Assembly (NCBI GenBank): GCA_037440005.1
Contig: JBBIUY010000004.1
Coordinates: 23,673-87,672 of the forward strand
Direction: 5' to 3'
Origin: Armatimonadota bacterium
GTDB lineage: Bacteria > Sysuimicrobiota > Sysuimicrobiia > Sysuimicrobiales > Kaftiobacteriaceae
DNA: 64,000 nt
Shown here: in pieces, positions 1-64,000 of the stretch
How the letters are laid out: every line of letters starts with the position of its first letter
Position numbering within the stretch: the stretch's first letter is position 1
Program-made: the position numbers and the translations under genes
Notes under the pieces: generated by a model
The model's database searches: none
What the model was told of the DNA's origin: nothing
What the model saw: the letters and a program-made list of their open reading frames with translations, nothing else

Positions 1-201
1 GACGATGTGGCCGTGTGCGTCCCGCCCGGCGATCACCTGGGCGCAGGGGCGGCCGAGGACCTCCGGGGCGGCGTAGCCCAGCAGGTCCTCGGCCGCGCGA
101 TTCCAGGCCACGATCACGTGGCCGGCGTCCACCGCGAAGGCCGGATCCCCGGTGCCGTCGACCAGTTCGGCGACATCGGTCACGATCACCGGGCGGGCCA
201 T
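1..201 (-). CDS. PAS-domain sensor protein, N-terminal part (gene runs off window start)
   Basis: Reverse-complement translation from ATG at 201..199 gives MARPVIVTDVAELVDGTGDPAFAVDAGHVIVAWNRAAEDLLGYAAPEVLGRPCAQVI..., a typical PAS core. The start lies 4 nt after the stop of the upstream cytochrome c gene. No stop codon occurs before the window edge. Confidence 0.5.
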   Translation of the reverse strand, partial: MARPVIVTDVAELVDGTGDPAFAVDAGHVIVAWNRAAEDLLGYAAPEVLGRPCAQVIAGRDAHGHIV

Positions 202-205
202 GGCG

Positions 206-547
206 TCACCGGGCCGGCTTGGAGGTCGGATCGCCCGGCAGGGTGCCGGCCCGGATCTCCGCGATGTTGGTGAAGCCGTCTTTGTCGGAGTCGAGTTTCT
301 CGATGGCCCGGAACGCCGCCTCCGCCCGGGTCGTCCCCTGCCGGGCCAGGTCGGCCCCGTAGGGGTTGACCTGTTTGGTGGGCGGCGTGGTGGTGTGGCA
401 GATCAGGCATCCGGCCTTGCCCAGGGCCGTGTCCTCCCGGGGCGAGTACAGGTTCCGGAAGGTGGTCAGGTCCGACGGCAGGGCCGCGGCCGTCGCGGTC
501 AGCAGGAGAAGTCCCGCTGCGACCGCCAGCGCGCTCGTGAGCCTCAT
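206..547 (-). CDS. Mono-heme c-type cytochrome (secreted)
   Basis: 113 aa. Signal peptide MRLTSALAVAAGLLLLTATAAA and a single CLICH (CXXCH) heme-binding motif. ATGA start/stop overlap with the upstream gene links it to the ccm operon. Confidence 0.8.
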   Translation of the reverse strand: MRLTSALAVAAGLLLLTATAAALPSDLTTFRNLYSPREDTALGKAGCLICHTTTPPTKQVNPYGADLARQGTTRAEAAFRAIEKLDSDKDGFTNIAEIRAGTLPGDPTSKPAR

Positions 548-1725
548 GGCGTCTCCTCCTCTCGGTGTGGTGTCCGGGGGTCCGCGACCGGCGCCGCCCC
601 GCCCCGGCGGGTCAGCTCCTCCACCAGCAGGGCGCGCCGGCGGCGGTAGTCCTCCGGCGGCACCTCTCCGGCCTCGTAGCGGTCGTCCAGGTCCGCCACC
701 AGCAGGATGAGGTCGTCTCGGGTCAGGAGGGGCTCCCGCCCGCCGGTGGGGAGGGCGGAGGAGCGGCGCCGCAGGAACGGGTAGACCAGGGCGCCGACCA
801 GGATGCCGACAAAGGCCGCCAGGACCAACCGGTGAGGAGCGCCGGCGGAGACGGGCAGGCCGGTCGCCGCGATGGCCACCTGCGCGCCCGGCTTCATCCC
901 CTCGCCCGAGAAGCGCAGGTACGCTCCCTCGTCGGTCTGCACCGGCGGCTGGGCGGCCAGGGGCGTGACCTCGAAGCGGGCCGCCGCGTGGCCAAAGACC
1001 TCGACCCGGTCGGTGGGCAGGTCCAGCGTCCGCAGGATCCGGGCGCTGCGACCCGAGGCCGGGACCAGGTAGCTGTAGCCGATCTGCCGCATCCCGGGCT
1101 TGACGTCCATGGTGTCCACCAGGACGCCGCCGGCCACCGAGGCGCAGCACTCCATCAGGCCCTCCAGGAACTGGACCCGGGTGGCTCCGGGCGGCAGGGT
1201 CAACCGCAGAGTCTCCCTCCTGCCGTCGGGACGCGGGGTGGTCCCGACGAACGTGCGGTCGGTGGTGTTGGTGACGACGAGCAGTTCCGCCACCTGCACG
1301 CCCCCGGCGGCGGGCTCGACGATGATGTGATGGACGTCCACCCGCAGCACCGCCGGGTCGGTGGTGGGCTCGTAGACCCGCAGGGTCACCTGTTTGCGGG
1401 TTTCGCCGGCGCGGAAGGCGAGGGGTTCGCTGTCGTAGTCCCCGCCCCGGTACTTGACGTTGACCACGTAGGTCCGGTCGGCCGCGGCGGGAACCGTGAA
1501 GGAGAACAGGCCGGCGGCGTCGGTGGTGGTCTGGAGGCCGTCCACCTGGGCGGTGCCGGCATAGGCGGTCAGCGTCACCGGCTGGCCGGCCACAGGCCGG
1601 CGACCGCCCGTGAGGTTGACCACGGTGCCGGTGATGGTTCCCACCGCCGGAGCCTGTTCGGCGGCCGCGGCGGCCGGCCAGGCTGCCCCGATCACCAAAA
1701 CGGCGACGATCGCCCAGATCCTCAC
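544..1725 (-). CDS. Secreted membrane-anchored protein with CarboxypepD_reg-like beta-sandwich domain (unknown function, in ccm operon)
   Basis: 393 aa. Signal peptide MRIWAIVAVLVIGAAWPAAAAA; motif TITGTVVNLTGG...TDAAGLFSF typical of the carboxypeptidase-regulatory fold. C-terminal TM helix LVLAAFVGILVGALVYPFL followed by a charged cytoplasmic tail. 4-nt overlaps with both neighbouring genes. Confidence 0.55.
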   Translation of the reverse strand: MRIWAIVAVLVIGAAWPAAAAAEQAPAVGTITGTVVNLTGGRRPVAGQPVTLTAYAGTAQVDGLQTTTDAAGLFSFTVPAAADRTYVVNVKYRGGDYDSEPLAFRAGETRKQVTLRVYEPTTDPAVLRVDVHHIIVEPAAGGVQVAELLVVTNTTDRTFVGTTPRPDGRRETLRLTLPPGATRVQFLEGLMECCASVAGGVLVDTMDVKPGMRQIGYSYLVPASGRSARILRTLDLPTDRVEVFGHAAARFEVTPLAAQPPVQTDEGAYLRFSGEGMKPGAQVAIAATGLPVSAGAPHRLVLAAFVGILVGALVYPFLRRRSSALPTGGREPLLTRDDLILLVADLDDRYEAGEVPPEDYRRRRALLVEELTRRGGAAPVADPRTPHREEETP

Positions 1726-2132
1726 GGCGCGCCTTCCTCCATCGCCGGACGGCCGCAGGACGGGCAGAACCGGGCTCCCGGCGGACGCCGCTGGCCGCAG
1801 GCCGGGCAGCGCCGCCTGGCCCTCGCCGCGCGGATTTCCTGCTCGAGGGCGGTCTCCGCCTCCGGCGCGGGGCGGGACCGCGGGTGCAGGGCTTCCACCG
1901 CCCGGGCCTCATAGCGGGCCCGCAGCCGCGCGTAGTCGTCCGGGGAGAGCTTGCCCGTGGCGAAGTCGAACTCCAGTTCGCGCAGGGCGCTGAAGGCGGC
2001 CGCCTTGGCCCGCGCCGCCTCCTGCGCGGGATCCGCGCGCTCGCGGGCCGCCGGGGCCGGGGGCCGCAGCAGCGGCCACAGGATCAGCCCGGCCACGGCG
2101 GCGACCAGCGCCAGCTCGGCCAGCAGGATCAT
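1722..2132 (-). CDS. Small membrane protein with C-terminal zinc-ribbon (unknown function, in ccm operon)
   Basis: 136 aa. N-terminal TM MILLAELALVAAVAGLILWPLL, a coiled-coil-like middle and a CPACG...CPSCG double CxxC motif. Start lies 4 nt after the ccmH stop and the gene overlaps the downstream gene by 4 nt. Confidence 0.5.
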   Translation of the reverse strand: MILLAELALVAAVAGLILWPLLRPPAPAARERADPAQEAARAKAAAFSALRELEFDFATGKLSPDDYARLRARYEARAVEALHPRSRPAPEAETALEQEIRAARARRRCPACGQRRPPGARFCPSCGRPAMEEGAP

Positions 2133-2136
2133 GCCC

Positions 2137-2582
2137 TCAGTCCTCCCACTGCTCCAGTTCGCGCTCCAGCCACGCCCGTTGCCCGGGCGTCAGGGCGGGC
2201 GGGAGATCGGCGGAGGGCCGCTCGGACCGCCGCGACCACAGCGCGGCCAGGGCCGTCACCGCCGCGGCGCCGGCGACCAGGGCTGCGTAGGGCCCCCACC
2301 AGGCCACCAGGTTGAACCCCCGGCGCGGGGGAGCGGACAGCACCGCCTCCCCGTACGCGTCCACCAGGGCCGCCCGGATCTCGGCGTCGGTCCGGCCCTC
2401 GTTTTGCAGGCGGCCGATGGCGGCCAGCATCCGGTCCCGCGGTCCGCAGACGGGGTGGGTGCAGGTGGCCAGGGTGAGCCCGCACCCGCACTGACAGATG
2501 AACTGGTCGGCCAGGCCGCCGCCCGCGCGGGCGCCCGCGGGCAGCACCAGAAGCCCCAGCAGTGCCGCCAGCACCGCCGCCC

Positions 2583-2586
<4 letters not shown>
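2137..2586 (-). CDS. ccmH: Cytochrome c-type biogenesis protein CcmH/CycL-like
   Basis: 149 aa. Signal peptide, Cys cluster FICQCGCGLTLATCTHPVCG in the periplasmic domain, C-terminal TM segment. ATGA overlap with ccmF. Position immediately after ccmF is typical for ccmH. Confidence 0.6.
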
Positions 2587-4556
<1,970 letters not shown>

Positions 4557-4567
4557 GGGGATCCTCC

Positions 4568-4966
4568 TCAGCCTCCCGGCGCGGCCGCTTCAAACTTGGA
4601 CGGGCACTTGGCGAACAGCCGCTCGGCCACAAAGCGGGCGCCGTCGAAGCGACCCTCCACCACCACCTCCGCGCCGGGCTTGAAGGTGTCGGGCACCACC
4701 CCGCGGTAGGCGACCGCCACCTGCCGGGCGCCGTCGGTGACCCGGAACTCCAGCCGGCCGGCCGCCGGGTCCCAGGTCACGCTGCCCGGGGCCACGGTGC
4801 CGCCCAGGCGGATGGCGGCGCCGCCGATGGTCCCGGCGCGGTCCAGCAGCTCGCCCACGGTCATGTAGTAGGCCATGCTGCTGCGGGCTCCGGTGAAGGC
4901 GAGGTAGCCCCCCGCCGCCACGAAGACCGCCACAGCCAGCACAAACCTGCGGGTGGCGCGCCTCAT
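4568..4966 (-). CDS. ccmE: Heme chaperone CcmE, variant with Cys in place of the heme-binding His
   Basis: 132 aa. N-terminal TM anchor and OB-fold region (TVAPGSVTWDPAAGRLEFRVTDG...VVVEGRF). C-terminal motif LFAKCPSKFE aligns to canonical LAKHDENY. Start chosen at MRRATRRF (ATG 4966..4964), an ATGA overlap with ccmD. Confidence 0.8.
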   Translation of the reverse strand: MRRATRRFVLAVAVFVAAGGYLAFTGARSSMAYYMTVGELLDRAGTIGGAAIRLGGTVAPGSVTWDPAAGRLEFRVTDGARQVAVAYRGVVPDTFKPGAEVVVEGRFDGARFVAERLFAKCPSKFEAAAPGG

Positions 4967-5094
4967 CGCCGGTCCTCCTCTCCCGGCAGCCGCGCCTGCA
5001 GCGCCCGGCCCAGCCGGTGCAGGTACAGCACGTAGGCGAACAGACCACCCCACACGATGGCGTATCCCGCAAACATCGCCTCCAGGGGCGTCAT
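4963..5094 (-). CDS. ccmD: Heme exporter protein CcmD (small membrane protein)
   Basis: 43 aa, MTPLEAMFAGYAIVWGGLFAYVLYLHRLGRALQ..., a single TM helix. ATGA overlaps with both ccmC upstream and ccmE downstream. Confidence 0.55.
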   Translation of the reverse strand: MTPLEAMFAGYAIVWGGLFAYVLYLHRLGRALQARLPGEEDRR

Positions 5095-5840
5095 CCTGCC
5101 ACCTCCCCGGCTCCGGCGCGCACCCCCGACCGGCCCGCCCGCGCGGTCAGCCGGTCGGCCACCACCATCTGCTCCCGGCGCAGGCTGACCAGGATCACGT
5201 AGAGGATCGTGAAGGCGACCACGTTCACCACCAGGGCGTGGAGCATAGCCGGGTGCAGTCCCGATCCTACGCCCTCCGCCCCCACCACCACCGGCAGCGG
5301 GTGCAGCGACCGCCACCACAGCACCGAGAGGTAGATGAGGGGGATGTCCAGGAAGCCCACAATGCCCAGGACGGCGGCGAAGCGGGACGGCTGGGTCCCC
5401 GTCCCCCCATAGGCCCGCACCATCAGCGACGCCACGTAGATGAACCACAGCAGGAAGGTGGTGGTCAGGCGCGGATCCCAGCTCCACCACGTCCCCCAGG
5501 CGTACCGGCCCCACACCGACCCGCTGGCGATGGCCAGGGTGGTGAACACCACGCCCACCTCGGTGCTGGCGTGGGCGGTCAGGTCCCAGGCGCGCCGGCG
5601 GGTCCCCAGGTAGCCCACGCTGGCCGCGCAGACGACGGCAAAGGCCAGAAAGCCCACCCACGCCGCGGGAACGTGCACGTAGAAGATCCGCTGGGCCGCC
5701 CCCATGGTGCGTTCCTCGGGAGCGTACAGCAGGGCCATGTACAGGCCCGCCAGGAGCAGCGCGCTTCCCGCGGCGATCGCCGCCGCGCGCCAGTCCGCCC
5801 GGGCGGGCCTGGCCAACTCTCGGTGGCTGTCCGGCGGCAT
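5091..5840 (-). CDS. ccmC: Heme exporter protein CcmC
   Basis: 249 aa with the Trp-rich WWD motif AWGTWWSWDPRLTTT and 6 TM helices. Confidence 0.9.
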   Translation of the reverse strand: MPPDSHRELARPARADWRAAAIAAGSALLLAGLYMALLYAPEERTMGAAQRIFYVHVPAAWVGFLAFAVVCAASVGYLGTRRRAWDLTAHASTEVGVVFTTLAIASGSVWGRYAWGTWWSWDPRLTTTFLLWFIYVASLMVRAYGGTGTQPSRFAAVLGIVGFLDIPLIYLSVLWWRSLHPLPVVVGAEGVGSGLHPAMLHALVVNVVAFTILYVILVSLRREQMVVADRLTARAGRSGVRAGAGEVAG

Positions 5841-5841
5841 C

Positions 5842-6519
5842 TCACTCCTCCAGCACGTATTCGAACACCACAGACCCCACGACGGCGATCACCACGTCGA
5901 AGGCCGCCAGGATGCGGAGTCCCGGCAGGATGGCCGCCAGCGGGCGTCCGGCCAGGAGTTGGGCGGTGGCGCCGGCGGCGCTGAGGAGCACCGGGGCCGC
6001 CACGGGCAGCAGCAGAACGGGCAGCAGCACTTCCCGCATGCGCGTGTGCACCGACATGGCCGAGAACAGCGTGCCGGATGCGACCAACCCCGCGCTGCCC
6101 AGGACCAGCACCACCGCCAGGGGCCCGGCGGCCCGCCCCGGGGACACGCCGCCCAAGACGGCCAGGGCCGGGACCACCAGCGCCTCCACCGCCAGCAGGA
6201 CCAGCAGGGTGCTGGCGGCCTTGGCCACGTAGATCAGGGCCGGGTCGAACGGGAACAGGCGCAGGGCCTCCAGGCACCGCTCCTCCCGTTCCAGCGCGAA
6301 GGTCCGGGACAGCCCCAGGAGGCTGGCGAAGATCAGGGTCACCCACAGCATCCCCGGCGCCACCGCGGCGGCCTGGCCGGGGGCGGGAGAAAAGGCGAAC
6401 GTGAAGACCACGGTGACCAGCAGCGCAAACACCCCCATCGCCGACAGCATCTCCCGGGTCCGCAGTTCCAGGACCAGGTCCTTGCCCACCAGCAGCCCCA
6501 CGGCCCGCAGGGCGCTCAT
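5842..6519 (-). CDS. ccmB: Heme exporter ABC permease CcmB
   Basis: 225 aa polytopic membrane protein. Start at MSALRAVG (ATG 6519..6517) overlaps the ccmA stop in an ATGA arrangement. Confidence 0.8.
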   Translation of the reverse strand: MSALRAVGLLVGKDLVLELRTREMLSAMGVFALLVTVVFTFAFSPAPGQAAAVAPGMLWVTLIFASLLGLSRTFALEREERCLEALRLFPFDPALIYVAKAASTLLVLLAVEALVVPALAVLGGVSPGRAAGPLAVVLVLGSAGLVASGTLFSAMSVHTRMREVLLPVLLLPVAAPVLLSAAGATAQLLAGRPLAAILPGLRILAAFDVVIAVVGSVVFEYVLEE

Positions 6520-7259
6520 CGGTGGGCCCCCACCAGATCGGCGTACAGCCGCTCGGCGGCGCCCGGGTCGGGGAACCCGTTGAGCCCCTGGTAGGCCACC
6601 GCGCCGTCCACCAGGATCACCACCCGGTCGGCCAGGGCCAGGCCCTGCTCGATGCTGTGGGTGGTCAGGACCAGCGTGCGGCTTCCCCGCATCCGTCCCA
6701 GCAGGGCGGTCAGCAAGGCGGCGGCCGAGCGGTCCAGGCCCACGAAGGGCTCGTCCAGCAGCAGCAGGGGCGGGTCGTGCACCAGCGCCCGGGCGATGCT
6801 CAGCCGCCTGACCATGCCGTGGCTGAAGGTGCGGACCAGATCGTGGCGGCGCTCCCACAACCCCACCGCCTCCAGCAGCACCTCGGCCCGCCTGTCCGGC
6901 GTGTCCACCCCAAAGCCGCGCGCGGCGAAGACCAGGTTTTCCATCGCCGTCAGCCCCGCGTACAGGTAGCTGTGGTGGGAGACGACGCCGAGGCGCCGGC
7001 GCAGGGACGGGTCCTGCCAGGGATCCCGGCCAAACAGGCGCACCCGGCCGGCGGTGGGGCGCATGAGGGCGGCCAGGATCTTCACCAGGGTGGTCTTGCC
7101 GGCGCCGTTGGGGCCGAAGATCACCACCGCCTCGCCGTCGGGGACGTCGACGGTCACCCCCCGCAGCGCCTGCACGGGGCCAAAGGCCTTGACGAGATCA
7201 CGGGTCTGGATGGCGTGCACGCGCGCCCGCCGCCGTACGTTTCCTCTGTGCGCTTCCAC
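6516..7259 (-). CDS. ccmA: Heme exporter ABC ATPase CcmA
   Basis: Walker A GPNGAGKTT, ABC signature FSHGMVRRLSIA and Walker B LLLLDEP. The start may instead be the internal GTG at 7211 (VHAIQTRDL). Confidence 0.85.
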   Translation of the reverse strand: MEAHRGNVRRRARVHAIQTRDLVKAFGPVQALRGVTVDVPDGEAVVIFGPNGAGKTTLVKILAALMRPTAGRVRLFGRDPWQDPSLRRRLGVVSHHSYLYAGLTAMENLVFAARGFGVDTPDRRAEVLLEAVGLWERRHDLVRTFSHGMVRRLSIARALVHDPPLLLLDEPFVGLDRSAAALLTALLGRMRGSRTLVLTTHSIEQGLALADRVVILVDGAVAYQGLNGFPDPGAAERLYADLVGAHR

Positions 7260-7377
7260 CGCCTACGGTAGGGATCGGCAGCGGGGCGGGGTATCCGGCA
7301 CCTGCCCGATTTCCCGTCGCGGCGGGAACCGACGCCCGTTCCCGACCCACGGCCCGGGCATCCATCGGCGGACCGAG

Positions 7378-7405
7378 CCGGAATCGGGCCCCAGACCGAT
7401 TCCGG
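7378..7405. promoter_or_regulatory. Perfect 10-bp inverted repeat (CCGGAATCGG-N8-CCGATTCCGG) in the divergent ccmA / MopB-remnant intergenic region
   Basis: Exact dyad symmetry read directly from the sequence. It sits between two divergently oriented loci, so it is a candidate operator or hairpin. Confidence 0.4.
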
Positions 7406-7450
7406 GCCTGCCCGTTCGGGCCATAGGGTAGGGGGCGAAATGACGACGCC

Positions 7451-9143
7451 GTGGACCGTGTTCGGGGTGTTCCCGTGCGCATCCGTCGGCGCACCTTCCT
7501 GACCCCCTCCGCGGCCGCGGCGGGCGCGGTGGCCGGCGCCCACCTGGTTCCGCGCCGGCTCACCGCCTTGCTGGCCCGGTCGTCCGGAGCGCCGGCGGGA
7601 CAACCGGCGGACGAGTGGGTTCCCACCACCTGCTGGATCGGCAAGCAGGACTGCGGGATCCTGGCCCGGCGGATCAACGGCCGCGTGGTCGAACTGGAGG
7701 GGCACCCCGGGAACCCGCTCAACCGCGGCACCCTCTGCCCCAAGGGCGTGGCCCAGATCATCGCGCTGTACGACCCTCACCGGGTGAAGGCGCCGCTGAT
7801 CCGGACCAACGAGAAAGGCGTGCCGGGGACATGGCGCCAGGCCTCCTGGGACGAGGCCCTGGACCTGGTGGCCCGGCGGATCCGGGAGGCGCGGGCGAAG
7901 GACCCCCGGCTGGTGGTCTGGCAGAAGGGCCGCAGCAAGGCCAAGGCCTTCTACGATGAGGCGTTCGTCAAGGCCTCGGGCGCCACGAAGCTGCACCACG
8001 GCGCGTTCTGCTCCGACGCCGGCTACCGTGCCAGCGAGTACACCGTGGGGATCTCCTGCGTTCTGCACCCCGACTTCCGCCACACCCGCTACCTGCTGGC
8101 GTGGGGGTGGAACGGCACCAACGCGGGCGGGAACATGTTGTGCTGGATCACCTGGCCCCAGCAGATGGCCGCCGCCCGGGAGCGGGGCATGAAGATCGTG
8201 GTCATCGACCCGCGCCTGCGGGGGATGGGGCCGTTCGCCGACGAGTGGCTGCCCATCCGCCCCGGCACCGACCTGGCGCTGGCCCTCGCCCTGTCTCACG
8301 AACTCCTGCGCCAGGGCGCCGTGGACCGGGAGTACTTGGCCCGCCACACCAACGCCCCCTTTCTGGTGGGGCCCGACGGATTCTTCGTGCGCCTCGGCGG
8401 GCAGGAGCAGATCTGGGACCGCCGCAGCGGCCGGCCCCGCCCCGCCGACGCCCCCGACGCCGACCCGGCCCTGGAGGGCGAGTACATCGTCGGGGGGAGG
8501 TTCGGGCGCGGCCGGTGTTCGCGGTGTTCGCCGAGCACGTGGCCCGCTACAGCCCCGAGTGGGCTGCCGGGGTCTGCGGCGTCCCGGCGGAGGCCATCCG
8601 GCGGGTGGCCCGGGAGCTGGGAGAAGAGGCCCGCATCGGCAGCACCATCGTCCTGGACGGGGTGACCCTGCCGTACCGTCCCGTGGCCATCATGGCCTAC
8701 CACATGGCCCAGCAGGAGCTGGGGTTCCAGGCGGTGCGGGCCATGATCACCGTGATGATGCTGCTGGGAGCGGTCGGGGCCGTGGGCGGGCAGCGGTTCG
8801 ACGTGGGCGGGTGGACGATTCACGAGAACTTTCACCTGCTCCTGGCCTTTTACCTGTTGCTGCGCCAGTTCCTCGCCGGGCGCAGCCGCATCGCGGTGCC
8901 CGTGGCGGCCGGGGTCCTGGTGAACGTCGCCGCGGTGGGCAAACGCATCCTGATCGTGGTTCCCTCCCAGACCCACGGGGCGATGCTGCCCTATCCGCCC
9001 GGGTGTACGCCCCCACCTGGGTGGAGTACAGTAGCGTGGGAGGGCTGGTGGCTCTGGGCACGCTGCTGTACGTCCTGTTCGCCAAGGTGTTTCCCCTCAT
9101 CGACCTGCCGGAAGACGTGTCGGAGGGAGCTCGACGACGGTGA
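7451..9143 (+). pseudogene. Decayed molybdopterin-oxidoreductase-like (MopB/ActB1-like) gene fused by internal deletion to the 3' end of an NrfD/ActC-like gene, with homopolymer frameshifts
   Basis: Frame 2 (7451 to ~8505) carries TAT motif RRRTFLT and an N-terminal CWIGKQDCG...LCPKG domain. A -1 shift in a GGGGGG run (~8505) moves into frame 1 with MopB motifs YSPEWAAGVCGVPAEAIRRVARELGE and LLGAVGAVGG. That frame runs directly into NrfD-type C-terminal helices: IAVPVAAGVLVNVAAVGKRILIVVP matches the intact paralogue's ATAASVLVNVGAWWKRYVIIVP. A second shift in a CCCGGG run (~8990) moves into frame 0, where YAPTWVEYSS...LFAKVFPLIDLPE matches the intact gene's C-terminus YTPTWVEWSI...LFSKLFPIVSLWE. 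No intact ORF encodes either protein. Confidence 0.6.
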
Positions 9144-9376
9144 GGACGCTCATCACCCGGACGCTGGTGGTGGTGGGCCTGGCCACGGCCACGGTGAGTT
9201 TCGCCCTGGCCCTGCCGCTGCGTCTGCCGGGCGCGGCGGCGGGGATCCCGGCGGTGGCGCGCCCGATCCCGTACCTGCCGGCGGCGTTCATCGCGGGGCT
9301 CATGCTGGTGTTCCTGGCGGCGGTGGCCTACGAACTGCTAACCGACCGCGACACCACCGAGCCGTGGCGGCCGTAG
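9140..9376 (+). CDS. Small 2-TM membrane protein; truncated paralogue of the 173-aa subunit encoded at 28088..28609
   Basis: 78 aa with a GTG start in a GTGA overlap with the preceding remnant. Its signal-like N-terminus and C-terminal segment PIPYLPAAFIAGLMLVFLAAVAYELL resemble MRWPGSAALLAALALTASAA... and PYPVPPLALLGVLVGAIWATYGYIVFLL of the 28088 product. The periplasmic domain between them is missing. Confidence 0.4.
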   Translation: MRTLITRTLVVVGLATATVSFALALPLRLPGAAAGIPAVARPIPYLPAAFIAGLMLVFLAAVAYELLTDRDTTEPWRP

Positions 9377-9386
9377 GGAGGACCCC

Positions 9387-10024
9387 ATGGGCCTGCGGGG
9401 TGTGGCCTGCGCGCGGGCCGAGGCGTACCAGGCGCTGGCGCAGGTCCTCCACTACCCCGACGGCGGGCGTCTGACCACCTTCCCCCGCACGGCCGCGCGC
9501 CTGCGGCGGCGGATCGATGCCCTCGCGGGCCTGGCGCAGTTCGATCCCGCCCGGCGCCTGGTGAGCCTGCTGGAGGCTGTGGCCCGGCAGGACCCCCGGA
9601 CCGTCCAGGCGACGTACGTCCGGGTGTTCGGGGTGGACGGAGCGGGCGGACGGCCCCCTGCGAGTCGTACTACCGGTCGCGCTCTCCCGCCGACGTTCCC
9701 CTGTTGATGGCCGCCCTGGAGCGCGTCTACGCCGCCGCCGGGCTGGCGGTCGATGCCGCAGGGGGTCTGCCGCCGGACCACCTCGTCGTCCAGATGGAGT
9801 TCATGGCCGTGCTGTGCGCCCGGGAGGGGGCGGCGTGGCGATCACCCCGCGGGGCGGCGGACGAGCTCGTCGCAGAGCAGCGGTTTCTCCGCTCCCACTG
9901 GCTGTCTGGCTGCCGGCGCTGGGCTCGGACGTCGCCCGGTGGGACCCGGTGGGCGCGTATGCCGGGATCGTCGGGTGTGCGGCCGACCTGGTGCGGCACG
10001 ACCTGGCGTTCCTCGCCGCCCTGA
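9387..10024 (+). pseudogene. TorD/DmsD-family redox-enzyme maturation chaperone, frameshifted
   Basis: Frame 0 (9387 to ~9650) shifts at a CCCCC run (~9655) into frame 2, where PCESYY...PPDHLVVQMEFMAVL carries the TorD-family hallmark motifs. The C-terminal part (WLPALGSDVARWDPVGAYAGIVGCAADLVRHDLAFLAALMRAS) lies in yet another frame near 9900. No ORF longer than 107 aa covers the family. Confidence 0.5.
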
Positions 10025-10072
10025 TGCGCGCCAGCGGCGCCGGTGTGCCGGCGGGGGAGGCCCTCCGGCCAT

Positions 10073-10643
10073 GAGCGGGCCCGGCGCCGACCGTCCGGCC
10101 GTCGGGGTCTTTTTGTGCGAGCACCTGGAGGCTCGCTGGGGCCTGCCGGTCTCGCAGGTGCAGCGGTGGGCGGCCGGCACGCCGGCCCTCACCCTCCGCG
10201 TGGTCAGGGGGGTGTGTGAGTCGCCGCGGGCGCTGCAGGAGCCCCTGGCCCGGAGCGGTGTGTCCCGGGCGGTGCTGGGGCTGTGCCGCCGGCCCGCCTC
10301 CCGGGCGGACCTGCAGGCCGCGGTCCGCCGGGCCGGGCTAGATCCCGCCGGCGTGGAGGTGGTGGACCTGGGCACCTACGCCGCGCGGGCCCACCGTCCT
10401 CCCGACGCGGGCCGCAAGGCCGTCATCCTGCTGGCCGGCGCCGTCGCGCGGGCCCGGGCGTTCGTCGGCAGCCTCCCCCACCATCACGTGCCGGTCTTCC
10501 CCCGGACCGTCAGCCGGAGGTCTTTACTGACCCTGTCGGCGCTGGAATACCGGTCGGCTCTCCCCAAGATCGAGGTCCGCCGGACCGGCGCGGTCTCCGA
10601 CCGCCCCCCCGGCGGGGCCGGTGGTGGCCCGGGTGAGCGATGA
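10073..10643 (+). CDS. Hypothetical protein with a degenerate MvhD/FlpD-like domain in which most Cys ligands are lost
   Basis: 190 aa. Segments VGVFLCEH, TLRVVRGVCESP, GVSRAVLGLCRRPAS and GLDPAGVEVVDLG align with the MvhD motifs vaFcCnwC, vRiiRVmCsGRv, GADGVLVsGChpGDC and GIDPeRvrv. Only 3 Cys are retained. Confidence 0.35.
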
Positions 10644-10884
10644 CCGCTCGGAGGGAGCGTTCGCCCCCACCGACATCCCCACTCTGGCTGACCACCTGCT
10701 GGCATCCGTCCTCGGTCCCCCGGCACAGTCCGCCCCGTAGGCCTCCCGGCGGCCCCCGGGCGGGCGCGCCGACGGCGTTCACGGATTCTTCACGGGTGCT
10801 TCACGGCCGGTTCTCCGGGGAAGGCTAGCGTCGACGGTGAGGGCGGGAAGCCCGAATACCTCTGACGCAGGGAGGAGGATGACG

Positions 10885-11574
10885 ATGTCTGTGCGGCTCC
10901 TGTACGTGGCTGCCGGCGTGGTCGCGCTGGCGGCGGCAGTGGCCCTCCCGGCCTTCAGCCAGCCCCGGTTGGGCGGCTGGGGCGGGTGCGCGGGTTTCGG
11001 CCCCACGGCACCGGCCGCGGGGCCCCTGACCATCGACGCCGCAGCGGACCGCGCCCGGCAGGCGCTGGCGGCGTGGGGGAACCCCGATCTGGCGGTGAAA
11101 GAGGTCATGGAGTTCAGCAACCACTTCTACGTGCTGGTGGTCGAGCGCAGCACGGGCCGCGGGGCGATGGAGCTCATCGTGGAGCGCTCCGGTCTCGTGC
11201 GCCCCGAGCCCGGTCCCAACATGATGTGGAACCTCAAGTACGGCCACATGGGCGGGACGGGCTGGGGCATGATGGGCGGCCGGGGTATGATGGGACCCGG
11301 CTGGGGAGGCGGCCGCGCGCCCGGCGGGTGGGGGCCCCCGCAGGCCGGTGAGCCGCTGACGGCGGAGCGGGCGCGGGAGATCGCCGCCCAGTTCCGGAAG
11401 TCGGCGTTTCCCGGCGCCGAGCCGGACGAGCACGGGGTGGCTTTCTACGGATACGTCACCTTTGACGTGGAGCGCGCCGGGCGGCCGGTCGGCATGCTGA
11501 GCGTGAACGCCTCCACCGGCCAGGTCTGGTACCACGCCTGGCACGGGGCGTTCGTCCGGGAGAAGGAGTTCTGA
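10885..11574 (+). CDS. Secreted protein with two PepSY-like domains joined by a Met/Gly-rich linker (candidate Cu-binding)
   Basis: 229 aa. Signal peptide MSVRLLYVAAGVVALAAAVALPAFS; linker GHMGGTGWGMMGGRGMMGPGWGGG. A GGAGGAGG RBS lies 6 nt upstream of the second in-frame ATG. Confidence 0.55.
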   Translation: MSVRLLYVAAGVVALAAAVALPAFSQPRLGGWGGCAGFGPTAPAAGPLTIDAAADRARQALAAWGNPDLAVKEVMEFSNHFYVLVVERSTGRGAMELIVERSGLVRPEPGPNMMWNLKYGHMGGTGWGMMGGRGMMGPGWGGGRAPGGWGPPQAGEPLTAERAREIAAQFRKSAFPGAEPDEHGVAFYGYVTFDVERAGRPVGMLSVNASTGQVWYHAWHGAFVREKEF

Positions 11575-11588
11575 GGAGGGATCCGACG

Positions 11589-11909
11589 GTGAGCGGACGC
11601 GATCTGGCGGTGGTGCTGCTGGTGGTCCTGGGCGCCCTGATCCTGCTGCCCGCCCTGGGGATGGCGGTGGGGGGATGCGGCGGGTGGATGGGGCCGGGCA
11701 TGATGGGTCGCTGGGGCTGGGGCCCGTGGGGAGGAGGGTGGGGACTCGTGGCGATGCTGCTGGCGCTGGCGGGGATCGTGCTGGTGGTCCTGGCCCTGGG
11801 GCGCCGGGAGGCCAGGGGGGACGAGGCGCTACAGATCCTGCGGCGCCGCCTGGCCAGCGGGGAGATCACCCCGGAGCAGTTCGAGGAACTCCGCAAGACG
11901 CTGCAGTAG
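11589..11909 (+). CDS. SHOCT-domain membrane protein with Met/Gly/Trp-rich loop
   Basis: 106 aa. Two TM helices flank GGCGGWMGPGMMGRWGWGPWGGGWG. The C-terminal ILRRRLASGEITPEQFEELRKTL is a SHOCT motif. GTG start with a GAGGAGGGA RBS. Confidence 0.6.
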   Translation: MSGRDLAVVLLVVLGALILLPALGMAVGGCGGWMGPGMMGRWGWGPWGGGWGLVAMLLALAGIVLVVLALGRREARGDEALQILRRRLASGEITPEQFEELRKTLQ

Positions 11910-11967
11910 ATCCCGGCCTCCGGGAGACCGGCCGGTCTCCCGGAGGCCGATGCGGGTGTGACCCACC

Positions 11968-12708
11968 GTGGGCCGACGGGTGGTGCTGGTGGTGGAGGAC
12001 GAGCCGGAGATCGCCGACGCCCTGCGCCAGTACCTGGAAAAGGACGGGTACACGGTGGCGGTGGCCGGCGACGGGCAGCGGGCCCTGGCCGAGTTCGCCC
12101 GCCTGCGGCCCGACCTGGTCCTGCTGGACCTGATGCTGCCCGGCCTGGACGGATGGGAGGTGACCCGCCGCATCCGCCAACAGGGGGTCACGCCCATCAT
12201 CATGCTCACCGCCCGCAGCGCCGAGGTGGACAAGCTGGTGGGCCTGGAGCTGGGCGCCGACGACTACATCACCAAGCCCTTTTCGCCCCGGGAGGTGGTG
12301 GCCAGGGTCCGGGCGGTGCTGCGCCGCGCCCGGGGCGGCGAGCCGGCGGCGGAGGTCGTGCGGGTGCACGACCTGGAGATCGATCCGACCCGGATGGAGG
12401 TGCGCCGGGGCGGGGTCCCGGTGACCCTCACGCCCACCGAGTTCAAACTCCTCCACGTCCTGGCGCGCCATCCCGGGCGGGTGTTCACCCGCATGCAGCT
12501 CATCGACCAGGTGCAGGGGTACGCCTTCGAGGGCTACGAGCGCACCGTGGACGCCCACATCAAGAACCTGCGGCGCAAGCTGGAGCCCGACCCCCGCCGC
12601 CCCCGCTACGTCCTCACCGTGCGCGGCGTGGGCTACCGGTTCGCCGAGGAGACCCGGCCCGGCGAAGGCGCCCCCGACGCGCGCCGGGCGGAGGACTCCC
12701 ATGGGTAG
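11968..12708 (+). CDS. OmpR-family response regulator (CusR/CopR-like)
   Basis: Receiver domain with phospho-acceptor region VLLDLMLPGLDGWEV, and a winged-helix output domain (LTPTEFKLLHVLARHPGRVFTR...YRF). Confidence 0.9.
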   Translation: MGRRVVLVVEDEPEIADALRQYLEKDGYTVAVAGDGQRALAEFARLRPDLVLLDLMLPGLDGWEVTRRIRQQGVTPIIMLTARSAEVDKLVGLELGADDYITKPFSPREVVARVRAVLRRARGGEPAAEVVRVHDLEIDPTRMEVRRGGVPVTLTPTEFKLLHVLARHPGRVFTRMQLIDQVQGYAFEGYERTVDAHIKNLRRKLEPDPRRPRYVLTVRGVGYRFAEETRPGEGAPDARRAEDSHG

Positions 12709-13822
12709 CGTGCGCGGGCGGCTCATCGTGGTCCTGGTCCTGGTGGCCTGGCTGTCGGTGGCGGTGGTGGGCGCGGTGACGGCCCGGCTGACGGCCGAGC
12801 GGTTCACCCTGTACCTGCGCCACAGTCCGATGATGCGGTCCCTGCCCGGCATGGAGGCGATGATGCGGGCGATGATGGGCGCCCCCGAGCGCGAATTCCT
12901 CCGGGGGGTGCGCCGCGCCATCTGGACGGCCGCGGTGCTGGGGCTGGCGGTGGCGGTGGTCCTGGGCACCCTGACCGCGCGTCAGCTCACCCAGCCCCTC
13001 CGGCGCCTGGCCGAGGCGGCGCGCCGGGTGGGCCGGGGCGACCTGGCGATCCGGGTGCCGGTGGACTCCAACGACGAGGTCGGAGAGGTGGCCCGGACGT
13101 TCAACGCCATGGTGGCCGAGCTGCACCGCAGCGAGGAGGACCGCCGCCGCCTGCTCGCCGACATCGCCCACGAACTGGGGACTCCCCTGGCCGCGCTGCA
13201 GGCCAACGTGGAGGGCATGCTGGACCGGGTGGTGGAGCCCACCCCCGCCAAGCTGGCCGCCCTGCACACCCAGATCCGGCTGCTGGCCCGGCTGGTCAGG
13301 GACCTGCAGGACCTCTCCCTGGCGCAGCAGGGGCGGCTGCCCCTGGACCGGCGGCCGGTGGACCTGGCCGAGCTGGTGCGGCAGGTCGTGGAGGTGGCGC
13401 GCCCGGCGGCCGAGGACAAGGGCGTCGCCCTGACCGCCTCCGCCGACGGGGCGCTGACGGTGCTCGCGGACCGCGAGCGCATCTCCCAGGTGCTGCACAA
13501 CCTGCTGGCCAACGCCATCCGCTACACCGAGCCCGGAGGACGGATCACGGTGACGGCCCGCCGGGAGGGGGGCGAGGTGCGGGTGGAGGTGGCCGACACC
13601 GGCGTGGGAATCCCGGACTCGGACCTCCCGCACGTCTTCGACCGGTTCCACCGGGTGGACCGCTCGCGGTCCCGCAGCAGCGGCGGGGCCGGGCTGGGCC
13701 TGGCCATCGTCAAGCACCTGGTGGAAGCCCACGGCGGACGGGTGTGGGCCCGCAGCCAGGTGGGCAGGGGGAGCACCTTCGGTTTCGCGCTGCCGTCCGG
13801 CGAAGGCGGCGGCCAGACCTGA
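12701..13822 (+). CDS. Sensor histidine kinase with Met-rich sensing segment (candidate copper sensor)
   Basis: 373 aa. TM1, then extracytoplasmic MMRSLPGMEAMMRAMMG, TM2, HAMP, HisKA (ADIAHELGTPLAAL) and HATPase_c. 8-nt overlap with the response regulator. Confidence 0.85.
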   Translation: MGSVRGRLIVVLVLVAWLSVAVVGAVTARLTAERFTLYLRHSPMMRSLPGMEAMMRAMMGAPEREFLRGVRRAIWTAAVLGLAVAVVLGTLTARQLTQPLRRLAEAARRVGRGDLAIRVPVDSNDEVGEVARTFNAMVAELHRSEEDRRRLLADIAHELGTPLAALQANVEGMLDRVVEPTPAKLAALHTQIRLLARLVRDLQDLSLAQQGRLPLDRRPVDLAELVRQVVEVARPAAEDKGVALTASADGALTVLADRERISQVLHNLLANAIRYTEPGGRITVTARREGGEVRVEVADTGVGIPDSDLPHVFDRFHRVDRSRSRSSGGAGLGLAIVKHLVEAHGGRVWARSQVGRGSTFGFALPSGEGGGQT

Positions 13823-13863
13823 GCCCGGGAGTTCGCCGGGGTGGTGCGGGGAGGGGGAGACCG

Positions 13864-14337
13864 ATGAGGACGCTGGTGGTCACGGCGCTGGTGGCGGGCC
13901 TGGCGGCGGGGATGCCGACCCCCGGGGCCACCGCGCCGCCACCCGCGGACGTCCTCGTGGAGGGGCGGGTGAGCGAGGGACATACCCTGCGCGACGGGGG
14001 GCAGGGCGGGGTGTGGATCGAGGCGACTCACCTGAGCCCGCAGTCTGTCCCTTCCCGGGCCCGGTCCGTCCTGCAGCGATACCCCCTGGACCGCCACACG
14101 GTCTTCGTGATCGCCATGGACACCCACAGCGTGGACCTGAGTCGGTACGACATGGAGAGACTCTCCGAGCTGCGCGCGGGCGGGAGGGGCTACGCCCCGG
14201 TCCGGTGGGAGGCCATCGCCGAGAGCAGCCACCACCGGCTGGGCGCGCTGATCTTCCCCCGTGTGGACCTGCCGGCCGACCTGGTGATCGCGGGTGTCGC
14301 CGGGGTGCCGGCGCGCGTCTTCCGGTGGCTGCCGTGA
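13864..14337 (+). CDS. Secreted hypothetical protein
   Basis: 157 aa. Signal peptide MRTLVVTALVAGLAAGMPTPGATA. No recognisable domain. Confidence 0.45.
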   Translation: MRTLVVTALVAGLAAGMPTPGATAPPPADVLVEGRVSEGHTLRDGGQGGVWIEATHLSPQSVPSRARSVLQRYPLDRHTVFVIAMDTHSVDLSRYDMERLSELRAGGRGYAPVRWEAIAESSHHRLGALIFPRVDLPADLVIAGVAGVPARVFRWLP

Positions 14338-14798
14338 TGGCCCCGTTCCGGATCCCGGATGCGCGGCAGGTCCGCCGGCCGCTGCTGGCGGGGGTGCTGT
14401 CCGCCGCCGGGCTAGCCGCCGCCTACAGCCTCGTCATCGGGCTGGCATCGCGGTCCTGGCCGCACCTGGCGGAGCAGTGGCGGACCGACGGGGCGTTCGT
14501 GGCGCTGGTGGTCGCCGGCTTCGGCATCCAGGTGGGCCTGTACCAGCACGTCCGGCGGGTGGTGCGCGCCCCCGCCGCGGTGGCCGCCGGCGGCACGGCC
14601 ACCTCCACCGCGGCCATGGTGGCCTGCTGCCTGCACCACCTGTCGGACGTGGCCCCACTGATCGGGCTGGCGGGGGCGGCCGCGTTCCTGACCCGCTACA
14701 AGGTGCCGGTGATCCTGGTCAGCCTGGGGGCCAACGGGGTGGGGATCGCCTGGATGGTGCGCACGCTCCGCCGCGCGCGGACGGCGGCGTGCGGCTGA
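14337..14798 (+). CDS. Hypothetical 4-TM membrane protein with intramembrane CC-x-HH motif
   Basis: 153 aa. ATGA-type overlap with the preceding gene. Motif AMVACCLHHLSDVAPLIG lies in a predicted TM segment. Confidence 0.45.
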   Translation: MAPFRIPDARQVRRPLLAGVLSAAGLAAAYSLVIGLASRSWPHLAEQWRTDGAFVALVVAGFGIQVGLYQHVRRVVRAPAAVAAGGTATSTAAMVACCLHHLSDVAPLIGLAGAAAFLTRYKVPVILVSLGANGVGIAWMVRTLRRARTAACG

Positions 14799-14849
14799 CG
14801 GGACCTGGTGCCTCGGGTCGCGCCGGCGGCGCGGTCTCAGGGCTGGCGG

Positions 14850-15242
14850 TCAGGCCCTCTGCACCTGCAGGGTGCGCAGAGGGCAATAGGCGTCCCGCCA
14901 CATCTTCTGCTGCCGGGCCCACTGGGCCCACACGTCGTCGCCCAGCTCGGCCCGGCGGGCGGCGGAGAAGATGCGGATGTCCTCTCCGCGGCTTTCGGCG
15001 GCGAAGTGCACCAGCAGGATGCACGGGAACTCCGGGCACAGGCCGCAGTGCTCCACCCGGTGCTCCCGCGCGCAGGAGTAGATCGGGCAGATCTTCTCCA
15101 AGCGGACCTCGCCCTGGGTGGCGCAGGTGGCGGCCAGGGCCTCGTACCAGGCGCTGCCTTCCCAGTACAGGCCGCAGACGGCGGCAAAGTCCTCCGGCGC
15201 CTGTTTGGGGGACGCGCCGGTTGACCTCCCGGATACGGTCAT
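14850..15242 (-). CDS. Cys-rich protein, DUF3795-like (putative Fe-S/Zn binding)
   Basis: 130 aa; cysteine cluster CPIYSCAREHRVEHCGLCPEFPC. Confidence 0.45.
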   Translation of the reverse strand: MTVSGRSTGASPKQAPEDFAAVCGLYWEGSAWYEALAATCATQGEVRLEKICPIYSCAREHRVEHCGLCPEFPCILLVHFAAESRGEDIRIFSAARRAELGDDVWAQWARQQKMWRDAYCPLRTLQVQRA

Positions 15243-15353
15243 GGCGGTTCGCCTCCGGCGTCCAGCCTAGCCACACGGGACCGCAGAGGCCATCGGGCGG
15301 ACACTGTATACCCGGAGCTCGCGCCCCGACGGACAGGAGGGCCGGGGCGGGAC

Positions 15354-16235
15354 CTACCGGGACGTCTCCTGGCGGTAGCCGCTGAGAGCGGCGAGCTCCT
15401 GCAGGGACAGCACGCCTTCATAGCGGCGGCCGCCGATGTCCCACGTCGGGTAGGCGCGGACCCCGGCCGCCGCGCACACCTCGGGCTGTCCGATGGGGGA
15501 TCGGGGATCGCACTCGATGTACGGCAGCAGCGCCGCGGCGTCCCCGAACAGGGCCTTCTGGTCCGCGCAGTGGGGGCACCAGTATGCCCCGTAGAACTTC
15601 GCCCCGGTGGCGGACAGGTGGCGGGCCAGGCCGGCCGCAAACGACGCGTCCGGCGGGGTCGGCGCGGACAGCCGGTAGCCCGAGATCAGGAACACCACAG
15701 CCGCAGCGGCGGCGGCCGCCGTCCACCTCCAGGTTCCCGCCGCGGGCCGGCGGGGCCGTCGGACGATCAGGAGTCCCAGGAGGGCCACGGTCAGCAGCGC
15801 GGAGACGACGCACAAGCTGCAGGTGACCTGCAGGAGCACCCGCTGGACCACGGTGAAGACCGCCGAGGCGGCGACGCCGGCGCCGGCCACGGGCACCGCC
15901 ACCGCCCAGCGGCGGTCCTCCGGGGCCGGGCGCAACCCCAGGGCCAGCAGGCTCCCGTAGTACCCCAGGCCCAACAGGGCGACCGGGATCCCGAAGACCG
16001 CCGCATAGCGGCTGGACTGCACCACGTCGCACCCGCCCCCCGCCGGGCAGTACACCGGGACGTGGGCGGCGCGCGCGTACAGCAGGTAGGCGCTGAGGAC
16101 GACGCCGAGCCCGCTGAGGATCGCCAGCCGGAGATCCGGCGACCTCACTGCGGCGCGGCTGCGGCGGTCCGGTCGGCGGGGAGTCGGCCTTGTCATCCTC
16201 CGCCCATCATACCCCGCCGCCACCGCTCCGTCCAC
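15354..16235 (-). CDS. Vitamin K epoxide reductase (VKOR)-family protein fused to a thioredoxin-like domain (DsbB-analogue disulfide-bond formation)
   Basis: VKOR TM core with YCPAGGGCD and active-site TCSLCV. C-terminal Trx-like domain with YGAYWCPHCADQK. The start is uncertain: GTG at 16235 or the internal ATG (MTRPT). Confidence 0.8.
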   Translation of the reverse strand: MDGAVAAGYDGRRMTRPTPRRPDRRSRAAVRSPDLRLAILSGLGVVLSAYLLYARAAHVPVYCPAGGGCDVVQSSRYAAVFGIPVALLGLGYYGSLLALGLRPAPEDRRWAVAVPVAGAGVAASAVFTVVQRVLLQVTCSLCVVSALLTVALLGLLIVRRPRRPAAGTWRWTAAAAAAAVVFLISGYRLSAPTPPDASFAAGLARHLSATGAKFYGAYWCPHCADQKALFGDAAALLPYIECDPRSPIGQPEVCAAAGVRAYPTWDIGGRRYEGVLSLQELAALSGYRQETSR

Positions 16236-16262
16236 CGGACGGCCGCTGGATGGCCACCGGGA

Positions 16263-16841
16263 TCACCCCGCCGGCCCTGCGAACACTTTCCCCGGCCGCC
16301 AGGGCGTGCCCAGCAGGGGCAGCAGCCAGCGGTCCAGGCCGTAGTGGCCGGCGACCTTCCAGGCCAGGATCAGCAGGATGGCGGCGGTGAACAGCAGGGG
16401 GTTGGTGCTGGCGGTGCCCGCCATCATGAAGTTCCAGTTCATAAAGCCGGCGAAGAAGGCGGCGATCCCCACAAACGCCCCCAGGATCAGCGCCACGCCC
16501 ACCAGCAGCTCGCCGTAGGCCACCAGTTTGGCGAACCAGGTGTAGGCCTGGATGTCCAGCAGCCACTGGAGGAAGGCGCGGTACCAGGGGAACGCCACCG
16601 GGGGCCGGGCCGGGGGCGGGGGCACCTGGACGGCGCGCTCCCAGAACGCCTTCAGGGCGGTCCCGGTGCCGGTCCAGGCCTCCACGCCGATCTTGTGCCG
16701 GGCGGCGTCCACCCACTGCCAGCCCAGCCACACCCGGACCACCGCCCACAGCCAGGCATAGCGGGTGGTGTTGAACAGGATCTGGACCCACGGGGGGTCC
16801 CCGTAGATTTCGGCGGTCGCCCGCCCTTCCTGTTCGGTCAT
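16263..16841 (-). CDS. DoxX-family membrane protein
   Basis: 192 aa, 4 TM, with DoxX-like segments (LLVGVALILGAFVGIAAFFAGFMNW). Confidence 0.6.
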   Translation of the reverse strand: MTEQEGRATAEIYGDPPWVQILFNTTRYAWLWAVVRVWLGWQWVDAARHKIGVEAWTGTGTALKAFWERAVQVPPPPARPPVAFPWYRAFLQWLLDIQAYTWFAKLVAYGELLVGVALILGAFVGIAAFFAGFMNWNFMMAGTASTNPLLFTAAILLILAWKVAGHYGLDRWLLPLLGTPWRPGKVFAGPAG

Positions 16842-17028
16842 GCCGCCTCACCCCCCGACCGATCCTTTCCGACGACACTTCGATCGACCGGACCCTCCCG
16901 CCTGCCGGGGAGGGAGCCCGGGCCGACAGGGGATCCGGCTCGGGCGGGCGCCCGTTCCCATCGGTCCTCGGCCTGATGGCAAGGGTCGGAGCGCGCTCTT
17001 AGAGTGAAGATGGCGAACCCGGCGGGAG

Positions 17029-18765
17029 GTGGCCATGGGGCTGCGCAGCCGGATCATGCTCCTGGTGGCGATCGGCCTGGTCGCCGCCACGGCGCCCCTG
17101 GGGATCATGGGCCTGCTGATGGTGCAGGCGGCCACGGACCGGGTCCTGGAGGAACGGCTCGCCACGACCCGGACCGTGGCCGCCCACCTGAGCGAACGGC
17201 TGGCCCAGGGGTGGGCCCACCTGAAGTGGATCGCGTCCAGGGCTGCGTCCACCGGGGGCCGGGGGCTGGCCGACCTGGACGCCGGCCCCCCCGCGGGAGT
17301 TCTGACGGGGGGCATAGCGGTGGTGGATGGCCGCGGCCGCCCCCTCGCCGGCGTGCTCAGGTCGGGCGGCCTCCTGGAGGCCGGGGCATGGGTCGTCCGG
17401 GAGGCGCTCCGCACCGGGCACCCCCGGATCAGCCCCCTGGTGCGTGCCCGCGATGCGGCCGGCGTCCTCCTGGTCGTGCCGGTGACATCTCCCGGCGGGG
17501 CGGTGACGGGCGCCGTGGTGGGGGTCGTCGATCTGACCGGCCCGGTCCTGCGGAACTTCGTCGCCGGCCTGGCCCAGGGGGCGACCGGCCACGCCGTGGT
17601 GGTGGACCGGGACGGCACGGTCCTGGCCAGCACCCGGGACGAAGATCTGTTCACCCGCAGCGAGCACCCGGAGTTCTTCGCCCGGCTGATTTCCGGCGGA
17701 CGGCCCCTGGTGGCCCCGGCCGAGAAGGTCTCCACGTCCCGCGGGAGCAGGGAGACCCACGTGATGGCCTTTGCGCCGGTGGCGGGCGCTCCGTGGGGAG
17801 TCGGCGTCGGCCAGGACGACCGGGAGACCTTCGGCCCCCTACGCCGCCTGCGGGACCGCATCATCGTGTTCGAGGTCCTGGTCCTGGCGGTCGCCCTGGG
17901 GTTTGCCTGGCTGGACACCGGGGCCGTCAGCGCGCCCCTGCGGGCGCTGACCGTCGCCACCGAGCGTATCGCCGGCGGCGACCTCAGCCAGTCCATCGAC
18001 GTCCGCCGCACCGACGAGATCGGGGATCTGGGTCGCAGTTTCGAGGTCATGCGGCAGAGGCTGCTGCGCTCGCTGGACGAGAACGCCCGGCTGCAGGAGC
18101 GGCTGCTGTCGGTGGCCGTGCTGGAAGAGCGGGAGCGCATCGCCCGGGAGATGCACGACCACGTGGGACAGGTCCTGGGCTACGTGAACACCAAGGCGCA
18201 GGCGGTGCGGGCGCTGGTGGAGGCCGGGCGGCTGGAGGAGGCCCGCCGTCAGCTGTCCCAGCTGGAGGAGGCGGTGCGGGAGGTCTACGCCGACCTGCGG
18301 GAGGCGATCCTCAGCCTGCGGACGGCGCCCGCTCCCGGCCGACCGCTGGCCCAGGCGCTCCGGGAGTACGCCCTGCGGTTCAGCGAGATGAGCGGGATCC
18401 CCGTGGAGGTGGCCATCGAGGCCGACGGGGCCCTCAGCCGCCTGACGTCCACCGCGGAGCTGCACCTCATCCGTATCGTCCAGGAGGCCCTCACCAACGT
18501 CCGCAAACACGCCCGGGCCCGTCGGGCGTGGGTGCGGTGCGCGTGCCGGGGAGACGAGCTGGTGGTGAGCGTCGCCGACGACGGGGTGGGGTTTGACCCC
18601 GGCGGTCCCCACGGCGGGATCCGATTCGGGGTGTCGTCCATGCGCGAGCGCGCGGAGGCCGTGGGGGGCGCGCTGGCCATCCGGTCCGCCCCCGGAGCCG
18701 GGACCGAGGTGGAGGTCCGTCTGCGGATCGGGAGGGAGCCCGATGCGCGTGCTGCTGGCCGATGA
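17029..18765 (+). CDS. Sensor histidine kinase (NarX/HisKA_3-type) with periplasmic sensor domain and HAMP
   Basis: 578 aa. Two TM helices flank a ~250-aa extracytoplasmic domain. HAMP linker, then H-box EERERIAREMHDHVGQ (HisKA_3) and HATPase_c. Confidence 0.85.
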   Translation: MAMGLRSRIMLLVAIGLVAATAPLGIMGLLMVQAATDRVLEERLATTRTVAAHLSERLAQGWAHLKWIASRAASTGGRGLADLDAGPPAGVLTGGIAVVDGRGRPLAGVLRSGGLLEAGAWVVREALRTGHPRISPLVRARDAAGVLLVVPVTSPGGAVTGAVVGVVDLTGPVLRNFVAGLAQGATGHAVVVDRDGTVLASTRDEDLFTRSEHPEFFARLISGGRPLVAPAEKVSTSRGSRETHVMAFAPVAGAPWGVGVGQDDRETFGPLRRLRDRIIVFEVLVLAVALGFAWLDTGAVSAPLRALTVATERIAGGDLSQSIDVRRTDEIGDLGRSFEVMRQRLLRSLDENARLQERLLSVAVLEERERIAREMHDHVGQVLGYVNTKAQAVRALVEAGRLEEARRQLSQLEEAVREVYADLREAILSLRTAPAPGRPLAQALREYALRFSEMSGIPVEVAIEADGALSRLTSTAELHLIRIVQEALTNVRKHARARRAWVRCACRGDELVVSVADDGVGFDPGGPHGGIRFGVSSMRERAEAVGGALAIRSAPGAGTEVEVRLRIGREPDARAAGR

Positions 18766-19390
18766 CCACGCCCTGTTCCGGGACGGGATCCGCAGCCTGC
18801 TGGAAGCCCGGGGCGTGGAGGTGGTGGGGGAGGCCGGCGACGGGCAGGAGGCGGTGGAGGCCGCGCTCCGGCTGCGGCCGGACGTGATCCTGATGGACGT
18901 GACCATGCCGCGCATGGACGGACTGGACGCCACGCGGCACATCACGGCGCGCCTGCCGCAGGCGACGGTGGTGATGCTCACCGTCTCCGACGACGACCGC
19001 ACCCTGTTTGAGGCCCTCAAGAGCGGCGCCCGGGGCTATTTGCTCAAGAACCTGCGGGCCGAGGAGTTCTTTGAGCTGCTGGCCGGCATCGAGCGCGGCG
19101 AGCCCGCCCTCTCGCCCCGCCTGGCGGGCCGCATCCTGGAGGAGTTCCGCCGGAGCCGGAGGGCGCCCGACCGCCCGGACGCCGACGACCTGACCGAACG
19201 GGAGTTGGAGGTCCTGCGGCTGCTCAGCCAGGGCGCCAGCAACCGAGAGATCGCCGCGGCGTTGCACATCTCGGAGAACACCGTCAAGTTTCACATCAAG
19301 AACATCCTGGACAAGCTCCACCTGCGCAACCGGGCCGAGGTGGTGGCCTACGCCGCGCGCCGGGGGTGGTTGCCGCCCGGCCCGCCGTAG
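18743..19390 (+). CDS. NarL/LuxR-family response regulator
   Basis: Receiver domain MRVLLADDH...DVTMPRMDG plus a LuxR HTH (LTERELEVLRLLSQGASNREIAAALHISENTVKFH). Overlaps the kinase by 23 nt. Confidence 0.9.
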   Translation: MRVLLADDHALFRDGIRSLLEARGVEVVGEAGDGQEAVEAALRLRPDVILMDVTMPRMDGLDATRHITARLPQATVVMLTVSDDDRTLFEALKSGARGYLLKNLRAEEFFELLAGIERGEPALSPRLAGRILEEFRRSRRAPDRPDADDLTERELEVLRLLSQGASNREIAAALHISENTVKFHIKNILDKLHLRNRAEVVAYAARRGWLPPGPP

Positions 19391-19514
19391 GCCCAACTCG
19401 AGTTTTCCGATCGGCCGCCTCAACAACTGCAAATACAGTCTCCGCCCGATTGCTGCCGCCGCGGCCGTACCGGTAGCATCCGGTCAAAGGGATTTTTGTA
19501 ACCGTTGAAATGCC

Positions 19515-20207
19515 ATGACCTCGACGCGTCTTCCACGACCGCCCCGGCGGCGGGCGCCCGTCCTCCGGCCCCCGGACGCCCGGGAGGACATCCTCCGCCA
19601 CCTGCCGTCGTCGGGCGGCCGCACCGTCCGCGAGCTGGCGCGCCTGGTCCGCCTGTCCCCGTCGGCGCTGCGTCAGCACCTGGCGTCTCTGGAGCGGGAC
19701 GGCCTGGTGGACAGGGCGGCGATCCGCGGGAAGCCGGGGCGGCCGGCGTTCGCATACCGCCGCGCGGTCCCCCCGGCCGGTCCGGTGCCCGCGGACCCGT
19801 CCCGGGTCCTCAGCACCCTGCTGCGGGTGGTGGAGGCCCAGGATCCGCGGCGCGTCGCCGAGATCGTGGACGGCGTGGTGGCGGCGCTGGAGGACGAGTA
19901 CGGGGCCGTCCGACAGATTTCCGATCCCGGCGCCCGCGTCCGCGCCGCCGCCTCGGTCCTGTTCGACGCCGAGGGGCAGGCGCAGGTCCGCGCCGCCGCC
20001 GACGGCTACGAGGTGAGCCTGCGCCGCTGCCCCCTGCTCCCGGCGGCGCGGGAGTCCCCGGCGTGCTGCGAGATCGCCCGGCGCCTGCTGGGCAGGCTCT
20101 CCGGGGCCGAGGTGGAGCAGCGGGAGTCGCTGCTGCGAGGGGACCCGCGGTGCCTGTTCGTGCTGCGGGTGCCGCCGGCGTCCCGACATCTGGCGGAGGC
20201 GGGGTAA
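19515..20207 (+). CDS. Winged-helix (ArsR-like) transcriptional regulator with Cys-rich C-terminal domain
   Basis: 230 aa. HTH region VRELARLVRLSPSALRQHLASLERDGLV. C-terminal CPLLP...CCEIARRLL...RCLF cysteine cluster. Lies immediately upstream of the oxidase operon. Confidence 0.55.
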   Translation: MTSTRLPRPPRRRAPVLRPPDAREDILRHLPSSGGRTVRELARLVRLSPSALRQHLASLERDGLVDRAAIRGKPGRPAFAYRRAVPPAGPVPADPSRVLSTLLRVVEAQDPRRVAEIVDGVVAALEDEYGAVRQISDPGARVRAAASVLFDAEGQAQVRAAADGYEVSLRRCPLLPAARESPACCEIARRLLGRLSGAEVEQRESLLRGDPRCLFVLRVPPASRHLAEAG

Positions 20208-20213
20208 GGGCCG

Positions 20214-20939
20214 ATGACGCGGCACGCGGGATGGGTGGTCCTGCTGTGGGTGGTCCTGACCGCCCTGGGCCTGGTGGGGGCCGCGCGGGTGGACCTGCTG
20301 CCGGTGGCCGCCGCCCGGGAGGCCCGCATTATCGACGACGCCTTCCGGTTCCTGATGCTGCTGGCCGTGCCGGTGTTCACCTTCGTGCTGGCCGTCCTGC
20401 TGTACGCCGTCGCCGCCTTCCGCGCCCGCCGGGAACCTCCGGAGGACGGGCCCCCGCTGTGGGGGCGGTCGGCGGTGCCGTGGGTCTGGCTGGCGGTCAC
20501 CAGCGCCCTGGCCGTGTACGTGATCGTCAATCCGGGACTGCGGGGTCTGGCCGAGCTGCGGTCCGACCGACACGCGGACCTGGTGGTGCGGGTGGAGGGG
20601 TCCCGGTGGGTGTGGCGGTTCGTCTATCCCGAGTCGGGCGTCACCAGCCGCGAGCTGGTCCTGCCGGTGGGCCGGCGGGTGCGGTTCGACGTGACCGGGG
20701 TGGACGTGGTGCACTCCTTCTGGGTCCCGGCGTTCCGGGTGAAGGTGGACGCGGTGCCCGGAATGACGACCTCCGTGTACGTGACGCCCACCCGGACCGG
20801 AGATCAGGCCGGTGATGTGAATTTCCGGGTCCAGTGCGCCGAGCTGTGCGGCCTGGGCCACCACCTGATGGCCGCGCCGGTGCGGGTGGTGGATCCCGGG
20901 GCGTTCGAGGCGTGGGTGGCCGGGGGCCGGTCGCCCTAG
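20214..20939 (+). CDS. coxB: Cytochrome c oxidase subunit II (CuA, no cytochrome c domain)
   Basis: 241 aa with two TM helices. CuA ligands VHSFWVP ... QCAELCGLGHHLM (H...C-x-E-x-C-x3-H-x2-M). Confidence 0.9.
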   Translation: MTRHAGWVVLLWVVLTALGLVGAARVDLLPVAAAREARIIDDAFRFLMLLAVPVFTFVLAVLLYAVAAFRARREPPEDGPPLWGRSAVPWVWLAVTSALAVYVIVNPGLRGLAELRSDRHADLVVRVEGSRWVWRFVYPESGVTSRELVLPVGRRVRFDVTGVDVVHSFWVPAFRVKVDAVPGMTTSVYVTPTRTGDQAGDVNFRVQCAELCGLGHHLMAAPVRVVDPGAFEAWVAGGRSP

Positions 20940-20981
20940 CCGGAGGCGGCGCGGCCGGGGGGAGACGTTTGCCGATCCGGC

Positions 20982-22829
20982 GTGGCGAGAGGTGAGCGGT
21001 CCGTGCGAGCGATCGTGCGCGGGATAGGGTGGGGGGCGGCCGGCTTCGCGCTGGGCGCCCTGGCGGCGACGGCGGCCGGGTGGGCGGCGGGGCGTCCGCC
21101 GCGGGCCGAGGTCCTGGTGACCCTCGGGTACGTCGCCGGGCTGACCGGCTGGCTGCTGGGCGTCGGCCTGTGGGACGCCTGGGCCCGGGGGTGGTTCGGG
21201 CTCCCCGTCCGCCACGAGCCCGATCACACGTGGCGGCGCTACTTCCGGTTCACCACCGACCACAAGGTCATCGGCGTGCAGTACCTGGTGACCTTCGTGG
21301 TGCTGTTCGTTCTGGCCGGGGCGATGGCGCTGGTCATGCGGGTGGAGTTGGCGGCCCCGGGGCCGACGGTGATGAGCGCCGGCGCCTACACCCACCTGAT
21401 GAGCCTGCACGGCATCATCATGATCGCCGTGGCGGTGGCCACCATCCTGGGGGGGTTCGGCAACTACCTGGTGCCGCTCATGATCGGGGCCGAGGACATG
21501 GCCTTCCCGCGCCTGAACGCCCTCAGCTACTGGCTGGTGCCGCCGGTGGCCGTCCTGCTGGTGGCCACGCCGTTGGCCGGGGGGTTCGACACCGGGTGGA
21601 CCGCCTACCCGCCCCTCAGCGAGGTCAACGCCAGCGGCCAGGTCCTGTTCAACCTGGCGGTGATCACCTTCGGGCTGTCCTCCATCCTGGGCGGGATCAA
21701 CTTCCTGGCCACCATCGTGGGCCTGCGGGCGCCCGGGATGACCTGGCGGCGGCTGCCCATCTTCGTGTGGGCGGTGTTCGCGGCGTCGCTGATCAGCGTC
21801 ACCGCCACCCAGTACCTGGCGGCGGGGCTGCTGATGGTCCTGCTGGACCGGGAGGCGGGCATGGCGTTCTTCGCCGCGGCCCGGGGCGGCATGCCCCTGC
21901 TGTACCAGCACATCTTCTGGTTCTACTCGCACCCGGCGGTGTACATCATGATCCTGCCCGCCTTCGGGCTGGCCCTGGAGGTTCTGACCCACTTCTCCCG
22001 CAAACCCCTGTACGCCTACCCCTGGGTGGTGGGGGGATTTCTGGGGATCGTGGGGCTCAGCTTCGTGGTGTGGGCGCACCACCTGTACACCAGCGGCATG
22101 CGGGAGTCGCTGCTGGGGCCGTTCATGGCCACCACCGAGCTCATCTCCATCCCCACCGGGCTGGTGTTCCTGGCCGCCCTGGGGACGCTGTGGATGGGCC
22201 GGCTGTGGCTGCGGACGCCGATGCTGTTCGCCCTGGGGTTTCTGTTCAACTTCCTCATCGGGGGCGTGACCGGCATCTTCAACGCCGACGTGCCCACGGA
22301 CCTGCACCTGCAGGACACCTACTTCGTGGTCGGGCACTTCCACTACACCATCGTGGGCGGGATGATCTTCGCCCTGTTCGCCGGCCTGTACTACTGGTTC
22401 CCCAAGATCACCGGGCGGATGTACGACGAGCGGCTGGGCCGGGTGCACTTCTGGTGGATGTTCCTGGCCTACAACGCCACCTTCCTGCCCATGTTCTGGG
22501 CGGGGGTGCACGGGATGAACCGGCGCATCGCCGACTACCCGGCCCCCCTGGCCGGGGTGAACCTGTGGATCTCGGCGATGGCCGTCGTGCTGGGGGCCAG
22601 CGTCGTGGTGTTCCTGTGGAACGCGGTGGCCAGCTGGATCCGCGGGCCGCAGGCCGCGGCCAACCCCTGGGGCGCCCGCACCCTGGAGTGGCAGGTGCCC
22701 TCGCCCCCGCCCGAGGGCAACTTCCCCCACCCGCCCCGGGTGGTGGGCGACCCCTATGCCTACGGGGTGCCGGGAGCCGCGCACGCCGTGGTGGCCGCCG
22801 CCGGCGGGGCCGGGGAGGGAGGGGGGTAA
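20982..22829 (+). CDS. coxA: Cytochrome c oxidase subunit I (A-type heme-copper oxidase)
   Basis: 615 aa with GFGNYLVPLMIGAEDMAFPRLN and conserved His ligands. It has a ~70-aa N-terminal extension, so the start codon is uncertain (GTG 20982). Confidence 0.9.
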   Translation: MARGERSVRAIVRGIGWGAAGFALGALAATAAGWAAGRPPRAEVLVTLGYVAGLTGWLLGVGLWDAWARGWFGLPVRHEPDHTWRRYFRFTTDHKVIGVQYLVTFVVLFVLAGAMALVMRVELAAPGPTVMSAGAYTHLMSLHGIIMIAVAVATILGGFGNYLVPLMIGAEDMAFPRLNALSYWLVPPVAVLLVATPLAGGFDTGWTAYPPLSEVNASGQVLFNLAVITFGLSSILGGINFLATIVGLRAPGMTWRRLPIFVWAVFAASLISVTATQYLAAGLLMVLLDREAGMAFFAAARGGMPLLYQHIFWFYSHPAVYIMILPAFGLALEVLTHFSRKPLYAYPWVVGGFLGIVGLSFVVWAHHLYTSGMRESLLGPFMATTELISIPTGLVFLAALGTLWMGRLWLRTPMLFALGFLFNFLIGGVTGIFNADVPTDLHLQDTYFVVGHFHYTIVGGMIFALFAGLYYWFPKITGRMYDERLGRVHFWWMFLAYNATFLPMFWAGVHGMNRRIADYPAPLAGVNLWISAMAVVLGASVVVFLWNAVASWIRGPQAAANPWGARTLEWQVPSPPPEGNFPHPPRVVGDPYAYGVPGAAHAVVAAAGGAGEGGG

Positions 22830-22835
22830 TCGCTC

Positions 22836-23042
22836 ATGGGCCGGGCGGACATCGGGGCGCGGCTGCGGGTGGGCACGCGGGCGCTGGTCACCCTGCTAAT
22901 CCTGACCGCGGTGGAGGTGCCGGTGGCGTTCCGGGTGCCTCGCCCGCTGCCGTGGCTGATCCTGCTCAACCTGGCGGACGCGGCGCTGATCGTCTGGTAC
23001 TTCATGCACATCGCCGACCTGTGGCGTCCGGGGGAGGACTGA
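22836..23042 (+). CDS. Cytochrome c oxidase subunit IV (CtaF-like small subunit)
   Basis: 68 aa, two TM helices, sited between the subunit I and subunit III genes. Confidence 0.55.
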   Translation: MGRADIGARLRVGTRALVTLLILTAVEVPVAFRVPRPLPWLILLNLADAALIVWYFMHIADLWRPGED

Positions 23043-23044
23043 CG

Positions 23045-23611
23045 GTGGCCGCCCACGTTGCCGCACACCCCCGCTACCGCCGGCTGGACCTCCGCCGGCT
23101 GGGCCTGTGGCTGTTCCTGCTGTCGGAAGGGTTCCTGTTTTCCGCCCTGATCGCCGCCCGCTACTACCTGCTGGGCCTGCAGCGGCCCGAGGGGCTCAAC
23201 CAGCCTCTGGGGCTGGCCATCACCGTGGTGCTGCTGGCCAGCAGCCTCACCGCCTACCGCGCCGAGACCGCCATCGCCGGGGGGGACCGGCCGCTGTTCC
23301 TGCGCAACACCCTGGCCACGGTGGCCCTGGGCCTGCTGTTCCTGGCGGGGGTGGGGGTGGAGTGGGCGCAGGCGTTCGCCCACTTTCCCCCGACCCGGCC
23401 GGTGGGCACCGTCTTCTTCACCCTGACCGGCATGCACGCCCTGCACGTCCTCAGCGGCGTGGTCCTGCTGGCCGGCGTGTACCTGCACGGCCGCCGCGGA
23501 CGGTACGGCCCCGGGGCCTTCTGGCCGGTGGAGGGCGCGGTCAAGTACTGGCACTTCGTGGACGTGGTGTGGGTCTTCATCTACCCCACCCTGTACCTGG
23601 TCACCGCCTGA
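23045..23611 (+). CDS. coxC: Cytochrome c oxidase subunit III
   Basis: 189 aa with a GTG start 3 nt after the subunit IV stop. Conserved HFVDVVWVFIY C-terminal motif. Confidence 0.85.
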   Translation: MAAHVAAHPRYRRLDLRRLGLWLFLLSEGFLFSALIAARYYLLGLQRPEGLNQPLGLAITVVLLASSLTAYRAETAIAGGDRPLFLRNTLATVALGLLFLAGVGVEWAQAFAHFPPTRPVGTVFFTLTGMHALHVLSGVVLLAGVYLHGRRGRYGPGAFWPVEGAVKYWHFVDVVWVFIYPTLYLVTA

Positions 23612-23760
23612 CCGTCCCGCTCTGGCCCCCTCCAGGCCACGTCCCCTCCGCCGGGACTCCCTACCCGGCCGGGTAGGTGGCCGGACTACCCGCACGGGCG
23701 TTGTGCCCCGCCGTCTGCCCGGACTACCCTGGCGTCGGGCCGGTGGCCCGGAGGGGAGCC

Positions 23761-24216
23761 GTGGAGCGGCGCGCCGACGGAATCGTGTACTTCGCCCTGG
23801 CGGTGGCCGTGGTCGCCCTGGCGGTCAGCCTGCTGGCGTACGCCCGGCGGGCCCGGCCGGAGGCCGGCCCGCCGCCGCGGGCCGCCGCCACCCTCACCCT
23901 CTCCATGGTGGTGGCGACCTTCACGGGTCCGGGCATGGCCGCCCACCGGTGGTACCCCACCATGCTGGTGGCGCGGGTGGGAGACACCATCGACCTGGCC
24001 GTGGCGAACCCCGACACCTTCGCCCACCAGCTGGAGGTCACCGGCTACAACCTGCGAACCCGCCGGCTGGCTCCCGGCGCCAGCGACGACCTGCGCTTTG
24101 TGGCCGACCGGCCCGGCGTGTTCGTGTACCGGTGCGTCCTCCCCCACAACCCGGCGGCCGGGGAGTGCACTCCGGACCACGAGCAGATGCGTGGGTACCT
24201 CATCGTAACCGAGTGA
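23761..24216 (+). CDS. Membrane-anchored cupredoxin A (CuA-like ligand pattern)
   Basis: N-terminal TM IVYFALAVAVVALAV. Upstream His (FAHQLEV) and loop YRCVLPHNPAAGECTPDHEQMRGYLIV, i.e. C...C-x3-H-x2-M. GTG 23761 preferred over GTG 23677 because a GGAGGGGAG RBS precedes it. Confidence 0.55.
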   Translation: MERRADGIVYFALAVAVVALAVSLLAYARRARPEAGPPPRAAATLTLSMVVATFTGPGMAAHRWYPTMLVARVGDTIDLAVANPDTFAHQLEVTGYNLRTRRLAPGASDDLRFVADRPGVFVYRCVLPHNPAAGECTPDHEQMRGYLIVTE

Positions 24217-24677
24217 TGGGTATGGACGGCGTCCGGTCGGCGGTGGCGGGGCTCACCGTGGGGGTCTCGCTGGTCGCCCTGGGGATCGGCGGGCTGGCCC
24301 TGCTGGCCTCCGCCCCGGCGGCACCGCCGCCAGAGCGCGTGGACCTGGAGCTGCTCATCACCGGCCGGGGCGCCATCGGGGGGCCGGCCGAGAGCCACCT
24401 GTTCGACCCCCAGATGCTGGTGGTGCGCCGGGGGGACACCGTGCGGCTGCGGGTGATCAACCTGTCCCACTTCCGTCACGGCCTGGAGTTCGCCGGCCTG
24501 GGCGTGCGCACCGCCGCGCTGCCCGGCGGGGCGGCGGACGTGGTGGAGTTTGTGGCGGCACGGCCGGGGATTTTCGAGTACCGGTGCTATTTGCCCCACG
24601 ATCCGGCCACGGGCACCTGCGCCCCCGACCACGACCGGATGGTGGGGCACCTGGTGGTGGTGGAGGGACGGCGGTGA
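24216..24677 (+). CDS. Membrane-anchored cupredoxin B (paralogue of A)
   Basis: TGATG overlap with cupredoxin A. TM GLTVGVSLVALGIGGLALL. FRHGLEF ... YRCYLPHDPATGTCAPDHDRMVGHLVV. Confidence 0.55.
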   Translation: MGMDGVRSAVAGLTVGVSLVALGIGGLALLASAPAAPPPERVDLELLITGRGAIGGPAESHLFDPQMLVVRRGDTVRLRVINLSHFRHGLEFAGLGVRTAALPGGAADVVEFVAARPGIFEYRCYLPHDPATGTCAPDHDRMVGHLVVVEGRR

Positions 24678-24720
24678 GAGGACGCGGGAGATTTACGAGC
24701 CCCTCGGGGAGGTGAGGAGG

Positions 24721-25185
24721 ATGCGGGGACGGACGGCGCTGGTTGTGGGCGTGGTGGCGGTCCTGCTGGCCGTCGGGCCGGCGGCGGGCGCGCCCAAGGC
24801 CCAGAAGGTCACGGTGGTGCTCAACGAGATGAGCTTCACGCCCGCCCGGGTGACGGTGACGGCCGGCACGCCGGTGCAGCTGACCCTGGTCAACCGGGGC
24901 AAGCAAAAGCACGAGTTCATGGTCTACACGCCGCCCCGGACGGCGCTGGCCGGAGACGAGCTCGAAGAGTGGGCCAAGGAGAACTCGTACTTCAAGGGCC
25001 TCGAGGTAACCGTGGAGACCGCCGGCGTGGAGATCGGGGCGGAGGCCCTGATGGAGGTCGAGGTGGGGCCGGGCCGGTCCGCCGAACTGACGTTCACGCC
25101 GCGGCGGACGGGGACGTTCGAGATGGGCTGCCACCTGGAAGGCCATTACGAGGCGGGGATGAAGGGGACGTTTGTGGTCCGTTGA
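24721..25185 (+). CDS. Secreted azurin/auracyanin-type blue copper protein (cupredoxin C)
   Basis: Signal peptide MRGRTALVVGVVAVLLAVGPAAGA. Ligand set KHEFMV (His) ... GCHLEGHYEAGMKGTFVV (C-x4-H-x4-M), with the same ligand spacing as azurin. Confidence 0.7.
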   Translation: MRGRTALVVGVVAVLLAVGPAAGAPKAQKVTVVLNEMSFTPARVTVTAGTPVQLTLVNRGKQKHEFMVYTPPRTALAGDELEEWAKENSYFKGLEVTVETAGVEIGAEALMEVEVGPGRSAELTFTPRRTGTFEMGCHLEGHYEAGMKGTFVVR

Positions 25186-25201
25186 CGCCGGGAGGACACC
25201 C

Positions 25202-25645
25202 ATGAACGGTCGCGGGGCGCTGCTGTTCGCCGGGAGCTTTGCGGTGGTGCTCACCGCCCTGGCCGGGTACGTGGTGGTGCGGTCCTACGCGCCTCCCGCC
25301 TCGGCGGCGCCTCCCGTCGTGCCCGAGGTCCGGCAGTTCGACCTGTGGCTGCACGTCCTGGAGGCCGCCGACGCCTCGGTGCGCCACTGGGTCCCGCCCG
25401 TGCTGGTGGTGAACGCGGGCGACACCGTCATCCTGCGGGTGCACAACGGCGACCCGGACACCGCCCACGGCTTTGCCCTGGGCGCTTTCAACCTGACGGT
25501 CCCCACCATCCCGCCCGGGCAGACGGCGACGGTGCGCTTTGTGGCGCGGCGGCCCGGGATCTACCACTACGGGTGCGCCGCCGCCGGGTGCGCGCCGGAC
25601 CACGCCGGGCAGACCGGCCAGCTGGTGGTGCTGGGAGGGCGGTAG
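25202..25645 (+). CDS. Membrane-anchored cupredoxin D (paralogue of A/B, Gln in axial position)
   Basis: TM LLFAGSFAVVLTALAGYVVV. AHGFALGAF ... YHYGCAAAGCAPDHAGQTGQLVV (C-x4-C-x3-H-x2-Q). GGGAGGA RBS. Confidence 0.55.
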   Translation: MNGRGALLFAGSFAVVLTALAGYVVVRSYAPPASAAPPVVPEVRQFDLWLHVLEAADASVRHWVPPVLVVNAGDTVILRVHNGDPDTAHGFALGAFNLTVPTIPPGQTATVRFVARRPGIYHYGCAAAGCAPDHAGQTGQLVVLGGR

Positions 25646-26548
25646 GTGGCCCTCACGCGGCGGTCGTTCCTCAAGGCGCTGGCCGCGGGAGCGGCGGCGC
25701 TGACGGCGGGCCCCCTGACCCGGTGGCGGCGCGGCCGGCCGGTGCCGGCCCTGGTGGCCCGGCCGGGAGGCGGACACGCCCTGGCGCGGCTGGAGGCCGT
25801 GCCGTCGGGCGGGGGCGTGGCCCTGGCCTACGCCGCGGAACCGCCGGCGCCGGAGCCGGGCGGTGCGCCGGGACGGCGGTGGGTGATGGTCATCGACCTG
25901 GCCCGCTGCGACGGCTGCCGCGAGTGCACCCGGGCCTGCCAGGCGATGCACGTCGTCCCCGCCGGCCAGGAGTGGATCCGGGTGTACGAGCTGCAGGACC
26001 ACGAGGCCGGCGCCCCCTACTGGTTTCCCCGGCCGTGCATGCAGTGCGACAACCCGCCCTGCGTGAAGGTCTGCCCGGTGTCGGCCACCTGGAAGCGGGA
26101 GGACGGCATCGTGATGCAGGACACCTCCCGCTGCATCGGGTGCCGGTTCTGCATGGCGGCCTGTCCCTACCAGGCCCGCAGCTTCAACTGGGTGGACCCC
26201 GACGTGCCCGGCATGCCCGACGAGCCGTACTCCATGGAGTGGAACCGGGTGCACCGGCGGGGTACCACCGAGAAGTGCATCTTCTGCCCCGCGCTGGTGG
26301 CCGAAGGCCGGCTGCCCGCCTGCGCGGCCGCGTGCCCCATGGGGGCCATCTACTTCGGCGACCAGCAGGAGGACGCCGTGACCAACTCCCAGGGGGAGAC
26401 GGTGAGGTTCTCCGAGCTGGTCCAGGGCCAGGGGGGGTACCGCTTCCTGGAGGAGCTGGGCACCGAGCCCCGGGTCTACTACCTGCCCCCGCGGCGGCGC
26501 CTGTACCCGGCGCCCGTCCCCGCGGCGGCGGCGGAGGACCAGCGGTGA
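25646..26548 (+). CDS. TAT-exported 4x[4Fe-4S] ferredoxin-type subunit (NrfC/PsrB/ActB2-like)
   Basis: GTG start directly after the cupredoxin D stop. Twin-arginine signal RRSFLKALAAGAAA. Four Cys clusters: CDGCRECTRAC, CMQCDNPPCVKVCP, CIGCRFCMAACP, CIFCP...CAAACP. Confidence 0.85.
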   Translation: MALTRRSFLKALAAGAAALTAGPLTRWRRGRPVPALVARPGGGHALARLEAVPSGGGVALAYAAEPPAPEPGGAPGRRWVMVIDLARCDGCRECTRACQAMHVVPAGQEWIRVYELQDHEAGAPYWFPRPCMQCDNPPCVKVCPVSATWKREDGIVMQDTSRCIGCRFCMAACPYQARSFNWVDPDVPGMPDEPYSMEWNRVHRRGTTEKCIFCPALVAEGRLPACAAACPMGAIYFGDQQEDAVTNSQGETVRFSELVQGQGGYRFLEELGTEPRVYYLPPRRRLYPAPVPAAAAEDQR

Positions 26549-28104
26549 GGGCCCGGGACGACCTGCTTGCGGACCGGGAGCGGCGGCTGCTGCGCTCGCT
26601 CCACGCCGGAGGACCCGGCTACTACGCGCTGCTGGGCGTGCTGGGGGCCCTGGTGGCGTGGGGGGTGATCGGCTACGGCGTCCAGCTCCGCTACGGCCTG
26701 GGCGTGACCGGGCTGCGGGACAACGTCATGTGGGGCGTGTACATCACCAACTTCATCTTCTTCATCGGGGTCAGCCACGTGGGGGCGCTGATGTCGGCCA
26801 TCCTGCGCATCACCGGGGCCGAGTGGCGCCGGCCGATCACCCGCATGGCGGAAGCGATCACCTTCGCCTCGCTGCTCATGGGGGCGTTGATGCCCCTGGT
26901 GGACATGGGCCGGCCGGACCGGCTTCTCAACCTGGTGGCGCACGGCCGACTGCAGTCCCCGATCCTGTGGGACATCCTGTCCATCACCACCTACCTGACC
27001 GGCAGCACCCTGTTCCTGTACGTGCCCATGATCCCCGACATCGCCCTGCTGCGGGACCGGTTCGCCGCTGGGCCGCCCTGGCGCCGGCGGCTGTACACGG
27101 TGCTGGCCCTGGGGTGGCGGGGGACGGAGGTGCAGCGCCGACACCTGGAGGCGGTCATGGGGATCCTGGCCATCCTGATCATCCCCATCGCCGTCTCCGT
27201 GCACACGGTGGTGTCCTGGATCCTGGCCATGACCTTGCGGGCGGGCTGGAACAGCACCATCTTCGGCCCCTACTTCGTCTCCGGCGCGCTGTTTTCCGGC
27301 GCGGCGGCGGTGGTCACCGCCATGGCGGCCTTCCGGTGGGCCTACCACCTGGAGGACTACATCACCGAGGCGCACTTCCGGCGGATGGGCTACCTGGTCA
27401 TCGCCCTGGGGCTGATCTACGGCTACTTCACCTTCAACGAGTACTGGGTGCCGGCGTTCAAGATGGCGGCCCACGAGCGCGGGTACCTGACGGCGGTGTT
27501 CAGCGGGCGGTTTGCCCCCCTGTTCTGGTTCACCCAGGTGGGCGGACTGCTGTTGCCCGTGGCGCTGCTCACCGTCCCCCGGCTGGCCCTGGTGGAGCGC
27601 CTGGGCCGCGTGCCCCTGCTGCGGCCCGCGCCCGCCCTGGCGGCCACCGCCGCCGCGGTGGGGCTGGTGGTGGTCGCCGCCCCGGGCTCGCCGGTGGCCG
27701 CCCTGCCCGACGTCGGCGCCCTGCGCCCGCTGATCCCCTGGCTTCTCGGGACGGCGGGGAGCTGGCTGTTCCTGGCCCTGCTGCCGGTCTGCCGTGCCCG
27801 GCCCATCGCCACGGCCACGGCGGCCTCCGTCCTGGTGAACGTGGGAGCGTGGTGGAAGCGGTACGTCATCATCGTCCCCACCCTGCAGCACCCGTTCCTG
27901 CCCATCCAGCGCGCGCCGGCGGGGTGGGCCACCTACACGCCCACGTGGGTGGAGTGGTCCATCACGTCGGCGGCCCTGGCGGGTTTCGTGCTGATCTACC
28001 TCCTGTTCAGCAAGCTGTTCCCCATCGTGTCCCTGTGGGAGACCCGGGAGGCTCCGCCGGAGGCCTCAGGAGGCGGGGAGGTGGCCCATGCGCTGGCCCG
28101 GTAG
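26545..28104 (+). CDS. NrfD/PsrC/ActC-like polytopic membrane (quinol-interacting) subunit
   Basis: 519 aa with about 10 TM helices. GTGA overlap with the ferredoxin gene. NrfD-family features run throughout. Confidence 0.85.
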   Translation: MRARDDLLADRERRLLRSLHAGGPGYYALLGVLGALVAWGVIGYGVQLRYGLGVTGLRDNVMWGVYITNFIFFIGVSHVGALMSAILRITGAEWRRPITRMAEAITFASLLMGALMPLVDMGRPDRLLNLVAHGRLQSPILWDILSITTYLTGSTLFLYVPMIPDIALLRDRFAAGPPWRRRLYTVLALGWRGTEVQRRHLEAVMGILAILIIPIAVSVHTVVSWILAMTLRAGWNSTIFGPYFVSGALFSGAAAVVTAMAAFRWAYHLEDYITEAHFRRMGYLVIALGLIYGYFTFNEYWVPAFKMAAHERGYLTAVFSGRFAPLFWFTQVGGLLLPVALLTVPRLALVERLGRVPLLRPAPALAATAAAVGLVVVAAPGSPVAALPDVGALRPLIPWLLGTAGSWLFLALLPVCRARPIATATAASVLVNVGAWWKRYVIIVPTLQHPFLPIQRAPAGWATYTPTWVEWSITSAALAGFVLIYLLFSKLFPIVSLWETREAPPEASGGGEVAHALAR

Positions 28105-28609
28105 CGCCGCGCTGCTGGCGGCGCTGGCGCTCACCGCCTCCGCCGCTTCCGCCGCCGCGCGCCTCCACCTGGTCCTCGCGCCCGAGGAGGGGGGAGGACT
28201 GCAGGTGGTGGCCGTGGTGACGGACGCCCCGGGGAGCCCCCGGGAGGGAATCCCGGTGACCTTCCGCGCCCGCACCGCCTTCGGCTGGCTTCCCCTGGGG
28301 GAGGGGGTCACCGACGCCTCCGGGCGCGCGGTCCTGCCGCTGCCCGCGGGCGCGCCGTACCCGGAGATCGAGGCACAGACCGCCGACGACCCGCCGGCCC
28401 GGGCCGTGCTGGCGCTGGACCGCCGCGCGGCCGCACAGCCCGCCGTCCGCCCCGGCCGGCGGACCCTGCACGCCCTCAGCCCGCAGCCGGGCCTGATCAG
28501 CCCGTACCCCGTGCCCCCGCTGGCGCTGTTGGGGGTCCTGGTGGGCGCCATTTGGGCCACCTACGGGTACATCGTGTTCCTGCTCACCCGCATCGCCGCC
28601 GGACGCTGA
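28088..28609 (+). CDS. Small secreted, C-terminally anchored subunit with Ig-like/CarboxypepD_reg-like domain (candidate third subunit of the NrfCD-like module)
   Basis: 173 aa, overlapping the NrfD-like gene by 17 nt. Signal peptide, a GIPVTFRARTA...TDASGRAVLPL beta-rich domain and a C-terminal TM. A truncated paralogue lies at 9140..9376. Confidence 0.5.
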   Translation: MRWPGSAALLAALALTASAASAAARLHLVLAPEEGGGLQVVAVVTDAPGSPREGIPVTFRARTAFGWLPLGEGVTDASGRAVLPLPAGAPYPEIEAQTADDPPARAVLALDRRAAAQPAVRPGRRTLHALSPQPGLISPYPVPPLALLGVLVGAIWATYGYIVFLLTRIAAGR

Positions 28610-28657
28610 CCCCTCCACCTCCGAGCCGGCTGGGGACCCGCGCGATCCGGGGCCGGG

Positions 28658-29308
28658 TCAGGGCTCGATGAGGCCTTTGCGGATGGCGTAGCGGACCAGT
28701 TCGGTGCGGTCGTGCAGCCCCAGCTTCTCCAGGATGTGGGCCCGGTGGGTCTGCACGGTCTTGATGCTGATGAACAGGCGCTCGGCGATCTGCTGGTTGG
28801 ACAGGCCCTGGGCGATGAGGGTGAGGATCTCCTTCTCCCGCTCGGTCAGGCCGTCGTAGCGGTCCCGCTCCTCCCCCGCTTCCACCCTCTTGAGGTAGTC
28901 CTCCACCACCTTGCGGGCCACCGACGGGTACAGGAAGGCCTCCCCCCGGGCCGCGGCGCGCACCGCCTGCACCAGGTCGGAGGCGGCGGCCCGCTTGAGG
29001 ACGTAGCCCGACGCGCCCGCCCGCAGCAGCTGGAAGACGTAGGACTCGTCCTCGTGCATGGTCAGGGCGAGCACCGCCACGGCGGGGTGGCGCTCCTTCA
29101 GCCGGTGGGTGGCCTCGATGCCGCCCATGCCCGGCATGCTGATGTCCATGATCACCACGTCGGGCCGCAGGCGCTCCACCAGCTCCAGGGCCTGCCGGCC
29201 GTCTCCCGCCTCCCCCACCACCTCGATGTCCTTCTCCCGGGCCAGGATCATGCGCACGCCCTCGCGGACGATGGCGTGGTCGTCGGCGATGAGGACTCTA
29301 ATTGCCAT
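28658..29308 (-). CDS. NarL/LuxR-family response regulator
   Basis: Receiver domain (RVLIADDHAIVREG...DISMPGMGG) plus a LuxR HTH. Confidence 0.9.
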   Translation of the reverse strand: MAIRVLIADDHAIVREGVRMILAREKDIEVVGEAGDGRQALELVERLRPDVVIMDISMPGMGGIEATHRLKERHPAVAVLALTMHEDESYVFQLLRAGASGYVLKRAAASDLVQAVRAAARGEAFLYPSVARKVVEDYLKRVEAGEERDRYDGLTEREKEILTLIAQGLSNQQIAERLFISIKTVQTHRAHILEKLGLHDRTELVRYAIRKGLIEP

Positions 29309-31031
29309 CGGGCCCGACCTCCACCGGGATGACGGCCTCGATGCGGGTCCCCGCCTGGGGCCGGGAGGTGATCTTCCACGTCCCCCCCAGCAGTTCCGTC
29401 CGCTCCTGCATGCCCATCAGCCCCAGCCCCCGGCCGTCTCCCGCCCGGGGCACGGCCTGGGGGTCGAAGCCGCGGCCGTCGTCGGCCACCGACAGGCGCA
29501 CCTGCCCGTCGGACAGGGTGACGGCCACCCAGGCCCGGCGGGCGTCGGCGTGCTTGAGGATGTTGGTCAGGGCTTCCTGGACGATGCGGAAGACCGCTGT
29601 CTCGATGTGGTGGGGCATGCGCTCGTCCAGGCCCGTCAGGGCCAGATCCACCTGCAGGCCCTGGGGCTCCACGTGCTCCTTCACGTACCAGCGGATGGCC
29701 GCCGCCAGCCCCAGGTCGTCCAGGATGGTGGGGCGCAGGTCGTAGATCATCTTCCGCAGCTCCCGCAGGGTGTCCTCGGCGATGGCCCGCAGGCGGCTCA
29801 GGCGCTGCTGCTCCGGCGGCGCGGCCGAGCGCTCGGCCACCTCCAGGTTGAGGATGAGGGCGGTGAGGGCCTGACCCGCCTCGTCGTGGAGCTCCCGGGC
29901 GATGCGGCGGCGCTCGTCCTCGTGGGCGGTGATGAGCTTCTGCAGCAGTTCGCCCCGCATCACCTCCTTGGCCCGCACCTCCTCGTACAGCCGGGCGCGC
30001 TCGGCCGCCAGCCCGATCTGGTCGCCGATGGCGGACAGGGTGGCCAGCTCCCGGCTGGTGAGGGTGCGCCGCCGGGGCAGGACCAGGTTCATCACACCGA
30101 TGACGCCGCCGGCGGTGCGCAGGGGCACCGTCACGTGGCGGGGAACCTCCCACCCCGCCTGTTCCAGCCGCTCGCAGTGGATGACGTTCACGGCCGCCTC
30201 CAGCTGGCCGCCGCGCAGCATCTGCAGGCAGCGGCAGTCTCCCCCCATGGCGGCCATACCGGAGGCGGCCAGCTCCAGGGGGAGGTTCTTGGTGGCGGCC
30301 ACGGTGAAGTCGCCGTCCCGCCGCAGGTACACCCAGCCGCTGGTCAGGCGCATCAGGTCCACCAGCAGGTCCAGCGCCCGGCTCACCGCGCTGTGGACGT
30401 CCAGAGAGCGGTTGAGGGACTCGGCGATGGCGCTCATGGTGACCAGGTCCCGGGTGCGCTGCAGCGCCAGCAGGACGATGCCGATGCTGAACAGCAGGGT
30501 GAACATGCCCGAAAACGCCGCCCCCACCCCCGCCAGGGCCGGGTGAGGCCGCAGCAGGGGGTAGGCCAGCGCCAGCAGCCCGGTCAGCAGCAGCCCCCAG
30601 AACAGCAGCCGGGCGCTGGTGGTCTGCAGGCCCCGTTCCTGGCCGTACAGCAGCCCGGCGCTGCCGGCAAACGCCGCTCCGCCCAGCAGCGAGGCCACCA
30701 CCGCGGCCGCGGTCCAGGACGTGCCGGCCAGGACGGCGGAGGCCACGACCCCCGCCCCCGCCAGGACCGTGGCCCGTCGGTCGGGCCGGAAACTCTGGAC
30801 CATGGCCCACGCCGAGGCCAAAAACAGCCCGTGCCGCACCGAGACCAGGATGCTGGAGGGGGCGAGGGTGAGCAGGGTCTCAGCCACCACGTGGGCGGCG
30901 AAGAGGGCGTAGGCGACGGCCCACCACCCGATCTGCCGCTCGCGCCCTTCCAGGTACCGCAGCAGTAAAAACAGGGTCAGGGCCAGGTGGATGCCAACGC
31001 CGACCGCCAGGGCCCCCGTCAGAACCGTCAC
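29298..31031 (-). CDS. Sensor histidine kinase with ~6-TM N-terminal sensor, GAF domain, HisKA_3 and HATPase_c
   Basis: 577 aa. H-box DERRRIARELHDEAGQ. GAF region with CRCLQML. Overlaps the response regulator by 11 nt. Confidence 0.85.
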   Translation of the reverse strand: MTVLTGALAVGVGIHLALTLFLLLRYLEGRERQIGWWAVAYALFAAHVVAETLLTLAPSSILVSVRHGLFLASAWAMVQSFRPDRRATVLAGAGVVASAVLAGTSWTAAAVVASLLGGAAFAGSAGLLYGQERGLQTTSARLLFWGLLLTGLLALAYPLLRPHPALAGVGAAFSGMFTLLFSIGIVLLALQRTRDLVTMSAIAESLNRSLDVHSAVSRALDLLVDLMRLTSGWVYLRRDGDFTVAATKNLPLELAASGMAAMGGDCRCLQMLRGGQLEAAVNVIHCERLEQAGWEVPRHVTVPLRTAGGVIGVMNLVLPRRRTLTSRELATLSAIGDQIGLAAERARLYEEVRAKEVMRGELLQKLITAHEDERRRIARELHDEAGQALTALILNLEVAERSAAPPEQQRLSRLRAIAEDTLRELRKMIYDLRPTILDDLGLAAAIRWYVKEHVEPQGLQVDLALTGLDERMPHHIETAVFRIVQEALTNILKHADARRAWVAVTLSDGQVRLSVADDGRGFDPQAVPRAGDGRGLGLMGMQERTELLGGTWKITSRPQAGTRIEAVIPVEVGPDGN

Positions 31032-31136
31032 ACCCTCTATCGTACACAGTCCGCCCGGGGGTTGTCTTCCGGCTGGTGGACCGCCGCCGGGGGCCTGGGG
31101 ATCGGCCCGGCATGCGGGGAGGGGACCGCCCGGTCC

Positions 31137-31349
31137 TCAGCCCGCCCGCCGCAGCGGACGCGCCGGGTCGGGGACGGTCGGCGTCGGGGGAAGGGTCCGG
31201 CGGTCCAGGACGGCGATGAGGGGGTACCCGCACCGGGGGCAGGCGCCGCCCGGCGTGGGGACGAAGACGGCCCCGCAGTGGGGACAGATGGCCAGATCGC
31301 CGGGGCGGGGGCGCCGCGGCCGGTCCGCCGGCAGTGCCATGCGCGCCAC
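31137..31349 (-). CDS. Possible small zinc-ribbon protein
   Basis: 70 aa with CPHCG...CPRCG. No clear RBS was checked; called with low confidence. Confidence 0.3.
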   Translation of the reverse strand: MARMALPADRPRRPRPGDLAICPHCGAVFVPTPGGACPRCGYPLIAVLDRRTLPPTPTVPDPARPLRRAG

Positions 31350-31547
31350 CTCCGTTCCCGCTCCTCTTCCAGTGTACTCCGGCCGTTCCGGCCCGGCCCA
31401 TCGGGCCTCCGCCCGAGGGTCCCCTCATCCGCCGACGCCCTAATCCGGCTCCCGCCCGATGGCCCCGCGGGGACGGGCGGCCGTATGCTGCTGGTACGGA
31501 TGCGGAGCGCACCCAGCGCGCAGGCGCCGGACCGGCGGGGTGAGGAG

Positions 31548-32222
31548 ATGAGCAGGGCGACGCAGGCCGTGTCCCCCATCCGGATCCTGATCGCCGACGA
31601 CCACGCCGTCGTCCGCGAGGGGATCCGCATGATCCTGGAGTCCGAGCCGGATTTCGAAGTGGTCGGGGAAGCCACCACCGGCCGGGAGGCGGTGGACCTG
31701 GTGCGGCGGGTGCGCCCGCACGTGGTGGTCATGGACATCAGCATGCCACAGATGAACGGCGTGGAGGCCACCCGAGAGATCCGCCGGATCAGCCCCGAGA
31801 CCCACGTGCTCATCCTGACCATGCACGAGGACGAGTCCTACGTCTTCCAGCTGCTGCAGCTGGGGGCGGCGGGCTACGTGCTCAAGCGGGCCGCCGCCTC
31901 GGACCTGGTGGAGGCGGTGCGGGCGGCGGCGCGGGGCGAGGCGTTCCTGTACCCCTCGGTGGCCCGGAGCGTAGTGCAGGACTACCTGGAGCGGCTGCGC
32001 GCGGGCGAAGGGCGGGACCGGTACGACGGCCTGACCGAGCGGGAACGGGAGATCCTGGTCCTGCTGGCCGAGGGCCTGACCAACGCCCAGATCGCCGAGC
32101 GGTTGTTCATCAGCGTCAAGACGGTGCAGACCCACCGGGCCCACATCATGGAGAAGCTGGACCTCCACGACCGGGCCCTGCTGGTCCGCTACGCCATCCG
32201 CAAGGGGCTGATCCAGGCCTGA
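31548..32222 (+). CDS. NarL/LuxR-family response regulator, close paralogue (~75% identical) of the 28658..29308 product
   Basis: IRILIADDHAVVREGIRMIL...DISMPQMNG and the same LuxR HTH C-terminus. It is divergent from the GAF kinase operon. Confidence 0.9.
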   Translation: MSRATQAVSPIRILIADDHAVVREGIRMILESEPDFEVVGEATTGREAVDLVRRVRPHVVVMDISMPQMNGVEATREIRRISPETHVLILTMHEDESYVFQLLQLGAAGYVLKRAAASDLVEAVRAAARGEAFLYPSVARSVVQDYLERLRAGEGRDRYDGLTEREREILVLLAEGLTNAQIAERLFISVKTVQTHRAHIMEKLDLHDRALLVRYAIRKGLIQA

Positions 32223-32312
32223 GGAAAGGGAAGAGGGAAGAAGGAAGAGGGAAGAGGGGACCGCTGTGTTCCCTCCATGCCTTTTCCTTCTTCCCTCTTC
32301 CCTCTTCCCTTC
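32221..32312 (+). repeat. (GGGAAGA)n heptamer purine repeat followed by a complementary (TCTTCCC)n block; G-tract element copy 1
   Basis: GGAAAGGGAAGAGGGAAGAAGGAAGAGGGAAGAGGGG, a ~20-nt spacer, then CCTTTTCCTTCTTCCCTCTTCCCTCTTCCC. Markedly low GC for this genome. It can fold as a long imperfect hairpin and contains a G3N4G3...G3N4G4 quadruplex motif. Confidence 0.7.
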
Positions 32313-32330
32313 ATGTAAGATGATTACGCC

Positions 32331-33302
32331 ATGCCGCGGGTGGGCGTGTTGACCAGCGGAGGGGACGCGCCCGGAATGAACGCCGCCATCCGGGCGGTGG
32401 TGCGGACGGCGCTGGCCGCCGGGTGGGAGGTGGTGGGCATCCGCCACGGCTACGCCGGCCTCATCGCCGGCGAGGTGACGCCCCTGACCGCCCGGGACGT
32501 GGGCGGGATCATCCAGCTGGGCGGCACCATCCTGCACTCGGCGCGCTGCCCGGACTTCTACGCCCCCGAGGGTCGCCGCCGCGCCCTCCAGACCCTGGAG
32601 GAGCACCGGATCGACGCCCTGGTGGTCATCGGCGGCAGCGGCTCCCAGTGCGGCGCCTACGAACTGTCCCGGGCCGGGGTCCGGGTGGTGGGGGTGGCGT
32701 CCACCATCGACAACGACATCTACGGCGCCGACATCTCCATCGGGGTGGACACCGCGCTCAACATCGCCCTGGAGGCGGTCGACCGGCTGAAGACCACGGC
32801 GTCCGCTCTCCAGCGGGCGTTCCTGGTGGAGGTGATGGGGCGCCAGTGCGGGTACCTGGCCCTGATGACCGCCCTGGCCGGCGGCGCCGAGGCGGTGGTG
32901 ATTCCCGAGGTCGAGGTCCACCCCGAGCAGATCGTGGAGGACCTGCGCCTGGCGGCCCGGCGGGGCAAGGCCCACGCCCTGGTGGTGGTGGCCGAGGGAG
33001 CGGCGTACAACGCCGAGCGCCTGGTCCGTTACTTCCAGGAGCACCGGGAGCGGCTGGGCTACGAGCTGCGGGCCACCATCCTGGGCCACGTGCAGCGCGG
33101 CGGGGCGCCCACCGCCTTCGACCGCCTGCTGGCCACCCGGGCTGGGGCGGCCGCCGTGGACCTGCTCACCGAGGGGACCCACGGGGTCATGGTGGGCCTG
33201 CGCCGGGGGGAGATCGGGACCACGCCCCTGGCGGAGGTGGCGGCCAACAGGAAGACGCTGGACCTGCGGCTGCTGGACCTGGTCCGCAGGCTGGCCACCT
33301 AG
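32331..33302 (+). CDS. pfkA: ATP-dependent 6-phosphofructokinase
   Basis: GGDAPGMNAAIR, MGRQCGYLALM and the overall PfkA layout; 323 aa. Confidence 0.9.
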   Translation: MPRVGVLTSGGDAPGMNAAIRAVVRTALAAGWEVVGIRHGYAGLIAGEVTPLTARDVGGIIQLGGTILHSARCPDFYAPEGRRRALQTLEEHRIDALVVIGGSGSQCGAYELSRAGVRVVGVASTIDNDIYGADISIGVDTALNIALEAVDRLKTTASALQRAFLVEVMGRQCGYLALMTALAGGAEAVVIPEVEVHPEQIVEDLRLAARRGKAHALVVVAEGAAYNAERLVRYFQEHRERLGYELRATILGHVQRGGAPTAFDRLLATRAGAAAVDLLTEGTHGVMVGLRRGEIGTTPLAEVAANRKTLDLRLLDLVRRLAT

Positions 33303-33311
33303 GAGGGATCC

Positions 33312-34316
33312 GTGGAGCCGTTGACCGTCGGCAAGGTGCGCGGCCTGCAGCAGATCTCCGACCCCGGCGGGATTTTCGCCATCTGCGCCATGGACCATCG
33401 GGGGTCCCTGCAGCGCCTGCTGGACCCGCAGGCTCCCGCGCGGGTGGACGCCCGGGCGCTGGTGGAGGTGAAGCTGGACCTGGCCGACGCCCTGGCGCCG
33501 GTGTCCACCGCGGTCCTGCTGGACCCGCTGTACGGCGCCGCCCAGGCGGTGGCCGCCGGCGTCCTGCCGGGCCGGACGGGACTGCTGGTGAGCCTGGAGG
33601 AGACCGGCTACGACGACCACCCCCAGGGACGGGTCACCCGGCTGCTGGAGGGCTGGAGCGTGGAGAAGACCCGCCGGATGGGGGCGTCGGGCGTGAAGGT
33701 CCTGCTGTACTACCGCCCGGACCTCTCCGACACCGCCGCCCGGCAGCAGGACCTGGTCCGCCAGGTGGCCGAGGACTGCCGGCGGTGGGACCTGCCGTTC
33801 GTCCTGGAGCCCATCGTCTACCCCGCCCCCGGTGAGGATGCGGAGACGTTCGGCGCGCGTCGGGCGGACCTGGTGGTGCGCACCGCCCGGGACCTGGCCG
33901 GATTGGGCGTGGACGTGCTCAAGGCCCAGTTCCCGGCCGACCTGCGTCGCGAGCGGGACCCGGGGGTGCTGCTGGAGGCCTGCCGCCGGCTGGACGCCGC
34001 CTCGCCGGTGCCGTGGGTCCTGCTCAGCGGCGGGGTCGGGTATGACGAGTTTGTTACCCAGGTGGAGATCGCCTGCCGCGCGGGGGCGTCGGGCTTTCTG
34101 GCGGGGCGGGCGGTGTGGGAAGACGCCCTGCGGATTCCCGACCGCGCCGATCGCCGCCGCTGGCTCCAGACGGTCGGGGCCGACCGGATGCGACGGCTGC
34201 ACCAGATCGCCGGCGAGCACGGCCAGCCCTGGTGGCGCAAGCGGCGTCTGGCCCGGGACGCCCTGGCGCCGGTGTCCGACTCGTGGTACCGGGAGTACGG
34301 CGGAGGGCTGTCATGA
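33312..34316 (+). CDS. Class I aldolase, LacD/DeoC-family (tagatose/fructose-bisphosphate aldolase-like)
   Basis: 334 aa with IFAICAMDHRGSL... in a TIM-barrel class I aldolase pattern. Lies 10 nt downstream of pfkA. GTG start. Confidence 0.6.
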   Translation: MEPLTVGKVRGLQQISDPGGIFAICAMDHRGSLQRLLDPQAPARVDARALVEVKLDLADALAPVSTAVLLDPLYGAAQAVAAGVLPGRTGLLVSLEETGYDDHPQGRVTRLLEGWSVEKTRRMGASGVKVLLYYRPDLSDTAARQQDLVRQVAEDCRRWDLPFVLEPIVYPAPGEDAETFGARRADLVVRTARDLAGLGVDVLKAQFPADLRRERDPGVLLEACRRLDAASPVPWVLLSGGVGYDEFVTQVEIACRAGASGFLAGRAVWEDALRIPDRADRRRWLQTVGADRMRRLHQIAGEHGQPWWRKRRLARDALAPVSDSWYREYGGGLS

Positions 34317-34456
34317 TGCGGATGGTGCGGTATGCGGTGGCGGTGGTGCTGGCGGTGGCGGGGACCGCGGTGATCGCCCTGGCGGCGTACGTCGCCTACC
34401 TGGTCGGGTTGTGGTCCCGGTCCGCCCGCCGCGAGCACGCGCCGTCGGCGCGCTAG
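34313..34456 (+). CDS. Possible small membrane protein
   Basis: 47 aa, MMRMVRYAVAVVLAVAGTAVIALAAYVAYLVGLW. ATGA overlap with the aldolase gene, with a GGAGGG RBS 6 nt upstream. Confidence 0.35.
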   Translation: MMRMVRYAVAVVLAVAGTAVIALAAYVAYLVGLWSRSARREHAPSAR

Positions 34457-34526
34457 CCCGGGCGCCGACGGCAGAGGGGACAGGTCGTCGGGAGCCCCGC
34501 GCTCCCGAACGCGGAGGGGGGAGAGC

Positions 34527-35690
34527 GTGGCGACGGCAGACGTGGTGGTCGTGGGCGGGGGCGTGACCGGGACCAGCGCGGCGTTCCAGCTGGCCCGCCG
34601 GGGACGGCGGGTCCTCCTTCTGGAACGGAGCACGGTGGGCGCCGGCCCCACCGGCAGGACCGTCGGCATCATCCGCCTGCACTACTCTTACGAGCCGCTG
34701 ATCCAGCTGGCCGCCCGCAGCCGGGAGACCTTCGCCCGCTTCGAGGAGGTCACGGGAGCGACCTGCGACTTCACCCGGTGCGGGTTCCTGCTGCTGGCCC
34801 CCGAGCGGGAGATGGACGGCCTGCGGGAGATCGTGGCCATGCAGCGCCGCCTGGGGATCGAGGCCGAGGTGCTCTCCCCGGACGAGGTGGCGCGGAGGTT
34901 CCCGCAGCTGGCCACCCAGGACGTGGCCGGAGGGGCGTGGGAGCCCGGCTCCGGGTATGCCGACGGGTACGCCACGGCCGCCGGGTTCGCGGCGGCGGCG
35001 CGGCGGCTGGGGGCGGAGATCTGGGAGGGGACGGTCGCCCGGGCGCTGGTGGTCGAGGGCGGGCGGGTGCGGGGGGTGCAGACGTCCCGGGAGGCGGTGG
35101 ACGCCGGCGCGGTCCTGGTGGCCGCCGGGCCGTGGACGCCGGGCCTGCTGCACCCCCTGGGCGTGGACATCCCCATCCGGTCCTCCCGCCAGCAGGTGGT
35201 CCACCTGGCGCCCCCGGCGGGGTGGCGGCTGCCGGCGGTGGTGGAGGACATGGTCCTGGGCCTGTACGCCCGCCCGGAAGCCGGGGACACGGTGCTGGCG
35301 GGGGTGCTGGAGGAAGAGGCCGAGCAGATCGTGCAGCCCGACAGCTACAGCCCGGGGGTGGACTTCGACTTCGTCGAGCGGATCGGGACGCTGTGGGCCC
35401 GCCGGTTCCCCGCCGCCCGCGTGGCTCAGGTGCGGGGCGGATACGCCAGCCTGTACGACATCACCCCCGACTGGCAGCCGGTGCTGGGGACCGTGCCGGA
35501 GGTGGGCGGATTGTTCGTGGCGGCCGGGTTCTCGGGCCACGGGTTCAAGCTCAGCCCGGCCGTGGGCGAGGTCCTCGCGGCGCTGATCACCGGCGACACG
35601 CCGCCGGTGGACGTGTCCATGTTCCGGCTGAGCCGGTTCGCCGAGGGCCGGCTGATCCGCGGCCGTCACGCGCAGGGGATACTGGGGTAG
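34527..35690 (+). CDS. FAD-dependent oxidoreductase (DAO family; sarcosine/glycine oxidase-like)
   Basis: N-terminal dinucleotide fold VVVVGGGVTGTSAA...LLLER; 387 aa. Confidence 0.8.
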   Translation: MATADVVVVGGGVTGTSAAFQLARRGRRVLLLERSTVGAGPTGRTVGIIRLHYSYEPLIQLAARSRETFARFEEVTGATCDFTRCGFLLLAPEREMDGLREIVAMQRRLGIEAEVLSPDEVARRFPQLATQDVAGGAWEPGSGYADGYATAAGFAAAARRLGAEIWEGTVARALVVEGGRVRGVQTSREAVDAGAVLVAAGPWTPGLLHPLGVDIPIRSSRQQVVHLAPPAGWRLPAVVEDMVLGLYARPEAGDTVLAGVLEEEAEQIVQPDSYSPGVDFDFVERIGTLWARRFPAARVAQVRGGYASLYDITPDWQPVLGTVPEVGGLFVAAGFSGHGFKLSPAVGEVLAALITGDTPPVDVSMFRLSRFAEGRLIRGRHAQGILG

Positions 35691-35750
35691 GGAGAAGGGA
35701 AGAGGGAAGAAGGAAGAAGGAAGAGGGAAGAGGGGGACAAGAGGCAGGAG
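35691..35750 (+). repeat. (GGGAAGA)n heptamer purine repeat; G-tract element copy 2
   Basis: GGAGAAGGGAAGAGGGAAGAAGGAAGAAGGAAGAGGGAAGAGGGGG immediately after the stop codon at 35690. Confidence 0.7.
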
Positions 35751-35783
35751 CCGCGGCGGCGGGGTGGGTATCTAATATCCTGA

Positions 35784-36865
35784 TGCTGTTCACCTTCGTG
35801 GGCGACCGCGGCGATCCGGCGCTGGCGCGGGTGGCGGAGGGCGTGCGCGCCGCCTTCGAGCGCCGGGGGCATGTCTACACCGACGACCCCGAAGCGCCCG
35901 ACCTGCGGCTGGTCTTCAACTTCATCGACGTGGACCGGCCGCGGCCCTACCGGCGGCGGGCCAAGGCCATCTTCGTGGTGTCGGTGGCCGTCACCGACCA
36001 GCGGCCCGACAACGTCCTGCGCCAGGCCTACCCGCTGCTGGTGCGGTCTCTGGCCAACCTGTGCATCTACCTGGTCCGGGACCCGGAGACGGTGCACACC
36101 TACTTCGTCACCCTGGAGCAGGGCTACTACCCCATCCCCGACCTGGCCGGGGACGACTACTTCGACTACCTCTACGAGCGCCTGCATCCGCTGGCCTCGT
36201 CCCAGCTGGTGATCGACAACGAGTTCCACCCCGACCTGGAGCCTGAGCTGTGGGAAGGCGACGACCTGACCCGCCAGCTGAGCGAGGCCGGGCGGCGACT
36301 GGACGCCCTGAACCTGCTGCCGGCGCCCTTTCCCATCCACGAGCTGCTGGACGAGCGCGACCTGCGCCACATCGAGCGCCTGTACGGCATCGGCGGGCTG
36401 TCCTACGGGAACCTGAGCGTCCGCAAGGACGCCCGGCGCTTCTGGATGAGCGCCAGCGGGGTCGACAAGGCCAACATGAAGGTCATCGGCCGGGACATGC
36501 TGCTGGTCAAGGGGTATGACCCGCAGCGGCACGTGATGCTGCTCAGCGTACCTCCCCACGTCAAGCCCCGCCGGGTGTCGGTGGACGCCATCGAGCACTG
36601 GATGATCTACACCGAGCACCCCTCGGTGGGCGCCATCGTCCACGTGCACGCCTGGATGGAGAACATCACCTCCACCTCCATCAACTACCCCTGCGGGACG
36701 ATCCAGCTGGCCCGGGCGGTGGCGGAGGTGGTGCGGCAGGCGCCGGACCCCGCCCGCGCGGTGGTGGGCCTGAAGAACCACGGCCTGACCATCACCGGCC
36801 CCACCCTGGACGACATCTTCACCCGCCTGGAGCGCGGCTTCATCCGCCAGGTGCCCATGTCGTAG
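35784..36865 (+). CDS. Class II aldolase/adducin-domain protein
   Basis: 360 aa. C-terminal half contains HVHAWMENITSTSINYPCGTIQLA...NHGLTITGPTLDD, typical of the AraD-like class II aldolase fold. Confidence 0.6.
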
Positions 36866-36927
36866 ATGCGCCGCCACGGCCTCCGCCCCGCCGGAGGCGT
36901 TCCGCTCCGTGCGCCGCGCGCCGTCTG

Positions 36928-38148
36928 ATGCGCGCCCTGGTCTTCCACCCCACCATTCCCCGGTTTGTCGTCACCCGGGCCCTGGGCCGTCTCAGCCGGC
37001 AGGCGGCGTGGGGGCCGTGGGCCCCCCTGCGGTACCGGGACGTGCCCGAGCCTCCGCTGCCGGGGGAGGAGTGGGTGCGGGTGCAGGTCCGCCTGGGCGG
37101 GATCTGCGGCAGCGACCTGCACACCATCCAGCTGGACAGCAGCCCGGCCCTGTCGGCGCTCACGTCGTTTCCCTTCGTCATGGGACACGAGAACGTGGGC
37201 ACGGTGGTGGAGGTGGGCCGCCGGGCCCACGGGCTCGCGGTGGGCCAGCGGGTGACCGTGGAGCCGGCGTTGCCGTGCGCGGCCCGGGACCTGCCCCCCT
37301 GCCCGTACTGCGCGGCCGGCCGGTACAACCTGTGCGTGCGGGTGGCCGACGGCCACCTCAGCCCGGGGCTGATGATCGGCGCCTGCCGGGACACCGGCGG
37401 CAGCTGGAGCGGCGGCTTCGTCGCCCACCGCTCCCAGGTCTTCCCGGTGCCCGACGGCGTATCCGACGAGGAGGCGCTGATGGCCGAGCCGGCGGCGTGC
37501 GCGGTGCACCCGCTGCTGTCGTCGCCCCCGCGGGATCAGGATACGGTCCTGGTGATCGGCGGGGGGGTCATCGGCCAGTGCGCCATCGCCGCCCTCCGCG
37601 CCCTGGGCAGCGCGGCCCGGATCGTCGCCCTGGTCAAACACCCCCATCAGGGCGAGGCCGCCCGCCAGCTGGGCGCCGACGCGGTGGTGCGGCTGGGTCC
37701 GGGCGACGCCCACTACCCGGAGGTGGCCGACCGGGTGGGCGGGGTGCTGCGGCGGCCCATGCTGGGCAAGCGGGTGCTGCTGGGGGGCGCCGACCTGACC
37801 GTGGAGTGCGTGGGCAGCGCCCGCAGCCTCGACGACGCCCTGCGGCTCACCCGGCCCGGGGGGACGGTGATCGTGCTGGGGCTGGCGGCGATTCCGGCGG
37901 GGGTGGACTGGACCCCCGTGTGGTGGAAAGAACTCCGGGTCACCGGCAGCTACATCTACGGGGTGGAGACCTGGCAGGGGCGGCGCGTGCGCACCATCCC
38001 CCTGGTGCTGGAGTGGATGGCCGCGGGACGGATGCGGCTGGGTCACCTGGTGACCCACCGCTATGCCCTGGACGACTACCGGGAGGCGCTGAGGGTCGCG
38101 ACCGGCAAGGCCGCCTCCGCCGCGTTCAAGGTCGCCTTCGCCCCCTGA
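36928..38148 (+). CDS. Zn-dependent alcohol dehydrogenase (MDR family)
   Basis: GGICGSDLH catalytic Zn motif, GHENVGTVVEVG and the Rossmann fold VIGGGVIGQ. Confidence 0.85.
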   Translation: MRALVFHPTIPRFVVTRALGRLSRQAAWGPWAPLRYRDVPEPPLPGEEWVRVQVRLGGICGSDLHTIQLDSSPALSALTSFPFVMGHENVGTVVEVGRRAHGLAVGQRVTVEPALPCAARDLPPCPYCAAGRYNLCVRVADGHLSPGLMIGACRDTGGSWSGGFVAHRSQVFPVPDGVSDEEALMAEPAACAVHPLLSSPPRDQDTVLVIGGGVIGQCAIAALRALGSAARIVALVKHPHQGEAARQLGADAVVRLGPGDAHYPEVADRVGGVLRRPMLGKRVLLGGADLTVECVGSARSLDDALRLTRPGGTVIVLGLAAIPAGVDWTPVWWKELRVTGSYIYGVETWQGRRVRTIPLVLEWMAAGRMRLGHLVTHRYALDDYREALRVATGKAASAAFKVAFAP

Positions 38149-38211
38149 CCCCGGCCGGGCGGGTCGCCGGGACCGCGGTCCGGTCCCCCCGGACGCGGCG
38201 GGCGGGGTGGA

Positions 38212-39495
38212 TCAGGGGTAAATGCCGCGGGCCAGCAGGGCGTCGGCCACCCGGCCGATGGCGTAGATGAGGGCGGCGGTCCGCAGATCCACCTCCCGCT
38301 CGCGGGCCAGCAGGGCGACTCCGTGGAACGCTTCGACCATGACCTGCTCCAGCCGCCGGTTGACTTCTTCCTCGCTCCAGAAGAACGCCTGGAGGTCCTG
38401 CACCCACTCGAAGTAGGAGACGATCACCCCGCCGGCGTTGGCCAGGATGTCGGGGACGACCAGCACGCCCCGGTCGGCCAGGATCTGGTCGGCGTCGGGC
38501 GTGGTGGGCCCGTTGGCGGCCTCCACCACCAGCCGGGCCTGCACCCGGGCGGCGTTGCGGGCGGTGATCTGACCCTCCACGGCGGCCGGCACCAGGATGT
38601 CGCAGGGCAGTTCCAGCAGCTGCTGGTTGGTGACCGGTTCGCCGCGGGGGAAACCCTGCACCCCGCCGGCGCGGCGCGCGTGGTCCAGGACCGCCCGCGG
38701 GTCCAGGCCGCCCGGATTGTAGACGCCGCCGCCGACGTCGCTGACGGCCACCACCCGGCAGCCCAGGTCGTGCAGCAGGCAGGCGGCCACCGAGCCCACG
38801 TTGCCGAACCCCTGCACCACCACCCGGCTGCCGGCCAGGGGGAAGCCCGCCAGGGCGGCCGCCTCCCGGGTGACGATGGCCACACCGCGTCCGGTGGCCT
38901 CCACCCGGCCGTGGGAGCCCCCGATGCTCAGCGGCTTGCCGGTCACCACCGACGGCGTCGAGTACCCCCGGTGCATGCTGTAGGTGTCCATGATCCACGC
39001 CATCACCCGGGGGGTGGTCCCCACGTCGGGAGCGGGGATGTCCGAGTCGGGCCCCACTAGCACGCTGATCTCGGTGGCATAGCGCCGGGTGAGCCGCTCC
39101 AGCTCGGCCGGCGACAGGGTGGAGGGGTCGCAGGCCACGCCGCCCTTGGCGCCCCCGTAGGGCAGGTGCATCAGGGCGCACTTCCAGGTCATGAGCATGG
39201 CCAGCGCCCGCACCTCGGCCAGGTCCACCTGCGGGCTGTAGCGGATGCCGCCCTTGCTGGGGCCCAGAACCGTGCTGTGGTGCACCCGGTAGCCGGTGAA
39301 CACCCGCACCGACCCGTCGTCCATCCGCACCGGGAAGGCGACGGCCAGCTCGCGGGCGGGAGTGGCCAGGAACTCCCGGATGCCCCGGGGCAGGGTCAGG
39401 TGGTCGGCGGCGCGGTGGAACTGGCGGAGGGCCGCGTCCCAGGGGTCGTCGGTCCGCACGGCCGGCGGGGCGGAGGAGGAGAGGTCGGACCGCAC
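38212..39495 (-). CDS. gdhA: Glutamate dehydrogenase (Glu/Leu/Phe/Val dehydrogenase family)
   Basis: LPYGGAKGG catalytic Lys motif and the GFGNVG NAD(P)-binding motif. GTG start with a GGGAGGA RBS. Confidence 0.9.
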   Translation of the reverse strand: MRSDLSSSAPPAVRTDDPWDAALRQFHRAADHLTLPRGIREFLATPARELAVAFPVRMDDGSVRVFTGYRVHHSTVLGPSKGGIRYSPQVDLAEVRALAMLMTWKCALMHLPYGGAKGGVACDPSTLSPAELERLTRRYATEISVLVGPDSDIPAPDVGTTPRVMAWIMDTYSMHRGYSTPSVVTGKPLSIGGSHGRVEATGRGVAIVTREAAALAGFPLAGSRVVVQGFGNVGSVAACLLHDLGCRVVAVSDVGGGVYNPGGLDPRAVLDHARRAGGVQGFPRGEPVTNQQLLELPCDILVPAAVEGQITARNAARVQARLVVEAANGPTTPDADQILADRGVLVVPDILANAGGVIVSYFEWVQDLQAFFWSEEEVNRRLEQVMVEAFHGVALLAREREVDLRTAALIYAIGRVADALLARGIYP

Positions 39496-39497
39496 GG

Positions 39498-40457
39498 TCA
39501 GTCCTCCCGGCGTTCGAAGGTGATCCACGCCGGCTGGCGCACGAAGCCCAGCGCGGTGTTGATGCGCAGCATGGGGGCGTTCAGGGAGTCGTTCCAGGTG
39601 CGGATCTCCCGGTACCCCTGCCGCCGGGCGTACTCGATCACCCGCAGCTTCAGCGCCAGCGCGATCCCCTTCCCCCGGTACTCCCGCCGGACGGCGGTCA
39701 GCCCCTGGTACAGCACGTCGGGCAGCCGCTGGCTGCGGAGGACGAAACTTTCCCCCACGCACCGGTCTCCGTCCACCGCCAGGACGTGGCCGTCGGGCAG
39801 GTAGTTGGGGTTGTCCAGCAGGCGCTGGCGGTATTCGTCCAGCGTCGGCGGAGTATAGGGCTCGGGCTGGGGGATGTCGGCCGCGGCCGTGGTGTGCAGG
39901 TCGTACAGGGCGGCCAGCCAGTGCGGGTGGCGCTCCCGCAGCTCGGCCGCGGTGACGACCTGCACCTGCCGCACCGCCTGCGCCGCTTTGGCCGCGAAGG
40001 GCCGGGGGTCGAACGACGCCACCGCCAGCCGCGACTCCCAGGCCCGGCGGACCTCGCGGAACCCCCGGTCCTGCACGAACCGCACGCTGCGGGGGAAGGT
40101 CTCCCGCACCCCGGTCCACAGCACGGTCGGGCGCAGGGGGCGCATGGCCTCGGTCAGCTCCCGGTACAGGCGCGTGCCGATGCCCTGTCCCTGGCGGTCG
40201 GGGCGGACCACGACATCCACCCACAGTTTCTGCGGGTGGTACATGGTGGCCACGTGGTGGTACTCGGCCATCCCCACCAGATCCCCGGCCTCCTCCGCCA
40301 CCAGGCGGCCCAGGTGCAGCCGGTCCCCGTCGTAGCGGGCGTCCTCGTGCCGCCACTCCTCCTCCGACCAGGGGTAGTCGGTGTAGACGGCGGAGGCGAG
40401 AGCGACAGCCGCCGGGTAGTCCCTGTCCTCAAAGGGTCGGATCGCGACAGCGGTCAC
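39498..40457 (-). CDS. Tandem-GNAT N-acetyltransferase
   Basis: Two GNAT-like halves (RQGQGIGTRLY... and REYRGKGIALALK...); 319 aa. Confidence 0.75.
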   Translation of the reverse strand: MTAVAIRPFEDRDYPAAVALASAVYTDYPWSEEEWRHEDARYDGDRLHLGRLVAEEAGDLVGMAEYHHVATMYHPQKLWVDVVVRPDRQGQGIGTRLYRELTEAMRPLRPTVLWTGVRETFPRSVRFVQDRGFREVRRAWESRLAVASFDPRPFAAKAAQAVRQVQVVTAAELRERHPHWLAALYDLHTTAAADIPQPEPYTPPTLDEYRQRLLDNPNYLPDGHVLAVDGDRCVGESFVLRSQRLPDVLYQGLTAVRREYRGKGIALALKLRVIEYARRQGYREIRTWNDSLNAPMLRINTALGFVRQPAWITFERRED

Positions 40458-40524
40458 GCAGGATACCTTCTCACACCCGGCGGGGCGGGCGCAAGTCCCC
40501 GGGGGGCGGCGCCGGTGACGCTGC

Positions 40525-40554
40525 TTGTTGGGGGCGGAGGCTGCGCCGTATAAT
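40525..40554 (+). promoter_or_regulatory. Sigma-70-like promoter for the tRNA-Tyr/tRNA-Gly locus
   Basis: TTGTTG (-35), an 18-nt spacer, then a perfect TATAAT (-10) 11 nt upstream of the tRNA-Tyr 5' end. It is conspicuous in a 72%-GC background. Confidence 0.5.
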
Positions 40555-40565
40555 GCTAGTCGGTC

Positions 40566-40652
40566 GGGCGGGTACCGAAGCGGCCAAACGGGGCTGACTG
40601 TAGATCAGCTGGCGGAATGCCTTCGGAGGTTCGAATCCTTCCCCGCCCACCA
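40566..40652 (+). tRNA. tRNA-Tyr (anticodon GTA), CCA encoded
   Basis: The 7-bp acceptor stem GGGCGGG/CCCGCCC pairs. Anticodon loop CTGTAGA, a long variable arm, T-loop TTCGAATCC and a 3' ACCA. Confidence 0.85.
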
Positions 40653-40658
40653 CGCACT

Positions 40659-40742
40659 AGGGAAGAGGGAAAAGATCGCGTCCAACGTTTCAACGTTCCA
40701 ACGCGCTAAAGGGAAAAGGGAAGAGGGAAGAGGGAAAGGACT
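40659..40742 (+). repeat. (GGGAAGA)n / GGGAAAA G-tract repeat pair flanking an AT-rich CCAACGTT palindromic spacer; G-tract element copy 3
   Basis: GGGAAGAGGGAAAAG, then GCGTCCAACGTTTCAACGTTCCAACGCGC, then AAAGGGAAAAGGGAAGAGGGAAGAGGGAAAGG, which contains four G3 tracts with 4-nt loops. Confidence 0.7.
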
Positions 40743-40773
40743 GGGGTTTCCGCCGATTCTGCTTCCTGCGGGT

Positions 40774-40847
40774 GCGGGGATAGCTCAATGGTAGAGCTCC
40801 GGCCTTCCAAGCCGGTGATGCGGGTTCGATTCCCGTTCCCCGCTCCA
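40774..40847 (+). tRNA. tRNA-Gly (anticodon TCC), CCA encoded
   Basis: The acceptor stem GCGGGGA/TCCCCGC pairs. Anticodon loop CTTCCAA, T-loop TTCGATT and a 3' TCCA. Confidence 0.85.
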
Positions 40848-40921
40848 GACTCTGCCAGCCGCCGGGGGCCGTTCACAGGTCCGTGACGCGGCCGGGGTAT
40901 CGTTCCAGGTGGGGTTCGTCC

Positions 40922-41476
40922 ATGGGGCGGCCGACGCTCGCGCTGGCGGTGGTCGCGACGTTCCTGGTCGGGGGTCCGGCCGCAGCCACCCAGCCGGTGG
41001 TGGTGGCGGTGACGGAGTTCGCCGACGACAGCGTCGACGGGTTCCGCATCGACGCCGCCCGCATGCACGTCGAGTTCGCCTCGCTGCTGGCCTCGGCCGG
41101 AGCCGGGCGGCTGGTGGTGGTGCCCGTGGCGCAGGTGGAGTCTGCGCTGCGGGTTTCGGGGCTGCGGTCCGAGGACCTCTCCCGCCCGTTCGCGGGATCC
41201 GCGGTGGCTGCGGCGGTCGGGGCCCGGTGGCTGGTGAGGGGGCGGTGGACGGTGCTGGAAGTGGACCGGCCCGAGCCGCCGCTTCTCCCCGACGACCTCA
41301 TCCGGCCGGTGCTGGTCCACGCGGCGCTGGAGGTGCAGGTCCTGGACGCCGTCCAGCGGCGCCTGGTGCTGCGGGAGCTGTTCTCCACCACCACCGTGGC
41401 CACGGGGACCCACAGCCTCCGGGACGCCGCGCGCTCCGTCCTCCGCCGCGCCGCCGACCGCGTCGCCCGCCTGTAG
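40922..41476 (+). CDS. Secreted hypothetical protein
   Basis: 184 aa. Signal peptide MGRPTLALAVVATFLVGGPAAA. No recognisable domain. Confidence 0.4.
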   Translation: MGRPTLALAVVATFLVGGPAAATQPVVVAVTEFADDSVDGFRIDAARMHVEFASLLASAGAGRLVVVPVAQVESALRVSGLRSEDLSRPFAGSAVAAAVGARWLVRGRWTVLEVDRPEPPLLPDDLIRPVLVHAALEVQVLDAVQRRLVLRELFSTTTVATGTHSLRDAARSVLRRAADRVARL

Positions 41477-41514
41477 ACCCGCCGCGGCGCGGATACAGGA
41501 GTCCGGCGGCCGGG

Positions 41515-42399
41515 GTGAGAAGCCTCCTTCCCGTGGCGGCGGCAATTCTCGACGGCAAAGCCCTGGCCGCGCAGATCGAAGCCGAGGTGGCCGCGCAGGC
41601 GCAGGCCCTGGTCGCCCGCTACGGGGTGGCGCCGGCCCTGGCGGCCATTCTGGTGGGCGACGATCCGGCCTCGCACCTGTACGTGCGCCGCAAGGCGGAT
41701 GCCTGCGCCCGCGCGGGGATGCGGTCGGAGACCTTTCACCTGCCCGCCGACGCCTCCCAGGACGAGGTGCTGGCGCTCATCGACCAGCTCAACGCCCGGG
41801 CGGACATCCACGGCATCCTCCCCCAGCAGCCCATGCCCGCCCACATCGACCCCCGGGCGGTGTTCGAGCGGATCGACCCGGCCAAGGACGTGGACGGCCT
41901 GGGACCCGCCAACATGGCCGCGCTGCTGGTGGGCCGTCCCCATCTGGTCCCCTGCACCCCCGCCGGCGTGATGCGGCTGCTGGCCCACGCGGGGATCGAC
42001 CCGGCCGGCCGGGAGGCGGTGGTGGTGGGCCGCAGCATCATCGTGGGGCGGCCCATGGCCCTGCTGCTCCTGAATGCCCACGCCACCGTCACCTGGTGTC
42101 ACACCCGGACCCCGGACCTGGCCGCCCACACCCGGCGGGCCGACATCCTGGTGGTGGCGGCCGGACGTCCGGGGCTGGTGACCGGGGCCATGGTCAAGCC
42201 GGGGGCGGCGGTGATCGACGTCGGCATCACCCGCAAGGACGGAAAACTGGTGGGCGACGTGGAGTTCGCGTCGGCGGCCGCGGTGGCCGGGTGGATCACC
42301 CCCGTGCCCGGCGGCGTCGGCCCCATGACCATTGCCATGCTGCTGTCCAACACCGTGCAGGCGGCGCAGCGCCAGCTCCGCGCCGGCCGCGTGACCTGA
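41515..42399 (+). CDS. folD: Bifunctional methylenetetrahydrofolate dehydrogenase/cyclohydrolase FolD
   Basis: ILDGKALA...YVRRK...GRSIIVGRPMALLLL...PVPGGVGPMT are classic FolD motifs. The start is GTG 41515 or GTG 41533. Confidence 0.85.
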   Translation: MRSLLPVAAAILDGKALAAQIEAEVAAQAQALVARYGVAPALAAILVGDDPASHLYVRRKADACARAGMRSETFHLPADASQDEVLALIDQLNARADIHGILPQQPMPAHIDPRAVFERIDPAKDVDGLGPANMAALLVGRPHLVPCTPAGVMRLLAHAGIDPAGREAVVVGRSIIVGRPMALLLLNAHATVTWCHTRTPDLAAHTRRADILVVAAGRPGLVTGAMVKPGAAVIDVGITRKDGKLVGDVEFASAAAVAGWITPVPGGVGPMTIAMLLSNTVQAAQRQLRAGRVT

Positions 42400-42531
42400 C
42401 CGCCGGAGGACGCGCGAGATCGCGCCGCGCGGAATCGGCCGTCTCCGCCGCCGGTGCACGGGGTGTCGTGCGGGCGAGGGTGCCCGACGGAGGCACATCG
42501 CGGGGGCGCGGGGAGTCAGACCCGGGCGCCA

Positions 42532-42590
42532 CGACAATTGGGGTCAGAACCCCACTGTCGTCGAAACCCGACAATTGGGGTCAGACCCCA
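42532..42590 (+). repeat. Tandem direct repeat of a small hairpin unit CGACAATTGGGGTCAGA(A)CCCCA in the folD-folC intergenic region
   Basis: Two copies, 42532-42554 and 42569-42590. Each contains TGGGG-N6-CCCCA. A degenerate third copy (GGGAGTCAGACCCG) lies upstream. Confidence 0.6.
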
Positions 42591-42641
42591 AGTGTTGTGA
42601 TCCTCGCCCGGGGCTGCAGCCGGGCCGCAGGGGAGCATGAC

Positions 42642-43985
42642 GTGACGTACGGCGAGGCGATGGCGTACATCGAGGGGCTGCTGGGCCGACCGCGTCCTGC
42701 GGGAGGCCCGGAGACGGCCAAGATTCTCCGCACGGCGGAGATGCTGCGCCGGCTGGGCGACCCCCACTGCGGCATCCCGACGGTGCTGGTCGCCGGCACC
42801 AAGGGCAAGGGGTCCACCGCCGCCATGCTGGCCGCCATCATGGGCGCGTCGGGATCGCGGGTGGGGCTGTACACCAAGCCCCACCTGGCGGACTACCGGG
42901 AGCGGATCCAGGTGGACGGCGACATGATCGCGCCCGACGCCCTGGCGTCCCTGGTGGAGCGGATCCGGCCCCACGTGGAGGCCATGGCGTCCCACCCGCT
43001 GGGCCTGCCCACCTACTTCGAGGTCTCGGTGGCGCTGGCGTTCCAGCACTTCGCCGATGCCCGGGTGAACCTGGCGGTGGTGGAGGTGGGGCTGGGGGGC
43101 CGCCTGGACGCCACCAACGTGGCCGACCCCGTCCTGGCGGTCCTCACGCCGGTCAGCTACGACCACATGGAGGTGCTGGGCAGCACGCTGGACGCCATCG
43201 CCCGGGAGAAGGCGGGCATCGTCCGCCGCAACGGACGCGTGGTGAGCGCCCCCCAGGCCCCCGAGCCCCTGGCTGCCATCATCGACGTATGCACCCGCCA
43301 CCGCGCCCGGCTCCGGCTGGTGGCTGAGGAGATGCGCTGGCAGGTGAGGGACTGCACCCCCTACCGGCAGACCGTCACCCTGGCCGGCCCCTCGAGCGAC
43401 TACGGGACGCTCGATCTCCCCCTGGTGGGAGCCCACCAGGCCGCCAACGCCGCCACCGCCGTGGCGTCCGCCGAGGTCCTCGCGCAGCGGGGCTTTCCCT
43501 TCGCAGGGAAGGCGGTGGGACCGGCCCTGGCGGGCCTGCGCTGGCCGGGACGCATCGAGGTGGTGGCCGAGCGCCCCTACGTGGTGGTGGACGTGGCCCA
43601 CAACCCGGCGTCCCTGGCGGCCCTGCGGCAGACCCTGGAGACGGTCTTCCCCGGCCGCCGCGTGGTCCTGGTCTACGGGATGGTGGCCACCCACGACCAC
43701 CGGATGTGCACCGGCCTGATCGCCCCCCTGGCGGCGGCGGTGGTGGTGACCACGCCCCGGCACGTCCGGCCTCTGCCCGCTCCGGTCCTGGCCGAGGAGG
43801 TGTCCCGGTATGTCTCCCCGGTGGAGGTGGTCCCCGACCCCCGCCAGGCCGTCCGCCGCGCCCTGGAGCTGGCCGGTCCGGAGGATGTGGTGGTGGTCAC
43901 CGGGTCGTTCTTTCTGGCGGGGGAGGTGCGCGCGGACCTGTACAGGAAGGTGTCCTCTCCGGCACGAACTCCCGTGCAGCCCTGA
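42642..43985 (+). CDS. folC: Folylpolyglutamate synthase/dihydrofolate synthase FolC
   Basis: P-loop VAGTKGKGST and the Mur-ligase-family layout; 447 aa; GTG start. Confidence 0.8.
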   Translation: MTYGEAMAYIEGLLGRPRPAGGPETAKILRTAEMLRRLGDPHCGIPTVLVAGTKGKGSTAAMLAAIMGASGSRVGLYTKPHLADYRERIQVDGDMIAPDALASLVERIRPHVEAMASHPLGLPTYFEVSVALAFQHFADARVNLAVVEVGLGGRLDATNVADPVLAVLTPVSYDHMEVLGSTLDAIAREKAGIVRRNGRVVSAPQAPEPLAAIIDVCTRHRARLRLVAEEMRWQVRDCTPYRQTVTLAGPSSDYGTLDLPLVGAHQAANAATAVASAEVLAQRGFPFAGKAVGPALAGLRWPGRIEVVAERPYVVVDVAHNPASLAALRQTLETVFPGRRVVLVYGMVATHDHRMCTGLIAPLAAAVVVTTPRHVRPLPAPVLAEEVSRYVSPVEVVPDPRQAVRRALELAGPEDVVVVTGSFFLAGEVRADLYRKVSSPARTPVQP

Positions 43986-44039
43986 CGGCGCGGCCTCACG
44001 CGGCCGCCCGCGAGACGCGGAGGAGGACGGGATCCGTCC

Positions 44040-45695
44040 GTGTGGGTGGACGCCATCGTCGACGACATCCTGCGCACCCGACCGCAGGAGGCCTACGTGG
44101 TCAACGATGCCAAGAGCCCGTCGGGCCCCATCCACGTGGGGTCGCTGCGGGGCGTGATCCTGCACGACTGCATCGCCCGCGGGCTGCGGGACCGGGGGCG
44201 CGCCGTCCGCTTCCTGTACGGGTTCGACGACTACGATCCCCTGGACGCGGTCCCCGCCGGCGCGCCGGCGGAGTTCGCCCGGTACCTGGGCCGGCCCCTG
44301 GCCGACGTCCCGTCCCCGGCCGGAGACGGCCAGAGCTTCGCCCGTCACTTCGGCCGGGCGTTTGCGGACGTGTTCACCCGCCTGGGGGCGCGGCCGGAGG
44401 TGTACTGGACCAGCGACTGGTACCGGGCCGGCACCTTCAACGACGCCATCCGCATCGCCCTGGACCGGGCCGACGAGGTCATTCAGATCGACCGGGAGAT
44501 CAGCGGGAGCACCCGGGCCGAACGCCACCCGGTGCAGGTCCTGTGCGAGCGCTGCGGCCGCATCGGCACCACCGTGGTGACCGGGTGGGACGGGCGGGAG
44601 GTGTCCTACGAGTGCCGGCCCGACAAGGTGGCCTGGGCCCAGGGGTGCGGCCACCGGGGACGGCGCTCGCCCTTCGACGGGGGCAGCAAGCTGCAGTACA
44701 AGGTGGAGTGGGCCGCCAAGTGGTGGATCCTGCAGGTGTCGGTGGAGGGGGCGGGCAAAGACCACATGACCCGCGGAGGCAGCCACGATGTGGCCAGCGC
44801 GCTGTGCGCGCGCGTCTTCGGCTGCCGGCCGCCGTACCCCATCCCCTACGAGTGGTTCCTGGCCGGGGGCCGCAAGATGAGCACCAGCAAGGGGGTGGGG
44901 ATGCCCGCCCAGGAGCTGGCGCAGATCCTGCGCCCGGAACTGGCGCGCTTTTTGATGGTGCGGCCCCACTACCGCCAGCAGATCAACTTCGACCCCGGAG
45001 GTGAGACGATCCCTCACCTCTACGACGAGTACGACCGGGCGGCGGCCGCCTACTACCGGGAGGTGACGCCCCGCACCCCGGCGGAGGCGGACCTGCTGCG
45101 CGACCACGCCCGGACCTACTATTACGCCCAGCCGGACGCCCCGCCGCCGCCGTGCTTCCGGATGCGCTTTGCCAAGATCGCGTACCTGATGCAGATGCCC
45201 ACCGTGGACCTGCGGGCCGCCGCCGGGGCCGACAAGGGCGCGCCGCTGACCGACGCCGACCGGGAGGAGCTGCAGAGGCGGGTGGAGGACGCGCGGCGGT
45301 GGCTGCAGACCTACGCCCCCGACCACTACCGTTTCCAGGTCCAGCCCGTCCTGCCGGCTGTGGACCTGGACGTGTCCCAGCGGGAGTTTCTGGGCCGTCT
45401 GGCGGAGGTGGTCGCGGGGCGGCCGGCGTGGTCGGGCGACGACCTCCACGCCCGCATCCACGCCCTCAAGCAGGAGCTGGGCCTGCCGGCCCCGCGGGCG
45501 TTTTCCGCCATCTACCTGGCATTCCTGGGCAAACCCTCCGGCCCCCAGGCCGGGTGGTTCCTGGCGTCCCTGGACCGGGAGTTCGTCCTGCGCAGGCTCC
45601 GGGAGGCGGCCGAACGTCCTTCCGGGAAGACCGAAGCGCCGGCGGCCGACCCCCCGCCCGGGCGCGCCGGAGGCTCGCCCGCTCCACCGTCATGA
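44040..45695 (+). CDS. lysK: Class I lysyl-tRNA synthetase (LysK-type)
   Basis: HIGH-region PSGPIHVGSLRG and KMSKS-region KMSTSKG, plus a zinc-knuckle CERCG; 551 aa; GTG start. Confidence 0.8.
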   Translation: MWVDAIVDDILRTRPQEAYVVNDAKSPSGPIHVGSLRGVILHDCIARGLRDRGRAVRFLYGFDDYDPLDAVPAGAPAEFARYLGRPLADVPSPAGDGQSFARHFGRAFADVFTRLGARPEVYWTSDWYRAGTFNDAIRIALDRADEVIQIDREISGSTRAERHPVQVLCERCGRIGTTVVTGWDGREVSYECRPDKVAWAQGCGHRGRRSPFDGGSKLQYKVEWAAKWWILQVSVEGAGKDHMTRGGSHDVASALCARVFGCRPPYPIPYEWFLAGGRKMSTSKGVGMPAQELAQILRPELARFLMVRPHYRQQINFDPGGETIPHLYDEYDRAAAAYYREVTPRTPAEADLLRDHARTYYYAQPDAPPPPCFRMRFAKIAYLMQMPTVDLRAAAGADKGAPLTDADREELQRRVEDARRWLQTYAPDHYRFQVQPVLPAVDLDVSQREFLGRLAEVVAGRPAWSGDDLHARIHALKQELGLPAPRAFSAIYLAFLGKPSGPQAGWFLASLDREFVLRRLREAAERPSGKTEAPAADPPPGRAGGSPAPPS

Positions 45696-46648
45696 CCGAC
45701 CGGCCCGTTCACGTGCTCGTCTTCGCGCGCCTGGAGCCGCACCACCTGGCCCAGGTCCGCGCCGTCGACCCGCGGGTGCAGGTCTTCTCCGTCACCGACC
45801 GCAGCCAGGGGGTGGAGCTGGCGTCCGCCGCGGACGTGATGGTGGGGTGGGACATTCCGCGGGAGGTGGTGCAGAGGGCGGGGAGGCTGCGGTGGATTCA
45901 CTCCACCGCCGCGGGGGTGGACCAGCTGCTGCACCCGGAGGTGTACGAGCGGGACATCGTGGTCACCTCCAGCAGCGGGATCCACCAGCCGCTGGTGGAG
46001 CACGTGTTCGCCTTCCTCCTGGCCCTGCACCGCCGGCTGCACGTGGCGGTCCGGCTGCAGCTGCAGAGGCGCTGGGACCGCCGGCGCATCGTGGGCGACG
46101 AGGTGGCGGGCAAGACGCTGGGCATCCTGGGGCTGGGCACCATCGGCCGCGACATCGCATCCCGGGCGGGGGCCTTCGGGATGCGGGTGGTGGGGACCAA
46201 GCGCACGCCGGCGCCGGTCCCCGGGGTGGAACGGGTCCTGCCCCCCGAGGGCCTGCCGGAGGTCCTCCGGGAGTCGGACGCGGTGGTGGTCACCCTGCCC
46301 CTCACCCCGCAGACCCGGGGGCTGCTGGGCGAGGCGGAGTTCCGGATGATGAAGCCGTCGGCGATCTTCATCAACGTGGGCCGCGGCCCCATCGTGCAGG
46401 AGGCGGCCCTGGTGCGCGCCCTGCGGGAGGGGTGGATCGCCGCGGCGGCGCTGGACGTCTTCGAGCACGAGCCCCTGCCGGCCGACAGCCCCCTGTACGA
46501 CCTGGAGAACGTCATCCTCACCCCCCACGTGTCGGGGACGTCCCCCCGGTACCTGGACAGGGCGGTGCCCCTGTTCTGCGAGAACCTCCGCCGCTTTCTG
46601 GCGGGACAGCCGCTGCTGAACCTGGTAGATAAGGAGCGGGGCTACTGA
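45692..46648 (+). CDS. D-isomer-specific 2-hydroxyacid dehydrogenase (glycerate/phosphoglycerate dehydrogenase-like)
   Basis: GILGLGTIGRDIA NAD-binding motif and the catalytic RG...E...H triad region. ATGA overlap with lysK. Confidence 0.85.
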   Translation: MTDRPVHVLVFARLEPHHLAQVRAVDPRVQVFSVTDRSQGVELASAADVMVGWDIPREVVQRAGRLRWIHSTAAGVDQLLHPEVYERDIVVTSSSGIHQPLVEHVFAFLLALHRRLHVAVRLQLQRRWDRRRIVGDEVAGKTLGILGLGTIGRDIASRAGAFGMRVVGTKRTPAPVPGVERVLPPEGLPEVLRESDAVVVTLPLTPQTRGLLGEAEFRMMKPSAIFINVGRGPIVQEAALVRALREGWIAAAALDVFEHEPLPADSPLYDLENVILTPHVSGTSPRYLDRAVPLFCENLRRFLAGQPLLNLVDKERGY

Positions 46649-46747
46649 AGGGCGAATGATCCTCCGGGGGTACCCCGGCGTCCGGGTCCGCGCGGTCCCG
46701 ACGGACCGGAGAGGGGCGCCCGCAGGGATGGCGAGGAGGGGTGGCGC

Positions 46748-48832
46748 GTGAAGCCGTATCCGCCGGACCGCATCCGCAACGTGGCCGTGGTCGGCCACGG
46801 GGGCACCGGCAAGACGTCGCTGGTGGAGGCCATGCTGTACGTGGCCCGGGCCATTGACCGGCTGGGCCGGGTGGACGACGGCACCGCCACCACCGACTTC
46901 GATCCCGACGAGCAGCGCCGTCGTCACACCATCAGCGCGGCCCTGGCTCCCCTGGAGTGGCAGCAGTGCAAGGTCAACCTCATCGACGCCCCCGGGTACC
47001 CGGACTTCGTGGGCGAGGTGGTGGCGTCGCTGCGGGTGGCCGACGGCGCCCTGGTGGTGGTGGACGCGGTGGCCGGCGTGCAGGTCCAGACCGAGGTGGC
47101 CTGGCTGCACGCCGACCGCGCCGGCGTCAGCCGGCTGGTGGTGGTCAACCGGCTGGACCGGGAAAACGCCAGCTTCGACCGGACCCTGGAGTCCCTGCGC
47201 CGGCGCTTCGGGTCCCGGGTGGCGCCGGTGCAGATCCCCATCGGCGTCGAGAGCGCTCTGTCCGGCGTGGTGGACCTGGTGGAGATGAAAGCCTACACCT
47301 TTGCCAACGGGTCCGTGACCGCCGGGGAGGTCCCCGCCGAGCTGGCCGACGCCGCCCGGGCGGCCCGGGAGACGCTGATGGAGGCCGCCGCCGACGCCGA
47401 CGACACCCTGATGGAACGCTACCTGGAGGCCGGCGAGCTGACCCAGGCCGAGCTAGTGCGGGGCCTGCACGCGGGCGTCCGGGCCGGGCGGATCATCCCG
47501 GTCCTGTGCGCGGCCGGGACGAAACTGGTGGGCGTGCAGACGCTGCTGGACGCGGTGGTGTCGCTGCTGCCGGCCCCCACCGAGCGGGAGGTGGTCGCCA
47601 CCGACCCGCGGACCCAGCAGCCGGTGCGCCTGGCCGTCGCCGCCGACGCCCCGCTGGCGGCCCTGGTCTTCAAGACGGTGGCGGACCCCTACGTGGGCCG
47701 GCTCTCCTACTTCCGGGTGTACGCGGGGGTGCTGCGGTCCGACTCCCAGGTCTACAACGCCACCCGCGGCAGACCCGAGCGGGTGGGCCAGGTGTACTTT
47801 TTGCGGGGCAAGCAGCAGGAGTCCGCTGGCGAGGTGGGGCCGGGCGACCTGGGGGCGGTGGCCAAGCTGGCCGAGACGGCCACCGGCGACACCCTGTGCG
47901 GGCGCGACCACCCGGTGCTGCTGCCGCCCATCGAGTTCCCCGAGCCGGCCATCGCCATGGCGGTGGAACCCAAGAGCAAGGGCGACGAGGACAAGCTGGG
48001 CACCGCGCTGCAGCGGCTGGCCGAGGAGGACCCCACGGTGCGGGTGCACCGGGACAGCGAGATGAAGCAGACGCTGCTCTCGGGCATGGGCGAGTCGCAC
48101 CTGGAGATCCTCGCCGACCGCCTGCGCCGCAAGTTCGGGGTGGACGTGACCCTGCGACTGCCCCGGGTGCCCTACCGGGAGACGATCCGCGGCCGCGGCC
48201 GGGCCCAGGGGCGGTACGTGAAGCAGACCGGAGGCCGGGGCCAGTACGGGGTGTGCTTCGTGGAGATCGAGCCGCTGCCCCGCGGGAGCGGGTTTGAGTT
48301 CGTGGACAAGATCTTCGGCGGCGCCATCCCCAACCAGTTCATCCCTTCGGTGGAGAAGGGCGTGCGCAAGGCCCTGGAGGAAGGCGTCCTGGCCGGCTAT
48401 CCCGTGGTGGACGTGCGGGTGACCCTGGTGGACGGCAAGTACCACGAAGTGGACAGTTCCGACATCGCCTTCCAGATTGCCGGATCGCTGGCGGTCAAAG
48501 ACGCCGCCACCCAGGCGGGCCTGGTCCTGCTGGAGCCCATCGTGACCCTGGAGGTGCGGGTGCCCGAAGAGCAGATGGGGGACGTGATCGGCGACCTCAA
48601 CGCCAAGCGGGGGCGCATTCTGGGCATGGAGCCCCAGGGCGACGGCACCACCGTGGTGCGGGCCCAGGTGCCCCAGGCCGAAGTCCTGCGCTACGCCTCG
48701 GACCTGCGCTCCATGACCGGCGGGCGCGGGACGTTCACCATGACCTTCTCCCACTACGAGGAGGTGCCGCCGCAGGTGGCCGAGCGGGTGATCGCCGAGG
48801 CCAGACAGCAGCGGGCGGAGACGGCGCGCTAG
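46748..48832 (+). CDS. Elongation factor G paralogue (EF-G2-like translational GTPase)
   Basis: G1 VGHGGTGKTS, G3 DAPGYPDF and G4 NRLD motifs, then EF-G domains II-V; 694 aa; GTG start. Confidence 0.9.
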   Translation: MKPYPPDRIRNVAVVGHGGTGKTSLVEAMLYVARAIDRLGRVDDGTATTDFDPDEQRRRHTISAALAPLEWQQCKVNLIDAPGYPDFVGEVVASLRVADGALVVVDAVAGVQVQTEVAWLHADRAGVSRLVVVNRLDRENASFDRTLESLRRRFGSRVAPVQIPIGVESALSGVVDLVEMKAYTFANGSVTAGEVPAELADAARAARETLMEAAADADDTLMERYLEAGELTQAELVRGLHAGVRAGRIIPVLCAAGTKLVGVQTLLDAVVSLLPAPTEREVVATDPRTQQPVRLAVAADAPLAALVFKTVADPYVGRLSYFRVYAGVLRSDSQVYNATRGRPERVGQVYFLRGKQQESAGEVGPGDLGAVAKLAETATGDTLCGRDHPVLLPPIEFPEPAIAMAVEPKSKGDEDKLGTALQRLAEEDPTVRVHRDSEMKQTLLSGMGESHLEILADRLRRKFGVDVTLRLPRVPYRETIRGRGRAQGRYVKQTGGRGQYGVCFVEIEPLPRGSGFEFVDKIFGGAIPNQFIPSVEKGVRKALEEGVLAGYPVVDVRVTLVDGKYHEVDSSDIAFQIAGSLAVKDAATQAGLVLLEPIVTLEVRVPEEQMGDVIGDLNAKRGRILGMEPQGDGTTVVRAQVPQAEVLRYASDLRSMTGGRGTFTMTFSHYEEVPPQVAERVIAEARQQRAETAR

Positions 48833-48967
48833 ACGACGGGGGCGGGCGGACCGCCGGGGCGGTGTCCGTCACCGATGCCCGGCGGGAACGGGTCAGGACG
48901 CGCCGACGTTCGGCAGGAAGGGGCCCAGGCGGCGCGGAATCGTCTGCACAGGCGTGCACCGGGTGGA

Positions 48968-49007
48968 GGGCCTTGTCTCCTCTGAGAGAGGCCCTTTTGC
49001 ATTGTTG
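48968..49007 (+). terminator. Terminator-like GC hairpin followed by a T-rich stretch, 18 nt upstream of dnaG
   Basis: GGGCCTTGTCTCCTCTGAGAGAGGCCC followed by TTTTGCATTGTTG. The stem is imperfect. Confidence 0.4.
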
Positions 49008-49024
49008 CGCCGGTGCGGGGGCTC

Positions 49025-50830
49025 ATGCGAGGATTCCTGTCTGCCGATATACGGGACGAGATCCGCCGGCGGGTGGACCTGGTGGAACTGGCCAGCGCCC
49101 ACGTGGCGTTGAAGAAGGCGGGGCGCCACTACAAGGGGCTGTGTCCGTTTCACCAGGAGAAGACCCCGTCCTTCCACGTGGACCGGGAGCGGGGCCTATG
49201 GCACTGCTTCGGGTGCTCCCGGGGAGGAGATGTCTTCGACTTCGTGATGGAGATCGGCCACCTCTCGTTCGCCGAGGCGGTGGACACCCTGGCCCGCCGC
49301 GCCGGGATCCGCCTGGAGCGCACGCCCGAGGAGCGCCGCCAGGCCACCGAGCGCGACCGGCTGTTCCGGGCCCTGGAGGCGGCCGCGGCGTTTTTCACCG
49401 AGCAGCTGCGCCATCCGGTGCGCGGCCGGGCGGCCCGGGAGTACCTGGGGCGCCGGGGGGTGGACGACGCCACCGCCGACCGGTTCCGGCTGGGCTACGC
49501 GCCGCCCGAGTGGGACGGGCTGCTGCGGGCGTTGGGCGGCCGCGGCTTCGACGCGGCCCTGCTGGCCGCGGGCGGCCTGGTGGTGCCCCGGGAGCGGGGA
49601 GAGGGCTACTTCGACATGTTCCGCCACCGGCTCATCTTCCCGATCCTGGACCTGCAGGACCGGCCGGTGGCCTTCGGGGGGAGGGCGCTGGACGACGCCC
49701 AGCCCAAGTACCTGAACTCCCGGGAGACCGCCGTGTTCAGCAAGGGGCGGACGCTGTACGCGCTGAACTGGGCGCGGGAGGAGATCCGCCGCCGGGACGA
49801 GGTTCTGGTGGTGGAGGGCAACATGGACGCCCTGACCTGCCACCAGTTCGGCTTCCGGCACACCGTGGCCACCCTGGGCACGGCCCTCACCGCCGACCAG
49901 GTGGCGCTGATCCGCCGCTTCGCCGCCCGCGCGGTGCTGGTCTACGACGCCGACGCGGCCGGCCAGGCGGCCATGGAGCGCGCCCACAGCCTGTGTGAGG
50001 AGGCCGACCTGCCGGTGCGGGTGGTGGTCCTGCCGTCCGGCGATCCCGACGAGTTCCTGCGCACGGCCGGACCGGAGAAGTTCGCCGCCCTGCTGGAGCA
50101 GGCGGTGCCCCTGTTCGACTACCAGGTGGCGCAGGCGGCGTCCCGCCACGACCCGCGGACCGTCGAGGGGCGGGTGCGGCTGGTGGACGACCTGCTGCCC
50201 TCCCTGGCCGCCGTGACCAACCCGGTCCGCCAGGCGGAGTACATCCGCAGCCTGGCCCAGCGGTTCGAGCTGGCCGAGGACGCCATCCGCCAGCGGCTGC
50301 GGGCCCGCCGCCGGAGCGCGGCGCCGGCGGAGGTCCTGGAAGGACCTCCGCCCGAGCGGGCGCGCTTCCAGGCCGAACGGCTGCTGGTGCACCTGATGGT
50401 GCACGACCCGCAGGTGCGGGAGCAGGTGGCCGCCGCGCTGGGACCCGCCGACTTCCAGGACCCCCGCCACCGGGCCCTGGCGGCGGTCCTACTGGCCGCC
50501 GGCGAGGCCGCTCCCGAGGCGCTGGTGGACCGGGTGGACGAGGGGGACGCCCAGCGGCTGCTGGTGCAGCTGGTGTTCGAGCACCCGCCGGTGGTGGAGC
50601 GGGAGGCTCCCCGGGTGGTCCGGGACGCCATCGACTACATCGTCCGCCGGGAGCCGGCCGCCCGGGCGCGCCAGGAACTGGCCCGCAGGATCCAGCAGGC
50701 CCAGGCCGCCGGCGACGTGGAGCAGGTCAGGCGACTGCAGCTGGAGTATGTTAAACTAGTTAGTCCGTCTCCGGCCGGTCCTCCCGCCGGGGACGAGACG
50801 GCGGGGAGGCCTCTCCCGGAAAGGGGGTGA
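49025..50830 (+). CDS. dnaG: DNA primase
   Basis: Zinc-finger [11 protein letters not shown]...CFGC and a TOPRIM domain ([10 protein letters not shown]...VYDADAAG); 601 aa. Confidence 0.9.
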
Positions 50831-50835
50831 GGGAC

Positions 50836-53304
<2,469 letters not shown>

Positions 53305-53319
53305 GGCCTTCTGCCTCTC

Positions 53320-53700
53320 TGGCCATTTGAGGGCAGTGTCCTGCACCAGATCGGACAGGCGCATCCGGGAAAAGCGAGGACACTTCCCCCTCGCCGCGGA
53401 GGAAGAGGGCTGAGGGTGGTCATCTTCCCCCGCAGAGAAGGGGCCGCCGGTCTTCATCGTCCCGCTCTCGGAGAGGGGAGGGCGAGGAGGGGTCAGCCTT
53501 GCCGCTCGAGGGGAGAGGGCGAAGAGGGTCGTCTTCCCCCGCCTGAGGTGAGGGTGGAAGGTCGTCGTCTTCTCCCTCCTGGAGACAGGACTGGGCATAA
53601 TGACCTTCCCTCTCCCCCCGTGTGGGGAGAGGGTGCGGGTGAGGGGGTGCAGGTCAGCCCAGCCGGGTCAGTGCCGCATGCGCGCGGCGGTGCTACCGTC
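53320..53700 (+). repeat. G-tract/C-tract-rich repetitive intergenic region with a perfect 10-bp hairpin
   Basis: Repeated units GAGGG(T)GGTC(G)TCTTCCCCCGC. G-quadruplex-type runs GGAGAGGGGAGGGCGAGGAGGGG and GGGGAGAGGGTGCGGGTGAGGGGG. Perfect hairpin CCCTCTCCCC-CCGTGT-GGGGAGAGGG at 53608-53633. Confidence 0.6.
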
Positions 53701-53705
53701 GGGCC

Positions 53706-54413
53706 GTGGTCCTGCTCCGCGGCCTGCTGGACCTCCTGTTCCCGCCGGCGTGCGCCGTGTGCCGGGAGGCGGGCCACTACCCTCTGTGCCCCCGCTGTCG
53801 TAGTGCGTTCCGGCTGATCCGCCCGCCCGTTTGCCAGCGCTGCGGCCGCCCCCTGCGGGGGCCGCCCGACCTGATCTTCACGTGCGTCCCCTGCCGCCGC
53901 CGGCGGACGTCCTTCGTCTGTGCCCGGGCGGCGGGGATCTACGACGGCGCCCTGCGGGAGGCGGTCCACGCCCTGAAATTCGGGGGCTGCCGGGCGATGG
54001 CGCGTCCGCTGGGGGAGATGGTGGCGGAGGTGGTGGCCTCCGACGCGCGGATGCGGGCCGACGTGGTAGTCCCCGTGCCCCTGCACCGCCGGCGCCTGCG
54101 GGAGAGAGGGTTCAACCAGGCGGAGCTGCTGGCCGACGAGGTCGCGCGCCGGCTGGGCCTTCCCAGCCGGCCGGGGGCATTGGAGCGCGTCCGCGAGACC
54201 CCCGCCCAGGTGGGCCTGGGCAAAGAGGACCGGCGGGTGAACGTGCGGGGGGCGTTCGTCGCCCGTGACGGGGTGGCGGGTGCCCGGGTCCTGCTGGTGG
54301 ACGACGTGCTGTCCACGGGGTCCACTGCGGTGGAGTGCGCGCGGGCCCTGCGGACGGCCGGAGCGGCGGCCGTCACGGTCGCCGCGGTGGCGATGGCGGT
54401 GCTGGATTTCTGA
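53706..54413 (+). CDS. comFC: ComF-family phosphoribosyltransferase (ComFC-like)
   Basis: N-terminal zinc-finger CAVC...CPRC...CQRC...CVPC and a C-terminal PRTase motif VLLVDDVLSTGST; GTG start. Confidence 0.8.
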   Translation: MVLLRGLLDLLFPPACAVCREAGHYPLCPRCRSAFRLIRPPVCQRCGRPLRGPPDLIFTCVPCRRRRTSFVCARAAGIYDGALREAVHALKFGGCRAMARPLGEMVAEVVASDARMRADVVVPVPLHRRRLRERGFNQAELLADEVARRLGLPSRPGALERVRETPAQVGLGKEDRRVNVRGAFVARDGVAGARVLLVDDVLSTGSTAVECARALRTAGAAAVTVAAVAMAVLDF

Positions 54414-54615
54414 CGCCGGTCTTAGAGTCTGTTCGGTCGCCCGTTCGTGCGACTGGCAGGCCGGGAGCCGGTGCGGTGGAATCCGTGACGGACCGCCCCC
54501 GTGCGCGCGGTGCGTACCAGCGGTGCCAGGCACCAGGGGAGAGGGCCTGGGTCGGCGTGTCCTGCGGCGGGGCCGGCTGATTTCTCAACCGGCCCCGCCG
54601 CGAAGTCGGCGCTGA

Positions 54616-56436
54616 TCAGCGCAGGGTGAACCCGGCTCCGTAGATGTTCTGGTTCAGGCCTCCGGCGTTGGGACAGGTGTCGGGTCCCCAGGTGCCGTCG
54701 GGCCGCTGCTGGCGGCACTGCCGGACGTCGAAGCCGTCCTGCAGGCTCTCCCGCGGGTCGTCGCCGGGGACCACGTCGCGGTTGTCCGTCCACACGCCGA
54801 AGACCACCCCGCCCGAAGCGTCCACCCACAGGTAGTCGCCGTGGAAGGGCACGTCACGGTTCCCGAACATCTCGTACTCGGGCTGGTGGCCCACAGAACT
54901 CACCTTGCGGACCGTCCAGCTCAGGCCGGCCGTAAAAGGCGGTGAGGTCGCCAGGAAGGTGTTGAGGACGTTGCAGCGGCTCGGCGCCGGGACGCCGCAC
55001 GTGCTGGTCCCGTCATCCCTGTTGCCCGGAGGCCGCGTGGGGTCGTAGAAAGCATCGTCCCGCGAGTCGTAGTAGATCAGCGCCAGGGTGTCGGTGCTCC
55101 TGTCATAGGCTAGGTTCGGCCACCACTGGTGGCCGGAGGGCTGGGGGTCCGCGGGGCCCAGGACGGTCCAGGACTGTCCGCCGTTGGCGGACACAGCCAG
55201 AACCACCTGGCTCTGGCCGTCGGGCCGGTAGGTGTCGGAGTCCACGTCCTCGCTCGCCACCTGCTCCCAGGTGACGTAGACGGTCCCGTGCCTGTCCACG
55301 ACCGCCTGGGGCAGCGCCGCCGCCCGGTGGAACACGAAGTTCGACCGACAGTGGAACGGGCCGTCCCCGCAGTCCCGGGCGAAGCTGCCGTCGTCGTAGG
55401 CGTCCCGGCGGTCATAGGGCACGGGCACCACCGCCACCACGGCGGGGTCAGTGAACGTCTGGCCGCCGTCGGTGGACTTGACGAACATGATGGCGTCCAC
55501 CACGCCCGGCTTGAGGAACGAGAACTGCCGCCACACCACGTACACCGTCCCGTCGGGGGCCACGGCGATGTCGCTGCCCTGGGCGTTGGCGATGTCCTTG
55601 GAGATCTTGATGGGTTTGCTGAAGGTGGCCCCGTGGTCGGTGGAACGGGAGAACAGGATCTGGTCCTGGCCGGCGCCCGGGAACAGGGTCCAGGCCACGT
55701 ACACGTTGCCGCGGAACGGGCTTCCCTCCCAGGTGTCGACCTTCAGGGACGGCTTGTCGTTGAACCGGCCGAAGAAGAAGGCGCTGGGCGTGCCGACCCC
55801 CACGATGACCGTGCGCAGGTAGTCCAGTCCCAGCGGAGACCGCGGGTCGTGCCGCCAGGTGGAGACGATCACGTGGCCGTTGGTGGGGGTGATGAACCCG
55901 CTCTCGTTGGGGCTGGTGCGGTTGAAGGCGATGCCTCCGTAGAACAGGTGGCCCTCGGTGTCCCAGTCCATGATGGGGTCGCCGGCGGCGAAGTCCTCCC
56001 CGAAGATCGGCGAGGCGCGTCCTTCGGCGCTGGTGTCCGCGGGGTAGCCCGGATTGAGGGAGTTGACCCACGTCTTGCCCCCGTCCTGGGAGATGTACAG
56101 GCCCATCCAGGCGTCGCCCCAGGTGGCCACGCCGCAGTAGTCGTTGGCCCCGGCGGCGATCACCTTCGGATTGAGCGGGTTGATGGCCACCGCGGGCTCG
56201 TTCTGCTGCCGGTTGCCCCCGCCGGTGGGGGAGCGGTCGTCGCTGCAGCGGCGGATGCCCTCATCGCTGCCGCCGTCGTGGCGGACGTACGGCCGGTCGG
56301 AGACTTTGACGTCTCCAGCCCGCTGGGCGAATCCGGGTGGCGGCGACAGCGCAGCCGCGAGGCCGACGATGATGGCCGCCGCGGCTGCCGGCCTGATGGC
56401 CCGACAGATCCTGCGTACCTGCCGTATAGGGTCCAC
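54616..56436 (-). CDS. Secreted BNR/Asp-box repeat protein (sialidase-like beta-propeller)
   Basis: Asp-box repeats SQDGGKTW, SRSTDHGATF, KSTDGGQTF and VSANGGQSW. The start is assigned to GTG 56436 (MDPIRQVRRICRAIRPAAAAAIIVGLAAALS signal peptide), which has a GGGAGGTG RBS. The ORF stays open upstream of it. Confidence 0.7.
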   Translation of the reverse strand: MDPIRQVRRICRAIRPAAAAAIIVGLAAALSPPPGFAQRAGDVKVSDRPYVRHDGGSDEGIRRCSDDRSPTGGGNRQQNEPAVAINPLNPKVIAAGANDYCGVATWGDAWMGLYISQDGGKTWVNSLNPGYPADTSAEGRASPIFGEDFAAGDPIMDWDTEGHLFYGGIAFNRTSPNESGFITPTNGHVIVSTWRHDPRSPLGLDYLRTVIVGVGTPSAFFFGRFNDKPSLKVDTWEGSPFRGNVYVAWTLFPGAGQDQILFSRSTDHGATFSKPIKISKDIANAQGSDIAVAPDGTVYVVWRQFSFLKPGVVDAIMFVKSTDGGQTFTDPAVVAVVPVPYDRRDAYDDGSFARDCGDGPFHCRSNFVFHRAAALPQAVVDRHGTVYVTWEQVASEDVDSDTYRPDGQSQVVLAVSANGGQSWTVLGPADPQPSGHQWWPNLAYDRSTDTLALIYYDSRDDAFYDPTRPPGNRDDGTSTCGVPAPSRCNVLNTFLATSPPFTAGLSWTVRKVSSVGHQPEYEMFGNRDVPFHGDYLWVDASGGVVFGVWTDNRDVVPGDDPRESLQDGFDVRQCRQQRPDGTWGPDTCPNAGGLNQNIYGAGFTLR

Positions 56437-56637
56437 AATATCACCTCCCTGCGGACGTGGGTGCGGCGGGTGGGAAGACGAAAGGGCGAAATTGCGCGAC
56501 GGAAACCTTTCGAGGACACATTCTGCCAGGGGTACCTGCTTCCTCCTGGGGGTAGTCGGGGACGGCACGGCTGGTCCCCGGTCTTCGTCCCGGAGGAGCG
56601 AGTCGCCGGCTGCGGACCCATACCTGCGCATAAGTGA

Positions 56638-56663
56638 GGAGGCCCCGGCACGCCGGGGCCTCC
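56638..56663 (-). terminator. Perfect GC hairpin 23 nt downstream of the S8 peptidase stop (minus strand)
   Basis: GGAGGCCCCGG-CACG-CCGGGGCCTCC, an 11-bp stem. The following U-tract is weak. Confidence 0.45.
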
Positions 56664-56686
56664 GGGAGCGAACAGAGACTGACCGT

Positions 56687-59011
56687 CTACGGACCGCGGT
56701 CCACGCTCACCCACCACGGGATGCGCATCGTGGCCCCCGAGCCCGTCTCGGTGACGACGATGTCGCCAAAGCGCGTGAACGAAGGGACGGACTGAGCGAC
56801 CGAAAGGGAGACGGTGAAGGTCTGTGTCCCGCCAGGCCCGACCGTTACAGGTGTCGGGGAGACCGTGACCGATACACCCGCTGGCAACGGCGTGGCGAAT
56901 ACCACCGCCAGGGAGTAGGTCCGCGCCGAGGTGGTGCTGGAGTTCATGATCGTCACCGTGCGCGAGGCCGAGATAGGCCGCCGGCCCTGCCACAGGCCGA
57001 AGCTGACCGACGCCGGGCTGAAGAAGGCCCTGGCGTTCATCGCCGCCAACAGGTCCACGCGACCACCGCCCCGGTCCATGGGGTTGACCAGGGCGGCGCC
57101 CGTGGCGTGGTGGCGGACAGGCCGCTTGGCGGTGTTAACGATCGCCGACTTGACGATGTCCGGGTACGGCAGCGGTGGGCTGGTTCCGTACAGCGGCCTG
57201 AACAGCTGCAGCAGCACGGCGGCCGACCCGGCCAGGTGGGGCGTGGCCATGCTGGTGCCCTGGAAGAAGGCGAACTTCCGCTCAAAGACCGAGGAGGCCA
57301 CGTTTACCCCCGGCGCGGTGGCGTCGGGCTTGATCAGGTAGGTGAACGGCGTGGGGCCGCGGCTGCTGAAGCCGGCGATGATGTCGGCGTTAGACGTGAC
57401 AAACTCCCGGGGCGCGGTGCCGTCCACAGTGGCCGTCCTGTGCGCGGCCCCGGCGGTCCTGAGCGCGGCGCGGTCGGCCACGCCCACCATGGCCGCGGGG
57501 ATGGTCGGCTTGGGCTCGGTGCCGTCGTGGACCATGGCGATGGGGTCGCCGGCCACGTTGTTCACCACGAGGACACCCACAGCTCCCGCGGCCTCCGCGT
57601 TGCGGACCTTCGTGGTGAAGGTACACACGCCGCGGTCGATGATGACGATTTGCCCGAGGTGGGGCGTTCCCGACAGGGCGGTGCAGGCCTGCGTGGAAGC
57701 GCCAGCTGGCGCATCGGCTGCGGTGTTGTTCCAGTTGGCCAGCGGCGCAGTGACGGGCGGCTTAAACGTGCCGAACTCCCCCAGGGCGGCCGGGATCTCC
57801 GTCGTGTCGAAGGTTACCGGGATGCCCACGAAGTGAGGGTTGGTGCTGGCTCCGGCCGTCAGGGCCTTCTCCGCACTGCCCGGGGACTCGACCGTGAGCG
57901 GTCCCGGTCCCGAGTTGCCGGCGGCCACCGCGGCCACGACGCCGGCGTCCGCCACGGCGTTGGTGGCTTCGGCCAGGAAGTCGTGCGGCCCCTGCACGCC
58001 GCCGCCCAGGCTCATGTTCACCACGTCCATCCCGTCTTCCACGGCCGCCTCCAGGGCCGCGGCGATGTCGTGGCTGAACGCCGACCCGCCAAACGCCACA
58101 AAGCCGGCGCCGAAGCCCGGAAAAACGTTGTAGTCGCCCAGCAGCGCCCGGGGGGCGATGCCGCTGAGCCCGGTCAGGGTCACCGCCGTCCCGGCGACCT
58201 GGCCGCTGGTGCCGAAGTTGCCCGCCACGGTCCCCGCCACGTGGGTGCCGTGGTCGAAGACTACCAGGTCGGTAGGCCTCACGTGGGCCCCAGGCGCCAC
58301 GCCGGAGAAGAACACCCGACAGATGATCACCTTATTGTTGGTGTTGGCTCCGCCCGGCTTTCTCAGATTCACCTGAGGCAGCGCGTTCGCGCAGGCGTCG
58401 GTCTGGGGGGCCGGTGGGTATCCGGCATCGCTCAAGAACGGGTTGGTGATGTCAATGCCGGTGTCGATGATCCCGACCTTGATGCCCTCGCCGGCAGAGC
58501 CCGGGCCGCCCAGGGCGCTCCACAACGCCGGAGCGCTGATCAGGTCGGGGCTGATGTTCATCGCCGGCCGCACCAGGAAACTCGGGACCACGGCCCGGAC
58601 CCCTGGACCCTGGGCCAGCCTCTCGCGGGCCTCGCCGTTGAGCTTGACGGCGACCCCGTTAAAGACGACCGAATACTCCCGTACCACCTGCGCCCGGGGG
58701 GCGTTGCTCCGCAGCCAGCTTCTGAAGTTCGCCCTCCTGTCGCCCAGGTAGCGGCCGTAGGCTCGGGCTGCGGGGGCGTTGAGGTTGAGCTTGCGTCCAG
58801 GCAGGGGCTTGGTGCGCGCGTAGCCGGGGATCCCGCCCTCATACGACGCGACGGGAGGGTCGGCCAGCTTCACGATGACGTAATCGGACTCGACCTGCGC
58901 CGCGGGCGGGGCGTCGGTGGCCCGGCCGCCGGCGCCGGCCGGGAGGATCGAGGCCGCCAGGAAGACGGCCGCAGCCAGCAGGACCGCAATCCTCCGGAGA
59001 CTGCCGTTCAC
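56687..59011 (-). CDS. Secreted subtilisin-like serine peptidase (S8) with I9 propeptide and PA domain
   Basis: Catalytic Asp VGIIDTGID, His HGTHVAGT and Ser GTSMATPHLAG. 774 aa, signal peptide. GTG start with a GAGGAGGTG RBS. Confidence 0.85.
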   Translation of the reverse strand: MNGSLRRIAVLLAAAVFLAASILPAGAGGRATDAPPAAQVESDYVIVKLADPPVASYEGGIPGYARTKPLPGRKLNLNAPAARAYGRYLGDRRANFRSWLRSNAPRAQVVREYSVVFNGVAVKLNGEARERLAQGPGVRAVVPSFLVRPAMNISPDLISAPALWSALGGPGSAGEGIKVGIIDTGIDITNPFLSDAGYPPAPQTDACANALPQVNLRKPGGANTNNKVIICRVFFSGVAPGAHVRPTDLVVFDHGTHVAGTVAGNFGTSGQVAGTAVTLTGLSGIAPRALLGDYNVFPGFGAGFVAFGGSAFSHDIAAALEAAVEDGMDVVNMSLGGGVQGPHDFLAEATNAVADAGVVAAVAAGNSGPGPLTVESPGSAEKALTAGASTNPHFVGIPVTFDTTEIPAALGEFGTFKPPVTAPLANWNNTAADAPAGASTQACTALSGTPHLGQIVIIDRGVCTFTTKVRNAEAAGAVGVLVVNNVAGDPIAMVHDGTEPKPTIPAAMVGVADRAALRTAGAAHRTATVDGTAPREFVTSNADIIAGFSSRGPTPFTYLIKPDATAPGVNVASSVFERKFAFFQGTSMATPHLAGSAAVLLQLFRPLYGTSPPLPYPDIVKSAIVNTAKRPVRHHATGAALVNPMDRGGGRVDLLAAMNARAFFSPASVSFGLWQGRRPISASRTVTIMNSSTTSARTYSLAVVFATPLPAGVSVTVSPTPVTVGPGGTQTFTVSLSVAQSVPSFTRFGDIVVTETGSGATMRIPWWVSVDRGP

Positions 59012-59204
59012 GTCTTCACCTCCTCACCACCCCGGGTCCGACGGGAAAGGCGCGTCCGATGACACGACGACGGGAGTGCAGGGATCGCCCAGGGATCACT
59101 GGGACGGATTCGCCCCGCCCCGACCGCATCCTGCACGAGGCAGGTCAGGTCCCGCGCGCGTCAGGCGGGCTGTGGGGAGAATTGCGATGGAAGTTTTCGG
59201 GAAG

Positions 59205-60170
59205 TTACCGCCGCAGGGGCGCCGGAGGGATCTGGGTGGGGACCAGCAACCCGGGCGGGGCGCTGAGCACCCGCGGAATGGCGGAGACCACCAGCGCGCA
59301 GGTGGCCGCGTCGCCGTGCAGCCCTCCGGGGATCTCCACGGCGACGGACGGGTCGCCGTCGATGCGCACCGAGTCCCGGGGCCTGACCGCACCCCGGGCC
59401 ATCAGCAGGTCCAGCACCACCGCGTCCCGGCCGGAGCGCACGCCGCGCAGGACCTGGTGGATGCCTCGCACGACGCCCCCGGCGTCCGCGACGGGCTCGA
59501 CCGACTCCTCCACGCCGTCCAGGGTCCAGCCCAGGGCGTGGGCGACAATCGCCGCCGACTCGGCCAGCCCCACGTGGCCCAACCGGCCGTCGGCCACCCC
59601 CCGGCGGAACTCCTCGACGGTCAGTCCCACCCCTGCCTTGCGCCGCAGGGACTCGCGCCGGACGTCCAGGTCCACCACCCGCTCCACGGTGACCGCGCGC
59701 ACCTCCCGGCAGGGCAGGGCCAGCACGACGGGGAGGACGTCCATGACGAACCCGGGGTTGACGCCCAGGCCGACGACCACCGCTCCCCGGCTGCGCGCCA
59801 GCGCGTCCAGGTCGGCCGCCTCCCGCGGGTACCGGAGCCAGGGGAACGCCAGCTCCTCGCAGGTGGAGATGACCGACATCCCCGCGTCGACCACAGGCGT
59901 GATCTGGGGCAGGACGTCGGACAGCCGCGAGCGGGTGGAGTGCAGGACCACATCGGCGCCGGCGGACAGCAGTCCGCCGGGGTCGGCAAAGATCCGGACG
60001 TCTTCCGGGGCACCGGGCACCAGGTCCGAGGCGGGCCGGCCGGTCTTGCGGGGGTCGGAGTCCACGGCCCCGACCAGGACGTGACCCCGGGCGATGGCCA
60101 GTTCCGCGATGCCTGCGCCGATGGAGCCCAGGCCGTACTGGATAAAGCGCACAGACCGCACGGGCCCCAT
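59205..60170 (-). CDS. DapB-like NAD(P)-dependent dehydrogenase (dihydrodipicolinate reductase / amine dehydrogenase family)
   Basis: N-terminal Rossmann motif VRFIQYGLGSIGAGIA; 321 aa. Confidence 0.55.
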   Translation of the reverse strand: MGPVRSVRFIQYGLGSIGAGIAELAIARGHVLVGAVDSDPRKTGRPASDLVPGAPEDVRIFADPGGLLSAGADVVLHSTRSRLSDVLPQITPVVDAGMSVISTCEELAFPWLRYPREAADLDALARSRGAVVVGLGVNPGFVMDVLPVVLALPCREVRAVTVERVVDLDVRRESLRRKAGVGLTVEEFRRGVADGRLGHVGLAESAAIVAHALGWTLDGVEESVEPVADAGGVVRGIHQVLRGVRSGRDAVVLDLLMARGAVRPRDSVRIDGDPSVAVEIPGGLHGDAATCALVVSAIPRVLSAPPGLLVPTQIPPAPLRR

Positions 60171-60301
60171 TGTAGCAGGGCCGGTCGCTGGCGTCCTGAA
60201 GCGGGCGCACCTGCCCGGGAGGGGGGAGGGGAGGCCGGATCAGCCTCCCCTCCGCCGCTGCGGGCCGAATCGCCTTCGCCCGCCGCGCGTGGACGTGGCC
60301 G

Positions 60302-61702
60302 TTACTTTCCGGTCACCGCGCGGTAGGCGTTGATCCGGCCGAAGCCGTACCACATGTCCTTGCCGGGCTTGCCCAGGTCGTCGGCGGACCGCTTGAGGAT
60401 GGCCACGATCTGGTCTCCGGTCAGCTCTCCTCCGTACACCGAGTCTACCAGGGCCGCCGCACCGCTCACGTGGGCCGCGGCCATGCTGGTGCCCAGCATG
60501 AACAGCCCCGCCTGTCCGCTGCCGCAGCCAGGCCGGCTGAACCGCGCGCAGGCGGAGATGATGGCATCGGTCATTACCTTGGGGTTGAAGCTCCCGCCGG
60601 GGGCGGCGAAGGTGAGGATGGACATCCCGTGGTCGGAGTAGACGACGATGCTGCCGTCCGGAAGCTGGGCGCGTGCCATGCTGTCCACACCCGCTCCAAA
60701 CCACGGCCCTGTCGCCGACACGGCGGCCACGTGGGGCAGCTCGGCCGGGATCTTCATCATATTGCCCATGCGGTCCCAGTTGACGCCGTTGTTGCCCGCG
60801 GACGCCACAAGAAGCGCTCCACGGGCGTGGGCGTAGTTGACGGCCCGGTTGAGGGCGGCCAGCAGCTGGGCGTCGTCACGGCCCTGCTTGACCAGGGTGT
60901 CGCCAAAGCTCATGTTGATGACGTCCGCGCCCACGTCGGCGGCGTACTTGATGGCCGCGATGATGTCGCCGTACTCGGCAAAGCCGGTCCTCCCGGACAC
61001 CTTGAGGGCGATGAGGGTCACCCCGGGAGCCACCCCCGCCACGTTGTATCCCCGGGCGGCGATGATCCCGGCCACATGAGTCCCGTGGCCGTGCACGTCC
61101 AGGTACGGCAGAGAGCCCGGCGGCAGCGGCTCCGTCCAGTACGACCTGCTGAGGACCGGGTCCACCTTGCCGACCAGGTCCTGGTGCCCGTAGTCGATCC
61201 CCGAGTCGATGACCGCCACCTTCACGCGGCGGTCGCCCACCACCCCCGCGGCCCACACCCGGTCGGCGCCGATCGCCCGCATGTTCCACTGGGCCCCGAA
61301 GAACCGCGCCGACGCGGGGTTCACCCCCTCCGCCGCCAGCGCCTCAGGTGCGGGGCTTCCGTCGGCGCCTTCCAGGACGACGGGCTCCTGGTCGGGCAGC
61401 CCCACCCCCACCAGCCGGTCCTCGCTCACCCCCTGCACGCCGGCGACGCCGATGGCGGCGTCGGCGAACGCCGGGTCGTCGGACTCCACGACCGCCACGC
61501 CGATCTCGTCCATCCGGTGGACGATCCGGCCTCCCACCGACGCCATCAGGCCCTCAAACTCCGGCGGCAGGGTCTGACCCGACCACACCACCACGTAGCG
61601 GCGGCCGCCCGCAGACGCGGCGGTCTGCGGCGGCTGCGCCGCCAGGGCCGCCAGCGCCACGATGACCACCAGCACGCCTGCAACCCGCACAAGACCTCGC
61701 AT
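60302..61702 (-). CDS. Secreted subtilisin-like serine peptidase (S8)
   Basis: Catalytic Asp VAVIDSGID, His HGHGTHVAG and Ser GTSMAAAHVSG. Signal peptide; 466 aa. Confidence 0.85.
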   Translation of the reverse strand: MRGLVRVAGVLVVIVALAALAAQPPQTAASAGGRRYVVVWSGQTLPPEFEGLMASVGGRIVHRMDEIGVAVVESDDPAFADAAIGVAGVQGVSEDRLVGVGLPDQEPVVLEGADGSPAPEALAAEGVNPASARFFGAQWNMRAIGADRVWAAGVVGDRRVKVAVIDSGIDYGHQDLVGKVDPVLSRSYWTEPLPPGSLPYLDVHGHGTHVAGIIAARGYNVAGVAPGVTLIALKVSGRTGFAEYGDIIAAIKYAADVGADVINMSFGDTLVKQGRDDAQLLAALNRAVNYAHARGALLVASAGNNGVNWDRMGNMMKIPAELPHVAAVSATGPWFGAGVDSMARAQLPDGSIVVYSDHGMSILTFAAPGGSFNPKVMTDAIISACARFSRPGCGSGQAGLFMLGTSMAAAHVSGAAALVDSVYGGELTGDQIVAILKRSADDLGKPGKDMWYGFGRINAYRAVTGK

Positions 61703-61998
61703 CAGTGCGTCTCCCTCAGGAAAGTGCTGGAGGGCCTGCCGGCCTCCAGCCGTGCCGATTACGTGGAACTTCCGGAGAACTCCAAATCCGAGAAGATGGA
61801 TCGGGCCCGCCCGCGCCGCCCCTGCCGCGCGGGCCGGATGCCCGTCCCCGCCCGTCGTGCGCTTCCGACGACCCTCCCCCGAAGAGCCTCCCCCGGCTGT
61901 TTACTTCCCCACCGGAGCAAGAGCCGTGCCCGGAGGGCAGGGAGGCGCCCGCCGGACCGGCGAACACATATCCGGGTCGCGGTCCAAAGGAGCCCCCA

Positions 61999-62940
61999 GT
62001 GCCCGTTGCGGTCGTCGCCATCGGCGGCAACTCCCTGATCACCGACGAAGCCCGCCCCACCGTGGCCGGCGAGATCGCCGCCCTGGAGGGGACGAGCGTC
62101 CACATCGCCGAGATGCTGGCGCGGGGGTGGGACGTGGTCCTCACCCACGGCAACGGCCCCCAGGTGGGGTTTGGCCTCCTGCGCAGCGAGCTGGCCGCCG
62201 GGGTGGTCCCGCCGCTGCCCCTGGACGTGCTGGGGGCGCAGACCCAGGGCAGCATCGGGTACCTGATCCAGCAGGTCCTGGGCAACGCGCTGCGCCGGCG
62301 GGGGATCCGCAAGCCCATCGCCACCGTGGTCACCCAGGCGGTGGTGGACCCGCAGGATCCCGCGTTCTCCCATCCCACCAAACCTATCGGCCGGTTTTAC
62401 TCCAAACTTGAGGCCGAGCGGCTGGCGGCCGAGCGGGGCTGGCAGGTGGTGGAGGACGCGGGGAGGGGGTGGCGGCGGGTGGTCCCGTCCCCGCGGCCGG
62501 TGGAGATCGTGGAGTGGCCGGTGATCAAGGACCTGGCCGGGGCGGGGGTGGTGGTGGTGGCCTGCGGCGGGGGAGGGATCCCGGTGGTCCGGGAGCCCGA
62601 CGGGCGGCTGCGGGGGGTGGAGGCGGTGATCGACAAGGACCTGGCCAGCGCCCTGCTGGCGGCGTTGCTGGGGGTGGACCTGCTGCTGATCTCGACGGCG
62701 GTGGACCGGGCGTACCTGGACTACGGGAGGCCGGGCCAGCGGCCGGTGGCGGTCCTGACGGTGGAGGAGGCCCGCCGCTACCTGGCCGCGGGCCAGTTCC
62801 CGCCGGGCAGCATGGGCCCCAAGATCGAAGCGGCGGTGCAGTTCCTGCAGGGGGGCGGGCGGGAGGTGATCATCACCTCTCCCCCGCAGATCCCCCGGGC
62901 GCTGGCCGGGGAGGCCGGCACCCGCATCGTGGCCGGGTGA
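61999..62940 (+). CDS. arcC: Carbamate kinase
   Basis: VVAIGGNSL...THGNGPQVG and the amino-acid-kinase fold. 313 aa. GTG start with an AAGGAG RBS. Confidence 0.85.
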   Translation: MPVAVVAIGGNSLITDEARPTVAGEIAALEGTSVHIAEMLARGWDVVLTHGNGPQVGFGLLRSELAAGVVPPLPLDVLGAQTQGSIGYLIQQVLGNALRRRGIRKPIATVVTQAVVDPQDPAFSHPTKPIGRFYSKLEAERLAAERGWQVVEDAGRGWRRVVPSPRPVEIVEWPVIKDLAGAGVVVVACGGGGIPVVREPDGRLRGVEAVIDKDLASALLAALLGVDLLLISTAVDRAYLDYGRPGQRPVAVLTVEEARRYLAAGQFPPGSMGPKIEAAVQFLQGGGREVIITSPPQIPRALAGEAGTRIVAG

Positions 62941-63024
62941 GAGGGTGTGGACGGTTGATGACGGGGGGCCGCCGGTGACAGACTGAGGGCGGAGAGCAAC
63001 CGCGGGACGGAAGGGGGGAGGGCC

Positions 63025-64000
63025 GTGGACGAGCTGCCGCTGGCGTCGCGGATGCGGGGGCTGGGCACGGAAACGGCGTTCGAGGTCCTGGCCCGGGCGC
63101 GGGACCTGGAACGGCAGGGGCGGTCCATCATCCACCTGGAGATCGGGGAGCCCGACTTCGACACCCCCGAGCACATCAAGGAGGCAGCCATCAAAGCCCT
63201 GCGGGACGGCTACACCCACTACACGCCGTCGGCGGGTCTGTACGAGGCCCGGGAGGCCGTCGCCCAGCACGTGGAGGCCACCCGCAAGATTCCGGTCCAC
63301 CCGGACGAGGTGGTCATCACCCCGGGCAGCAAGCCGGTGATGTTCTTCGCCATCCTGGCCCTGGTGGAGCCCGGTGACGAGGTGATTTACCCGGACCCCG
63401 GCTATCCCATCTACGAGTCGGTGGCCCGCTTCGCGGGGGGCGTCCCCCGGCCGCTGGTCCTGCGGGAGGCCCGCGGCTTCCGCGTCGACCCCGACGAGCT
63501 GCGGGAGCTGATCACCCCCAGGACCAAGCTGGTGATCCTCAACTCGCCGCACAACCCCTGCGGCTCGGTCCTGACCCGCGAGGACGTGGTGGCGATCGCC
63601 GAGATCGTGCAGCGGTCGCGGGCGTTTGTGCTGTCGGACGAAATCTACTGGCAGATCCTGTACGAGGGCGCCCACTACAGCATCGCCAGCGTGCCGGGGA
63701 TGAAAGAGCGCACCATCCTGCTGGACGGCTTTTCCAAGGCCTACGCCATGACCGGGTGGCGGCTGGGCTTTGGGGTCATGCGCCGGGACCTGGCCGCCCG
63801 GATGACCCAGCTGATGGTCAACTCCAACTCCTGCGCGGCGGCGTTCACCCAGATCGCCGGCATCGCGGCCCTGCGGGGCCCCCGGGAGCCGGTGGAGCGC
63901 ATGGTGGCCGAGTTCCACCGCCGGCGGGACGTGATCGTCTCAGGGCTGCGGGCCCTGGACGGGGTGACGTGCGCCATGCCCGCCGGGGCGTTCTACGCCT
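63025..64000 (+). CDS. Pyridoxal-phosphate-dependent aminotransferase (class I/II, aspartate aminotransferase-like), 3'-truncated by the window edge
   Basis: PLP-Lys motif LDGFSKAYAMTGWRLG and the ILNSPHNPCG motif. GTG start. The ORF stays open to position 64000. Confidence 0.85.
   Translation, partial: MDELPLASRMRGLGTETAFEVLARARDLERQGRSIIHLEIGEPDFDTPEHIKEAAIKALRDGYTHYTPSAGLYEAREAVAQHVEATRKIPVHPDEVVITPGSKPVMFFAILALVEPGDEVIYPDPGYPIYESVARFAGGVPRPLVLREARGFRVDPDELRELITPRTKLVILNSPHNPCGSVLTREDVVAIAEIVQRSRAFVLSDEIYWQILYEGAHYSIASVPGMKERTILLDGFSKAYAMTGWRLGFGVMRRDLAARMTQLMVNSNSCAAAFTQIAGIAALRGPREPVERMVAEFHRRRDVIVSGLRALDGVTCAMPAGAFYA

Follow-up and report, generated by a model that had tools for sequence, protein, structure and literature searches.

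A cupredoxin gene module with putative CuA-like copper sites, encoded with iron-sulfur and NrfD-type subunits beside an aa3-type oxidase operon

Organization of the locus

The genes described here lie within a 64,000-nucleotide stretch of DNA, referred to below as the window, and form a translationally coupled module in the order A-B-C-D, FeS, NrfD-type and Ig-like (Table 1). The first four encode small cupredoxins, and a sequence-only reading of the same DNA had placed all four genes, together with the motifs it quoted, between positions 23761 and 25645, where each of them was indeed found, on the plus strand. The start of B and the stop of A overlap as TGATG, the start codon of the iron-sulfur (FeS) gene directly abuts the stop of D, and the gene for the NrfD-type subunit overlaps the FeS stop as ATGA. 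A promoter and terminator scan found nothing. The sensor kinase and response regulator genes that precede the oxidase operon accompany the module in relatives as well, lying between B and C at one locus (L001) and upstream of A at another (L003), and the cox operon is missing from the corresponding position at both of these loci. No CxxCH-rich open reading frame is present in or near the cluster, and the sole long open reading frame of the window that bears a CxxCH motif occupies positions 209-2083. The window also contains CcmF and CcmC-like genes, so that the organism is not free of heme c and copper is not forced upon it as the only electron wire.

Table 1. Features of the module and its surroundings (window coordinates)
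Feature	Coordinates	Strand	Length (aa)	Remarks
dCache-HAMP-HisKA_3 sensor kinase	17035-18765	+		
LuxR-type response regulator	18743-19390	+		
aa3-type oxidase operon (context)	20214-23611	+		150 bp upstream of A; presumed electron sink
coxB	20214-20939	+		CuA loop CAELCGLGHHLM; without cytochrome c domain
coxA	20982-22829	+		
coxD-like	22836-23042	+		
coxC	ends at 23611	+		
Protein A	23761-24216	+	151	GTG start, RBS GGAGGGGA; transmembrane anchor at N-terminus, then cupredoxin domain
Protein B	24216-24677	+	153	ATG start; transmembrane anchor, then cupredoxin domain
Protein C	24721-25185	+	154	Sec signal peptide and type-1 (blue) copper protein
Protein D	25202-25645	+	147	Transmembrane anchor, then cupredoxin domain
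TAT-exported iron-sulfur subunit	25646-26548	+	300	Signal TRRSFLK; Pfam Fer4_11 (72 bits) and TAT_signal
NrfD-family integral membrane subunit, ActC type	26545-28104	+	519	Pfam NrfD (90 bits)
Small Ig-like (Big_1-like) protein	28088-28609	+	173	Weak Pfam Big_1; signal/transmembrane segment

The four cupredoxins

Proteins A, B and D are paralogs at levels far beyond chance (E values of 1e-32 for A and B, 1e-17 for A and D, and 1e-14 for B and D), and each has one N-terminal transmembrane (TM) helix, as the sequence-only reading had it. AlphaFold2 (AF2) models place this helix at residues 2-28 in B (pLDDT 91.5) and 3-28 in D (pLDDT 92.5), followed in both by a beta-sandwich, and the fold of the group is the Greek-key beta-sandwich of the cupredoxins. 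The ligand sets are H89, C125, C136, H140 and M143 in A and H88, C124, C135, H139 and M142 in B (both C-x10-C-x3-H-x2-M), and H89, C125, C130, H134 and Q137 in D (C-x4-C-x3-H-x2-Q); there are two Cys per protein. All three score below the Pfam cutoffs for COX2 (PF00116, 22 bits; no match for A, 11.6 bits for B and 16.4 bits for D) and for Cupredoxin_1 (PF13473, 27 bits; 19.8-24.2 bits). Protein A has weak matches to Cupredoxin_1, NosZ-CuA and NirK, and the CuA domain of NosZ was also matched in an NCBIfam search with the cupredoxins. Genes of this kind are currently annotated as "plastocyanin", "oxidase subunit 2" or "hypothetical", so that a putative link of the respiratory chain has been left unannotated in these genomes.

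Protein C carries the ligands H64, C137, H142 and M147 (C-x4-H-x4-M) and lies above the cutoffs of both Cupredoxin_1 (55 bits against 27) and Copper-bind (PF00127, 28.9 bits against 21.2), the only one of the four cupredoxins to combine a type-1 ligand set with such scores. With both families above cutoff, its earlier description as a conventional type-1 copper site stands, although the likeness to azurin that went with it was slightly off: the spacing in azurin is C-x4-H-x3-M, and that of protein C is found in auracyanin and rusticyanin. Weak sequence matches of protein C in the PDB are to a Cupredoxin_1 protein (4hcf), auracyanin B (E 4.5e-4) and AcoP. Its kinship to D is marginal (E 8e-4), and its gene adjoins that of D in all relatives.

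Conservation of the two-cysteine loop

Loss of the extra Cys across the family would, by the sequence-only reading, have counted against it, and all but one of the close homologs of B and D retain both Cys. The pattern C-x10-C-x3-H-x2-X occurs in 120 of 120 B homologs (X being Met in 117, Ile in 2 and Gln in 1) and C-x4-C-x3-H-x2-X in 90 of 91 D homologs (Gln in 89, which confirms the axial Gln noted for D, and Met in 1), while the A orthologs at four loci (L001, L003, L008 and L017) retain C-x10-C-TPDH-x2-M. In an alignment of 44 more widely drawn sequences with at least nine residues between the two Cys, whose mean identity is 23%, every sequence keeps the two His and two Cys, and the axial residue varies. 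The full set H...C...C-x3-H-x2-(M/Q) reported for A, B and D is thus both confirmed and invariant, and copper in these proteins is most likely bound through two His, two Cys and a weak, variable axial residue. The sole D homolog without the motif (1 of 91) looks frame-shifted.

Other residues of the loop appear to have no such role. The His of the LPH sequence inside the A/B loop is replaced by Tyr in 96 of 120 homologs and so is not a ligand, and only 65 of 90 homologs keep the His that D has in YHYGC; these positions (C+4 in A/B and C-3 in D) were considered as additional ligands and ruled out for their poor conservation. A disulfide between the two Cys was judged unlikely, since with only two Cys per protein it would remove every thiolate ligand and leave none for copper.

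Relation to CuA centers

Apart from the PmoD dimer, CuA has to our knowledge been found only as an electron entry site built into oxidases, NO reductases or N2O reductase; its loop is C-x3-C in every case, and all characterized CuA centers have a Cys-Cys spacing of 3. By this standard a strict motif, H-x(n)-C-x3-C-x3-H-x2-M, is absent from A, B and D: the two Cys are 10 residues apart in A and B and 4 in D, which also carries Gln for Met. The second half of the loop, C-x3-H-x2-M, does match the CuA spacing exactly, as had been pointed out from the sequence. Profile comparisons (hhalign) align the B and D families with stand-alone C-x3-C-x3-H-x2-M proteins at a probability of 99.9% (E 4e-32 and 2.4e-32, respectively), and the upstream His, Cys1, Cys2, the loop His and Met/Gln agree column by column with the canonical CuA motif, the sole difference in the loop being an insertion between the two Cys of seven residues in A and B or one in D. 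Protein D aligns with subunit II of the Thermus thermophilus ba3 oxidase at 31% identity (BLASTP, E 2e-10) with all five ligand positions matched, and the same subunit is its best structural match (Foldseek, 7.5e-9); against CoxB of the same window BLASTP gives an insignificant E value of 0.08, with the ligand loop outside the alignment, and so speaks neither for nor against a relation. A profile search across 1.84 billion representatives shows loop length to vary as a continuum among the nearest relatives, C-x(n)-C-x3-H-x2-(M/Q/I/L), with n of 3 in 39, 4 in 17 and at least 9 in 57 of the best 150 matches, and several relatives with n of 3 and one with n of 4 pass the Pfam COX2 cutoff.

Proteins A, B and D are encoded by separate small genes and are not part of a heme-copper oxidase, NO reductase (NOR) or N2O reductase (N2OR). 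As was claimed from the sequence, they stand outside oxidase subunit II and do not act as subunits of an oxidase: their counterparts in relatives have no cox, nor or nos gene in the vicinity. Their descent, as membrane-anchored cupredoxins, from the CuA type is supported by the alignments above, and their site is probably a CuA-like two-copper center in which the Cys-Cys loop has been lengthened by seven residues (A, B) or one (D), although a 10-residue spacer might keep both thiolates from bridging two coppers. Two other assignments were set aside: a NirK-like nitrite reductase, given that only a single domain is present and the type-2 His beside Cys (HC) is absent, and a Rieske-like iron-sulfur site with two His and two Cys, given that the fold and the order of ligands are those of CuA.

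Partner genes and spread of the module

The D gene lies always immediately upstream of the FeS gene, whose product is related to NrfC, PsrB, DsrO and the C-terminal domain of ActB. Its 16 Cys fall into four groups of the CxxCxxCxxxC(P) type, which suggest four [4Fe-4S] clusters; its PDB matches are PsrB (2vpw_B, 3.5e-29), ArrB and ActB (1e-24, covering residues ~780-1020 of the latter), and it reaches 187.8 bits against the NCBIfam DsrO model, under the cutoff of 200. The membrane subunit, which presumably carries a quinol/quinone site, has as its only PDB sequence matches the ActC chains 6btm_C, 6f0k_C, 6lod_C and 8k9e_C (E 5.6e-59 to 4.9e-53). A four-cluster FeS subunit and an NrfD-family subunit are thus encoded together, both above their Pfam cutoffs, in the manner of NrfCD and PsrBC. 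The conserved last gene encodes the Ig-like protein, which has a conserved C-terminal TM helix (IWATYGYIVF...), follows the NrfD gene at twelve of the related loci and is fused to a D-type cupredoxin on one metagenome contig (P0272/L049).

Modules lacking cox genes occur in other members of CSP1-3/Sysuimicrobiota (L001, L003), in a metagenome-assembled genome of the Symbiobacteriaceae (L048), in Caldarchaeales (L028-L031) and in an archaeon of 33% GC that carries aEF-2 (L027), and the module is found as well on further metagenome contigs (L032, L037, L040, L049). Expanded-loop cupredoxins without FeS/NrfD neighbors are seen at two loci (L025, L035). In some relatives (L017, L008) a second FeS/ActC pair lies beside A-B, and A and B may therefore belong to a complex other than that of C and D. 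A 2021 review of NrfD-like complexes leaves copper and cupredoxins unmentioned (PMC8076601). Literature searches outside subscription journals turned up neither a cupredoxin-NrfD module nor CuA proteins with an expanded loop, and this seven-gene module of bacteria and archaea is apparently undescribed so far.

Proposed role and alternatives

We favor, at odds slightly better than even (a probability of about 0.55), the view that A, B and D contain CuA-like sites and form, with C, the wire of a heme-free quinol:cupredoxin oxidoreductase, which in this organism would feed the aa3 oxidase. By homology with Alternative Complex III (ACIII) and the Psr/Nrf systems, the NrfD-type subunit would oxidize (mena)quinol at the outer membrane face, and the electrons would run through the periplasmic subunit, by way of its four FeS clusters, to the anchored copper centers, probably D first, then A and B, and from these to soluble C. 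A Gln axial ligand should lower the potential of a copper site, and it is this ligand, together with the abutment of the D gene on the FeS gene, that would put D at the head of the chain. The adjacency of the two operons suggests a final step in which C would reduce the CuA of the neighboring aa3 oxidase. It is gene order only that points to the direction of electron flow, to membership in one complex and to the link with the oxidase. The sequence-only reading had suggested A, B and D as respiratory carriers and had overlooked the conserved FeS/NrfD-type gene partners. The carrier role is probably wrong; more likely, the three proteins are stationary components, anchored in the membrane, of a conserved FeS/NrfD-type complex, for which C would be the mobile carrier. 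Such a module would be a heme-free, copper-based functional analog of complex III and Alternative Complex III. The more far-reaching proposition, that A, B and D are the first natural binuclear CuA sites with an expanded loop (Cys-x4/x10-Cys), that with C they replace all c-type hemes in a hitherto unrecognized ActC/FeS-based respiratory enzyme, and that the module constitutes a third kind of "complex III" spread over Sysuimicrobiota, Bacillota and archaea (Caldarchaeales and others), is put forward tentatively and at less than even odds.

The same module could serve the same electron-transfer role if A, B and D each bound a single copper. Cys1, both His and the axial Met/Gln would then make up a site of type-1-like, green or red character, and Cys2, instead of bridging two coppers, would be an additional fifth ligand, a second-sphere residue or a redox switch. 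In D, three of the residues (Cys1, the loop His and Gln) do align with the type-1 Cys136, His145 and Met150 of NirK (phmmer), A and D have their best PDB sequence matches in NirK N-domains, and the best structural match of B is nitrosocyanin, a mononuclear red copper protein; the Pfam COX2 scores are also under threshold, and spacings of 4 or 10 are, so far as we are aware, unprecedented for CuA. We nevertheless regard this as rather unlikely, for Cys2 is conserved just as strictly as the ligands in relatives of 23% identity, the C-x3-H-x2-M half of the loop is that of CuA, the nearest profile relatives have the canonical CuA motif with loops that differ by insertion only, and the axial position alone varies, as a Cu2S2(His)2 core would predict.

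It is improbable, in our estimation, that electrons run the other way, from a periplasmic or external donor (e.g., another oxidoreductase, Fe(II) or a reduced sulfur compound) through copper and FeS to the NrfD-type subunit and quinone, perhaps at the expense of the proton-motive force. Menaquinone typically has a potential far lower than those of cupredoxins and CuA, so that quinone reduction by such a cupredoxin:quinone reductase would be strongly uphill; moreover, among known structures the membrane subunit is nearest to the ActC proteins of quinol-oxidizing ACIII, and in this window the module lies directly behind the aa3 oxidase operon. These points outweigh, in our view, the quinone-reducing habit of related NrfD/FeS complexes such as Qrc, the weak NCBIfam matches to QrcC/QrcD and DsrO/DsrP, the many genomes that have the module without cox genes, and the rhodanese and sulfur-transport genes that flank it in the Symbiobacteriaceae genome. 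A role in copper homeostasis, with A, B and D as CupA-like Cu(I) chaperones and C as a CopI-like protein, whether for assembly of the CuA of CoxB or for copper resistance, appears very improbable: the adjacency of coxBACD, an ArsR-type regulator and two-component systems nearby and partial NCBIfam CopI matches of C (68.5 bits, far below the cutoff of 280) would suit it, but the invariant partners are TAT-exported 4x[4Fe-4S] and NrfD-type subunits instead of CopA, CusF, Sco or PCuAC, the module exists without cox genes, and the two invariant His belong to the CuA pattern and not to the C...CxMxM of CupA.

If the favored reading, that of copper-wired quinol oxidation, is correct, the conserved pairing with an ActC-like/FeS pair would bring a heme-free member to the NrfD family, and the module would suggest a route from the quinone pool to a terminal oxidase in some thermophilic bacteria and archaea. 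For bioinorganic tests, a large stand-alone family with CuA ligands and loops of 4 to 16 residues would offer a natural series in which the influence of loop length and of the axial residue (Met, Gln, Ile or Leu) on a Cu2S2 center could be probed.

Comparison with known systems

Subunit II of the ba3 oxidase resembles A, B and D in having one N-terminal TM helix and a cupredoxin domain within about 150-170 aa, an upstream His of the HGF type, and a C...C-x3-H-x2-M loop at the equivalent position of the fold. The CuA of COX2 and N2OR has a Cys-Cys spacing of 3 and sits in a catalytic enzyme, whereas the spacing in the module is 4 (D, with Gln for Met) or 10 (A, B) and the proteins are encoded with an FeS/NrfD pair instead. 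Three smaller cupredoxins, all structural matches of those of the module, offer further parallels: AcoP of A. ferrooxidans is TM-anchored and encoded with a cox operon, auracyanin is the blue-copper acceptor of an NrfD-type complex, and CupA of S. pneumoniae combines a TM-anchored cupredoxin fold with two Cys that serve a Cu pair. In AcoP and auracyanin one Cys ligand serves a mononuclear site, and CupA, a Cu(I) chaperone of the cop operon, has no His ligands; its C...C-x-M-x-M Cu(I) site and cop-operon context are absent from A, B and D.

NrfCD, PsrBC, DsrOP and QrcCD share with the module an FeS protein and a cofactor-less NrfD-family membrane protein, but their partners are molybdopterin enzymes or multiheme cytochromes, where those of the module are cupredoxins. 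The likeness to Alternative Complex III extends further: the membrane subunit resembles ActC, the FeS subunit, periplasmic and exported by TAT, has a relative in the C-terminal domain of ActB, an aa3-type oxidase operon adjoins the module here, and the likely acceptor is C, a blue-copper protein whose loop is of the auracyanin type. In ACIII the clusters are one [3Fe-4S] and three [4Fe-4S], whereas the 16 Cys of the module suggest four [4Fe-4S]; the molybdopterin-like N-domain of ActB is absent (no molybdopterin Pfam domain), only one NrfD-type subunit is encoded in this window, and the module is without either the pentaheme ActA or the monoheme ActE, the place of these cytochromes being taken by copper proteins.

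Organization of the gene cluster

The window, with a G+C content of approximately 73%, carries a tight row of plus-strand genes (19515-28609) that includes the copper proteins and their presumed partners (see the table). The A/B, D/iron-sulfur (FeS), FeS/NrfD and NrfD/Ig-like junctions are overlapping or abutting, and C and D start only 44 nt and 17 nt, respectively, past the preceding stop; with such junctions and short gaps, the row looks like a single operon. Two-component systems and a LuxR-type regulator bracket the cluster, and the dCache pair accompanies the module in relatives. The DUF3795/VKOR/194-aa trio, whole or in part, also lies upstream of the cupredoxin module in five related loci from other genomes (L001, L003, L005, L006 and L014), and it is conceivable that it handles thiols and disulfides while Cys-rich copper sites mature.

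Features of the cluster and its surroundings (window coordinates)
Feature	Position	Strand	Remarks
CcmF	2586-4589	-	cytochrome c assembly, system I
CcmC-like protein	5094-5888	-	cytochrome c assembly, system I
Molybdopterin oxidoreductase, N-terminal part	7427-8662	+	Fe4S4 and Molybdopterin domains; frame may continue or break downstream
DUF3795 protein, VKOR-family protein, 194-aa membrane protein	14853-16847	-	194-aa protein without Pfam match
HisKA_3/LuxR-type two-component systems (one dCache, one GAF sensor) and extra LuxR-type regulator	17035-19390 (+), 28658-31031 (-), 30987-32222 (+)		
ArsR-type regulator		+	first gene of the 19515-28609 row
coxB		+	CuA loop CAELCGLGHHLM
coxA, small coxD-like gene, coxC		+	after coxB, 150 bp before A
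A	23761-24216	+	
B	24216-24677	+	
C	24721-25185	+	
D	25202-25645	+	
Iron-sulfur protein	25646-26548	+	
NrfD-family membrane protein	26545-28104	+	
Small Ig-like membrane protein	28088-28609	+	

The copper proteins and their ancestry

All of the motifs quoted in the sequence-only reading are found in the sequence, and the paralogy it proposed for A, B and D is borne out by pairwise similarity (E 1e-32 for A and B, 1e-17 for A and D, 1e-14 for B and D); the relationship of C to these three is marginal. In confident AF2 models (pLDDT 91.5 and 92.5), B and D each have a single helix at the N-terminus and then a cupredoxin sandwich. C is a conventional secreted type-1 copper protein; it is above the cutoffs of both PF13473 and PF00127, its loop is C-x4-H-x4-M, and it weakly resembles auracyanin B and AcoP.

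Close homologues of the copper proteins stem from "Armatimonadota"/CSP1-3 (Sysuimicrobiota) metagenome bins. The extra Cys, whose loss in homologues the sequence-only reading had named as evidence against its own claim, is kept across the family: C-x10-C-x3-H-x2-X occurs in 120 of 120 B homologues (the axial residue X being Met in 117, Ile in 2 and Gln in 1) and C-x4-C-x3-H-x2-X in 90 of 91 D homologues (Gln in 89, Met in 1), while A orthologues taken from the related loci retain C-x10-C-TPDH-x2-M. Being unconserved among homologues, the remaining His residues of the loops and their vicinity were ruled out as ligands. Searching 1.84 billion representative proteins by profile gave 1574 relatives at E<1e-10. 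Of the best 150, 113 have a C-x(n)-C-x3-H-x2-X loop: 39 carry the canonical CuA motif (n=3), 17 have n=4 and the other 57 have n=9-16, and X is Met, Gln, Ile or Leu. In the long-loop class, 44 aligned sequences with a mean identity of 23% share as invariant residues three Gly, exactly two His and two Cys, and their axial position is variable.

Profile-profile comparison matches the single-domain n=3 family with the B family (E 4e-32) and the D family (2e-32), placing His, Cys1, Cys2, His and Met/Gln in shared columns; the sole differences are gaps of 7 residues (B) and 1 residue (D) between the Cys. Several relatives with n=3, and one with n=4, score above the Pfam COX2 threshold. D is 31% identical to subunit II of the T. 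thermophilus ba3 oxidase with five of five ligand positions aligned, over ranges consistent with those for 1ehk_B; the same subunit is the top Foldseek match of D. Together these comparisons uphold the CuA-type ligand set proposed earlier, and A, B and D are concluded to descend from CuA-type proteins.

The case for two coppers in each site is indirect. A, B and D score under the Pfam COX2 threshold, fit the NirK type-1 site equally well in phmmer, and have a Cys-Cys spacing not known from any characterised CuA site; the structural neighbours of B do not discriminate. Each protein has two Cys only, both invariant, such that a disulfide would remove the thiolate ligand, and the CuA ligand pattern is likewise two His, two Cys and a variable axial residue; each site may accordingly hold two coppers.

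Related cupredoxins include five low-GC, archaeal-looking library proteins (P0214, P0216, P0221, P0229 and P0236), in which two or three cupredoxin domains with canonical CuA motifs stand in tandem and the C-terminus carries a TM helix; P0229 also includes a pair of fused cytochrome c domains (CxxCH). Archaeal Ig-like subunits (L027:8484-9593, L028:8419-9354 and the N-terminus of P0272) have an additional N-terminal cupredoxin-like domain (NPH...C-x3-C-x2-M-E-N-L) that keeps two Cys but lacks the loop His and so represents another uncharacterised variant site. Near the module in some Sysuimicrobiota lies a further cupredoxin-like paralogue (L003:15096-15584, L011:5510-6022) with a single Cys and without the loop His (C-x-x-H-x-P-T-M; VNHQPTM in L003, SAHLPTM in L011).

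Partner proteins and distribution of the module

The FeS protein bears the twin-arginine signal TRRSFLK, and its 16 Cys fall into four groups of ferredoxin type; it matches PsrB (E 3.5e-29), ArrB and the ActB FeS domain (E 1e-24), and falls just short of the DsrO threshold. Among solved structures its NrfD-family neighbour matches ActC only, in four structures of Alternative Complex III (ACIII; E 1e-53 to 1e-59).

The seven-gene A-B-C-D-FeS-NrfD-Ig module is kept in other Sysuimicrobiota without adjacent cox genes, as in L001, where a two-component system is inserted between B and C, and in L003; the upstream cox operon is confined to close relatives of the window. A long-loop or D-type cupredoxin directly adjoins TAT-FeS, NrfD and Big_1-like genes in archaeal L027 (33% GC; aEF-2 above the equivalog cutoff), in Caldarchaeales L028-L031 and in the Symbiobacteriaceae MAG L048, and the association recurs in either gene order on the further contigs L032, L037, L040, L041 and L049. 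D-type cupredoxin and Ig-like protein form one fusion in L049, which supports their physical association. Two long contigs (L025, L035) have a lone cupredoxin without module partners; the link extends well beyond Sysuimicrobiota, yet is not universal. In the bacterial locus L003 (15920-16507) and the archaeal locus L049 (7502-8050), the module is followed by a polytopic membrane protein of 182-195 aa whose last residues are VPYGW (mutual E 9e-49); the window lacks it.

Several Sysuimicrobiota have a second, paralogous FeS/ActC-like pair (L008:9924-12531, L014:12449-14744, L012:1-2332, L017:7464-9892); the window has one pair only. Because A-B lies directly upstream of the second pair in L017, A/B and C/D may serve two related membrane modules, either as two complexes or as one complex with two NrfD subunits like ACIII. 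In Ca. Thermofontivivens primus (L013:2581-4994, JAVKJW010000007.1) the place of A/B is taken by two single-TM cupredoxins with canonical CuA motifs (RCSVICGNLHPFM and YCTVICSPEHTEM), both passing the Pfam COX2 cutoff, on either side of a membrane protein of 498 aa that has Fer4_5 domains of NapH/NosH-like type. Oxidase subunit I is not encoded nearby, and this set may represent another type of module linking quinol to CuA.

Proposed role and relation to known systems

In view of the conserved FeS/NrfD partners, the role of respiratory carriers first suggested for A, B and D should probably give way to a proposed role as the copper wiring of a conserved quinol oxidoreductase of FeS/ActC type. 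Gene order and homology with ACIII and Psr/Nrf suggest a path in which the NrfD-type subunit would oxidize quinol at the outer face, the FeS subunit would conduct the electrons, the anchored copper proteins would fill the place of the ACIII cytochromes, and soluble blue-copper C would carry the electrons onward, here to CuA in the adjacent aa3 oxidase, where CoxB lacks a fused cytochrome c. D would be the first copper protein in this chain, because its gene is invariably contiguous with the FeS gene and its axial residue is Gln, which gives type-1 and engineered CuA sites a lower potential. No ORF rich in CxxCH was found near the cluster; the CcmF and CcmC-like genes indicate that the organism makes c-type cytochromes and is not forced onto copper, despite its copper-only cluster.

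Source databases label such proteins "plastocyanin", "oxidase subunit 2", "cupredoxin domain-containing" or "hypothetical". Two Sysuimicrobiota genome papers mention neither these cupredoxins nor the modules, a 2021 review of NrfD-like complexes (PMC8076601) does not mention copper, and the full-text literature searched, which excludes most subscription journals, has no description of cupredoxin-NrfD modules or expanded-loop CuA proteins. By strict tests A, B and D fall outside the CuA family on spacing, Pfam threshold and host enzyme, and the module is distinct from ACIII, being without ActA, ActE and the molybdopterin-like ActB domain and having only one NrfD subunit in the window. It is in its way of working that the module would resemble both CuA proteins and ACIII.

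Follow-up and report, generated by a model that had tools for sequence, protein, structure and literature searches.

Three loci in the 64,000-nt window (the whole stretch of DNA analysed here) carry arrays of GGGAAGA-like heptamers: 32221-32312, 35689-35737 and 40659-40740, referred to below as copies 1, 2 and 3. They lie between a LuxR-type response-regulator gene and pfkA, between an FAD-dependent oxidoreductase gene and an aldolase-II gene, and between tRNA-Tyr and tRNA-Gly, with the following features.

31485-32222 (+): LuxR-type response-regulator gene (gene call; L121 9155-9892), TGA stop at 32220-32222
32221..32260 (+): copy 1, purine (5') arm of about five GGGAAGA/AGGAAGA units, overlapping the last 2 nt of the TGA
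32261..32279 (+): copy 1, loop; with the inner arm ends it makes a small inner stem (32254-32275) flagged by the terminator scan
32280..32312 (-): copy 1, complementary (3') arm; (TCTTCCC)n on the plus strand, a GGGAAGA array on the minus strand
32316..32333 (+): putative -10-like TAAGAT (32316-32321), read as a promoter element from its sequence, and pfkA ATG (32331)
35689..35737 (+): copy 2, a single purine array of about seven units with no complementary arm, starting inside the TAG stop (35688-35690) of the oxidoreductase gene
40659..40675 (+): copy 3a, short array GGGAAGAGGGAAAAGA, 6 nt past the 3' end of tRNA-Tyr (40566-40652)
40676..40707 (+): copy 3, insert of the tandem 8-mer TCCAACGT (x2.9) with AACGTT palindromes, about 56% GC
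40708..40740 (+): copy 3b, four GGGAAAA/GGGAAGA units, 33 nt 5' of tRNA-Gly (40774)
40741..40773 (+): candidate decayed pyrimidine arm TTTCCGCCGATTCTGCTTCC; its counterpart in the alignment is the intact (CCCTCTT)n arm of the hairpin at the orthologous L123 site

Heptamer arrays behind gene ends

The presence of arrays at these three places, first reported in a preliminary description of the window, is borne out by the motif counts: the 14-mer GGGAAGAGGGAAGA, with at most two mismatches, is matched 16 times against 0.36 expected, and 16 or more matches were reached in 0 of 100 shuffles. TRF finds period-7 repeats of 4.3-5.6 copies with 90-93% matches at 32223-32258, 35696-35734 and 40708-40737. 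The purine runs span 32221-32260 (40 nt), 35689-35737 (49 nt), 40659-40675 (17 nt) and 40708-40740 (33 nt), the first of these is matched by a complementary pyrimidine run at 32280-32312, and AGGAAGA accounts for about a quarter of the units. The GC content of the arrays is 0.47-0.56 in a window of 0.727, so that the earlier figure of about 45% was too low; likewise, the copy 3 spacer contains palindromes but is not AT-rich.

The arrays also form a family, as proposed, and are not confined to the window. Arrays 1 and 2 have the unit order [GGGAAGA]2[AGGAAGA]1-2[GGGAAGA]GGGG in common, and a fourth locus about 2 kb outside the window holds (GGGAAAA)3 immediately 3' of a TAA stop (L213 2379-2401), which makes four array loci in the source genome within the approximately 68 kb of sequence covered. 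Related arrays are present in Ca. Calidihabitans (L093), where the array follows a stop codon, and in L081 (the MAG 'Bacillati bacterium ANGP1'), where the nearest ORF of at least 100 aa ends 122 nt upstream. In L093, a CAACGT-type repeat akin to the copy 3 insert also lies 3' of the purine array.

All of the arrays in the source genome are non-coding, sit on the coding strand of the upstream gene or tRNA, and begin at or within 6 nt of its stop codon or tRNA end (-2, -2 and +6 nt in the window, 0 nt at L213 2379), each taking up most of the gap to the promoter or start of the next gene. Copies 2 and 3 are single and copy 1 is a convergent pair; one array locus lies between convergent genes and one between tRNAs. 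The claimed link to plus-strand gene and tRNA ends therefore stands, and it extends to the 123 GGGAAGA arrays listed from many phyla: in 23 of them the purine strand has an ORF of at least 100 aa that ends no more than 10 nt before the array, against 5 on the other side (p = 9e-4), and the corresponding counts within 50 nt are 40 and 15.

An assembly artefact, which the preliminary description had named as a possible objection, is unlikely because arrays of this kind are also present in relatives sampled elsewhere. The Logan assembly of run SRR11582147 matches the window exactly over 32229-35725, which is the agreement of a second assembler and not a second data set, as the MAG may derive from the same reads. 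In addition, a de Bruijn contig starts and ends inside the arrays, and further near-identical copies may therefore exist.

Folding and G-quadruplex potential

Only copy 1 among the window copies folds into a hairpin. Its arms (32221-32260 and 32280-32312) form an approximately 30-bp stem, and the long hairpin predicted earlier is supported by a folding energy of -69.2 kcal/mol (z = -6.8); in the inverted-repeat alignment, 32227-32260 and 32270-32303 are 85-92% complementary, and the 3' arm ends 3 nt 5' of the TAAGAT box. No significant fold was found for copies 2 and 3 (z = -0.5 and +1.3), and because these do not fold, four of the five arrays in the source genome cannot act as hairpins. A search of Rfam 15 returned only the two tRNAs above the gathering threshold, with copy 1 far below threshold for generic miRNA-hairpin models. 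The intrinsic-terminator scan flagged nothing at copies 2 and 3, and the 'tail' of its match at 32254-32275 is the pyrimidine arm of copy 1; no U-run was found after the full stem, which is followed by CAUGUAAGAUG. Of the terminator or insulator role proposed for the whole family, what stands is a plausible one for the hairpin copy only.

The unpaired arrays hold no C or U and are predicted to be unstructured. One could speculate that such purine tracts are an RNA platform for a protein or the ribosome (through SD-like AGGA/GAGG, CsrA-type GGA or S1), or a Rho-resistant, pyrimidine-free spacer aiding the next cistron. Similar ideas have been proposed for TAACTGA heptamers (PMC4679880), and, on reading the sequence, no Shine-Dalgarno sequence is visible at the start of pfkA or of the leaderless-looking aldolase-II gene (35783), 45 nt past the end of copy 2. 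However, what stays constant is the link to the stop codon before the array and not to the start after it: one locus has convergent genes on its two sides and another has tRNAs. Moreover, non-purine units occupy orthologous sites, and the downstream genes have conserved -10-like boxes of their own; at the start of pfkA, ATGTAAGATG is common to the window and L128, with TATGATG at the same place in L123. We regard such a platform as highly improbable.

The preliminary description credited every copy with four or more GGG tracts separated by 4-nt loops, and suggested potential G-quadruplex (G4) or structured 3' UTR elements. On such a view the arrays would work through G4s in the DNA or in the 3' UTR RNA, for instance by pausing RNA polymerase, blocking exonucleases or regulating neighbouring genes. 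In support of this, the G-rich strand is the coding strand right past the stop codon, and related heptamers form G4s in vitro, with transcript starts and stops in Xanthomonas enriched there relative to control repeats (PMC4692102). The motif itself was confirmed at 40711-40734 in copy 3b, the only canonical one that an array makes by itself. Copy 2 matches G3+N1-7 only by including G-tracts from the end of the coding sequence (35675-35699), copy 1 would need an 11-nt loop and is held in a duplex of -69 kcal/mol, and copy 3a has two G-tracts only. AGGAAGA and GGGAAAA variants are frequent, the AGGAAGA units interrupting the G-tracts, and one or two of the five arrays in the source genome are canonical. 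Moreover, the arrays account for only 2 of the 34 canonical G4 motifs in this 73% GC window.

The same intergenic sites in relatives

The comparison with relatives bears on what is conserved at these sites. L123 is 84-87% identical to the window at the DNA level over 20 kb, and the alignment is lost exactly at 32222 and regained at 32315, then lost again at 35689 and regained at 35743. At both sites L123 carries hairpins of unrelated 9-mer GATCTGCGC units (z = -3.9 and -6.7), so that a GGGAAGA-type unit is kept at one of the three orthologous sites. That site is the tRNA-Tyr|tRNA-Gly spacer, where L123 has a GGGAAGA hairpin. The same spacer holds a GTCTAC 9-mer hairpin in L133, L134 and L136 and ordinary hairpins in L138, L146 and L147, and some hairpin is kept in 7 of 8 tRNA spacers. 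At the aldolase|ADH junction the genes meet in an ATGA overlap in six relatives, and others have hairpins, some of at least 100 nt, from three unit families (GTCTWC-type 9-mers, GGGAGTA and ATTGTGA). Overall, the units in relatives other than L123 include GTCTACNNG, GGGAGTA, CGTGATT and ATTGTGA. The hairpins are absent from some orthologous sites, such as the L128 RR|pfkA spacer (which folds to only -5.3 kcal/mol) and the overlapping genes of several relatives, and are therefore dispensable.

What recurs at these sites is the position and the form of a hairpin, and not G-rich sequence, which disfavours a G4-specific role. Two of the three sites hold GATCTGCGC hairpins incapable of G4 formation in a relative about 85% identical, and CGTGATT, GTCTACNNG or ATTGTGA units take their place elsewhere. 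We consider it very unlikely that a G4 is the acting element, contrary to the original proposal; the function of the GGGAAGA arrays probably does not depend on G-quadruplexes. It is possible that some copies form G4s in vitro, but this is not the conserved property.

Within a genome, the same unit family occurs at several sites: three with GGGAAGA in the window, three with GTCTAC in L134 and two with GATCTGCGC in L123. Arms of one unit family share their termini (GCGTCTAC...GTAGACGC) and a single orientation, and in the GTCTAC family conserved termini and one orientation accompany unrelated loops. The purine arm comes first in 21 cases and second in 3, and arrays are found in 0 of 10 divergent spacers versus 12 of 45 other spacers (p = 0.10). 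One 9-nt unit indel, in a single arm, separates relatives about 95% identical; no copy-number change was seen between strains more than 99.5% identical. In L133 (9470-9640), the hairpin loop encloses a canonical stem with a T-run.

Repeat class, and possible origin and role

The GGGAAGA arrays are a new example of a repeat class known from Xanthomonas and Nostoc. Rehm et al. (2015, PLoS One) described G-rich heptamer repeats, GGGAATC in Xanthomonas and GGGGA(C/T)T in Nostoc, which lie on the coding strand 0-50 bp past stop codons, either alone or as inverted pairs that converge and can fold into stem-loops, are rare between divergent genes, differ in length between relatives and are not linked to mobile elements; they prefer four units and reach about 180 copies per genome, genome-wide (PMC4692102). 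The arrays described here have the same 7-nt unit of a G3-4 tract and a 4-nt 'loop', repeated head to tail, the same non-coding position with the G-rich strand coding (here at -2 to +6 nt), and the same convergent stem-loop pairs (copy 1 and, similarly, L123 20734-20824). They differ in being all-purine with frequent AGGAAGA/GGGAAAA variants, in belonging to an uncultured lineage of 73% GC (Armatimonadota in the NCBI label, probably close to Sysuimicrobiota/CSP1-3), and in unit turnover: one of three sites keeps its unit at about 85% DNA identity, against 83% of sites between two Xanthomonas species (PMC4692102).

Other known elements are less similar. The cyanobacterial STRRs and the TAACTGA heptamers are also tandem intergenic heptamers with lineage-specific units, but the former have other units and were defined in heterocystous cyanobacteria, and the latter immediately precede start codons and hardly ever occur in inverted form (MacGregor 2015; PMC4679880). 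Intrinsic terminators, including the U-tract-less hairpins proposed for high-GC bacteria, resemble copy 1 and the hairpins of the relatives as stable stems right after genes. Their short GC-rich stem with an immediate U-run is not what we found, as the long stems (25-35 bp, well beyond the length of terminator stems) have no U-run behind them, and copies 2 and 3 are stemless.

REP elements stabilise upstream mRNA and punctuate operons. Like REPs and REPINs, the repeats discussed here are species-specific and extragenic, lie downstream of genes, and as doublets form hairpins of about 100 nt with conserved arms and variable loops. A REP is, however, an imperfect palindrome of 20-40 nt with a GTAG/CTAC head, whereas the arms here are non-palindromic tandem 7-9-mers, and all-purine arrays cannot self-pair and contain no GTAG. 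The copies in the sequence covered are also clustered, and the genes annotated in window 22331-43302 and 53097-68305, together with 10 ORFs scanned at 544-16847, include no transposase or RAYT gene. A MITE does not match either: none of the copies is flanked by a duplication, an inverted arm is missing from copies 2 and 3, and same-family loops are unrelated in relatives.

A non-autonomous mobile palindromic element of the REP/REPIN or MITE type, inserting just past stop codons and with its own family amplified in each genome, would nevertheless account for one unit family at several sites per genome, for the REPIN-like GTCTAC family, for the sharp-edged, cassette-like replacement between the window and L123, for insertion at a junction where relatives have the genes overlapping by ATGA and, possibly, for the contig that starts and ends inside arrays. 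Against it, neither a target-site duplication nor a clean empty site was found, array length differs by whole units, and same-family copies lie within 1-9 kb of each other, a pattern more in line with local copying than with transposition (p about 0.05). The small mobile element first envisaged is thus unlikely.

Our best reading is that the arrays are slippage-derived cassettes that occupy the interval from a stop codon to the promoter or start that follows. In this scenario, replication slippage would add and remove units, local copying of an array, sometimes inverted, would create hairpins, and one unit family would supplant another over time at the same permissive sites. Any effect would rest on shape rather than on G-rich sequence: the paired form might mark a boundary between transcription or translation units, as a U-tract-less terminator or insulator, a 3' exonuclease barrier or an RNase III site, and unpaired arrays would be half-built or decayed forms with little or no function. 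At most, then, the arrays act as sequence-independent boundary structures, and every functional step here is extrapolated from sequence; the missing U-run after the copy 1 stem speaks against this reading, as do the unfolded copies 2 and 3, the absence of hairpins from some orthologous sites and the unchanged copy number between strains more than 99.5% identical. Pure slippage also leaves unexplained why a genome tends to carry one unit family at several sites, why arms of a family have common termini and orientation, and why arrays abut stop codons on the coding strand. Such features would be expected of active copying or mobility, or of a function tied to sequence. We put at about even the chance that all of its parts hold jointly, namely a lineage-specific G-rich heptamer family of the Rehm kind, a slippage origin and a shape-dependent boundary role.

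It is also conceivable, if somewhat unlikely, that polymerase slippage and the templated correction of imperfect palindromes generate the arrays as functionless by-products, neutral or selfish, which are kept only where non-coding DNA tolerates them. Their sporadic presence in relatives (gene overlaps in some, hairpins of at least 100 nt in others), the turnover of unit families, the indel confined to one arm, the AGG variant units and the candidate decayed arm of copy 3 would all follow, and Rehm et al. found no regulatory role (PMC4692102). The strong stop-codon and coding-strand bias of the listed arrays (23 versus 5), the purine-arm-first orientation (21 versus 3), the lack of polymorphism among near-identical strains and the hairpin of some kind in 7 of 8 tRNA spacers argue the other way.

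Pushed further, we could speculate that the clade's hairpins with tandem 7-9-mer arms are a distinct, actively propagated class, in which each genome amplifies its own family (GGGAAGA, GATCTGCGC, GTCTACNNG or GGGAGTA) and writes it between stop and next start or promoter over earlier hairpins, possibly as RNase III-type cistron separators. We hold this to be quite unlikely. If true, cleavage at such separators would protect the 3' end of the upstream transcript and make the 5' end of the downstream one leaderless, and intergenic mobility or homogenisation would take a form not described before, with operon processing built into it.

Sites that are G-rich in one genome and non-G in a close relative are a natural experiment that separates G-quadruplex explanations from those invoking any hairpin or any repeat, and the question is directly testable, as metatranscriptomes exist for cultured enrichments of related organisms. 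The arrays are also useful markers of true gene ends in genome annotation, and they break contigs in short-read assemblies. With the Sysuimicrobiota-like lineage described here, G-rich heptamers right past stop codons are now known from several unrelated phyla. The matches listed in the genome scan include Cyanobacteria, Gemmatimonadota, Acidobacteriota, Verrucomicrobiota and Streptomyces, and among them are many GGGAAGA arrays in Microcoleus and Okeania.

Heptamer arrays at the 3' ends of genes

The tandem-repeat (TRF) and purine-run searches agree with the preliminary description on where three GGGAAGA arrays lie in the window. Gene calls were taken from an identical public contig (L121), which corresponds to window 22331-43302.

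Arrays, neighbouring genes and promoter-like hexamers in the window
Ends at 32222: LuxR-type response-regulator gene (L121 gene calls)
32223-32258: period-7 array (TRF)
32280-32310: complementary array (TRF)
32316-32333: stretch with a -10-like hexamer and the pfkA ATG
At 32331: pfkA (L121 gene calls)
Ends at 35690: FAD-oxidoreductase gene (L121 gene calls)
35696-35734: period-7 array (TRF)
35771-35785: stretch with a -10-like hexamer
At 35783: class II aldolase gene (L121 gene calls)
40549-40554: perfect TATAAT of tRNA-Tyr
40566-40652: tRNA-Tyr (ARAGORN)
40708-40737: period-7 array (TRF)
40774-40847: tRNA-Gly (ARAGORN)

The arrays follow a position rule. Because the L121 genes end at 32222 and 35690, copies 1 (32221-32312) and 2 (35689-35737) start inside the stop codon, while the ARAGORN coordinates place the start of copy 3 (40659-40740) 6 nt past tRNA-Tyr; thus, the 3'-flank placement first proposed holds. 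The idea of a family is also borne out, as arrays 1 and 2, which are 3.4 kb apart, have the common unit order [GGGAAGA]2[AGGAAGA]1-2[GGGAAGA]GGGG, and a fourth locus was found in the 4.3 kb read beyond the window's right end (L213), where a convergent spacer has (GGGAAAA)3 on the coding strand, immediately 3' of a TAA stop. Within the whole 64 kb, purine or pyrimidine runs reach 30 nt at the array loci only, and GGGAAGAGGGAAGA, with up to 2 mismatches, has 16 matches against 0.36 expected (0 of 100 shuffles had as many). Three array loci inside 8.5 kb of the 64-kb window correspond to a p of about 0.05. Counts by intergenic type cover the five loci with real gene calls; strand calls based on GC3, which conflict with established genes and turn PFK and aldolase-II round, were left out. 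A read-through peptide was considered and set aside: the frame past the response-regulator TGA runs on for 31 codons before it meets a TAA at 32316, and the heptamer period scrambles it.

A contig search with GGGAAGAGGGAAGARGGAA matched at least 120 loci from many phyla, and these matches were used as a cross-phylum sample. It comprises at least 123 GGGAAGA arrays, from Cyanobacteria, Gemmatimonadota, Acidobacteriota, Verrucomicrobiota, Streptomyces and others. Among the 123 arrays listed, 23 have the end of an ORF of at least 100 aa no more than 10 nt upstream, read along the purine strand, against 5 for the other side (p = 9e-4); with the limit set at 50 nt, the figures are 40 against 15. 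Moreover, among the matches listed, a nearby pyrimidine tract lies 3' of the purine array 21 times and 5' of it 3 times (p = 3e-4). A general rule placing the purine arm first, on account of weak rPy:dPu hybrids, was discarded: the G-rich families fit it (21 vs 3), but GTCTAC-type hairpins do not. Much longer arrays of the GGGAAGA type also exist: a Streptomyces sp. MB09-02B locus (L004) has 9 perfect units, and in cyanobacterial loci (L019, L109) the purine tracts are 150-250 nt long. The Acidobacteriaceae loci (L008/L092) each have a pair of distinct arrays of about 30 nt, with distances of roughly 0.8 and 3 kb between the members of a pair.

An assembly artefact is unlikely. The Logan assembly of SRR11582147, which may rest on the same sequencing run or reads as the MAG, matches window 32229-35725 exactly, so a second assembler reaches the same sequence; in addition, arrays are present in relatives from other samples. 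The Logan contig (L122) begins within array 1 and stops within array 2, perhaps a sign of further copies that tangle the assembly graph. Public-run contigs that end in arrays or hairpins are L122 (window 32229 and 35725) and L129, whose end equals position 10850 of the relative L128, and such repeats may systematically break contigs when short reads from this clade are assembled. As for the organism, the window's sequence agrees with MAG GCA_964489355.1, and the nearest relatives of PfkA carry the label Armatimonadota. Ca. Calidihabitans tengchongensis, a member of the phylum Sysuimicrobiota/CSP1-3 (PMC11604079), has a near-identical array type immediately 3' of a stop codon. We infer that the window's organism is near Sysuimicrobiota/CSP1-3.

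Replacement of arrays at orthologous sites

Synteny is kept in relatives with 79-93% PfkA identity. The window and the syntenic relative L123 are 84-87% identical across 20 kb, and their alignment breaks from 32222 to 32315 and from 35689 to 35743. Because the alignment stops and resumes at the array edges, the arrays are cassettes swapped between conserved flanks. At both the response regulator/pfkA and the FAD-oxidoreductase sites, L123 carries hairpins built from GATCTGCGC, an unrelated 9-mer, together with its complement. The tRNA-Tyr and tRNA-Gly genes are 100% identical between the two; in the spacer between them, L123 has an intact GGGAAGA-type hairpin and the window a degenerate form with an 8-mer insert. 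Across eight relatives, this spacer holds GGGAAGA arrays (2/8), GTCTACNNG 9-mer hairpins (3/8) or ordinary hairpins (3/8). Among 28 relatives, the aldolase and ADH genes overlap by ATGA in 6, lie about 5-25 nt apart in another 4 and have 60-90 nt of plain spacer between them in about ten; in the remainder, the junction is a hairpin of GTCTWC-type 9-mers, GGGAGTA or ATTGTGA.

In a TRF census of 1.1 Mb (86 loci), low-GC inverted arrays of period 7 or 9 occur in relatives whose aldolase is at least 79% identical and in one more distant lineage (L179/L180), and GGGAAGA-type arrays in the window and L123 only. Two relatives that are about 95% identical differ by one 9-nt unit in a single arm, an indel of exactly one unit, and their hairpin loops diverge faster than the arms. 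A hypervariable contingency locus was ruled out, as strain pairs 99.5-99.96% identical show no array indels.

The relatives carry many other unit families. Hairpins of 110-170 nt in soil relatives have arms of 4-5 tandem 9-mers (GTCTAC or GTCTTC followed by NNG), common termini (GCGTCTAC...GTAGACGC), a single fixed orientation and unrelated loops, one of which holds a canonical terminator with stem and T-run. Intergenic hairpins or arrays elsewhere are built from GATCTGCGC, CGTGATT, GGGAGTA/GGGATTA, CCCCCGA, ATTGTGA or CGTATTG, and several occupy junctions that have just 9 nt in the window, or gene overlaps in relatives.

Repeat elements in relatives
L125, 16889-17015 and 18246-18356: soil-relative 9-mer hairpins
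L133, 9470-9640 and 14474-14598: soil-relative 9-mer hairpins
L134, 11084-11200, 12425-12565 and 15171-15296, and L136 likewise: soil-relative 9-mer hairpins
L144, 3840-3950: soil-relative 9-mer hairpin
L123, 9896-10000 and 13358-13490: other unit families
L125, 10973-11090: other unit families
L128, 10761-10862 and 4946-4991: other unit families
L133, 8148-8260: other unit families
L179, 1850-1990: other unit families

A CAACGT-type 8/9-mer tandem repeat adjoins a GGGAAGA array at non-orthologous loci of two genomes, Ca. Calidihabitans (L093, 4070-4112) and the window (40676-40707), which hints at a composite element.

Composition, folding and class of the arrays

Array GC, put at about 45% beforehand, was measured as 0.47-0.56 (window 0.727). 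Copy 1 pairs with its complementary arm into the long hairpin expected (-69.2 kcal/mol, z = -6.8), and it alone folds, there being no significant structure in copies 2 and 3 (z = -0.5 and +1.3). The centre of copy 3, described as an AT-rich spacer, is instead a tandem 8-mer (TCCAACGT) present 2.9 times, with about 56% GC (TRF).

The preliminary description credited every copy with four GGG tracts and thus a canonical G4 motif. This stands unaided only for 40711-40734; copy 1 would need an 11-nt loop, and copy 2 qualifies only if G-tracts of the last codons are counted in. Canonical G4 motifs number 34 in the whole window. Because the identity of the G-tracts is not kept across orthologous sites, a G4-specific role is unlikely, and G4 as the operative feature finds no support. 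H-DNA from mirror repeats was likewise set aside, as GGGAAGA reversed is AGAAGGG, which gives the tandem unit GGGAGAA and hence no mirror symmetry.

Heptamer arrays are known from Xanthomonas (GGGAATC) and Nostoc (GGGGA(C/T)T), where they are intergenic and form G4 in vitro (Rehm et al. 2015, PMC4692102). Those arrays are under-represented between divergent genes, differ in length between species and lie at the same site in two species in 83% of cases, and Xanthomonas has 70-75 convergent inverted pairs per genome (PMC4692102). We file the window arrays with these G-rich heptamer repeats because they share their anatomy. Rfam gave no family match beyond the two tRNAs, and the window arrays lack the traits that define a REP/REPIN, a MITE or an intrinsic terminator. 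With these REP/REPIN and MITE hallmarks missing, and no transposase in a Pfam scan of 10 ORFs from the left part of the window, the suggested mobile element finds no backing. A copying or mobility system may nevertheless account for the dominance of a single family in each genome. Integron attC sites, which form hairpins after cassette ORFs, were rejected, as the flanks are syntenic core metabolism and R'/R'' cores are absent.

Possible origin and role, and further repeats

We propose that the arrays would lengthen by slippage and then be copied locally, inverted copies giving long stems that would span the entire interval from stop to next start. Boxes resembling -10 elements lie 6-12 nt 5' of the pfkA and aldolase-II ATGs and recur in several relatives, and no Shine-Dalgarno is visible at either start; as read from these motifs, this suggests that the downstream genes are leaderless, and that leaderless or near-leaderless mRNAs are frequent in the lineage. 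Given stems bracketing the stop-to-start interval and putatively leaderless downstream genes, any role would be that of a boundary structure. Alternatively, the elements may be purely neutral.

Other repeats were seen in the window. In the FolD/FolC spacer (42530-42599), CGACAATTGGGGTCAGA(A)CCCCACTGTCG, a palindrome of 30 nt, is present as two direct copies 37 nt apart, each with an internal GGGG...CCCC stem and both jointly forming a longer hairpin, with a third, partial copy (GGAGTCAGACCC) at 42512; the arrangement resembles a paired operator or a doublet of the REP type. After an AdoHcyase-like gene, an intergenic spacer of about 340 nt (53380-53650) is dense in G-rich and C-rich repeats, with three GARGGTSGTCWTCTTCCCCCGC-like 25-mers, two copies of GAGRGGRGRGGGCGARGAGGG and long-range inverted matches, and is a separate family from GGGAAGA. 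Finally, the response-regulator gene (31585-32222, plus strand) has a paralogue 2.3 kb off on the opposite strand (28658-29295, minus strand), with 80.6% nucleotide identity over 643 nt, which adjoins a GAF histidine-kinase gene.
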